Positions 1 to 64,000 are shown, numbered from the stretch's first letter. The stretch: DNA of 64,000 nt from Zootoca vivipara (GCF_963506605.1 NC_083289.1:54126001-54190000); one strand, 5' to 3'. The notes: generated by a model not told the origin, from the letters alone. Program-made: numbers and translations.

Positions 1-680
1 CATTGCTTGCGCTGGAGCAGTGGGCTGGGACGGCTTCTTGCTTGGAGCCCCTCCTGCCCCTTTTCCTTGAGAGGAGAGCTGAATTGTGCAGGAGCCGAGC
101 TGTGGGCTGGTCCAGGGCTCTTGGCGAAGCTCCTTGAAGGAGGCTCCTTGGCAAGCGAGGGCTTTTGCCTTAGCAGGGACATCTTGGGGCCGAGTCGTTC
201 CCCGAGAAAGAGGTGGCATTCTTTTGTCTGAACAAACCCTCCAGTCTTTGGGGCAGCCTCCCCCCCCCACTCTTTTGGGAATGTCTTTTGCTCAGCTCCC
301 TGCCTAGTAAGCGTCGCTACATTGGGGGCATCTGTCTCCCCCTTCCCCAGATAGCAATGCCGGTATGGCTGCAGGACCTGCAGGACCCCCCCTGGCCTGG
401 TCACCCCCTTCTCTGGGCTGTGCCTTGTTCTTCTCTCTGTGTTCCTGCCCTTTGGTTACAGGAAGTTCCAGTCACCTGCCGCCCTTCTCCTTTGCGCTTC
501 TGGGACTGTAGAGGAAGCTGTTCTCCCCCCAGAGCTTCCTGGGTTCTGATAGGGGGTGCCTGTGCCGTTCTTGCCCCTGGTTCGCAAGGGAGCCGGTTCC
601 CTCCCTCCTCCAAGGAAGCTCAGCAGGTGATGTATCCGCTTCCCGCGGTGTAAAGGGCTTGCACTGTGTTTGCCTTGCAG

Positions 681-2010
681 GGCGAAGGTGCAGAAGAGGC
701 CGGGGGGCAGCTCCGCTCAGCCCTGCGAGAACATTGTGGTGGCCTACTACTTCTGCGGAGAGCCCATCCCCTACCGCACCCTGGTCAAAGGCCGCGTCGT
801 CACCCTGGGCCACTTCAAGGAGCTGCTCACCAAGAAAGGGAACTACAGGTGAGCAGGGAGGGATGCCTCAGGTCCCTGGCCAATGAGCCTCGCCTCTTTG
901 GCTCCAGCCTCTGCCCCTAGGGGTGACAAGCCCCACAGACGTGTGGGCCCAACTCTGATGGTTGGCACAGAACCAGGAAAGAGGCAGGGGGAGGGCGCCT
1001 GGGAGACGGATCACTGTGCAAATCTCACCTCCACAAAACCAAGCCAAGAGGTCCTTGGAGAAGGAAACTCAAGTCAAAACCCGATTTTGTTTGCACCAGA
1101 GCTGAGGAAGCCTGTGCCAAGGGAAACCCCAAACACACTATATGGCACGTCAGTTGAGCATGTTCAGAGTTGCACGCTTTCTTCTGAACCGACAATTTCC
1201 ATTTTTTTGCAGAACCTCTCCTTTAGTTTCTGGGCAGAGAGCAGATTGGGCCCATTTTAGAGGTGGGGGTGGCGGGATTCGGGGGCAGCTGAGCTGTGAG
1301 GGGAGCCCTCTGTCAGCGCAGCCATGCACCACATGACCCTTCTTCACATTCTGATGAGGACTAGAGACTTGCTTTAAATCAGGGGGAGCTGTGGGGATCC
1401 TCCTGGTGTCGCCAGACTTCAGCTCCCAACAGCATGGCCAGCAGTCAGAAATTATGGGAGCTGCAGTCCCAAATCCCCTGGAGTGACACAGATTTCTCCA
1501 CCCCGGTTTAAAAAGTGCGCTGGGTTGCCGGTCATTCTGCATCAGGATCCGCAGAGGGTTCGGCCCATTAGTCTGCCGGAAGCCCTGCAAAAGTTTGCAC
1601 ATTTCCTCTGTCCTCGTCACTTGTGCTAAAACGCTGTTGATGGTTTCCAGTGAATCTGTAGAGTTGGAAGAGAGCCTGAGGTTCTTCTGGTCCAAGAATA
1701 TTTTGCCCAACATGGGTGCTCGGAGGACAGGGCCCAGCTGCGGGCAGGGTGGGATTCTGGCCCGGGGTCCTCCTTGCTGCCCCTTTGCCTTCTGCTTTGA
1801 GTTAGTGCTGGAAAGCCCCCACTGAGCCTCCGAGAGGCCGCAGGCTCTGGACCCCCCCACAGCTCTCTGTCCCTGTCTTGCAGGTATTACTTCAAGAAAG
1901 TAAGCGACGAGTTTGACTGCGGCGTGGTGTTCGAAGAGGTGCGGGAGGATGAGGCCGTCCTGCCCATTTTTGAGGAGAAGATCATTGGGAAGGTGGAGAA
2001 GATTGACTAG
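681..2010 (+). CDS. AXIN1: Axin-1, last two coding exons (DIX domain); gene starts upstream of the window
   Basis: Exons 681-848 ([56 protein letters not shown]) and 1884-2010 ([41 protein letters not shown]). AG/GT flanks and phase-2 junction are consistent. Matches the AXIN1 DIX domain; adjacent to PDIA2 as in human. Confidence 0.97.
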
Positions 2011-3037
2011 CCCAGAGGAGGCCGAGCGAGACAGAAGCAGCCAGAGATGGGCGGAAGCGCCGGGCGGGGGGCAGGGGGGGCACCGGCAGCCCTGGCATCT
2101 TTCCACACCCGCTGCCTTCCCCTGCCTGCCTCTGGGGCGGCCACCAGCCCCCTCAGCACGTCAATGTTTTGCGCATTAGGGGGCTGTTCACCGAAGCCGC
2201 CCGTTTTGATATCATTAGGAACGGGGCGGCCCAGCCATCCCCCCCTCCCAAAAAAAAGTGCACACGCTCCTCTGGGACGGGGAGGGCGGCAGCAGCCCCA
2301 CAGGTGGGGAAGCTCCAAAGGGTGCTTGTTCACCCGTGGAACAAGCTGCCTCTTGATACTTTGCACCTTGCTGCTCTGCGGCTGGCAACTGGCCCCTCCA
2401 TCTCAGCCCGTGGCCTTTCGTTTCCACGCCTTGCTGCCCACCTTGCCAGGTTGGGGGGGGAGTCTTGAGGAGAGGGCAGATTTCATCGTCTAGAGAAGGG
2501 GCAGCCTGGTATTTGCTGGGAGGTGGGACGGGACCTCAGATCTGGGCTGCCCCTTTGAGCCTCTTCCTTGTGCCCCATAGATCTGGGTGCATTCAGTGCC
2601 CCCACCCTGGATGGTGGCTGCCCCTGCTCTGCCTCCCTTCACCTCCCCACTCCTCCCCAGGTGCCTGCTCCTCCCCCTGCTGCTCTCCAGGTACCCCTGG
2701 GCTGTGGGGGGCTGCCTGCCCTCGCCAGAGCCCTGCACCTTCTTGCGTACGTCACCGAGTGCCTTCAAACGCCTGTTCTGTTAGCCACCCGCTGCCCCGG
2801 ACGGCCTCCTCCCCGGGTCCCGCTTGCCCTCTGCGCCAGGGGGGACCCCGAAGGCCTCGGACCCGTTGCGGGTTTTTCTTTTCCCTTTTTTCCTGAAGGG
2901 TTCCATTGTAAATATGTACATTTTCTAAAGACGGCATCAGCCACCAGCGGTTGGGACAGCGGCTGGCATCTTCCGAATGTTTTTTCACATGTTGACTTGT
3001 ACAATTTATCTTTTAAAAGGTACTTGGATAATAATGG

Positions 3038-3043
3038 AATAAA
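3038..3043 (+). terminator. AXIN1 polyadenylation signal (AATAAA)
   Basis: AATAAA at the end of an AT-rich 3'UTR block, followed by a GT-rich stretch (tgtttgtgagttgtgtgtgt, about 3070-3090). Confidence 0.75.
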
Positions 3044-4165
3044 AGCCCATGTTCAGATGGCAGCTCTGCGTGTTTGTGAGTTGTGTGTGTCGCCGTCCTC
3101 TTCCTGAGGGTGCCTGTGCTTGCGTTGGGGGAGAGGGGGGCGAAGCCTGCTCCAACATGGACTATTTGGGGCACCGATCACCTCAACCTGCACTGAGACC
3201 CCTCAGGAACTGAGCTCACTCAGATGTGGCCAATACGCAGCCCTGGTAGACACCGGACATGCTCTGGGACCCTTTTTCCATGTGGGGAACAGCAGCAGAA
3301 GCAGCGTTGCTCTTGCAATCTGCGCAGATGCAGCAACAGACCCCAATGGTCTGTGCTTGCAGCCTTTCCCTTCTCCCCGAGGAAGAGCCCTGTGTGACTT
3401 CTAAACTTGCTTCTCCTCTAGCGCTGCCGCCTTCTAACTAAGCTGCAGATATTTGCAGCTTTCTCCCCGGGATGGAGGCTGTCCCTGGGGAGGGTGGGAC
3501 ACGGGGGCTGCTATTAAAAGAAGAAGAAGAGGAGGAGGAGGAGTTTGGATTTGATATCCCGCTTTATCACTACCCGAAGGAGTCTTAAAGCGGCTCACAT
3601 TCTCCTTTCCCTTCCTCTCCCACAACAAACACTCTGTGAGGTGAGTGAGGCTGAGAGACTTCAGAGAAGTGTGACTAGCCCAAGGTCACCCAGCAGCTGC
3701 ATGGGGAGGAGCGGAGACACGAACCCGGTTCCCCAGATTACAAGTCTACCGTTCTTAACCACTACACCACACTGTTGCTGTAATTATCTGCATGTTTTTA
3801 ATAGATCATAATGATTGATAGATAGATTTCTGTTAGTGCTTAATTGCTTTTCAGTTGCTGCTTCCTTCGGATGTTTTCATCTGTAAGCCACCTTTGAGTC
3901 CCTTTCAGGGGAGAAGGCAGGATATAAATAAATATATAAAAACAAGGAGGAGGAGGAAGGGGCTGCTGGCCTCTTCCCAGGGCAGCATTTAGGCAGGAGG
4001 GGGGGGGCCTGATCAGTGGCGGGGGGGGGGCGAAGGGAGCTGTTGTGCCCTCCATTGCACAATTCTCACACGTGGCGGCTGTCCCAGATTCTCAGGTTTT
4101 TGGCCCCCGGCAAACGTGCAGCGGAGCCACGAAGGAAGCGAGGCCCTCGGAGGCCACGGCAGGCT

Positions 4166-5042
4166 CTACAGCTCGTCTCTTGGTTCTGGGGAGCCGGGTG
4201 GGCTCGTTCGATTCTCCTGGGGTTCCTCGGGGGTCTCAGCAGCCTGGAAAGCCAGAGCCCAGTGTCACCGTGGGAACGGGGACAAACTCAATGTTTGGGG
4301 TGGGCATGAGGGGTTGCCGCTGAAACTCACCTTGGGGTCGTCCTGGGGAGGGACCTCACCCCCGTTCTCCAAGAACGCCGAGAAGGATTCCAGCTCTCTG
4401 GTGCTCCGGTACTCGATCATCTGGGGCGGAAAACGGGGGGCGTTGGCCTGGCTTTGCCCCACAAGCGGCTGCTGCCGCCTCCCATCTACAGTACCTCCTG
4501 TCGCAGCCTCCTTGCTCTACTGTCCCATAGGACCCAGGCACATTCTGCAGAGGATCCCAGGAGCCACAGCACCGTCCCCCCCACCCCATGGGGCACCTGC
4601 ATTACCTTCTTGCCCTGCCCTGCAGGGAAGTAGTACAGCGTTGGGTAGGCTCGGATAGGGATCTCTGCTACCTCGTTGGCCGTGGCGTCCATCTCGGCGA
4701 TGAGGACATCCTCGCGGTCTTTATATTTCTCGCCCAGCTCTGCCCAGGCAGGCGCCATCGCCTTGGAGTGGGGGCACCAGGGGGCATCTGTGGAAGCGGG
4801 ATGGAGTTAGGAAGACGCAAGTCTGTTTTATCACCAGGCCAGTTCACCAAACTGCGGGAGGCAGTGCAAGACAGGAGTGCCTGGCATGCTATGGTCTATG
4901 GAGTCACAATGAGTCGGACACGACTAAACGACTAAACAACAACAACAACAAGTTCACCAGCTGCATCCCTCTCTGGAAAAAGCTGACCTGGAGAAAGTTG
5001 TGCAGGCTGCGTCCCTCATTAACACCTTGCTGTGGGGCTGTC

Positions 5043-5097
<55 letters not shown>

Positions 5098-8000
5098 TTT
5101 ATACCCTGCCCATCTGGCTGGGTTTCCCCAGCCACTCTCTGGCAACTGGCACAGAGGATGAAGAGGCTGTGGGTGTTTGCACTGATTCAGTGCGAATTGA
5201 ACCGGCTGCCGGTTGCTTTCTGTTCCCATTTTCAGGCCCTGGTTTTAACTGTTAAAACCCTACATAGTTTGGGACCCCTTGCCCCACTGTCAGCCTGCTG
5301 GGACTTCAGCTTCAAAGCCCCCGCTCCGTTGTGGCCTGTTGTTTTGGCCTATTGGATTGACGGGTACTGGAAAAGGGACCTTCTCGGTGGTGGGCCCAGC
5401 CTTTTGGGATTTCCTCCACAGGGAATTCTGGTCCCATTGAGTATCCTGGCCCCGTTTCAAAGTATCCTGTGAAGACTTTAGAAATTCCAAACTGTTTGGC
5501 TGATACACATTTGCTGTTCCTCGAAGGGGACACTTTGGTAAATTATTTCTATGTGATTTTTGCAATCAATGTTTTCTGAACTGCTTGGAAAGGACTGGGC
5601 TCTGAAAGTCTGCAAAGCAGGCAAGGTCTCTCGACAGCAATTTGCCTGGAGACAGCTCAGTCAGTAGAGCGTGAGACTTCGAATCTCAGGGTCATGGCTT
5701 CGAGTCCCACACTGGGCAAAAAGATTCCTGCAATTCTGTAGATGTATATATCACTGAGCCTGCTTCTGCCATCCGGGGATGAGAAGGAAAACCCCCAAGG
5801 AGGGCTGCCCTCTGCTTCCTCTGCCCTCCCGGTGAGTTTCCACAGGACGCCAGGAGGGAACGTGGACGAGCCCCAGAGGCAGCTTGGAGGTTCCCCCTCC
5901 CCAGTCCCAAAGTGCCACTTACAGAACTTCACAAAGACGCTCTTGCTCTCGTCAAACGCCACTTGCTCAAAGTTTCTGCCCACCAGGGTCTTGACGGGTG
6001 CCTTATCCCAGTCCTCTGGAATCTCCTCGCTCATCAGGTGTGGCTGAAAAGATGAAGCAACGCTTAGTGCTGTGGGTCGGTGGAGTGGGGAGAGACTTAT
6101 TTTTATTTTTTATTTTTTATTTTCTTCTTTTATGCATTTCAACAATTTTGCAATCATTTCAAAACTTGACTTCCTTCTCCCTCTTTCTGTGGTTCCTTAA
6201 ATTAATTTTTAATATTCTCTGCACATCCAAATTAACTTAATTTGCTCATTTATCCATCTACTCTAAATACATACTCTTATAAAACTGCAGGTTATTACAA
6301 TAACCCTGCCAATGTTCTTATCTGTCTACAGTTTATTTGTAAATATTCAATAAACTGTTTCCATTCTTTTATAAAAAGTTTGCTATCTTGATTTCATGTT
6401 TTTCTTATAAGTTTCACCATTTCTGCATATTCCATAAGTTTTTGTATCCATTCTTCTTTTGCTGGGACTTCTTCTTTCCATTTTTGGGCAAGTACCATTC
6501 TTGCCACTGTAATCGCATACATGAATAAATTTCTGTGCTGTTTGGGTATAGAAATACCCAATACTTCCCTATAATTCCCAAAAGGGAATTATACCCTATA
6601 ATTATACCCTATAATTCCCAAAAGGAAAGCTTCTGGGTTTTTTTTTTACAAACGTTATTTTAAACATCTTTTTCAATTCATTATATATCATTTCCCAGTA
6701 AGCTTTAACCTTACTACAAGACCAGGAGTGGTGAGAGACTTCAGGCCTAGGGTCTCCCCCCCACTGGCTGCCGAGGGCAGTTCCCCCCCTGCAAGCTTGC
6801 CTGGACAGGAAGCAAGAGAGGCAGCTTGGCAAGGGGGGTAGCCCTCTCCACTCTGCATTTTTTGCCCCTTCCCTTCTACTGGGGGGAGAGGGGACCTGGC
6901 GGAGGCTGTGGCCGCTGCCCCACCAGCAGCTCACATGTGGGGCAGAGCTCCTTCCCAGAGGTGTAGCAGGTTCAAGTGGTACCCGGTGCGGAAATTTGTT
7001 TGTCACCCCCCTGCCTGCGACCCCCAAGTCCACAGCGAGCCTGGGGAAGGGGGGGAGAGTTTTGCTGCCACTTGCTGTAGGCTTGGGAGCCGCGGGCGGG
7101 GAGGGAGGGGCGCCGAATGTCACCCGCGCTCAGGATGACACCCGGGGCGAACCGCCCCCACCTTGCTCCGCATCTGCTCTTTCCCATCTGGGGTGAGGGA
7201 GGGGGGCATCCCTGGAGAGCCTTCCAAGAGACTCCAACCAAAGAAGAATGCTTTATAAAAAGAACGGATTATGCTGAAACTGGCAAAACGGACGGTAAAA
7301 CTCAGAGATCACAACGATGAACTGCTTATGGGAAATGGGAGGCCTTTTTTGGACTATTTGAGTGGTAGGAAATCGTGTGCAGGATTTGAAATAGGAGTGT
7401 GAGGGAAAAGGATGATAAGATGGAATTGGAGGGCCTAGTAAGAAGTATAAATGCAGCATTTAAGGATAAAAACATCAGCGAGGGGAGGGTGGGAAGACAA
7501 AAAGAAACATACAAGGGAATGATAAATTGTATGTGAAATACATTTTTTTGTGAAACTCCTAATACAGTATAAATGAATATAAAGAAGAGTCCTTGTCCCT
7601 TTCTCCCACACACGCCCAGCCTGACCATGCGGCTGCCCACCTGGACTTTGCCCTCCATCGCCTCCTGGCAGAAGGCATGGATGGCAGGAGCCGTGAGGGA
7701 TCCGTCTGCCCCCAAGAGGTATTTCCTGTTGCTCTCGATGTTGATGAAGCGGATGGCGGGAGCCTCGTGGCTCTTGAGGCCAAAGAAGTGCAGGATCTGG
7801 GCTCCTTCCCCGTTGACGTCGGCCAGCACAAAAAGCACCTGCCCAGGGGATGCATAGAGGGGCAGAGATGCGTCTAGTCCAACCCCCGGTATATGCTCCC
7901 GGAGACTTGCCTCCCAGAAGCAGAAAAACAGCACCCACACAAACCCCAGCCCCCTCCCTGCATGGGACCCCCCCAAAGCCCCAGGGCAAATGTGCCGGCT

Positions 8001-11000
8001 GGCCGGGGGACTCACCTGTCCCCGGAAGGGAGGGGCAGCATCTCGGAAGCTGCTCAGGAGCTCCAGGTGAGAGTCCTGTGTCTTGTTGATGAAGAGCAGC
8101 AGGTGGTTTGGGATCTTTGCCCCAAATATCCTGGAGGAGTTCTAAAGGAAAGACACAGGTGTGGACCCCCCCAGGGGTGGAGGGGTGTGAGGACAGGTGC
8201 CCCCAAATCCCAGAAGCAGAAGAGCAGCCCACTCTCCCCAGGGAGGAGGCCTGCATCTCTGCAGCAGAAAGGGCGAGGGGGCTGCGCTGGGCTCTCAGGG
8301 CCCCCCTTCCCTGTCAGGCAGACCCAAAGGCCCAGAGCTGACCGTGAGCAGCTGCCTCCCAGGGAGGCTCCAGGCCCAGCCAGGGTTCTTCCACTGAGCA
8401 GAGGGGTCCCACCTGCAGCGTCGGGGACTGGACATTGGAGGAGGAATAGTGGAGACAGCCCCCCCCTCCTGAACTTTCCCAAGAGGAGGAGGGCAGTATA
8501 GAATCACAACGGTGGTTTGCAGAAAGCCATGACTCTGAGACAGAAGGGGGAAATAGCTGGGAGGTAATGGAAGAGGAGGGGGGAGCACCAGAGCGGGAGC
8601 AGCTGACTGACACGTTATCATTCGAAAGCATCTCCTAGGACCAGGTGTGCATTGAGAGTAGTAGAACAGAAAGCTCAGAGGCAGAAAGCACAGCCCAACT
8701 GGAGCAGGGATGACGTACAGTAGGAGAGACGGAGGGGGTGGGGCTTTACTCGGAGCAACTCAGAGCATTTCTGTGGGATATGATACATAAGTAGCAGTCA
8801 AGTACAACATTCCTTGTTTTCCTACAGTGGACATGCAAGGGGATGTTTGGACCGGCCAGTCAAAAACTTCCTGTTTCCTCCTGGGCTGGGACATACTTCC
8901 TCTGGCAGGTGGCTAGAGGTGGCATGACCTTACCTGTGCAGGTAACAAAAGCACAAGGCATGCAGCCATCTAGCTTTTTAGCTAGAGATGCTCTGTTGGC
9001 CAACAGAGGACAAAGAGACTATCTCCATATGGGATAGACTCACTTGTATATATATCTGTAACTAAGTCTGCCTTCAGGGATCCAGCTGTGAACAGATGAT
9101 GTGAGTAAACTACTTTTATATATCTTAAATAAGATGGTGGCGTGCTTATTCTTTTAAGAGGGAAATAAGGGATCTTACCAATCGAGAAACTTAAACAAGC
9201 TTGCAACCAGCTACCTACTCTGTGTTTAAAGGGGAATGTTAAAACTCTACTAAGTGATAGAACTTGCTAGCACAAGTTTGGAAGGATATTAATAAACAAT
9301 ATATCCTCTCCTGCCTCCCTGGACATATTTACAGAGAAAGAATGCAGAAATTGTGGTTTCTGCATTCTTCCTCTGTAAATATTGAATAAAAGACTTGGTA
9401 AGAACTCTTTTTTTTTATCTGCTTCTTGGCTGCCACCGTGAGAGGGATCATATTCCCTAGAGCCTGACACACGGTGATTTCTCTCCCTCTGGAGGTGCTG
9501 AGCTGCGGCAGGGCTTTGCTTGGTAGAAGGGGAGGTCATATTTTGGAATCACAGAATTGCAGAGTTGGAAGCCCCCCCCCCGGGGCCAACCCCCTGCAAT
9601 GCTGGAAAATCCCTCAAAGGAGGAGCTGGGCCCTGGCTGGCAGCCAGGAGGAAGAAGGGTCTCCCTCTCACCTGGCTCGTAAACTCCATCACCAGCTCCA
9701 GACTCTGTGCCAGGATGAATTGTGCCAGCTCCGCCCCGTCCAGGCCCAGCTCTTCATCCACCAAGAAGTCTTCCCGGGACTCATCATGCTGCAAGAGAAT
9801 GAATGAATGAATGAATGAATGAATGAATGAATGAATGAATGAATCTTTCTTTGCATCAGCCACCAGCCATAGCAATAAAACAAACAAAATTGGGGTATAC
9901 AGAGGATAAAGGTAAAAAGTCAATTATATAAAATACATTTTGGGGGTTTGGGTCAATAGTCAAATAATGGATCTTATTCTAATTGCCCCTTGCCACCTTT
10001 GCTGTCCCCTGCTCATCTTGATCTGCCAAGAGAAAGGACACTATAAGAGTGCTTGGATGACCCAGAGTGGACAATAATCGAGGGATAAGAACCCAGCTAC
10101 TCACACTGGGTTTTAGAAAAGCAAACAACTTAATTAGACAGCGCCTAAAATGATATCGAGTGACAGAACAATCTGGCCACAATAAGGAATTTTGCCCATG
10201 GTATGACTATTTTCCAACCAGTTGTCTTGACTCTCTGGCACCCTGTTTGCATAACTTAATAATTAGATGCCCCTTTACTCTTGCCAGATTCAATATACTG
10301 CCATCAACTGTACTTGAGGGACGTTTCCAAAAAGTTCCACTCAAAAAACGGTTATGTCCCTGTGCTGCAAGAGGTGGCAGAGTCTGTCTGGGCAGATCCA
10401 GGAGGGCACCATCTCCATCTCAGCAGCTGCATCGGCCACAGAAAGAAACACCCCCCTCTCAAGGCCCCCCCCCCCCCGGTCTTTTACCCAACCCTGCTAA
10501 GCTCCTGGAAGTGCCCGCCTGGCACAGCTCTCACCTTCCGGAAGAGAGCGACGGTGCCAGGGTGGGTCACGTTGAACTTCTCAAAGAGCTCCGAGCGGTT
10601 GGTGAGTGCAAAGGCAACGTCTGGAGCATCGCTGGCCACATCGTAGAAGAGGCGCACGTCTTCATCCTGCAGGTCCTGCAAGCAACACACAGCGGCTGAG
10701 CCGGGCACAAGGGGCCAGGAGCAGCACACAAAGGATGTCCGAGGCCTGCACTCTGTTTGCGGAGAGGAAAGAGAGCCTCATTCTGGGAGACCTGCTTCTC
10801 CTGGCAGAGCCTTGGGCACCTCGGCTTGACTGCAGGGAAGCTGCCCTAAGACACAAGCAACTCCCTGGGGGCTCCCTAGCCTTCCAATTGGGGCCCAAAC
10901 GTCCCCTGGAATATGCCAGAGGCTGACCCTCGCATTTCCCCCCTTCCCCAGCTGCAGGGAACAAGCAGCAGGCTGCACCAGGAAACAGCAGCTCAGGAGT

Positions 11001-13399
11001 AGCAGTTTGGCTTGGCTGCAGGAGTGCAGAGGCTCACGCGGGCCACTCACGGGGAAGAATCCGACCACCGCCACCACGTTGGCATCCAGGAAAGCAGCCG
11101 CCTGGCTGACATTCTCCAGCAGCACCGCACTGGGCCCAGCTTTCCGTTTCAGCCACTTCACGATTCCCTCGGCGTCTCGCTGGCCTGGCAAACAGGCGGC
11201 AAAAGTGTGAGTTGTGGGGCCACGCCACCTGCTGGACCAGGCGCTGCGTTAAGAATGGCACCACTCCTCTCTCTCGCAGGGGCTCATGGCGGCTGAGGTT
11301 CAGATGAGAATAAGCCCCTGGTGTGATGCCCGGGAAATCTAGGCGAGGAGCTGAAGCGAAGAGCTCTTGTTGCTTCCTCTGAGGTGAAGCCCTCATGTCA
11401 GGGAATGGCCTGGACCTGAAGATTGGGGGACGCAGTCGCAGGCAGATCAGCTCCTCTCAGAAGAGGAGGGAGAATACCCCCCCCCGGCTGCCTCCAGCGT
11501 AGAAGCAGAGAGAGAGGCAGAAAGAAACGTAGAAGCTGAACAGATTAGGGAGGAGTAGCTACGAACATGAGTCTGACCAAACTGCGGGAGGCGGTGCAAG
11601 ACAGGAGTGCCTGCTGTGCTCTGGTCTGGCCCATGGGGTCATGAAGAGTCGGACACGACTAAACGACTAAACAACAACAACAACCCAGCTACGAGAGAAT
11701 GACAAGAGATCTGGAAGGGAAGGGGCAGCTGGGAGACACATCAATTGAAAGTGTGTGTGGGGAAACCCCCTCCCTGACTCAGAGGTCCAAACAGATCAGA
11801 GAACAAAGGAGACTGAGAGGGGGAGGGACTTCCCATTGGTGTACTCCTTGCTGCGGAAGTCGGGCGTTGGAAGTCAGATTCAGAATAGGCAACTGATCTC
11901 CTTGCAGAGGGTTGTCTGTGTGTGCTTGCAACACGATGCTGTAATAAAGGACTATAAATCTATCAACTGCTCGTTGATTGTTATCTGTGAGCTACTGGAG
12001 GGAGAGGGGAACTCCCACGCTTGGCATCTCATGCCCAAAGAGCCACAGGACAAGAACCAAGGGAGACCCGAGCTGCTGCTGGATCAGGCCAAAGTCTAGT
12101 CTAGTCTAGCGTCTTGTTCTCAAAGGGCCAATGGGATGCCCCCAAAGGGACCTAAGGGCCACACCAATGCTTCCTTCCGGCCAATGGGTATTCAGAGACA
12201 CCAGGGTGGCGGAGAACACCATGCAAAACCACTGCCTCTTCTGACCTGTGAAGTCTGCCGGGTGAGTGCGGTTGCCATCTCTGAACAGCTTGAGGACGGG
12301 GAACCTGCTGACTCCGAACTCCGCGCTCAGCTCCTTCTCCTGCTCCCCGTCCACCTTGGCCAGCCTCAGCGCAGAGCCCTCCTCCTTCAGCAGGGCAGCG
12401 GCCTTGGCATACTCCGGGGCCAGAGCCTGGCAGTGCCCGCTCCAGGGGGCATCTGGGAGGGAAAAGGAGGAGGGGCGAAGCGTCAACCCCGCAGGCAACA
12501 AATAGCAGTGTGGAGCTGTGTAAGGACATCCGAGGAGCCTGCTGGATCGGGTCCAGCATCCTGTTCTCACAGTGGCCAGCCAGCAGCCCCACAGAGAAGC
12601 CCACAAGCGAGACCTGGGTGCGAGAGCTACTCTCCCCTCCTGCGGTTTCTGGCAACTGGCCTTGGGAAGCATTTGCTGTCTCTGACTGTGGGGCCAGAGC
12701 AACCCCATTGTGGTGGTGTGTGTGTGTGGGGGGGGTACATGCACCCCGGTGGGTGTCAGGAGCCACAGGCACAGCAGGAGGAGTGTGTGGTTCTTTGAGC
12801 TGCCCTCCCTCCTGTCCCATGGGGCAGGCTCTGTGGGCCTGGCATGCCATGTTTCCTCTCCCAAGAGGCTGCTGATAGCTGCTTCTGCTTAATCTCATCT
12901 CCTTTTTCGCCTTCCAGCGCATAGAACAGAGGCAGCTCTCTTGCTTGGTGGGGGTGATGGTGGTGGTGGGGGGGCTGGAAGGAGAGACAAGAGCTCCAAG
13001 AAGGGCACCCTTGCCAGAGGGGATGTCTCTTAACAGGGTCCGCCGTGCTCCCTCCCCTAAGCAACCAAGCAGCCACCCTCTGAAGGGGGCACTCTAGTTT
13101 TCCCCACCTGCCCCCTCCCAGCGCCTGCTGCTTTTCGCCTGGGGGTGCAGGCCAGGGGAGTCCCTGGTGGTGCCCTGTTCAAGTCCCCCCCCCAGCAGCT
13201 GCTACTCACAGAACTCCACCAGGAGCAGTTTGTGCTTCTGCAGGGCTTGTGCAAAGTTGCTCTGGTTGAGCACCAAGACCCCCTCGTCCTCCCGTTCCTC
13301 CTCTTCCTCTGCCTGGTTCCTGCCCTCCTGAGCCCCCAAAGGCTGCACTAAAGCCACCGCCAGCCCCACGGCCAGCAGGAGTCTCGGGAGGCAGCCCAT
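4166..13399 (-). CDS. PDIA2: Protein disulfide-isomerase A2 (PDIp), 11 coding exons, 527 aa, non-canonical active sites
   Basis: Exons (minus): 13210-13399, 12246-12452, 11051-11184, 10535-10675, 9672-9788, 8016-8141, 7641-7838, 5923-6043, 4606-4787, 4331-4420, 4166-4243; total 1584 nt, open frame, all GT-AG. Signal peptide [23 protein letters not shown], a-b-b'-a' thioredoxin folds, [26 protein letters not shown] typical of PDIA2, C-terminal RDEL. Tail-to-tail with AXIN1 as in human. Confidence 0.95.
4843..4950 (+). mobile_element. Bov-B/RTE LINE 3' end fragment
   Basis: ...gagtcggacacgactaaacgactaaacaacaacaac tail typical of squamate Bov-B; a second copy lies at about 11565-11683. Confidence 0.75.
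5043..5095. repeat. (AAT)n microsatellite (LINE tail)
   Basis: Read directly; similar tracts at 29897-29946, 31444-31487 and 52628-52713. Confidence 0.95.
5651..5735 (+). mobile_element. tRNA-derived SINE head (tRNA-Lys-like)
   Basis: agctcagtcagtagagcgtgagact...ggcttcgagtccc has A/B-box-like motifs and runs on into a non-tRNA tail. A related antisense copy lies at about 37690-37770. Confidence 0.6.
6110..6720 (-). mobile_element. Degraded L1/Tx1-like LINE 3' fragment
   Basis: AT-rich block with poly-T head on plus. The minus translation [23 protein letters not shown] resembles an L1 ORF2 C-terminus. Confidence 0.55.
8515..9470. mobile_element. Probable inserted element (LTR-like), family not identified
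   Basis: Composition shift inside PDIA2 intron 5, internal AATAAA near 9386, flanked by direct repeat ACGGTG (8509-8514, 9471-9476). Confidence 0.35.
9797..9844. repeat. (GAAT)12 microsatellite
   Basis: Read directly. Confidence 0.95.
11322..12031 (+). mobile_element. Possible solo LTR with nested Bov-B fragment
   Basis: Termini TGTGATGCC...GGCATCTCA (TG..CA, imperfect inverted), internal AATAAA near 11943; no clean target-site duplication seen. Confidence 0.35.
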
Positions 13400-13459
13400 A
13401 GTGGCCTGGAGGAGAGAGAGAGGCAGCAGAGTGGCGGAGCCAGGAGATGCCAGGCAGGG

Positions 13460-13690
13460 AAGGGGGCAGATAACGCTCCGGGGGCAAGCCTTTCCGTGAC
13501 GTGGAGCCAGAGTTTGCCCCACGTGGCCCTTCCCCACTGGCTGCCCGATAAGAGCTGCTGGGGAGGGGGTGCTGAACCCAAGGCAAACTGCTCTGGAAGC
13601 TCGGCAAACACCATCTTGGAAGTCAAGATAACCCCACCATTAATTGGAGCAATGAACTTATTTATACTCACTTGCTTTGATAGAAGCTAA
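13460..13690 (-). promoter_or_regulatory. Putative PDIA2 proximal promoter
   Basis: TATAAAT on the minus strand at about 13660-13666, TGACGTGG (UPRE-like) 13497-13504, CCACGTGG 13519-13526, GATA-like sites near 13468, 13546, 13626 and 13678. Confidence 0.45.
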
Positions 13691-14989
13691 TTGGCCAACT
13701 TTGATGGCATCCGTGCTTTTTTTCTGGGGGTACTGGAGGGTACGCAGCACTGGCACCTTTTCCCCCTAGAAGAAAAGTGCTGGTTGCCAAGCAGGGCGAG
13801 ATTGCAGGATTGGGTTCCCTTGGAATGAAGGACAGCAGAGACTGTGGTGTTTGTAGGATCGATGGTTTATTTACATGCCTACAGCCTGAGCCAAAGATGG
13901 AGGATCTCGCAGCACTGACACCCCAAAAGGCCTTTCTTCTCTCATTGTGACAGCCTTGGAATCACCCCTAGATCAAGCCTGGCTTCTCAGCCTGCAGCCT
14001 CCACTCAGCTCAGCTCTCACCCCACCCCACTGGCCATTGTCCTTCCACACCCCAGCCGGGCGGGGCACCCGCAGTCAGTCATTGCCTTGGCAATCCGGAC
14101 ACTGGTGGTCCTTGGTGTGAATTTCCTGGACATACCCAGAATACTGCAGTGGGAAGCAGCGTTCAGCAAAATGTCCAGGAAAATCCAGGTGTGTGGCCAG
14201 CCATGTTAACAGTGCCATTTTGGCATACATGTCTTTATGTCTTTTCTGCGATTTTGCCCAAAAAGATCAACAACTTTGGGCAAAAAGAAAAGAAAAGCCA
14301 AACAACTTTTGTTTCAGGATTTTCACCTTCTGAAATCCGGCAGCGCTAGTCCTTGGCCAACACCTATTTAGTTGGTCTCTAAGCTGCAACCCCAGAGACG
14401 GTCACGACTGGACCTAATGGCCAGGGGTCCCTTTACCCTTTACCTTTTAGGTGCCGCTGGACAATTTTTTTATTTTTTTTTGACCCATTGGCTGGGCAAA
14501 GAGATGCTGGTGGAGGGGCTTAAATGACAAGCCATTCACTTGCAACTGTCCAATTAGCAATGGCTTCTCTCACCAGCTATTAACCCTTCCTGGACTCAGG
14601 ACTCCGAGGGGCTCCAGACCCCCTGCAGACTGACCCTGCTCCCAAATCACAACACTATTCATGATGTTGTTTAATTGCTGTAACCTCCCTAATCCCTGGG
14701 ACTTTAGAGTAAAGGGAAGAGTAATAGCAATAAGCAATAGCAGGCCATCTCTAGAAGGTCTCTCCTTGCTTGGCCAGACCTCCTGTGCTCAGCAACCCAG
14801 AGGGGGGCTCCCCAAGCAGGAGCAGCGGCCCCACATGGGGCTCTTGTCTGGGGTCCTGGCCAGCTACCCCTTGCCCTTCCTCACTTGGTCTTGGCCGGAC
14901 GCAGCGCCATTCCATGGAATGTCCGCTCTGCTCCAGGCATTGTTTGAATTCCTCCCCAACGGCTGCTGCCCAGGCAGAGTGGCACGACC

Positions 14990-17900
14990 ATGGGGCTCAG
15001 CGGTGAGGGAGGCTTGGTGGGGTGGGTGTGTTGGAAATGGGAACCAGGGCACAGAGTGGGGGGCTTCTTCCCTGAGCAGGGGGAGCAAAAGAAACTGAGG
15101 AACATAGTTCTTCCTCCAAGAAGCAGTGGCGTGTGTGTGTTTCTCAAGTGCTCACCCCCCCCCAGTGTAGGAGCCAACTCCTATTGGCTGAGGTCCCTTT
15201 GGCCTCCGCAATAAAATATTTGAGGGGGCCAGGAACACCCCCCCCAATTGATGGGTATTGCCATTCAAATGGTGGGCATGCACTGCATCTTGTGATTGAT
15301 TATATGGGATAGGGCTTATTCCCCCCCCCCATATTTTATTCAGCTTTGCACCCCAACCAGCATCAAGCTAACTGCACGTTGTATTAACCCTTTCCCCACA
15401 GAGAGTAGAGGTTTGGGGCCTGGTGAAGCCCCTTCTGAAAGACAGGTAAGGAATGCTGGTGGGCAGAGACCCCCTTGGGGTCCCTGATGGGGGGGACTGG
15501 CTTCTTTCCTCCCTCCCCACATTGCTGAGCAAGAGGGGAGCCTCCATCTCCCTGACCCTTGGCCGTCTGCTCCATTGCCCAGCAAAGCAGATTCTCCAGG
15601 TCTCTGGCCTTGGCCCTCTGTGAGGAGTAGAAGGGGGTCCCGCAGACTCCCTTGGGCTCGGCCACTCACAGCCAGGATGGCCCGTTTGTGGGGAGGGCCA
15701 GGGCAGGGGGGCAGAGGCTGCTTGGAGGCCAATTGCTTTGGGCTTCCTGCCTGCAGGTGGATGAGGAGGGCGAGGCGGCAGCCGCAGACCCCCCTTTGCA
15801 CATGGAGGCCAGGAAGGGCCACTGCGACACAGCCCGCCAACTCCTTGCCCAGGACCCAGAGGCCCTCAACAGCCAGGTAGGACAGCCAGCGGCTGCAGAG
15901 GATGGGTTGGGGGGCCCACCTGCCCCCTGGACCCCCTTCCCTTGGTGGGAGATGACTCCTTGCCCCCCTCCAAGGCCCCGCGTCTGCACAAGGCCCACCC
16001 CACGCTTGCTCTCTCCAGGATGCCAGTGGCAGGACGCCCCTTTTCTGGGCCACGGAGTACAGACACGAGAGCCTGGTGGAGTTCCTGCTGGCCCGTGGAG
16101 CAGATCCAGCCGTGCGGGATCACGTGAGGAATTGGCCCTCCGATTGCGCTGCGAGGCTGGACACCTGGGGGTGGGGAGGAATGAATTGGGGTGGGGGTAT
16201 TCACTCCCTATTGCCCACCCAGCCAGATGACCAGTTGGGAGCAGTGATGCACCTCAAGCTTAAACTGTTATGGGGCCCCCTTCACAACCAGAAAGAGGTC
16301 TGTGAGAAAGGGGGGGGTGTTACATGAGCCACAGCAGAGCAGACAACTTTCCCCTCCCTTCCTTCCTTCCTTCCTTCCTTCCTTCCTTCCTTCCTTCCTT
16401 CCTTCCTTCCTTCCTTCCTTCCTTCCTTCCTTCCTTCCTTTACAACATCTGCACTACTTACTCTCAAACTTTGTGTTGATTGATATATACACCACAAAAA
16501 TAATCAATTTGAGTCAAAGCAATTGGCCTCCATCATGTGACTCAAATGGTGTCCCCCAAATTAAAGTATGTGGATTAAAGTGGCTTCTCGGGCCCCTGTG
16601 GAATGAGGGGCCCATAAACTGAAGCTTCGTTCATTTCTTAGTAGATCTGGCCCAGCTGGTAGGAAGAGGGCAGAGCTGAGTGGGGAATCTCCAAAGTGGG
16701 CTGGGCTGCCAGTGTGGAGAAGCAGCTCTCCCAGGCACAAGTTCCCTGCTGGCATACTGCCACATGGTGCCACGGCACTGGAGAGGGTGGGCTCTGCCAG
16801 CCAGGGAGGAAGCCGGAGGCACCTTGTGGGGCTGACCGAGGAGACGCTGTGTGTGACTGTGTGTTGCAACCAGAGGCAGGCAGGGAGGCTGCAAGGGAAG
16901 GCTGCTGCTCACTTGGGGATCCTGGGGGCAGCAGGCCGTGGGGCCCCTGGGGTCCACAGACTGCAGAGTCACACAACCCCTCAAGGGTGGCCTGGGAGGT
17001 CCTTGGTCGAGGGCCCCCCTTCTCCCCCAGCTCAGCTCAACCCCTTCTCTCTGCTGCCCACCCCCCTTCCCTCCTTAGGAAGGGAACCTCTGTCTGCACT
17101 GGGCGGTGTATGTGGGCAGCCCCTCCATCGCCAGAATGCTGCTGGATGCCGGGTCCGATGTGGATGCGCTGAATGGCCAAGGCGACTCTCCCCTGCACCT
17201 GGCGGCCCAGGAGAGGCGCTATGAATGTCTCGTGTGAGTGAGGGTCTCATGTGGGAATGTTGTGGATAATAGGAGAGGATCTATTGATTAAATATTATCC
17301 TTCCTCACCCACGCTATTACATTCCCCTGTATATTGCAGGAAGCTAGTTGGTAGATTCGTTACGACTCTCTTGAGTTAAGCAATCCAGTTTGGCTTGTCC
17401 AGATTGGATTATTCCTGGTCAATTCCCCTTTAAAAAGAATAAAGACACAACAGTCTTCTCTTAAAAGTAAGAAGTTTACTTACATTCCGTTCACAGTATG
17501 ATCCTGAAGGCAGCCTTTAGCTTGTAGTTACAGAAGAGAGTGTGGGTTCATCCCATATGGGGATTGAGCCCATGTGCTGCTGGCTGAGAGCCAGCAGACA
17601 GCAAAAGGCATCAAGAGCAACAAGAGAAAGATGGCTGCATGCCAGGTCACGCCCACCTACCTGGTTACATGCAGGGGGAGGATGCTCCAGACAGGTGGGA
17701 GTGCGTGTCCACTCTGGGCAAACAGGAAATGTGGTACAGCATTTGACTGCTCCAGTGGTGTCCCATCCCGCAGCCCAGTGGTCCTAGCCAGGCCCAGAGC
17801 TTGGCTGCGGCGGCGAAGCAGCCATCGCCCAAAAGCTCCCTTGTGCCCTTGGCAAGGAGATGATAGGTCAGCCCCCGCCTCTCCCTTGGCCTGGCTGTGC

Positions 17901-20900
17901 AGGCTGGGATATTTCAAGAGCTGTGCAGACCAGACGCTCACTCTTTGCTAGGCAGGCACATGAGAGGCGCTGAAGCTCTAACCAGTGATCCTCAACCTTG
18001 GGCCTCCAGATGTTTTTGACCTACAACTCCCATGATCCCTAGCTAGCAGGACCAGTGGTCAGGGATGATGGGAATTGTAGTCTCAAAACATCTGGAGGCC
18101 CAAGGTTGAGGACCACTGCTCTAGTCTGCTGGAGAGGGCTCTGCAGTGAGAGATGCTCCCGCTATGCCCTGAGAGCGGGGGGGGGGGGGCCCAGCTACGT
18201 CTTCCTCTCTTTTCCGTCACTTCCCACCCAGACAGAACTGTGAGAGCATCATTCTGCTGAGTCTGACGCTCCACCTTAAAGCATCCTGGATTCCTCCATC
18301 AAAAAGGCTCAAACCAGCCGATCTAAGCTTTCCTTTTAAGCTGCAAAGGAAGGACACTCTGCTGAACTCACAAACCGCGAGGCAGGAAGGATAATATCTA
18401 AGCAATATATCCTCTCTCAGCATCTATTCTCATCCCAAGAGAGAGCAGTGGAGGAGCCCAGAGGCCGGCAGGCGAGCTCCTAGCCGCTCTGAGCCAGATG
18501 GGAAGGATTTTTTTTGGGGGGGGGTCACCCTCGCCTAAGGTTGCCAGATTTTTTCCAATGAATCCAGGGACACTTCATTGAAATGAGTTGGAATGATAGG
18601 ATTTTGTCAGGGGACTGATTTGTAAATCTGGGGACTGTCCCCGGGAAACGGGGACTTCTGGTAACCTTAACCTAGCTGACCCCCCAGGGAGTCAGGAGTT
18701 GCAACAGGAGAGGAGGGAGGTCTTGGGGGGGGGGGAGAGCTTGGCTAGAGGAGAAGGCAGCAGGAGGCTTCCGGGGGGGGGTGTTGTGTGGATGAAGAGC
18801 AAAGAAATGACCCCCCCGAGGTTCCCCCTGGGGCTCCTGTCGGGGTAGATAGGGCCTCCCCCAGCCCTTCTTAGTACTTCTGACTGGAGGACTTGGGGGC
18901 TGCCCCTCTTTGTGTCCCACAGCCTGCTTCTTGCCCATGGAGCCAAAGTCTCCCTGAAGAACAGAGCTGGCCAAGTGGCCCTGCAGTGCTCCAAGCCCAG
19001 CTCCCCTTCCTGGCGGGCCCTGGAGGCGGCCTCGGCACGGCCCCCCCACCCGACGGAGAGGCTCCTCTGCAGGTGAGCGGGACCCTGGGGTGGCCGGTCT
19101 AAGGTGGGACCCCCTCCCTTCGACTGGGCTGCAGCTGTGGCTCAACGGCCGCTCCTGTCATCCCCAGAGACATCTCCCGGGGCTTTGAGCAAGTCCCCAT
19201 CCCTTGCGTCAACGGGGTGGACGAGGAGCCGGCCCCCGGAGGCTTCCTCTATGTCACGCAGAACTTTGTGTCGGACTCTGTGGTGCTCCCAGGGACGGGC
19301 TGCGGCAGAAGTCAGGTGAGGGGCATTTCCCACCCACTCCTCTTCTGTGCCCCAGGGTGAATCGGAGGGGCTGGAGTTGCCCCACCATCCATCCAGATGC
19401 CCCACAACTCTGGGGCATCTTCTGAGCAGCCCCTCCAAACCAGAGACATTTCGCAGGCCTGATCCCCACCTGCATTTTGACCATTCAGGCCTCCCTGTGC
19501 TGTTTGAAAGCATCCTTTGCCAACCTGGCGCTCTCCCAAACCCAACAAAGAGCATGTTTTGGATGATCTGGGGCTGACAGAGTCTGTCCTCAGAACCCCC
19601 TGGAGGGCGGCTGGTTGGCGAATGCTGCACCGGGAGCCTGGAGGATACCCAAACCAGGTGGCTTGGGAGGGAGGATCTGGCGGGCCTCTGCCTGGGCTGG
19701 CTCCCTGCAGAGGACTGCAAAAGCAAAATAGCAATCAATCAATCAAATAATAATAATAATAAATTAGGCGTCTGCCAAGCTGTGGCTGCAGAGTGTCTGA
19801 GCATGACCCCTGAACCGCCTTCCCTGGGGCCTGACTGCCTTGCCTTCTTTCAGCACTGCGAGTGTGCCAGTTCCTGCTCTGCGCCCACCTGCCCGTGTGT
19901 CGCGCGCGGCCTGCGCTCCTGGTACACTCCGGTGAGAACCGCTCCTGCCCTTCCTGGGGTCAGGCGGGGAGGTCAGCTGGAGCCACTGAGGGCCAGCCGC
20001 CCCTTTCTCTCCTCTCGTGGTCCAGGATGGCCGGCTGGCACCAGACGCGGCCGGCAGTACAGCCGAGGGGGGCCCCATCTACGAGTGCCACATGCTCTGC
20101 TCTTGCGCCAGCTCCTGCCCCAACCGGGTGGTGCAGAGGGGCCTCAGGTGAGCCCCCGTTCCCTGGGCCAGGGCCTGCGGGCTCCCCGGCCTCCTCAATT
20201 TAGAGCTGCCCCACAGCAGAAGTACTTCAGGAAGGCAGTGGGGTGTAGTGGTGAGAATGTCAGACGAAGACCTGGGGGATCAGGGTTCGAATCCCCACTT
20301 TGTCATGAAGCTCACTGGGTGACCTTGGAGTCAGTCTCAGCCTCTTAGCCTACCTCGCAGGGTCGTCGTAGGGATCAGCTGAGGTGGGGGATGGACCATG
20401 AACTCCTTGGAGAAAAAGGTGGGAGACAAATGCAATGAATAAGCTCAGGCACAGGCAAACTTGGCCCTCCAGATGTTATGGGACTACAATTCCCATCATC
20501 CCTGACCACTGGTCCTGTTAGCTAGGGATGATGGGAGTTGTAGTCCCATTACATCTGCAGGGCCAAGTTTGCCCTATGCCTGAATAGGCTCTTCTGCTGA
20601 CTTGCTTAAGAAAGCTGGAGGGGCCAGCCAGGTGGGCATGTCAGCAACACCAACCTGGTGCCCAGAGATCTCCGTGAGGTCGCAATTGGCACCCGTGCAC
20701 GTCGTGAAATGGGTCAGGTGCCTGGCTCATTTCTACCACTGGTAGGAGCAACCACCAGCCTGGGTCAGATGCCTTGGCACCCTCTTAGAATCCTAGAGTT
20801 GGAAGAGACCCCAAGGGCCATCCAGTCCAACCCCCTGCCAAGCAGGAAACACCATCAAATATGGCTGTCAAGCCTCCGCTTAAAGACCTCCAAAGAAGGA

Positions 20901-22696
20901 GACTCCACCACACTCCTTGGCAGCACCCTCTTCCTTTGCCCCTGGCCAAATGGCACACGATTGGGACATTCTGAAGCAGAGCTTGGATGGACTCCCGCAT
21001 GGCAGGGGGTTGGACTAGATGACCCCTGGTGTCCCTCCCAACCTTGCCATTCTGTGATTCTATGAGCAGCCCCTTTCCAGATTCCCGCTTCTGTGAGGGG
21101 ATCCTTTGTTCTTTTCCTCTGAGACAGCGCTTTGCGTGTTCAAACCCTGCCCCTTCCATTGGGGCAGAAATACTTGCAGCAGCCCAGCAAGAGGAGCAAA
21201 GGGGCCACTTTCCTCTCACTCCGTGCCAGCCCAGCTGCCAAGGGGAGAGGCCTGGGGGGCGCGATAGAGCTGAGAACCCCAATTTCCAAGTCGCCCCCTA
21301 AAAAACAACACACTTGTCACCCCGCCATTGGGACTCTTGCTTGCCTGCTTCTCTTCTCGCCCCATAACTCCCCTCGCCCCTCTGGGGGCCCCGCTTTCCG
21401 CTGCCCGAGGTGGGCCCCAGCAGCCTCTCGCCCACAGGACTCAGCTGCAGCTCTACCGGATGCCAGGCAAGGGCTGGGCAGTGCGCACGATGCAGGAGCT
21501 GCCCCGAGGAGCCTTCCTTTGCCAGTAAGTCCCAGAGCGGGGGGGGGGGGAGAGAAGAGAGGGACTGAATCCAGGCAATTCCCCCCCCCCAAAAAAACCT
21601 CATGGCCCTTCTCTCCCCCCCCCAGGTACTTTGGGGAGCTGATTTCCAGCACAGAAGCTGCCCAGCGAGAGGACGCCGCCTACTCCTTTGTGGTGGACAT
21701 GCAGGTGACATCTCCGCCTCCACTTGGGCGGTGGGAGGGATTGTGCCCCCTTCCTGGGCGGGGGGCGGTGGCACTGGAGCTCAGCGTTGCCCACCTCTCC
21801 CCGCAGGCGGGCCCTGGGTGCTGCCTGGACGGGCGCTTCTACGGCAGCGTGGGCCGCTTCCTGAACCATTCGTGCCAGCCCAACCTGGTGGCTCTGCCGG
21901 TGGTCGTTGGGCATGAGATCCCCGGCATCGCTTTCTTCAGCGCCCGGGCCATCCAGGCGGGCGAAGAGCTGGTGTAGGTGGTGCTGCCGCCGGAGAGAAA
22001 GGGGGGCTTGCCGTGGGTTGAAGGGGCCCCCGCCACCTCCATGCCTGCCCCCTGGACTTACAACCAGCCAGGAGGGGGGCTTCTCGGACTTCGGTCTCAG
22101 GTTTGCCCTTGGAAGACTCAGCCGGGAGGAGGCGCTGCTTGGAGCCAAGCCACTTGGCTCCGCCCGTCATCGGCTCTGGCGCCACCTGCTGGTGGCCTCC
22201 CGGGGGGGGGCTTCAGCCACTCCCGCATGGGCGCCTGGCAACCGCCGGAGACGTGGCTCTCTGCCTGCTCCAGGGCCCTCCCCGCCCTTGAACAGAGCAG
22301 CACTTTGGCTGCAGCAGCTGGGGTGGCGAGAGCCGGTCCCGTCCCGATGCTTCCTCTGATCCCCTGCCGGAATGGGGGCGGCGGGAGGGGCCCAGTTTGC
22401 CCCCGGCGAGGACCGACGGCGTTTCTGCCCCTCGCAGGTTCGACTACGGCGAGCGCTTCTGGGAGGCGAACGGCCGCCGCTGGGCTTGCCTGTGCAAGTC
22501 GCCCGGCTGCAGATACCGGCCGTCGAGGGAAGGGCCAACGGCAGCCGCCGCCGCCGCCGCCGCGGGAGACCCTGGCCTGGGCACCTCCATGTCTTCCTAC
22601 CCGCTCCGTGGCTTCTCGCGCAAGTCCGCGCGGAGCAGCCCGCTGAAGACGGCCCCGCGCCGCTCCGCGCGGCCTCGACGGCGCCCCCTGCGCTAG
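14990..22696 (+). CDS. Compact EHMT1/EHMT2 (GLP/G9a)-like histone-lysine N-methyltransferase: ankyrin repeats + pre-SET + SET + post-SET, about 508 aa
   Basis: Well-supported exons: 15757-15876, 16019-16123 (DASGRTPLFWATEYRHESLVEFLLARGADPAVRDH), 17079-17233 (EGNLCLHWAVYVGS...GDSPLHLAAQERRYECLV), 18923-19072, 19168-19315 (DISRGFEQVPIPCVNGVD), 19854-19931 (HCECASSCSAPTCPC), 20026-20147 (IYECHMLCSCASSCPNRVVQRGLR), 21438-21524 (LQLYRMPGKGWAVR), 21626-21704 (YFGELIS), 21807-21973 (RFLNHSCQPN...AIQAGEEL), 22438-22696 (FDYGERFW...CLCKSPGCRY...stop). All phases are compatible, with no stop or frameshift. Tentative 5' exons: 14990-15002 (Kozak gaccATGG) and 15402-15445. Confidence 0.9.
16357..16440. 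repeat. (CCTT)n microsatellite
   Basis: Read directly. Confidence 0.95.
17983..18118. mobile_element. Palindromic hAT-type MITE
   Basis: Long inverted termini CAGTGATCCTCAACCTTGGGCCTCCAGATGTTTT / AAAACATCTGGAGGCCCAAGGTTGAGGACCACTG; core shared with the copies at 20446 and 60390. Confidence 0.75.
20446..20582. mobile_element. Palindromic hAT-type MITE
   Basis: Inverted termini CAGGCA..CAAACTTGGCCCT / AGGGCCAAGTTTG..TGCCTG; 8-bp flanks AATAAGCT / AATAGGCT (TSD with one mismatch). Confidence 0.8.
20786..21065. mobile_element. Two CR1 LINE 3' end fragments in opposite orientation
   Basis: ggttggactagatgacc...ttccaacc..attctgtgattctatga is a CR1 3' terminus, and its reverse complement appears at 20786-20930. 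Confidence 0.65.
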
Positions 22697-24260
22697 CCGT
22701 GCGGACCCAGCCCCTGTCTTGATCCCTTCCCAATAAAGAGCCGAAGAGCCAGCCGCCTGTCTCGGGCCTGATTGCTGCGTCGGGGGCCAGGTTTCGCAGG
22801 GAGAAGTGGGCGAGGGAGCGGAGGCTCCTTCGAACGGGAGGCACTTGGAACGAGCTTTCTGCAAAAGCGGCCTCGAAGTGCAAAGAAGGGGCCGCGAAGG
22901 ATGGCGGCGGCGACCCAAGGCGCCACCTCTGCTCCTGTCCGACTCCGCACCGTCCGGCCCACTCGGCGGTCCGGCCAAGAGGAGGGAAGGGACTCGCCCG
23001 CCGGGCTGCTGCTGCTGCTGGCCCCGCACCAGCCCCGCGCAAAACTGAAGGAGCCGGACGGGGCGCTTCCCCGCCGCTGCTGCGGGGCTTCCCAGGGTTG
23101 GCCGCATCCCGCTGCCGCGCTCTGCACGCGCGCAGAGGCACCGGGCGTCAGGTGGAGCTAAGCCTGGCGGTGCAGGCCAGCAGGGGGCAGCCAAGAGTCG
23201 CCCGGCCTCCGGCCCGACGACGGTGCCCCGCCGCAGAAGCGGCCACTTGGCGCCGCCGCCGCCGCCGCCCGCCTGCAGCAGCCCGGGCGCTCCGGGGCCG
23301 CCGCCATGACCATCAGCGCGCTCCGCCCGGGGGGCAGCCCGCGCCTGCAGCTGCCCTGCCTGGCCAAGGTGGGTGGGGGCGGGCGGAGGGCGGTTGCTCG
23401 CGCGCCTGCAACGCCCGAGGGGCACCGGAGGTTGCCTTGGGTCGGGTCGGGGTGGGGGAGGGAGCCCCGGCCGGGTCCCGACTCCCCGCGCTGCCCCTCC
23501 GGGAGGGAGCCCGGAGGTCTGGGTCTACTCTGAGCGGCTGCCGCCCCGCAGATGGAGCGCGTGGTGCTGGGCATGCAGGACCCGGACATGGGCATCAAGC
23601 TGCGCAGTCAGCGCCTCCTGCTCACGGTCATCCCGCACGCCATGACCGGTGAGTGACTGAGTCTCCCCCGAGGGGGCGCCCGCCCCGCCCGCCCGCCGCC
23701 CCTTCGCCTTCCCGGCAGCGGCGCCTCCCGCCCGCCCGCGGGGATCTCGGCGGCGCCGGCGGCGCAAAGCTGCCTCTGGAGATGGATGGATGGACGCGGG
23801 AGGGCCGGTCTGTCTGAGCCCCGCCGTGGCGCCCCTGCCCCAGCAATGACGGGGCCGGTGGGGGCGGGCGGCGGGGGGCTCCCTGCTGACCGGGGGGCTC
23901 CCTCTCCCCGCAGGAAGCGACATCGTGGAGTGGCTCCTGCAGAAATACGGCCTCTCGGAAGAGGGTGAGTCTCTGCCGCCGCGCGCCCCGCGGAGGCGCT
24001 GCTCTAGGGCGCGGCGCTGCTGGGGCGAGGGGCTGCGGGAGGGCGGGTAGGGGGCGGCTGGGCAGGGGGCGCCTCAGTCCCGGGGGTCTGCTCGCCACCC
24101 TCGTCCCTCTCGCAGAGTCCCTGCACCTGGGCAAGCTGATCGTGAAGCACGGCTACATCTACCCGCTGAAGGAGCCCCGCAGCCTCGCCCTGCGCGTCGA
24201 CGAGACGCCCTACCGCTTCCAGGTGGGTCGGCGAGCGAGCATCTCGGGGGAGGGAGGAGG
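22330..24260. promoter_or_regulatory. CpG island covering the last exon of the EHMT-like gene and the RGS11 promoter and first exons
   Basis: Visibly very high GC and CpG density, (GCC)n runs, Kozak gccgccATG at 23306. Boundaries are approximate. Confidence 0.8.
22732..22737 (+). terminator. Polyadenylation signal of the EHMT-like gene
   Basis: AATAAA 36 nt after the TAG stop at 22694-22696, in otherwise GC-rich sequence. Confidence 0.7.
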
Positions 24261-27200
24261 ACGAGGAGGAGGAGGAGGGCGGTCCTCCTCTCAGGCTCCA
24301 GGAAGCCTGGGGGAGCACCATCGCCCTCCAGGAGGGCCTTGGAGCACAGCTGGGTGGGGGGCAGCGCGGCCTCTGCGGGCCAAAGGGGCTTGGCTGGCTC
24401 TTGCCCCCTCCCCCAACTCCCCCGAATCAGGCAGGGCAGGGTTAAGATCTCTAGAGGCCCTAAGCACTTCGAAGATTTGGGTGCCCCCCCAATAGATATC
24501 TAATTCAAGATATAAACTATAATAAACTGCAGAATAGATTTTTGTTTTTCGAAATGAAACAAAACCTACATTCAAATGGAAAATAACATTCATTTTCATA
24601 TACTTTATTTACATGGGGGGGGGATCCCATACTTTTTCTATCTGCAAAGTCCATGGTAAATCCGGCAGCGGGAGATGTCTGTGGTGCCCCCTCTTTCCTT
24701 GATGCCCTTAGCAGGTGCTGGTTTCGGTTCATAGTTAATCCGGCCTCTTTCTCTGGGCTCCACAGACCCCCTATTTTTGGATGAGCACCAAGTGGCCAGC
24801 GACAGACCTGGATTATGGTGAGAGCGAGCTACTTCCCTGGCCCCCCCAGAGTCAAGGGAGTCCCAGGAGCCCTCTGGGCAGCTTGACCCCAGGCAGTGGG
24901 GGAAGCCCCACCCAGGTTCCCTGGCCAACGACAGACCCTCCCCTTTTCAGCCATCTACCTGGCCAAGAAGAACATCCGGAAGCAGGGAGAGCTCATTGAG
25001 CATGAGAAGGTAAAGGGGGGGCATGGTGGGTGGGGGCAGGTGGGGGAGGGGGAGGGGGAAGTGCAGCCCCCCTCTTCATGCTTCCTGGCTCCCCTCCTCT
25101 GGAATGACGGCCTCCCCTGCAGGAAGATTACAACCAGCTCCACAAGAGGATCAACCACACCTGGGACTTTGTGGTGATGCAGGCCAGAGAGCAGCTCCGG
25201 TGAGTTTGTGGGGGGCAGGCGGAGGGGGCAGCCATGTGGGATGCAGGGCTGGGAAGCCAGAGGCCCTGAAACTCCCTCCCTCCCTCCTCTTGACCCCCCC
25301 AGGGCAGCCAAGCAGCGGCGGAAAGGCGACCGGATTGTCATCGAGTGCCAGGAACAGGCCTACTGGCTCGTCAACAGGCCCCCGGTGAGGCGGGGAAGGG
25401 GCTTTGTGCTAACTTGCAGGGGCCCATGGGGGCAGGGGCTTTGGGCTGCTGTCGGCCAGCCATGCCCACCAGCCCCAGCTTTATGGCTGAGCCGGGATTT
25501 GAATTCGCATCCCTCCACTTCCAGTGTAGCTGTCAGAAGGACTCCAGAGGAGACCTGTCGTTGGATTGGACCAAAGGCCCTTCTAGGCCAGGCAGATGCC
25601 TCCTAAGAAGCCCACAAGTGGGGCACGAGCTGAACAGTGTGACCCCCTAGCAACTGGTGTTTAGGGGTAGACTGCCCATGAACAGGGAGGGTCTGTGTGG
25701 CTATTTGGGATGCAGGTGGTGCAGTGGTCTAAATCACTGAGCCTCTGGAGCTTGCCGATTAGAAAGTCGGCGGTTCGAATCTGTGCAACAGTGTGTGCTC
25801 CCATTGCTCTGTCCCAGCTCCTGCCAATGTAGCAGTTTGAAAGCACGCCAGTGCAAGTAGATAAATAGGTACCACTGTGGCAGGAAGGTAAACGGCGTTT
25901 CTGTGCGCTCTGGCTTCTGCCATGGTGTCCTGTTGCGCCAGAAGTGGTTTAGTCCTGCTGACCACATGACCTGGAAAGCTGTCTGTGGACAAATGGCCTG
26001 AAAAGCGAGATGAGCCCCACACCCCATAGTCGCCTTGGGCTGGACTTCACCACCCAGGGGTCCTTGGCCTATATGGTTGTTATTGCTAATAGGCACCACA
26101 TGAGCTTCTTGGCTCCCTTTCCCAGCCATCTTACCTTACTGCCTCCCACGGCCCTGTTCTTCCAGGCAGAATGGCATTGCAGAGAGAGGGGGTGGCTGGC
26201 ATCTCCTGGCCATTGAGCTCCTCCTCCTTCTCCAGCGCTGGCTTCCCTTGCCCAGTCCAGAGCAGAGGAGGCCCTGGAGGCCCCTCCTTGACCCCTCTCG
26301 CTCCAGGAGGCAGGCCAAGGGTTTATCCTGCACCCACAGGACGCCTCCAGGTTGGCGGCAGAGACCGGGCGCAGGGTGGGTCTCCCGCTCTGGGAGGGAA
26401 AAGTAAAATCCAGCCTTTCTCCCCTGCTTGCAGCCTGGCAGCCTGAACGTGATGGAGGAAGGGCCTGAGAGGAGGAACTGCCAGAGCACCCGAGTCCAGC
26501 TGGTGAGCGCAGGGGGAGGGGATGGCAGATCTGGGGGGCAGTGGTGAGAGATGGGCGCACTGCTGGGCCACCCTTGCTCTGGGCTCTGTGCTAGGAGCCT
26601 CTGGCAGGGCTTGCTGGCTCCCAGCAACACTCCCCCCCAGTGCCTGCCTCTTGTTCACCCATGGTGGGGGGCACCCTTTGTGCCAGCCTTACCGCCTGCT
26701 TTTGCTTGGTGGTAGAGCTATGCCTGCCTTTGGCTTCCATGGAAGGGGTTCTCTCTGTTCCCTGCTCCTCCATTGTAGTGGGTGAGTTGCCCGGCCCAGG
26801 GTGGGGCTGCCAACCCCCACCTGTGCCTGGCCCCACTGCGGGATCCCCTTTGGTGAGGTGCCTGTTGGCAGGGCCGGCTCTAGGTAGAGTCCCGGTGGTG
26901 CGGTGCGCCAGGGCGCCAGGCCGGTAGGTGGGGCGCTGCGCGGCAAAGCCACGCGGAAACCATACTGCGCCCTGTGAGGACGGGGGCGCCAGAGCGATCT
27001 CCGCCCCTCAGCGCCAGGGCGCCTGACCTGCTCGAGAGTGCCCTGCCTGTTGCCCTGGCTCCCTTCTCCCCCTCGGCAGACCCCCCCGTGCTTTGCAGCT
27101 TATAATATTAATATAATTATTCATATTTCACCTTTTCCCCTAATGGGACTCAAGGCGGCTTACAGATGCAAATAAAAACTGCTATAAAGCTGGCCGGGGG

Positions 27201-27700
27201 GGGGGTGTGTTGTTAAAAAATAATTGAACATTCATAGAAGTAAAACAGTATACCATATCGGCTTGAATATAAGCTGCACCCAAATATAAGCCACACCTTT
27301 AAAATTCAAGCGGGAAAAAGAAAAAAGACAATACCTGAATATAAGCCGCTCCCTTAAAATTCCGCAGGCACTCACACCCGTTCCCTTTGACCATATGTCT
27401 GTCTCAGCAGCGATTTCACAAAAAAGCCAATTTTTGTATGACCATGAATTTAAGCCGCACTTTAATTTTCACAGTTGGAATTTGGGGGGAAAAGTGTGGC
27501 TTATATTCGGGCCGATATGGTACCAGGAGGGAACCAGCCGGGCTTCCCTAGGCAGGGAGTTCCAAAGTTCCCTGGGAGGAGCCACCACCGAGAAGGCCCT
27601 CCTTGAATCCCCACCAAGAAGGGCTGCGAAGGGGGGAGATGATGACAGAGGGAAGGGCCTCCCCCCTTGTTTGTGTGCTGGGAGGGGGGGCAGAGCTGCA

Positions 27701-27731
<31 letters not shown>

Positions 27732-28492
27732 CATATTGCTCTGTCTGCCTGTGCTCCCCTCCCTACTGACCACTGGGGTCTGCTTTCTTCTCTTCTGTCT
27801 GCCGCTTTGTCCGTCTGTCCGTCCACGTAAGTCACTAACACGGCCATGTAACTAACTCACTGTTTGCCGCTGGGCTGGGGCTGGGGGTGGGCTCAGCTCG
27901 GAGGTGGGTGGGAAGGGTCCCTTAGCCCCATGCAGCCTTTTGAGTGGGTGGGAGGCAGGCCCACCCATCGGGAGAGGTCTGAGCCTGCCGCTTTGCCCTC
28001 TTGCTTCAACTGTGGGCATCTCTGGTTAAAGGGAGCTGGGGGGCAGGGGAGGGAAAGGCCAGTGGGGGGGGGAAGGGAGCAGCAACCCTGGAGTCTGACC
28101 CTCTCTGAGGAAATGAGGGGGGGGCAGCGAGGCAAAGGCAGCCCCTGAGATTTCCTCACCTCTTTCTCTCCCTCTTCCCTTCCCAGGAAAAGAACACAGA
28201 TCATTACAAACGGGAGGTGAGTTTTTTTTTTTTTGGGGGGGAGGGATACAGGAATCACAGAACTGTAGAGTTGGAGGGGACCTCCAGGGTCTTCTAGTCC
28301 CACCCCCGGCAATGCAGGAGTCTCAGCTAAAGCACCCCTGACAGACGGCCATTCAACCTCTGGTTAAAAACCTCCCAGGAAGGAGAGCCCACCACCTTCA
28401 GAATCTCCTTTCTTAGAACTTGAAGCCATTCTTTTGGGTCCTACCCTCCAGAGCAGGAGAAAAACAAACTGGCTTTATCTTCCAGAGGGCAG

Positions 28493-28529
<37 letters not shown>

Positions 28530-29892
28530 AATGATAATTTGGCTGGGTTTCCCCAGCCACTCTGGGCAGCTTCCAGCAAAAAACTTCAAACATTAAAAAC
28601 TTCCCTAAACAGGGCTGCCTTCAGATGTCTTCCAAAAGTTGGATAGTTGTTTATTTCCTTGACATCTGATGGGAGGGTGTTCCACAGGGCGGGCGCCACC
28701 ACCGAGAAGGCCCTCTGCCTGGTTCCCTGTAACGTCGCTTCTCGCAGGGAGGGAACTGCCAGAAGGCCTTTGGATCTGGACCTCAGGGTCATGGGGGTGG
28801 AGACACCATGTTCCAGACTCGGTCTGGGGAACGTGGGAGGGTTGTGTTTCCTTCCTAGTTTGCCCAGTCAGGCCTGCAGCTCCTGGGTGTCAGGGATCAG
28901 GGATGGGGGGAGACCCCCCCTTACCTCTTGAAGGGTTAATATGGGAGGCAGGTGGGCCAAGAGCGACGCAGGTTCGGATCCGGAGGTGCCCTGCCCTATC
29001 CTGCCTCCCTTGAGGCTGTTGCTGAGATGCCTTGGGCCAGCTGGAGTGGGTGGTGGGGGTTGCAGGCAGCTCCTTGACCCCCCCCCCCGCTCTCTTGGAC
29101 ACAGATCCGCTACTGCCGCGCTGCCATGGGCAGGACAAGGGTCAAGTCTTCCGTCTGCCTGGAAGGGTGAGTGGCAGTGCCAGGGCTCCCAGCTGGCATG
29201 GGGCTTCCAAGGGCAGGTGGGGCTCACCTGGGGCTCTGCAGGTGGAACAACAACAGGCCCACTTTCCCCCAGGAGGATGAGGAACCATGAATGAGCAATC
29301 TTTGGGTTCTTTCAGTGAACCAGCTACAAATCCACCTCACAGTTGCCTCATCCAGCCACATTTGGTTCCAGTCCTCAGGCTTACAATCTAAAAGGCAGGT
29401 GGCAATGACCAGGGTCAGATTTAGGTTTGATGAGGCCCTCAGCTCCTGAAGGTAATGGGGCCCTTGGTATGTCCAGCTGTCCTTTGTCAACAACAAATTG
29501 TTGCTGTTTTTTGTGTTGAATATATGCTATAAAGGTAAAGGGGCCCCTCACCATCAGGTCCAGTCGTGTCCGACTGGGGTTGCGGCACTCATCTCGCTCT
29601 ATAGGCCGAGGGAGCCGGCATTTGTCCGCAGACAGCTTCTGGGTCATGTGGCCAGCATGACAAAGCTGCTTCTGGCAAACCAGAGCAGCGCACGGAAACG
29701 CCGTTTACCTTCCCGCCAGAGCGGTCCCTATTTATCTACTTGCACTTTGATGTGCTTTCGAACTGCTAGGTGGGCAGGAGCTGGGACCGAGCAACGGGAG
29801 CTCACCCCGTTGCAGGTATTCGAACCACCGACCTTCTGATCAGCAAGCCCTAGACTCTGTCGTTTAACCCACAGCGCCACCTGGGTCCCTGA

Positions 29893-29946
<54 letters not shown>

Positions 29947-31442
29947 TTATTTATACCCCGCCCATCTGGCCGGGTCCCCCCAGCCACTCTGGGCGGCTTC
30001 CAACAAAACAGAAATTCTAAAATACAGAAATCCATCAAACATTAAAAGCTTCCCTAAACAGGGCTGCCTTGAGATGCCTTCTAATTGTTGTTCTCCTTGA
30101 CCTCTAGTGGGAGGGCATTCCACAGGGTGGGTGCCACTACCGAGAAGGCCCTCTGCCTGGTTCCCTGTAACTTGGCTTCTCGTAATGAGGGAACCGCCAG
30201 AAGGCCCTCGGAGCTGGACCTCAGTGTCCAGGCAGAACGATGGGGGTGGAGACGCTCCTTCAGGTATACCGGACCGAGGCCGTTTAGGGCTTTAAAGGTC
30301 AACACCAACACTTTGAATTGTGCTCGGAAACGCACTGGGAGCCAATGTAGGTCTTTCAGGACCGGTGTTATGTGGTCCCGGCGGCCGCTCCCAGTCACCA
30401 GTCTGGGTGCTATATATGGACCTAATAGATGCTATTTATGGACCTAACAGATGCTATTTATGGACCTAATAGGTATGGACCTCAAGCCATTTGAACATAA
30501 CAGTCCATGCAGATTGTAGGCGCCCTATATATAGAAAGGAGCAAACCAGGGATATTTGAGGGAGCCTACACAACACAAAACACGGTTGCTGTATGTAGGT
30601 TTTACTTTATTTCTTTTTTCATCTTACATTTTGGAAATGTACATCCAGTTTTTTTCCTTTAATTTTTTGGGGGGCTCCCAAGAGTGGGGGGCCCCCTAAG
30701 CTAGAGCTTGTTTAGCTTATACATAAATCTGACACTGACAATGACGGAGGGGCAGGTGGGGGGGGGAAGCCGGGATCTGCCCATTCCTTGATTCCAAGCC
30801 TTACTGGGTGATGTGAGTCGCCTCTTTCATACGTGTTTCTTGTTGGGGGGGATCCTTGCATCTCTCTGCCTGTTACTCCCAGGGTGGGCTTAGCCTCTTT
30901 GCTGTACCTGGCAGCAGAGAAGCACCCCCCCGGGGAATCCCCCCCATGACCCCCCCCACTGGCCTCCTGCTGTCTCTGCAGGTACCTCAAGTTCAACGAG
31001 CAATACGTGCCGCACGACCCCATCATGTCCGGATGCCTCCCCAGTAATCCCTGGATCACAGACGACACCACCTACTGGGCCATGAACGCCCCCACGTAAG
31101 TGCACCCTCCCAATTGGGGGAGGAGCCCCAGAGGCCCCCCCGCCCCCCCTCCTGCATCTGTGCTGGGAAGGTGACCAGGAGGGCCATGGTCCAGACAGGG
31201 CTCCCCTTGCCTGCCTTCCTCTCTCTTTGGGGAAAGGCCCCTTGGCTTTCAGGGGTCCCTCTGGGCTTGCATTACACCCTGACCTCTCTCTCCCCCCCCC
31301 CCCGCTTGCCTGCAGGGTGACGGCCCCCACCAAGCTGCGAGTGGAGCGCTGGAGCTTTGGCTTCAGTGAGCTGATCGGGGACACCCTGGGCCGGGTGCAG
31401 CTCCTGGAGTTCCTCAAGAAGGAGTTCAGCGGTAGGTCCAGC

Positions 31443-31487
<45 letters not shown>

Positions 31488-44269: not shown

Positions 44270-45555
44270 TCTATATACAGTGGTACCTCGACTTACGAAT
44301 TTAATGCGTTCCAAACGTACATTCGTAAGTCAAATCCCATAGGAATGCATTGGGAGAAAAAATTCGTAAGTCGAAGCAACCCTACCTATCTAAAAATTCG
44401 TAAGTCGGAAAAATCCTATCTAAACCGCATCCAAGATGGCAGACGGAGTTCCGTTCGTAAGTCGAAACATTTGTAAGTCGAGTCATTCGTAAGTCGAGGT
44501 ACCACTGTACTGTATATAAAAGAAATGTAAACTGACCATGTGGGTGTGTCTCCACTTTTCTCTGAAACCGCTTGACTGATTGTGTTCAAATTTGGGCACA
44601 ACGTCCCAAGCGAATACAGTGGTACCTCGACTTACGAATAACTCTACTTACAAATGTTTTTACTTATGAACGGCGCTCCGTCTGCCATCTTGGATGAGGT
44701 TTAGATAGGATTTTTTCTACTTACGAATTTTTAGATAGGGTTGCTTCGACTTACAATTTCTTTTCTCCCAATGCATTCCTATGGGATTCGACTTACAAAT
44801 GTGCCTTCGGAACGCATTAAATTTGTAAGTAGAAGTACCACTGAATGCGACTGACCATATACAGTTTGTGTAGATAGATGTCATGTAAGGAGTAGCAGAA
44901 GACCCACTAAAGGGTTGAGCTGTTTTGCTGTGTCGCCTGATCACTGGGAAGGAGGGAGCAAAGGGGGATCATGTTACAGTTCTTTGTTCTCTGAGTCTAC
45001 ATGGTTCAGTTTCGTTTTTTGCCTGGCGAAGAGAGCAGTCATGCCTTGTCTCTCGCCAGGGCTGTTGTTTATTGCTCTGTAAATAAAGCTTTTAGTTTAG
45101 AAGACAGAAGCTATTCTTTGTGATTTTTAGTGTGCTGCTTCTTGTTAGTTCACACGCAGACTTCCAGCTGCGCAAGAAGAGAGACAGAAGATGATTTACT
45201 TTGCTATCTTTGCCAAGGTCCGCAGCTACTAAGGAAGCGGGCTGGACTGTGGGAAGGTTGGCAAAGCCTCGAATGAGCCACCTAAATTGCTCATTAGGAG
45301 GAAATCTTAACATGTCACACCTATGGCAGGTAAAACCCATTGTTCCTGAACACAAAACTCACGACAGCCGGGGATGCTGGGAGCACAGGAGAGGTTGCAA
45401 AACAGTCCTCGGAGTCTAGCAATGGCTACACTGGTACTGCAGCTAGGAAAGCTTCCCTCTCCACAGCATGGGGGGGGCAGAATAGGTCATAGGTCAGAAC
45501 AGGGTGGGGGCAGTCACAGGGACAAGCTACCGCAACACATGGCCAGGCCAGCTAG
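44270..45555 (+). mobile_element. Helitron-like element with two nested Tc1/mariner MITEs (44278-44507, 44617-44843)
   Basis: A|TC start at 44270 and CTAG|T end at 45555. The MITEs have CAGTGGTACCTCGACTTACGAAT termini and are reverse complements of each other. Confidence 0.6.
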
Positions 45556-45699
45556 TTTCTTTATAAATTATTGCTTTTTTCTATGTTTTTAGCGATTCCT
45601 ATTTCTTCCTGCAAGTAATACTAAGAATTAATAATTATAGTCGTTATAGGGGTTGAAATAATTAATGATAATACTCATCATAGCAACATTAATAATAAT

Positions 45700-46620
45700 G
45701 ATAATATGATATGCTAGAGGCGGCTGAGAGTCGCCTAGCAGCCCCCAGCAGCGTCCTTCTGCTCCAGGAACGGGCCTAATTCTCTTTGCCACCGACGGAG
45801 CCCCCGGATCGGGACCGCGGAGGCACCGGGGGGGGGGGCGTCCCGGGCTGGGAGTGTTGTGCCCGGGGAAGCAGGAAAGCGAGGCGGAGGGGGCAGGCTC
45901 CCTGCTGCAGTTGGGTATTCCTCCGCCCCCCCGTGGCCTGCAGGCGCTTCGTACTACGACTCCCATCGGCCCCCTCTGGGGCCGCCCTGCCGGGGCTGCT
46001 GGGAGCTGTAGTCCGGAGCCCCGGAAGGCGGAAGGGGCACCCAAGCGGAGCCGGGCCCGGAGCCCCTCGGCTGCCCCGACGGCGCCCTCCCTCCGCCTCG
46101 ACGCCGGGGGTCCTTCCAGTGCCCGCTGCCTCCCTCCTGGCGGCGCTCTGCACATGCCCAGGGGCGCCGTCCCGGCTTACCTCGGGGGCGCCGGCGCTCC
46201 TTCCGACCGGTCCGGCCGAGGGGCGGGGCCTGGCGAGCACCGGAAGAGCGCATGCGCCAAGCGCCGCCTCGCTCCGGAGCCCGGCGAGGGGGCGGGGCTG
46301 AGGAGAATCGACGTCACGGGAGCGCCGGCTACTGCTCGCATGACGCTATTCCCGCGCCGGAAGTCGGGTCGGCGTGAGAGAAGTCGCGATGGCGAGGTTG
46401 GAGGTGCTGCGCGGCGGGCGATGCCTCCTCCGTCTCCTGGTCCGCCCGGGAGCAGCGGCGGCGGCGGCGGCGGGAGCAGGTGAGGGAGGCCGGGCCCTGG
46501 CGAGGCCCCAGGAGGAGGCGGCGGCGGCTGCTTCCCTGGGCGCCGCGTGACCCTCGCGACCCTCTGACCCCACAGGCCCCGTCCCCGCCGCGGATCTGGC
46601 CCGTTACAAGAAAAACACGT
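45700..46620. promoter_or_regulatory. Bidirectional CpG-island promoter shared by FAM234A (-) and TRAP1 (+)
   Basis: CpG-rich. NRF1 palindrome GCGCATGCGC 46248-46257, ETS/GABP CCGGAAG 46240-46246 and CCGGAAGT 46357-46364, GC boxes at 46220 and 46290, CRE-like GACGTCA near 46310, two opposed ZNF143-type ACTAC..TCCCA motifs (45953-45965, 46000-46012). Confidence 0.8.
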
Positions 46621-49600
46621 CTAATTCAGGGGTTGCCAACCTTTTCTTGGCCAGGCTCCACCTAAGCATCTCTCAAATCCTGATCCCCGCCCCCCCGTGA
46701 CATTTAATTCTTATTATTCAAAAAGTGAGCTCCACCTAAATTCCACCTAAATATTAGGAAGAACTTCTTGACAGTAAGAGCTGTTCGGCAGTGGAATTTG
46801 CTACCAAGGAGTGTGGTGGAGTCTCCTTCTTTGGAGGTCTTTAAGCAGAGGCTTGACAGGCATATGGTGGTGTTTCCTGCTTGGCAGGGGTTGGACTGGA
46901 TGGCCCTTGTGGTCTCTTCCAACTCTATGATTCTATGATCTATTCACGTGGAGGAAGCCTGAAAGGCCATTCACTCTTAATAACTCATTCTCGAATTGCC
47001 CCTCTTAAAAATCAAATTGCCCCACCCCCACCCCGTGGGGCCATACATTGGGAACCATGGTTCAAATTCCCTTATGGCAGTGATGTCCAACTTCCAAGAG
47101 ACTGCGATTTACCCCCCACTAAAAACTGGCAGTGATCTACCCATTGCTTTGACCAAAGTTGTTGAGCTTTTTTTGGGGGGGGGTCCATTAGGATCACATG
47201 ATCAATCAGGGGCGCTCCACGATCGACTTCTTGGACATCCCTGCCTTATGGGGTATCTAGAGTCCCTCAGGAGAGAACGCAGAGGCCAACCAGAGTATAT
47301 TGAGAAGCAAAGTGGCTAGTAACTGTTGCAACAGGATTCCCAGAACAATGGTGTGCAAGCATCTATAAAGACTTTTGAAATTGTGCACCCTGTAGCCCAA
47401 GACCCCCCCAAAAACATCATACAGAAGGAGGCAGCCTCCAGCAGAGATTTGAGTGTGTTGCTTCTCGCCTGTCTGCCAAGATACCTGAAAATGCCTTTCT
47501 TGATTGCATGTTGAGATCATAAATACTATAGTTCCTGAATCTCTTAAGCATATTGATAGTGTGCTCAGTTTAACAGATACTTGCCGGACTGTATTTGCCG
47601 GGATGTTTCAGCCCCTACAGTCCAAAGACAATTGGAAAGCTTTTCCCATTTCCTTCCTCCTTGCAGAGAAATATTTGAGGTCAATTTGGGAGAGACAAAT
47701 GGCTTCAGGATTGCTCTCCTGTACTATTTCAGATGTGGTTTATATACTTACATATGTGTTTGCCTTGTACATTTATGAACATTTATTCTATATTGGAGGC
47801 CTTAGAATTCTTATAACAGCGGGTAGCATCCACTAAAGCTCTGTGTTCATAAGGGTTCCTTGCCCAATGCTTCTTCCGTTTCAGGTCCAAGGGCTGCACT
47901 CCTGCCCCGACCGGCCCCTTCGCTGCTGCCTCCAGGGCTGAGCTGGGCGTCCAGGAAGAGCTACAGCTCTCAAGCTGCCCAGAACGATGAGGAGGCCCCT
48001 CCGCTGCACCGGCTGACCAGCAACCCTGAGGCACTCCCAGGTCAGGCTCCCCCTCCCCTGGAGGCAAGCTATGCTCCACCCTGCGCCCTGCTGTGGGGGG
48101 CAAAGGGGCAGCCCTTTGCCGAGAACAGCAGCAGCAGCAGCCCTTTCCTCTCCCTCCTCTCCATCTTGCAGGTTCTGCCTCCAGGCACGAGTTTCAAGCA
48201 GAGACCAAGGAGCTGCTGGATATCGTGGCCCGCTCTCTCTACTCGGAGAAGGAGGTAGGCTAGCCGCTCCTGCCCTGGTGCATCCCAAGGGTCCTTTTGC
48301 AGGGCTGCAACCAGCGCCTGCCACTGCTCATACCTGCTGAGGTGGCTTGACCCTAACTCCTCGTTGGAGGATCCTGAGCCCTGGTAGGGGCTGCTGCCTT
48401 AATTTGAAGCAACTTCCCAGATGCAGACATTTGGAGGGCATCACTGCACCTCTTCTGCAGTGGGTTGGTTAGTTTCCCCAGGTTGGTGGAAAGCAGGTGT
48501 GCTTTGTTACAGACTCGACTCTCCTCTCACCTCAGTCGGGAAGCAGTCCTTGTACAGTCCTTGGACCTCTTAGGGCAGGGGTGGCCAACTTCCAAGAGAC
48601 TGCGATCTACTCACAGAGTTTAAAAAGTGGCAGTGATCTACCCCCTTTTTGGGGTTCTGGTCAAAGTTGTGGAGCTTTTTTTTTAAGAAAGAAAGCCCTG
48701 TTTTGGGGAGTTCACATAAAATTTGTAAAAGAGCTTCTTTAGGGAAGAAAGTGACGTTGAGCTTCTTTTTTTTGGAAGGAAAGCCCTGTTTTTTGTGGTT
48801 CAGGTCATTTTAGGGGTGCAGGGCAAAGATGTTGAGCTTTTTTAGGGCAGCCACAGTTGTTCAGCTTCTTTGGGGGGAGCAAGTGATCTACCAGTGATCT
48901 ACCGCAGACGTCCAGGGATCTACCGGTAGATCACGATCTACCTGTTGGACATGCCTGTCTTAGGGGATATGGCTGATGTAGGGGCTTGCCCGACATGTCT
49001 TTCTTCCAAGCTGCACACGCCACAGTCCGTGGAGCTTCCCTGAAGCCCTCCAACTCCTGGGAACTGCAAGAACCAGAACAGGCTTCCAGGAAAGGGAGTG
49101 AGTTGAAGGGCTTGAGGAGTCCGATCAGATTGGGGCAGCAGTGCAGTGTGCTTGCAAATCCAGGGTAGCTCCAACAAACATTTCATGTTGGTGACATACT
49201 TTTTAGACGTGCAACATTACACAACAGAGCAATTCAGTTTTACTAGCAAACCGGAGGTTAAACTCACCCCTTTCCGGCTCTGGATGAGTGTAGAGAGCAT
49301 TCACGTGACATACCTGCTTCTGCTTCTTCTTCTTTGGTGATCCCTCGTAGCTGAGTAAGATTGTCTTCCATAAACACAGTTTTAACAATGAGTCTGTAAA
49401 TGACTGTGGAAACCAATTCTGGATCCACACGACCTTCCACGGTGGGGACATTGGTTTCTGGGCAGGAGTTGATCACGGTGTGGATTTGCCAAGCGTGCCT
49501 TCCTCTTAGCACATTTCTCCCTTGTGTCCTGAATTCAAGTGTCTTCAAAGCCCATGACCCCTTTGGTAAAGGCTGTTCTCCAGTTGGAGCGCTTGCAGGC

Positions 49601-52600
49601 AAGGGTTTCCCAATTGTTGGTGTTTATACTACATTTTTAAAGATTTGCCTAGAGACAGTCTTTAAACCTCTTTCGTTGACCGCCAGCATTACTGCAGCTG
49701 ACACACCAACATGTCACGACACACAGTTTGGAAAGCTCTGCTCTAGAGCAGGGGTGGCCAACTCCCAAGAGACTGTGATCTACTCATAGAGTTAAAAACT
49801 GGCAGTGATCTACCCCCGTTTCAGGTTGTTGAACTTTTTCTATGAAGGAAAGCCCTGTTTTTTGAGGTTCAGGTTGAAGTTGTTGAGCTTTTTAGGGAGG
49901 AGGAAAGCCCTGTTTTTTTTGGGGGGGGGGTTCAGGTCAGAGTTGTTGACCTTTTAGGGAGGAGTAAAGCCACATTTTTGGGGGGTGCAGGACAAACTTT
50001 TTGAGCTTTTTTTTTACGGGAGCTAAAGTTTGGGGGGAGCCAGTGATCTACCAGTAGATCACGATCTACCTGTTGGACGTGCCTGCTCTAGAGGATGCCT
50101 GCTGTTAGGGTGTGTGAAGTCTACCCTGTCTTTGGCTAGTCTCTGCTGTCTCTGTGGTGCCCATTTGCCTCAGTGTGGCCTCTCCCTGCAGGTGTTTATC
50201 CGAGAGCTGATCTCCAACTGCAGTGATGCTTTAGAAAAATTGCGCCACAAGATGATGTCCAAAGGGGAGGTCCTGCCAGAACTGGAAATCCACCTTGAGA
50301 CAGACTCCAAACAAGGAACCATCACCATCCAGGTACTGCTGCTGGGAGGGTGCCTTGTGCACCCTGTGTTCCTTTTCCTTGGCCAGGGCTACCAAGGAAG
50401 GTCTCTGGACCGGAGAGATTTTGCTGCCTCTGGCCCAAGGGGGACTGGTGTGCGGAGACTGCCTGGCTTGAGATGTAGCCTTGGCCGCAGCTACCCAATG
50501 AGCTTGGTGTCTGGTGAGATTTGGCCCTGACTTAACTTCTGACCTTAGTGCTGGACCCCATAGAGCAACCTTCTTGTGCTTTGCTCAGGTCAGAGCTAGA
50601 AACAAAATCTCTCTCTTGCCCGAGTCTGTGGAGATGAGAGAGCTTTGCCCTTCCTGTTCCAGAGTGGGGGCCAGGACATGACACAGATGTCTTTGCCATT
50701 CTCTTCCCTGCAGGACACAGGCATCGGGATGACCCAGGAGGAGCTAATCTCTAATCTTGGGACCATCGCCAGGTCTGGCTCCAAGGTAACAGGGCAGAAG
50801 GGTTTTTGACAGCGGGTGCAGCTAGGCTTGCCACTGTTCCAGGGTGGAGCGATCCCTGAGGCTACAAGGAGAGGGGGCACTGGCTTCTGGCACGTTTGTG
50901 ACCCACCTTTGAGTTGTTGGGAAGTGGCTAGACATCTGTCGTGGCAGCCTGGCTGCAAGCAAGGGGCTTTTGTGTCCACAGGCCTTCCTGGACACGCTGC
51001 GGAACCAGGCAGAAGCCGGCAGCAGGATCATTGGCCAGTTTGGAGTGGGCTTCTACTCGGCCTTCATGGTGGCGGATCGGGTGGAAGTTTTCTCACAGTC
51101 CGCAGAGCCAGGCAGCCCTGGGTACTGTTGGCACTCGGATGGGTAAGTGGTGCTCTGGAGGGACCTGGGCAAGACTAGGGGGCGGGCAGGAGGAAGTGCA
51201 GGTTGGGGGCAGAAATCTTGGATATTTTTTAAATTTAAATCATTTTTTTACCATTTAAATTGGATTTTTAAAATAAAATGCTTTTAGAGGAAAAATCTTT
51301 CTAAAGGTAGTGTTCCATTTAAGTTTCATTATAGCCCAAAGGCTATTTATCAGGAAAGAAGGATTCGTTTTAAGTTTCTCATGTGTGCTAAAGCTCAAGT
51401 CTAGGGTTTTTTTATTTTAAAAAATGGTTTAACCACCTCAGTTAACAAACACGGATACATATCCTATAATGTTAATGATTTAGTTAAATAAATTGTTTAA
51501 ATTGTTATTAAGGAAATGGTTTTCTAATTCTAGATCTGGGACATTTGAGATCTTGGAAGCCTCTGGAGTTCAAACAGGGACGAAAATAATTCTCCACCTC
51601 AAGGAAGACTGCAAGGAGTTCGCCAACGAGGAGCGCGTCAAAGGTGATCCCCCTGCAGCTAGCTGGGGTTCCCCAGGGAGGCTTTGCGGGCTTTGGCTTG
51701 GGGAATGTGCGTGGGGGTGGGAGAAAGGCTTTGCACTGAGAAGCTCCCACTTTCGGTCTCTGGCAGCATCTCCTGTGAGGATCAAGAATCCAAAGAGCTG
51801 CCACCACCAAAGATTTGCTGTCCCTGGCTTCTGGGCTTGTTAACTGGGCTGGGGGGCCTTTCTGACCCCTTCTGGTCCTCCACGTGCAACATGTCTGCGG
51901 TGGACCTCCATGCGCTCGCGGTTCCGCCTTCCAGGATCTCCGCAGCATCCAGCCCCGCCTTTCCTTTCCTAGTGGGCTGCTGTGGGCTGTTCCAGAGTGT
52001 TTCTGGGCCCCCCTTGGGTGGGTGGGTGGGCCAGTGGGCACTTCTGGAGTTTGGGTATCCCGGGCAGGGCTGTTGACCCAGGTTGATCATCAAACCCCTT
52101 CCTTCCTTCCTTTCTTCCGCCAGAGGTCATCACAAAGTACAGCAACTTTGTTGGCTACCCCCTCTTCCTCAACGGTCGGCGTGTCAACGCCATGCAGGTA
52201 AGGCGGCTGCCGACTTGTGCTGCCTGGGCCTTGAATGTGCAGAGGCCCCAGGGTCCTCTTCTGCCCTCTTCCGCCCAGCTCAGAACAAGGTGCTGGTCAG
52301 GAAGAGGAAAGGCTTAGGAAAGGCCTGCCTGGGATTTTGCCTCCACCCTGGGCTTTGTGGGGGTCCTGTGCAAGTGGCTCAGAGGAGCAGCCCCCTCTCT
52401 GGAGCACAGGGGCAGCGCTTGCTCTCTCCTGTGAGTTCCCAAAAGGACAGTGGAGGATGCCCTCCCACTAGAGGTCAAAGAGAACAACAATTACCAGACC
52501 TTTAGAAGGCATCTCAAGGCAGCCCTGTTTAGGGAAGCTTTTAATGTTTGATGGATTTCTGTATTTTAGTGTTTTGTTGGAAGCCGCCCAGAGTGGCTGG

Positions 52601-52653
52601 GGGAACCCGGCCAGATGGACGGGGTATAAATAATAATAATAATAATAATAATA

Positions 52654-52715
<62 letters not shown>

Positions 52716-55700
52716 TCACGTGCTTCTCAATGCCGGGTCCTCTTCCCGTGGCCTTTTCATTTCAGGGTGGGGTAGTGGCTTGGAGAAGGTTGCTAATGCC
52801 CTCCTAGTCCCACACTTGGTCCGCTTTGGGGGCAGGAGGAGGAGGAGAATGATTCTGGGCTCCTCTTTGCTGGTCTTCCTGGAGCCTCCGGGTGTTTTGG
52901 GCTTGCCTCTACCAAACTCCTTCTGACAGCATTGGCCTTGGTCCCTTGCGCCTTCTGAATGCCTCAGCAGCCTCCACCCCACGAATCCCTCTGGCCTTGG
53001 CAGGAGCTGAGCCCCCCCTGTTCCCCCTCCCTCTGCGCAGGCCCTCTGGACCCTGGAGCCAAAGGACATCGGGGACTGGCAGCACAAGGAGTTCTACCGC
53101 TTCATTGCTCAGGCCTACGACGAGCCGCGCTACGTCCTGCATTACAAGACAGATGCGCCTATCAATATCCGCAGCATCTTCTATGTCCCAGAGGCGGTGA
53201 GGAGTGGTCTGCAGGAGGGGGGCAGCCACACCCCAGAAGGGAGGTTGAGCCAAGTCCCTCCTGGCTGGCAGAATATCCGGTTTCAACCTGGGCAACCCAA
53301 TCAGATGGATGGGTACAAATAATAACATCATTCTTATGACTTCCTGTGCCTCCAGAAGCCCTCTATGTTTGACGTCAGCCGGGAGCTGGGCTCCAGCGTC
53401 TCTCTCTACAGCCGCAAGGTCCTCATCCTGACCAAAGCCGCAGACATCTTGCCGAAATGGCTCCGCTTCCTGAAAGGTAGCCACCCTCCCCTTTTCAGGT
53501 GCCCTGGGCAGGCAAGGGGGTTGCTTCTGGGCCCCAGCTCCCCCTTGCCCCCCCCCCCTGAGGCTGCCCCTCCCTCTGTTTGGTGCAGGAGTTGTGGACA
53601 GCGAAGATCTCCCTCTGAACCTCAGCCGGGAGCTGCTCCAGGAGAGCGCACTCGTCAGGTGAGCTACCTGTGGGCCGTGTCGGTGTCTGCGCCTGCCCAC
53701 CCTTCTGCCCTGGGGCTTTCCTGGAAGCAATTCTGCTGTGGCCTGCAAGGGGGAGTGTGAGGCTCAGCTCGCTGATCTGCCTCCCCCCAAGACAGGCTGT
53801 TGATCTGCCCTGCCCAGTGTCGGCTGCTCTAACTGGCAGTGGCCCTCCAAGGTTCCCCTTTCCTTTTTGTTTTTTTTGACAAAGTAATAATAAAAAATGC
53901 ACCCCACCACTGAGACCATTCCATTGTAACTATCCAACCTCCCACAATTTCAACACCTCTTGTGATGGTTTGACCCCTTTCCATTTTAACAATAGAAATT
54001 CTACAAACACCCTCCATATCTCCTCAAAATCACTTCTCCTGCATATTCCCCGTCTTGCCTTAATGGCACATGTTAATTTATCATTAATAGCTATATCCCA
54101 CACCTCTTTATACCATTCTTCCATTTTATATTCTGCTTGCCCCTTCCACTTCCTAGCTATAATAATGTGTGCAGCTGTCAATAAATTTGTGAGCAAGTCT
54201 TTCCTAGCCTGCGAACCTTCCACCCCATTGTAAACTGATAATAATGCTACCTCTGGACTTTTGGTCAGCTTTATCCCAGTGATTTCTGTTATCTCCTTAG
54301 ACACCCTTTGCCAGAAAAATTGGCTCCCCCTTTCCTGCCTGCTCCTTTGGGCTGGGCCCTGGTACCTCCTCCTGCAGGCCTGCTCCCTGCTTGGTCACCA
54401 GGGAGCAGGGATTGGGCCCTCCCAGTGTTGCTGTGACTCCTGTTCCCATCAGCCCTGGCACCTGGTGTGCCTAATGCCAGGAGTTGGGATCCCGGCAGGC
54501 GGAGGGAGGCTTCTTGGTCACAGAGCAATGCCAGCTTCATTGAGATTGCACATGGCACCTGGGCAGATCTCTTGGTAAAGGGGGGAAAGAATAGAACCCC
54601 CCCTCCCAGCCAGAGGTGCTTCTTTCCTCCGCTGCCTCTCCTGCTCCTCTTTTGATCTTTGGGGCTTCCAGGCACTTCTCTCCCCCTGCCCCCAGTCTCC
54701 CTGATGTTGGGTGTCGTCCTGCAGGAAGCTCCGGGGAGTCTTGCAGCAGAGGCTGATCAAGTTCTTCATTGAGCAGAGCAAGAAGGACCCTGAGAAGTAC
54801 GCCAAGTTCTTTGAGGACTACGGGCTCTTCATGCGCGAAGGGATTGTCACAATCGCTGAGCAGGATGTCAAGGTGTGTTGGCCGACAGCTGGTGGGTGAG
54901 GTTTTTTCCTTGCCAAGTTTCCAGAGGGAGGTGGGAAACCGGGAGTGGTGCCACCTACTTCATAAAATGTGATTGTAAAACACATCCTCAAAAGTGGTTT
55001 ACTTGGGGAATGGATGCCCCAAGGGCGAGGGGCGAGGGGCCTGCCTCCTTTGCCCTGTGACCGGCGGGACTCTCCTTCGCAGGAAGACATAGCTAAGCTG
55101 CTTCGCTACGAGTCATCGGCACTGCCCGCTGGCCAGCTGACCAGCCTCTCGGACTACGCCGGCCGCATGCAGGCCGGCAGCCGGAACATCTACTACCTGT
55201 GCTCTCCCAACCGCCACCTGGCCGAGCACTCGCCCTACTACGAAGCCATGAAGAAGAAGGATGTGGAGGTGAGCAGGAGAGCAAAGAGGGGCCTGTAGGG
55301 TTGGGCGCTGGGCTCAGAGGAGGAAGCCCTGTGCCCGGGGGGTGGCCACTCTTCCTTTCCTTGGAACTGAGCACCGCCCCCCCCCATTTGGGCCCCACAG
55401 GTGCTCTTCTGCTACGAGCAGTTTGATGAACTGACCCTCCTGCACCTCCGGGAGTTTGACAAGAAGAAGCTGATGTCTGTGGAGACGGATATCGTCGTCG
55501 ACCACTACAAGGAGGAGAAGTTTGAGGAGAAGCACCCAGGTGGGCTTCTGCTGTGGGGCGGGAAGAGGGTGTGAGCCCTTTTCAAGCAGAGTTGGCTGCC
55601 TAGCTTGGAGGAGGTGGGAAAACCCCAGGAGGCGTCCTAGAGGCTGGCCTCTTGTCAGCACTCCCCACCCTCTCAGGAAGGACTTTGAGGCTGTGATTGA

Positions 55701-58700
55701 GGGGTGTCTCTCCTCTTCCCCCACCCTGATCCATTCCACTGTGTTCCTCCTCCTCCTCCTCCTGCAGGAGAAGAGTCTCTGAGTGCCTCGGTTGCAGAGG
55801 AGCTCCTGGCCTGGATGAGGAATGCGCTTGGTCCACGGGTTGCTGCCATCAAGGTGAGGGTCCAGGGCAGGGGAGGGGGGGGCGGGTAAGTAATAATTAG
55901 AATAATTTTATAATTTATACCCTGCCCATCCAGCTCGATTTCCCCAGCCACTCTGAGTGGCTTAGAGCACATAAAACATTGTAAAACATCAGACACAAAA
56001 TATTTCTCAATACAGGGCTACTTTCAGATGTCTTCTAAAAGTCGGATAGTTGTTTATTTCCTTGACATCTGATGGGAGGGCGTTCTACAGGCCAGGTGCC
56101 ACTACCAATAAGGCCCTCCACCTGGTTCCCTCTAACTTCACTTCTAGCAGTGAAGGAACCGCCAGAAGGCCCTCGGAGCTGGACCCCAGTGTCCCGGCTG
56201 AATGATGGGGGTGGAGACGCTCTTTCAGGTATAGTGGCTTTCAGGGTCTTTCAAGGTCATTCAGGTATAGTGGCTTTCAGGGTCTTTCAAGGCCATTCAG
56301 GGCTTTCAAGGTCAGCACCAACGCTTTGAATTGTGCTCGGAAACATACTGGGAGCTAGTGAAGATCCTTTAGAACCAGTGTTATATGGTCCTGGTGGCTG
56401 CATTCTGGATTAGTTGCAGTTTCTGGGTGCTGGAGAGGGTGCATCCTAACAGGCACATATTTCCACATGTTGTGGGAGTGCCCCAAAATTCAACTATTCT
56501 GGACAACAACCATACGGGAAATAAGTAAAATAATGAAGCAAACATTAGAAATGACCCCATAATTGGCCTTTCTAAACATTTTCTAAGACAACAATGCCCA
56601 AGTACACTACAAAGAACTCATAATCCACTTACTCTCCGCAACCAGAAGCACCATAACCAGACACTGGAAAGACCTGTCAGGAGTAAGCATGGACCAATGG
56701 TACCAAATAGTATGGGAAACAGCTCTTCTAGAAAAATTAACCAATAAGCTGAAACTGAGACGGGGACAAATAGAAGAAGACGACTTCACCCCGGTATGGC
56801 TCCCCTTTATCACATACACAGCCCAACAAGACAATGACAAAAATCCACCATCAGCATACAAATCAATATGGCTTACCTGATCCAAAACACCCACCCACCC
56901 CACTCACACATGAAACAAAGACCACCACAGCCAACCACAAATGAACAACCATACCCTTGGCCGATCCCAACCTCTCTCACCACCAAAGGAACACAAGGGA
57001 ACAACAGAGAACCTGCACAAGCGACGCTGACAACCCCCCAACTTATATTAAGTAAAATAGAAACACCGTCACCTGACCCCCCCATCTCCCCCATCTCCTT
57101 CTATCCCCCTCTTTCTTCCCAGTGTCTCAAAACTGAAACCAATTTGTTACGAGAGACATTGCATATATTTCTGTCAATCAAGAAAACCTTTAATAATAAT
57201 AATACTGTAATACCGTAATAAAAAGGTAGCCCCGTGTAGATTGCATGGCAGGAGTCCAAGCAGGAGATAAGCAGAGCATGCACCACTCTGCCTGAGAGGG
57301 AGGCCTGCATTTGCACACATTTTGGCCACCTTGAGGGCTTGGGTCTCGGGAAGCCCCCTGGCTGGGCCTGGCAAGACTTTGGGCTTCAGGGAGGCCTTTC
57401 CAGGATTGGCCGTCACTGGGAGCTCTTTCTGCAGCCACAGTGTGACGTGTCAGGATGGTGGGGACTGTTTGTGTGAAGGGCTGAGAGCGTAAATGACTGG
57501 AAGCAGGGCGGTTGTGGGGGGACCTGGGCAAACCCATGTACCGGCCTGCCATTTCCTCTCAGCAGCCGGGGGGGGGGCTTGCTTCCTGGGACCTGGTGGG
57601 GAGGCAGAAGGGGCAGCTTGGCCTTGACGCCCCAGCCCTCCTTCCCGCAGGTGACTCCGCGCCTGGAGATGCACCCGGCCATGATCACCGTGCTGGAAAT
57701 GGGTGCCGCCCGCCACTTCCTCCGGATGCAGCAGCTGGCCAAGACCACCGAGGAGCGAGCCCAGATCCTGCAGCCCACACTGGAGATCAATACCGGGTAT
57801 TGGGTTTGGGGGCGGGCGGGGGGGCAGGCAGAGCTGGACCTGGGGAAGGGGGGCTCTGAATACATCTGCCTTCCAGCAGGTGCTGGTTGAAGGGCCTGTG
57901 GGCTTCCTCCAGCCCTGGATGTGATGCCCTGGGGACCACATTCTCACCCGGATATCTTGCTTTCGGACGCCTCCCTTTGGGGCCTCTGCAAGGGCTCTCC
58001 TTGGGGAGAGGTGAAGAGGAGGCTTTGGGGGAGGAAGCCCATGCGCTCTGCCTGCTGCAGTGCTCAATCTTCCCCTTCGCCTTCTCTTGCTAGGCATGCT
58101 CTGATCCAGAAGCTCAACCAGCTCCGCTCCAGCCAGCCTGATCTGGCCCTTATGCTGCTTGACCAGGTGAGCTAGCTTCTGCTTCCTCCTCAGGGGAGAA
58201 GCCTAGGCACACACAGGGAGGGACACATGGACTGCCAGGGTCTTGTCATGCCCTAGGAGAGCAGTGGAAGGGGGGGGAGGCATCCAGTGCCTTTGCAATG
58301 TCTGGAGCTGAAACAATTGGCACCTGCACAAGCAGGGAACAATGTAACCCCCTGCCACCCCCACGTGGATTCCCTGGGGCTTCTCTGAGAGCCTTCGAGG
58401 GGTGGGCACAAGAATCATAGAATTATCATAGAAGGGGCCAAGCGGATCATGTATTCCAACCCCCTAGGAGAGCAGCTACTGAGGGGAATGGGTCCCTCCT
58501 GTCATGTTCTCCTTGCCCACTCCTGGCTGGCATTCAGCAGAATCCCATCTCTGTCCCTTGGTGCTCCTGCCATACCCTGGGACACAGCAAGCCAAGGTAG
58601 CCCACTCTACCCCAAGCCGCTTCATTGTTCCTTCCTTTGCTGGCAGATCTACGACAACGCCATGATAGCAGCAGGCCTGAATGATGACCCCCGGCCGATG

Positions 58701-58748
58701 GTGAACCGGCTGAACGAGCTCCTTGCCAAAGCCCTGGAGAAGCACTGA
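46389..58748 (+). CDS. TRAP1: Heat shock protein 75 kDa, mitochondrial (HSP90 family), 18 exons, 704 aa
   Basis: Exons: 46389-46479, 47885-48040, 48172-48254, 50192-50332, 50714-50785, 50982-51142, 51534-51643, 52124-52197, 53041-53196, 53356-53476, 53589-53658, 54725-54872, 55083-55268, 55401-55539, 55768-55853, 57651-57796, 58094-58166, 58647-58748; total 2115 nt in frame. Arg-rich transit peptide, [44 protein letters not shown], ends KALEKH with no MEEVD or KDEL. Confidence 0.97.
46745..46940 (+). mobile_element. CR1 LINE 3' end
   Basis: aggaagaacttcttgacagtaagagctgtt...ttggactggatggcc...ttccaactctatgattctatga. Confidence 0.8.
47078..47243. mobile_element. hAT non-autonomous element, short copy
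   Basis: Perfect 8-bp TSD CCTTATGG (47070-47077, 47244-47251); termini CAGTGATGTCCAA / TTGGACATCCCTG. Confidence 0.8.
48576..48957. mobile_element. hAT non-autonomous element with internal minisatellite
   Basis: Perfect 8-bp TSD TCTTAGGG (48568-48575, 48958-48965); termini CAGGGGTGGCCAAC / GTTGGACATGCCTG. Confidence 0.85.
49749..50085. mobile_element. hAT non-autonomous element with internal minisatellite
   Basis: Perfect 8-bp TSD CTCTAGAG (49741-49748, 50086-50093); same termini as the copy at 48576. Confidence 0.85.
53870..54310 (-). mobile_element. L1/Tx1-like LINE ORF2 3' fragment
   Basis: ORF 53930-54304 ...[18 protein letters not shown]...[17 protein letters not shown]...FEEIWRVF is typical of the C-terminus of non-mammalian L1 ORF2. 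Confidence 0.7.
56430..57205 (+). mobile_element. L1/Tx1-like LINE 3' fragment
   Basis: [13 protein letters not shown] (56465 onward) and [18 protein letters not shown]...[11 protein letters not shown], ending in an (AAT)n tail. Confidence 0.7.
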
Positions 58749-59928
58749 GAGTCCTGCCTGGAGCAGAGCTGCGATAGTTCTGCCTGTCTTCAGAGGGGGG
58801 TCTGGCCTGGCTTGCCTGCTCTTTGGGCAAGCTCTTGGCCTGGGGTCCCACGTCCGGCTCTTGGCCCGTTGGAAAGAGCAGAGGGGTCAGAGTAGAGCCT
58901 CGTGGAGCCGTTGTCCTTTATTTCAAAACGTGTGTTTGTGCAGCCGGCTGTCAGAGTGTGCATTTCTGGACTTCCCTTCAGGCTGCGTGTGTTGGCAGTA
59001 CCTCTAAGTAAAGACTTTTCAACCCCCAGTTCTGAAATGTCTTGCCCTGCTTTTATTCTGAGCCTGTCTGGGAGCGGGTGGTCCTTGGATCCCTTCTACA
59101 GTGCACCTGGGAAGAGAGTGGCTCCGCACTGTTCACAAAACGTACTGGCAGTTAGGACGAAGTGCTTCTAAACATGCACAGAACTCCCCCCGCCCCCAGT
59201 GGCAGATGCAAGGAGCAGATCTTTTCCTGCAGCAGTGAGTTCCGCAGGCTTAGGTTGGAAGGTCAAATGGACTACAGCCAAGAAACTGAAACAAAGCAGC
59301 GGGCCAGCAGCCAAGAGGCCTGATCTTTATTGTTGCAACAAAGCTCCCAGCTACAACATAGGAGCAGACAGAAGCCCCGATCAATGGGTTACATCTCATT
59401 TCAAAGTTTCCCAAAGTTTCCCAGAATGCATCATCAAGACATCATAGATATGTCAGAAAAGGTGCGGTCTCGGGTAGAACCTGAGGCATGCCCCTGTCAC
59501 TCAAATACTGTATAGCCTTCCACACTTACTCCATCACAGTACAAAGGAAAGCATTTACAGTTTCCAGGTCCCGAGTCACGTCAAATACACCCCTTTGTCT
59601 TGACGGGGCTTCATCCACATGGGGTGGGTAGGCATTGTGATTGAGATGGCTACCTGTCTGACACTCTTGGGGCAGGATATCCTCCTTATACCTTATACCT
59701 TATACCTCACTTCCCTGGGTCCTAAATGCCATTGGAACGGAGAAGATTGATACGAGTGATTTCTTATGAATTTCTAAAGTTTTCTCATTGAGCCACTATA
59801 TAGATACATTTATCAGCGAATTGCTACATTTGGTATTGACACTTTCCCTGCTTTCCTTTGTTGGAGACCGCAGGCTCCTGAGCTGAGCTCCCTTTGCAGG
59901 TGCAATCAATGCCTTTGCAGAGATCTAG

Positions 59929-60046
59929 TTACAGGTAGGTAGCCGTGTTGGTCTGAGTCGAAGCAAAATAAAAAAATTCCTTCAGTAGCACCTTAAAGAA
60001 CTTAGTTGGTCTTTAAGGTGCTACTGAAGGAATTTTTTTATTTTGC
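59929..60046. repeat. Penelope-like element end containing a perfect 37-bp inverted repeat
   Basis: Arms 59963-59999 and 60010-60046 are exact reverse complements with a 10-nt loop, preceded by tacaggtaggtagccgtgttggtctg. The family call is from memory. Confidence 0.6.
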
Positions 60047-60389
60047 AGAGATGTTGCTGTTCTTTTCTCTTGACACTGGAGGATTTGCTTTGACAGGTGA
60101 AGGGCGGGGAAATGTGTGTGAGGGACTGGTGTGGTAATGTGCAGCGGAGACTCCTCGTGTGTGTGTGTGTCGGGGGTCCAATTTTCTTGGTCGCTGTGCC
60201 TTGCAAAAGGGGCAGCGCCGTCACAGTCCGGGCGCTTTGCAGAGCTCGCCTGGCCCTTGGCTACCCCGAGGCAGCTGCCTCCTTGAGGGGCAAGTCAAGC
60301 AGCCAGCCTTCTGCTGCCCTTGGACCTGAGCAAGAATCAGCTGGGGGTCTGGAAGGGGAGGGGGGGTCCCGGGGTCATCTACCGTAGTC

Positions 60390-60497
60390 CAGGGTTTCCC
60401 ACTCGGGTCTCCAGCAGTTTTCGGACTACAATTCCCATCATCCCTGACCACTGGTCTTGCTAGCTAAGGATGATGGGAATTGTAGTCCGAAAACTAC
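60390..60497. mobile_element. Palindromic MITE (same core as 17983 and 20446) abutting the SLX4 CpG island
   Basis: ggactacaattcccatcatcc...ggatgatgggaattgtagtcc core. Confidence 0.7.
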
Positions 60498-60499
60498 AG

Positions 60500-60960
60500 C
60501 CCGGCCCTCCCTCCGTCTCGCTCATCCGGCGCGGAGGTGGATCCGCCCATCGGCTCCCAGGCCGGGTCCCGGCATGCTCCGCGCCCCCACCCGACGCCTC
60601 CGGACCCCTTCCGGGGGCGGGGCGGCGCTTCCGCCTCCCATCCTGGCTGCTCTCCCCTTCTGCGTCTCTATGGCGAGTCCTCCGGCCGCGAGCGGCGCAT
60701 GCGCGGCAGGCACTCCGCCGCCCATGGGCGACTCCGAGGACGAGTTCCGGGAGTCCCGCCGCGGGCGCCTCAAAGCCGGGGGTCCGCAGGGGGGTCGCCG
60801 CCTCCGCCGCCGGCCACCTCCCCCTGCTCCTGCCCGCGGGGACGAGGCGGAGGCCCCCGGGAAGACCCAGGATGGCGGAGAAGGAGGCGGAGGGGCCCCT
60901 TCAGGGGCGTCTGGACTCCCCCCCGCATCGCTTCTTGGTATGGCCCCCTTCCTTTTGCTT
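60500..60960 (+). promoter_or_regulatory. SLX4 CpG-island promoter / first exon
   Basis: CpG-dense; GC box ggggcggggc near 60614; NRF1 palindrome GCGCATGCGC at 60695-60704. Confidence 0.7.
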
Positions 60961-63587
60961 CGCTCAGGCGGGTCATACCAATAAGCGATGCGGGGGTGGG
61001 TGTCTCAGCCTGTTTCTGGGGGTTCTGGTGGGGTGGGGGACCTGGGGGACACACACCTGGGGCAGCTCCTCTCTTTGCAGCAGCAGCGATGGAGCCCGCC
61101 TGGTTTTTCCCTGGCAGGAGCCCCTCCAGGAGCGGGAGACGCAGCAGCAGAGGAAGGAGGAAGGGGCAGCCGCCACTGCCAGGAGCAGGCGCAGGGATCC
61201 GCGCAGGTGACGCTGGAGCCCCTGGCACTCCCAGGTGCCTCAGCCAGGAAGGAGGAGGAGGAGAAGGACCATGCCAGGAGGCCACCCGCTTGTGAGGAGG
61301 AGGAGGAGGCATTGAGGGGTGGTCAGTGTCAGGACTGCCCTGTTTCCTGCCACGGCTCGGGGCGGTGTGTGGGGGGCTGGCGATGGGCAGATCCTTCAAC
61401 CCCCCCCCCCCAGCTCAGACACAGTGTTTGCATCCAAGGAAAACAGGATCCTGTCCAAGCCTGCTTGCTGGATTTAAGGTCTGGCTCCCACGGTGGGTCA
61501 CGGTCCAAAGAGGCACCGGCCGTGTCCCAGGCGCCAGACCACCGCCCTCCTCCACACACCCCGCCCAGGGTGTCCCGGGGGTGAGGCTGCTCTGAGGGAG
61601 CCAGGGGGCCTGGGGCTGACTCTCTTCTTCCACCCTAGACCAGTCCTGGGGGTGCCAGGGGGCTGTTCCGGAGGAGCTGCAGCCAGGAAGCCTGGAGGAG
61701 GCAGGCTGGGTGTTCTGCCAGATCTGCCAGAAGGACCTCTCTGCCATGAACTCCGTCCGGAGGGAGCAGCATGTCAACAGGTGGGGGCTCCTTGGTTTGG
61801 GCACTGCTGGGAGACTCTGGCCAGGTGAGCCGTCCTGCTTTTGAGTGGCAGCCTGAGAGAGGCCTGGCTGGGCTGCCTCGGTGTCTGCTGGCTCGGCTTG
61901 TTGCATTTTCTCCTGGGCCTCACCTTCAACAGCCTTGCTGAGAAACAGTGACATCCAGAAAGCCTGGCAGGCAGTGGCTCCAGGCCTTTTTTTCATTTCT
62001 TTGGGAAAGGCTGAAAAGCATTTATCAAAACCAGAGTGACTCATGAACTAATGTATATGTAGGGAATAAAACAGGTCTATTTATATATACATTGCATATA
62101 CATACCGTATATGTACATATATATACATTTATACATACATACGTATGTGTAACAAACTACATTTTCATGTTTTTTTCTTTTCTATTTAATCTGTAAAGAG
62201 TTCAACCAAATATGACTAAAATCTAAATAAAAAACAAAAGGCTGCTTTTGAAGCTGACTTGGGGGGGGCGGGGGGGGGGGCGTCTCCTCTGCTCCGAGGG
62301 CTTCCTGCCTGAAGAGACTCTGCTTTTCCTCCAGGTGCCTGGATGACCTAGAGGGCCCCCTTCCTGCCCCCCCTGCTGCCAGGGGCCCTGTTGTTCCCGA
62401 GTGCCCCATCTGCGGAAAGGGCTTCAGCTCCCTCAGGAGCCGGGGCGGCCACTTGAAGCGCTGCGCAGCCAGGATGGAGGTCCCCCCCACGCTGCTCCTT
62501 CAGGCGGTGCGGCAGCAGCAACAGGAGACCTTGCTCCTTGGCCTCCCAGCTGCCCAGAGGTGAGTCCAGAGTCCTACCAAGCAATAGCCCAATGGATGTG
62601 GAGTCTTGCTCAGGGAAGCTGTCCTGCTCTCTTTCCCCTCTTGGCCTCTGGAGTTAACAGGGTGGGCCTGGGGCGCAATGAATGCCTCACTTGGGCCGAG
62701 GGGAGGAGGGGGTGCTGCGCCCGTTCCCCTTCTTGAGAAGACCTCTCTGGACCCCCAAGTGCTGAGCAACCCTCCTCCTTTTGGGACTTGGAGAAAAGCG
62801 CTTCCCTGCCTCCAGGCTTGCTCAGTGGTGCTGAAGTGGCTTGGTCACCCTGGCTGGGGACGTCACACTTGTCATGGGAAGGCTCACTCTTCTCCTTCTC
62901 CTCGGTCTTTTGGCGCTGGGGACCTTGCTGTCCTTCTGGAGCGGCCCAGGGAGGTGGGCACTGGGGACATCGTAAGCCAGTGATTTTGCTGCTGCCTCCA
63001 GGACCATTTTTAGAAAGGGCACTGCTTGGTACCACGGGGCACTTTCTGTGGCCTCCTGCTCCCTTCTTGTTCCTTGCCCTATTTGATGTCTGTCTGAAGC
63101 AGCTGGGAGCTGTCATTGTCTGGAGGTCAGGAGTGAGATCTCCCCAGTAGCTCTGCTTGAATCAGAAGAGGTGGTTCAGATGCTTAGAGACGGAGCTGCC
63201 CTGACGTGAGGGAGCTTCCTGGCCAGCCGAGATAGGAGCATCTCCCCTCTGAAAGGCAGCCTGGTCTGTAGACATGAGTGATGCAGGGCGCTTAGGGTGG
63301 TCTGCTCAGATTGGGGGGGGGGCAGCTGCTGCCCACTGCAGCTCCTGAGGTGGGTTAACCGACCTCTCCTGCCCCGTCCAGCGGGTCCAAGCGAAAAGGC
63401 GCCTCTTCCACGCAACGCTTGCCGAAGAAGCGCAAGGTGGCGGCCGAGGTGGACGGAGCGACGGAGGACCTGCTGGTTGCCATGGCGATGTCCCGCTCTC
63501 TCTTGGAGGAGGAGGAGGGGAAGGCCAAACAGCTGGCTGGGAGCAGGCAGGATGGCGCTTTGAAAAGCAGGAAGCCCCGAAAAGCAG
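60724..63587 (+). CDS. SLX4: Structure-specific endonuclease subunit SLX4 (FANCP), 5' exons; continues beyond the window
   Basis: Exons: 60724-60937 (MGDSEDEFRE), 61118-61321 (less certain), 61639-61780 (UBZ1 FCQICQKDLSAMNSVRREQHVNR), 62335-62559 (CLD...UBZ2 ECPICGKGFSSLRSRGGHLKRCA), 63382-63587 (MLR region EDLLVAMAMSRSL). An in-frame upstream ATG also exists at 60670. Confidence 0.92.
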
Positions 63588-64000
63588 GTGAGCTGCAGGT
63601 GGAAGGTGGTTGGCACCCAGGGAAGGTCTGGCAGCTGCCTCTGGCTTCTGGGCTCAAGGGAACAGGCAGGTGTCTTCTATGTCCTCTCGAAATGTGCTCC
63701 AGGCCAGACGCAGGTCCATTTCCTGCATTTCTGTCTGTGGTTGCGATTTCTTCACTGCGGGGGGTTGGACTGGATGACCCCTGGGGTCTCTTTCCCCCTC
63801 CCTGACTCTCTCCTGCCAGCATCCTTCAAAAGAAGCTTCTCAGACAAAGTGCCGTTGTTCCCAGAGGGCGATGTGGGGAACGGCTGTGGCCCCCGCTGCA
63901 TTGGGGCTGCTTCCTCCCCCTGCTTCTCCTCCTTGCCCTTCGGAGGCCTGGGCAACGCTTGCTGTGGGGCAGGCCGGGGCTTCCTCCGTGGGGAGACTGG

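Follow-up and report, generated by a model that had tools for sequence, protein, structure and literature searches.

G9a (EHMT2) and GLP (EHMT1) are regarded as a fixed vertebrate pair, and both are drug targets and developmental regulators. In GLP, which is ~1300 aa long, ankyrin repeats are followed by N-SET, Zn3Cys9 pre-SET, SET and post-SET segments. The cage residues of the GLP ankyrin module have been named, and a Trp/Trp/Glu "3A" mutant loses H3K9me binding (PMC4335294), while in the G9a-GLP heterodimer both ankyrin cages are required for nucleosomal H3K9 dimethylation (PMC12871594). In the I-SET region, GLP D1131 and D1145 contact the H3 tail (PMC2797608), and the roles of the I-SET Asp residues and of the Tyr and Phe that set the mono/di product specificity of G9a have been described (PMC2797608, PMC8541646). 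A further point of comparison is PRMT8, a lineage-restricted paralog of the ubiquitous nuclear/cytoplasmic methyltransferase PRMT1 that acquired an N-terminal extension with a myristoylation signal, is directed to membranes and is expressed in restricted tissues (PMC6827574, PMC3595262, PMC8621972). PRMT8 differs in having a Rossmann fold and in methylating arginine, and the analogy drawn here is one of mechanism, not homology, in which the squamate myristoylation is a consensus match only.

Here we describe a locus in a 64-kb stretch of Zootoca vivipara DNA (the window) that proves to be a genuine and intact gene of 13 exons and a cut-down, fast-evolving copy of EHMT1/GLP. It appears to be, in lacertids, the ortholog of a gene shared across Squamata, for which no published study was found. 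Judged from sequence, we assign a probability of about 0.5 to the reading that this gene encodes a squamate-specific neofunctionalised lysine methyltransferase paralog with changed substrate and location, comparable to PRMT8 relative to PRMT1.

Gene structure and genomic context

Rebuilt from splice sites, the gene comprises 13 exons on the + strand, from the ATG at 14990 to the TAG at 22694-22696, with a CDS of 1527 nt (508 codons, 0 internal stops) and 12 introns, each GT..AG with a polypyrimidine tract. The gene and its neighbours are as follows.

AXIN-type DIX exons, 631-2007, + strand: domain-level match
PDI-type thioredoxin gene, ATG 13399, - strand: starts 1.6 kb upstream of the EHMT1-like ATG
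Exon 1, 14990-15002, + strand: ATG and 10 nt in a good Kozak context (gACCATGG), coding for MGLS plus one base of codon 5; donor G/GTGAGG; N-terminus same as in Podarcis models
Exon 2, 15402-15445, + strand: codes for ESRGLGPGEAPSERQ; acceptor ccccacag/AG, donor CAG/gtaagg; 94% identity by tblastn with Podarcis protein P0160
Exon 3, 15757-15876, + strand: acidic stretch and first (partial) ankyrin repeat, LHMEARKGHCDTARQLL; placed by splice sites and alignment to P0160, P0151 and canonical EHMT1
Exon 4, 16019-16123, + strand: ankyrin repeat bearing the methyl-lysine cage, with Arg at codon 64 (16031-16033)
Exon 5, 17079-17233, + strand: ankyrin repeats including the LHW cage Trp; Pfam Ank_4, Ank; 100% identity with Podarcis
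Exon 6, 18923-19072, + strand: last ankyrin repeat, then linker; placed by splice sites
Exon 7, 19168-19315, + strand: N-SET segment RDISRGFEQVPIPCVNGVD
Exon 8, 19854-19931, + strand: first pre-SET Cys group, CxCx3Cx4CxC
Exon 9, 20026-20147, + strand: second pre-SET Cys group, Cx3CxCx3C; Pfam Pre-SET 2.2e-05 with the exon alone
Exon 10, 21438-21524, + strand: start of the SET domain, LQLYR..GWAVR
Exon 11, 21626-21704, + strand: I-SET substrate platform, by residue alignment to GLP and family alignment
Exon 12, 21807-21973, + strand: SET core with RFLNHSCQPN and a family-specific 3-residue deletion (HE-IPGIAFF); Pfam SET 8e-12
Exon 13, 22438-22696, + strand: FDY catalytic Tyr, post-SET CLCKSPGC, disordered tail, TAG stop
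AATAAA polyadenylation signal, 22732-22737, + strand: 36 nt 3' of the stop
RGS11-like gene, first exon (ATG) 23552, RGS domain 31767-31982, + strand: domain-level match

Exons 1-2 translate to MGLSESRGLGPGEAPSERQ with no difference from the annotated Podarcis models, so both 5' exons that the sequence-only reading had called tentative are correct. The 11 exons that it considered solid lie where it had placed them and splice into an open frame of 508 aa, the AATAAA that it assigned to the gene is present, and the flanks agree at the domain level with its location between PDIA2 and RGS11. The AATAAA at 22732 borders the CpG island of the RGS11-like gene; the promoter of the short EHMT1-like gene is CpG-poor, a difference from EHMT1/GLP.

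The protein contains 4-5 ankyrin repeats (versus 8 in EHMT), followed by N-SET, pre-SET, SET and post-SET segments in the order found in both EHMT1/GLP and EHMT2/G9a, and the Ank, Pre-SET and SET domains are each recognised by Pfam on single exons. Against the PDB, exon 4 hits two GLP ankyrin structures, 3b7b and 3b95 (1.3e-15), and the SET exon (exon 12) has EHMT1/GLP as its top match (3e-15) with EHMT2 next. SETMAR and SUV39H, the next-best matches after EHMT, share the pre-SET/SET/post-SET arrangement but lack ankyrin repeats and have PDB scores of 1e-8 or worse. Each of the motifs named in the earlier reading was found in addition to the ankyrin repeats: all nine Cys of the pre-SET Zn3Cys9 site, split between exons 8 and 9, the NHxC motif as RFLNHSCQPN, the catalytic Tyr of ELxFDY in EELVFDYG, and the post-SET CxCx4C zinc site as CLCKSPGC (22487-22510). 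In alignment A1, N387, H388 and C390 are invariant columns and Y426 is kept in at least 90% of rows. The NHxC, FDY Tyr and product-specificity Phe/Tyr positions are shared with EHMT1/GLP, with both the FDY Phe and the Tyr counterpart of G9a Y1067 unchanged, and the SAM-side motif reads GWAVR, not GWGVR, in lacertids and Anolis. By sequence comparison, the catalytic, SAM-side and zinc residues are kept, which accounts for every residue class that SUV39-type SET enzymes need for SAM-dependent lysine methylation.

Distribution and origin of the short family

Orthologs automatically annotated as "EHMT1-like" or "EHMT2-like" occur in over 25 squamates spanning geckos to snakes (together, the short family), and the lacertid models (Podarcis, Lacerta) are 90-95% identical to the Zootoca protein. 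As annotation pipelines routinely find the gene, its earlier description as hidden was overstated, whereas the anticipated automated "EHMT-like" label is present across lizards and snakes. These labels mask a distinct orthologous group deserving its own name. Sequence searches, including one with a SET+tail query, found no ortholog outside squamates, in keeping with the suggested lineage restriction; in the SET+tail search, the last squamate had an E value of 2e-33 and the next match was a frog SETMAR at 2e-29, compared with 1e-56 to 1e-88 for full-length short-family members. Several current models are wrong, with intron read-through or wrong starts: the P. raffonei models X1/X2 read through introns, and the Anolis sagrei and Tiliqua P0157 models are without the first pre-SET exon. 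Such aberrant models may reflect misannotation, or decay in some lineages.

Phylogenetic placement was based on canonical EHMT1, tetrapod sequences among them, and on fish and ray EHMT2. The short family is monophyletic (100/100) and nested in the EHMT1 clade (100/99), a placement that applies at the whole-clade level, with the fish and ray EHMT2 outside the clade of EHMT1 and the short family; the proposed EHMT membership thus takes the specific form of an EHMT1 derivative. Its stem amounts to 0.9 changes per site, and its tip branches are long (0.14-0.73, versus 0.00-0.04 in tetrapod EHMT1). In the family alignment, 186 of 419 columns are conserved at 85% or more, and 86 of the 134 near-invariant canonical columns are still present in the short family.

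The strong divergence and N-terminal truncation described in the earlier reading both hold. No canonical EHMT is more than 47% identical to the protein, against 84% or more among the EHMT1 of birds, crocodilians and salamanders, and tblastn searches of the 64-kb window with crocodilian/salamander EHMT1 and fish EHMT2 yielded no match to EHMT1 residues 1-859. Relative to EHMT1/GLP, ~860 N-terminal residues are therefore missing, including the acidic stretch, the Cys-rich RING-like region, the automethylation site and the first ankyrin repeats. These same results bear on the possibility that the locus is the species' only EHMT1 (or EHMT2), translocated and with further exons upstream, a reading left room by the fact that canonical squamate EHMT1/EHMT2 were not among the compared sequences. 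The empty search across 64 kb, the gap between 47% and at least 84% identity, the PDI gene starting 1.6 kb upstream on the opposite strand and the conservation of the ATG exon in orthologs all argue against it and make it barely conceivable. From the "-like" naming and the missing N-terminal half, we infer that the gene coexists with canonical EHMT1 and EHMT2 in squamates.

Because the gene has 12 introns, duplication occurred at the DNA level rather than by retroposition, as had been proposed. A match of intron positions and phases to EHMT1, also put forward in the earlier reading, may hold and is touched by one indirect data point. The duplicated segment would have covered the 3' part of EHMT1/GLP, beginning with the third ankyrin repeat and including the post-SET, and the event would predate the split of crown squamates; the copy would later have acquired a new short 5' end. 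The squamate radiation spans ~200 million years, and a third, truncated EHMT member kept across it, with its catalytic residues in place but its reader cage and substrate pocket altered, is a natural test of what each part of the read-write machinery is needed for.

Selective constraint and expression

The frame is intact from geckos through snakes, and a relative differs from the window by 9 substitutions in total, 6 synonymous versus 3 non-synonymous. Together with the conserved columns and the catalytic and zinc residues, these observations indirectly support the earlier claim that the gene is kept under selection. A 280-nt contig from sequencing run X1 (from the relative and presumed to be RNA) covers exon 5 exactly and shows the splice from 17233 to 18923/18924 (exon 6), and a 208-nt contig of the same run spans exon 7 with an extra 42 + 19 letters absent from the flanking introns. 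In three RNA runs whose species label is that of the best-matching DNA data sets, depth was ~0 on exons 5-13. The CpG-poor promoter and the near-absence of reads in these runs suggest tissue-restricted expression.

The long tip branches, the almost complete lack of reads in three RNA runs and the aberrant gene models in some species would also be expected of a decaying, functionless duplicate, a pseudogene in the making in this species. Such decay is highly improbable given the open 508-codon frame with its 12 clean introns, the intact orthologs in all major squamate lineages, the conserved zinc and catalytic residues, the excess of synonymous over non-synonymous changes and the spliced transcript in the relative (run X1, presumed RNA).

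Altered reader cage and substrate groove

The first cage Trp is replaced by Arg (W64R) in 14/14 short-family members, whereas all 17 canonical EHMT proteins have Trp at this position. Of the other cage residues, the second Trp and the Glu are retained, and the third Trp is also Arg in a colubrid snake and both iguanian models, so that the complete H3K9me1/2 cage (Trp, Trp, Glu, third Trp) is not found in the short family. The substrate groove is changed as well. In the window, the I-SET segments ISD, EDDSY and LFD of EHMT1 read ISS, EDAAY and FVV, and the first and third Asp (of ISD and LFD) are missing from all family members; with them, the acidic residues that hold the basic H3 residues beside K9 are lost. 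Human I-SET numbering (GLP D1131, D1145 and the G9a D1083 equivalent) was counted with the FDY Tyr set as G9a Y1154. The two lost Asp are those that contact H3K4 and probably also H3R8. Further differences from EHMT1/GLP are E341Q (CQY for CEY), present in 14/14 members, and a 3-residue deletion in the HQDLRFPR loop common to the short family. Measured against EHMT2/G9a, the losses are the same.

The protein would be an active lysine methyltransferase but, since the cage Trp has become Arg and two I-SET Asp are lost in all members, is probably no longer a canonical H3K9me1/2 read-write enzyme. If these losses were simply tolerated, the gene might encode an ordinary tissue-specific H3K9 mono/dimethyltransferase that arose by subfunctionalisation, consistent with the kept fold and full set of catalytic residues, with the retained second cage Trp and Glu, and with the unchanged G9a Y1067-equivalent Tyr and FDY Phe, which set the mono/di product (PMC8541646). 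We consider this quite unlikely, as two of the substitutions hit known contact positions (PMC4335294, PMC2797608), the cage change is invariant and the Asp are gone in all members instead of being scattered, the N-terminal half is missing and with it the Cys-rich region and nuclear functions, and the stem branch is as long as 0.9 changes per site.

Structural models and SET-SET pairing

For the Podarcis ortholog, AF2 gives a model with pLDDT 82 that is confident in the ANK and SET regions, with residues 31-185 forming helix pairs at pLDDT ~96. The SET part superimposes on G9a/GLP with TM 0.85-0.90, the values being TM 0.89-0.90 and 48-49% identity for EHMT1/GLP and TM 0.85-0.89 and 44-45% identity for EHMT2/G9a. 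The protein is thus predicted to fold like the GLP/G9a ANK and SET modules.

The Podarcis short SET (residues 190-462) was modelled with a ray EHMT2 SET, giving a score of 0.74 versus 0.00 for the best of 3 controls, a result that may reflect memorised structures because G9a/GLP SET domains have many solved structures. The mark for this pairing score was reached by 51/78 solved complexes and 2/108 mismatched pairs. Model runs agreed in at least 89% of contacts, with partner pLDDT of at least 80, and the predicted interface, formed by RDISRGFE of the N-SET and by pre-SET segments, is strongly conserved in the family. Subject to the caveat on memorised structures, the SET-SET interface with EHMT2/G9a is predicted to be compatible. 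This raises the alternative of a regulatory subunit or decoy that, through SET dimerisation with canonical EHMT2 or EHMT1 or with itself, would modulate the H3K9me1/2 machinery of certain cells in what it does, what it reads or where it acts. As nucleosomal H3K9 dimethylation depends on both G9a-GLP ANK cages (PMC12871594), a heterodimer in which one of the reader cages is defective should dimethylate nucleosomes poorly. The model score and the conserved interface segments favour this alternative, which nevertheless seems unlikely: the model pass may be memory and indicates likeness, not binding by this copy; the modelled partner is a ray EHMT2, not a squamate one; the catalytic residues are fully kept across the squamate radiation, which argues for selection on catalysis by the protein itself; and a myristoylation-type N-terminus fits badly with a chromatin partner.

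New N-terminus and C-terminal tail

Both ends of the protein are new relative to EHMT1/GLP. Only 62 residues lie N-terminal of the cage repeat, and they begin with M-G-x-x-x-S-K/R, Gly2 being shared by all family models whose start is credible. The N-myristoylation consensus (PROSITE PS00008) is G-{EDRKHPFYW}-x-x-[STAGCN]-{P}, with a basic residue afterwards being favourable. The window start, MGLSESR, matches this consensus, as do cordylid, skink, gecko and iguanian models; snakes have MGLNGEA, which gives no match. An N-terminus of this type suggests membrane or cytoplasmic targeting. At the other end, a conserved, basic C-tail motif (AAGDPG..PLRGFSRKSARSSPLK..RRRPLR, 22601-22693) lies in a region to which the Podarcis AF2 model gives pLDDT <50, and could be a binding site for a new partner, a nuclear localisation signal or a target of automethylation. 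If the basic tail did direct the protein to the nucleus, this would fit poorly with membrane anchoring.

Within the preferred reading of a neofunctionalised paralog, a more specific and tentative version, which we regard as doubtful, is that of a third EHMT-type enzyme: an N-myristoylated membrane/cytoplasmic methyltransferase with a rebuilt groove and ankyrin pocket, which would act on non-histone or own-tail [AS]-[LR]-K-S targets in a restricted tissue. If the lipidation-type N-terminus is real, it points to EHMT-type lysine methylation outside chromatin, and if the membrane/cytoplasmic version is true, the enzyme would be the lysine-methyltransferase counterpart of PRMT8. The snake MGLNGEA, the GWAVR motif, the aberrant models and the near-zero RNA depth were counted against the neofunctionalised-enzyme reading as a whole.

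Finally, truncated, diverged and EHMT1-derived copies with the same automatic name, "EHMT1-like", are also found in the bird Colius striatus (P0027, P0181, P0187). Unlike the short family, these copies are 64-65% identical to canonical EHMT1 and lack ankyrin repeats, and their acidic I-SET residues are retained, as is the HQD.RFPR loop. As their features differ and they form a clade separate from the squamate short family, the Colius copies represent an independent event.

Gene structure and genomic surroundings

The EHMT1-like gene comprises 13 exons on the forward strand at 14990-22737, translated pieces of which are already visible in the ORF list. Splice-site inspection showed that each exon begins after a polypyrimidine-AG acceptor and is followed by a GT donor. 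Joined by a local script, the coding sequence is 1527 nt long (508 codons, no internal stops) and runs from the ATG in gACCATGG to a TAG stop at 22694-22696, with AATAAA at 22732, in a window free of N runs. The exon structure and open frame proposed in the sequence-only reading are thereby borne out; its two tentative 5' exons were correct, reproducing exactly the N-terminus of the annotated Podarcis proteins, and every motif it had listed was found. The joined 508-aa model was used locally for the frame check, BLAST, alignment and tree, and database searches were run with single exons or with database orthologs such as the Podarcis protein P0160 rather than with the joined model.

Pfam searches of single exons returned Ank, Pre-SET and SET. 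The closest solved structures to the SET exon are those of EHMT1/GLP (3e-15), followed by EHMT2 and then SETMAR and SUV39H2, and for the ankyrin exon bearing the methyl-lysine cage the matching structures are the GLP ankyrin entries 3b7b and 3b95. Intron 4 holds a tetranucleotide microsatellite (16330-16440) whose ORF-list translation is (PSFL)n or (KEGR)n.

Neighbouring features in the window
631-2007, forward strand: AXIN-type DIX exons (domain matches)
about 4.5 kb to the ATG at 13399, reverse strand: PDI-type thioredoxin gene (domain matches)
from 23552: first coding exon of an RGS11-like gene, within a CpG island
31767-31982: RGS domain of the RGS11-like gene (domain match)
50027-55600, forward strand: HSP90/TRAP1-like exons (Pfam HSP90)
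61620-61841, forward strand: zinc-finger-like ORF CQICQKDLSAMNSVRREQHVNR, 3' of RGS11 together with the HSP90/TRAP1-like exons

The names of these neighbours are our presumption from domain matches and from recognition of the sequences, and the gene order around RGS11 presumably differs from that at human 16p13.3; a casual inspection of the interval between the PDI-type gene and RGS11 revealed no RhoGDI-like gene. The CpG island of the RGS11-like gene spans 22.5-24.5 kb (CpG observed/expected 0.8-1.0), and the start region of the EHMT1-like gene is CpG-poor (0.1-0.3). The EHMT1-like gene reaches the edge of this island with its last exon and poly(A) signal, and the ATG at 23552 is about 800 bp past the AATAAA. 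A Podarcis raffonei model, isoform X1 (P0179), reads through the 3' flank in other frames, and the match of its tail to window frames as far as about 23048 shows conservation of the downstream flank in Podarcis. The a' thioredoxin exon of the PDI-type gene (4489-4806, reverse strand) reads APWCPHS, with CPHS in place of the active-site CGHC.

A squamate-restricted family

In a HMMER search with the SET exon, short squamate proteins ranked above canonical EHMTs. Their database names include "hypothetical protein" (Lerista), "SET domain-containing protein" (Salvator) and "histone-lysine N-methyltransferase EHMT1-like" (Anolis sagrei), the last confirming an earlier guess that an automated label of this kind might already exist. 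A 524-aa Lerista query and cluster look-ups added Hemicordylus, Tiliqua, Rhineura, Eublepharis, Gekko, Sphaerodactylus, Paroedura, three species of Podarcis, Lacerta agilis, Sceloporus and Varanus; the snake members include Python, Candoia, Pituophis, Pantherophis, Thamnophis, Ahaetulla, Crotalus, Protobothrops, Vipera, Ophiophagus, Notechis and Pseudonaja. The window model shares 93-95% of its residues with the Podarcis models and 90% with that of Lacerta agilis, in an alignment with 25 gap positions, which places the window in another lacertid.

A SET-plus-tail query, chosen to avoid ankyrin noise and covering proteins of 277-882 aa, matched squamates alone down to an E value of 2e-33, followed by a frog SETMAR at 2e-29; within this size range it returned no ortholog from tuatara, turtle, crocodilian, bird, mammal, amphibian or fish, in agreement with the lineage restriction suggested from the sequence alone. 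In the literature searched we found no published treatment of the gene, the term "EHMT1-like" being met in unrelated papers. We firmly conclude that this gene, intact in the window, is the lacertid member of an ANK-SET orthologous group that is restricted to squamates, derives from EHMT1 and is truncated at its N-terminus, and that it is already annotated, yet unstudied.

Several species have the short gene in two differing copies, which lie on one contig in Hemicordylus (P0154/P0155) and Tiliqua (P0156/P0157) and on separate contigs in Lerista (P0007/P0004) and Anolis sagrei (P0151/P0005). In several models the first pre-SET Cys exon is missing or translation continues through introns into other frames: P0151 of Anolis sagrei, P0157 of Tiliqua, P0176/P0179 of Podarcis raffonei, which additionally has an intact 507-aa isoform (P0433), and P0186 of Ophiophagus. 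These may represent misannotation, intron retention or lineage-specific decay.

Origin by partial duplication of EHMT1

In an IQ-TREE analysis of 33 rows and 458 columns, the 14 short proteins included are monophyletic (100/100), with a stem branch 0.9 changes per site long. They join tetrapod EHMT1, the EHMT1a/b proteins of fish and the Colius copies (100/99) in a group that leaves out the EHMT2 of fish and ray; this tree does not resolve the branching order inside the EHMT1 clade. Tip lengths are 0.14-0.73 in the short family versus 0.00-0.04 in tetrapod EHMT1 (birds, crocodilian, salamanders).

Further EHMT exons upstream were rejected, as tblastn with full-length EHMT1 and EHMT2 gave window matches beginning only at about residue 860, and there is no room for the missing N-terminal half because the PDI gene lies 1.6 kb upstream on the opposite strand. 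A retrocopy is likewise excluded by the 12 introns, in line with the DNA-level duplication, rather than retroposition, that the first inspection had proposed. With the N-terminal half absent and 12 introns present, the gene is a partial DNA-level duplicate of EHMT1, older than the gecko/non-gecko split. To the opposing reading, that it is the sole EHMT1 of the species, we give next to no credence. The best 120 matches listed in a search with EHMT1 ANK-SET were from birds, crocodilians and salamanders.

A comparison of isoform indels across about 120 EHMT1 models yielded a single boundary, before RDI(A/S)RG, an indirect match to the exon 6/7 junction; intron positions and phases may equal those of EHMT1 more widely, as the first inspection had proposed. 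The bird Colius striatus carries diverged EHMT1-derived SET genes (P0027, P0181, P0187) on two contigs; they have 64-65% identity to canonical EHMT1 and no ankyrin repeats, and are an independent partial duplication of EHMT1.

Expression and selection

Three raw RNA runs (X8-X10), whose species label is that of the best DNA holders, were surveyed over exons 5-13 at about 6% of the reads each. Depth on these exons was about zero, which is no proof of silence, with about one read near exons 10-11 in each run. The reads otherwise fell on two intronic blocks, 17850-18249 and 20450-21049, plus a few other intronic stretches. These blocks, in introns 5 and 9, are SINE-like, with segments in opposite orientation and the peptide-like frame MVRDDGNCS common to both. 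No other part of the stretch examined is heavily covered in these runs, and the blocks draw hundreds-fold depth from copies elsewhere and yield "opposite strands" joints.

In sequencing run X1, from a related organism and of RNA nature only by guess, a 280-nt contig covers exon 5 exactly and passes straight into exon 6, skipping the 1689-nt intron, and a 208-nt contig crosses exon 7 with extra letters at both sides. Over exons 5-6 the nine differences listed between this run and the window are six synonymous at third positions and three non-synonymous in two codons, a small sample in favour of purifying selection. Decay of the gene would be in keeping with the aberrant models of some species and with the long tips; beside the open frame and this pattern of substitution, we regard it as highly improbable.

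Conserved catalytic residues and altered pocket residues

The family alignment retains the nine pre-SET cysteines, GW(G/A)VR, NHxC, the post-SET CxCx4C, the FDY tyrosine, taken as G9a Y1154, which is essential for catalysis, and the equivalent of G9a Y1067, which sets the product state (PMC8541646). Among the 134 columns in which canonical EHMTs are at least 90% conserved, the short family has the same residue in 86, and its own conservation reaches at least 85% in 186 of 419 columns. Where 17/17 canonical proteins have the first Trp of the ankyrin cage, 14/14 short members have Arg; mutating this Trp together with two other residues abolishes the binding of H3K9me by GLP and G9a (PMC4335294). 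In every short member CEY has become CQY, the HQDLRFPR loop has a 3-residue deletion, and the Asp of "ISD" and that of "LFD" are replaced. By our own residue count these are GLP D1131 and D1145, residues of the I-SET platform holding H3R8 that make contact with H3K4 (PMC2797608); the former corresponds to G9a D1074, an inhibitor contact (PMC8541646). Lacertids have also lost the equivalent of G9a D1083.

Credible starts read MGLSES[RK] in lacertids and the cordylid, MGLSGSR in the skink, MGLSASK in Gekko and MGAKGSKC in Anolis; internal starts read MGASGSKC (Sceloporus) and MGQGGSK (Lerista), and the snake start is MGLNGEA. Gly2 is constant across models with credible starts, and all listed starts except those of snakes match the N-myristoylation consensus followed by a basic residue. 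At the other end, from geckos to snakes, AAGDPG is followed by PLRGF[AS][LR]KS[KA]R..PL[KR]..TRS.R, in the window PLRGFSRKSARSSPLKTAPRRSARPRRRPLR. Canonical EHMTs lack this motif, and the window's version of it is reminiscent of the histone H3 ARKS motifs.

An AF2 model of the Podarcis ortholog built on alignment A1 has a mean pLDDT of 82, with confident ANK (31-185) and SET domains, the SET part superposing on G9a/GLP crystal structures at TM 0.85-0.90, and with residues 1-30 and 464-501 disordered. In this monomer the tail (464-501) has pLDDT below 50, so docking as a pseudosubstrate is unsupported.

We put at about one half the probability that the gene encodes an active lysine methyltransferase in which early remodelling of the reader and substrate pockets was followed by their conservation, and whose lipidation-type N-terminus and new C-terminal motif would imply a new substrate and location, with restricted expression. 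An ordinary tissue-specific H3K9 methylase would retain the same catalytic residues; set beside the cage and I-SET replacements, it appears unlikely.

SET-SET dimer model

A modelled complex of the Podarcis short SET (190-462) with ray EHMT2 SET scored 0.74 (best of three controls, 0.00); 51 of 78 solved complexes attained the score mark, as did 2 of 108 mismatched pairs. Given the many solved G9a/GLP SET structures, the model may owe this pass to memory. The model supports SET-SET binding, as likeness of interface and not as proof that this copy binds. A role as dimer partner or modulator of G9a/GLP would agree with this and would leave the retained catalytic residues to be accommodated; we hold it as a tentative second choice behind an active enzyme with remodelled pockets. 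Contact agreement among runs was at least 89% and partner pLDDT at least 80, with the modelled interface formed by RDISRGFE and pre-SET segments.
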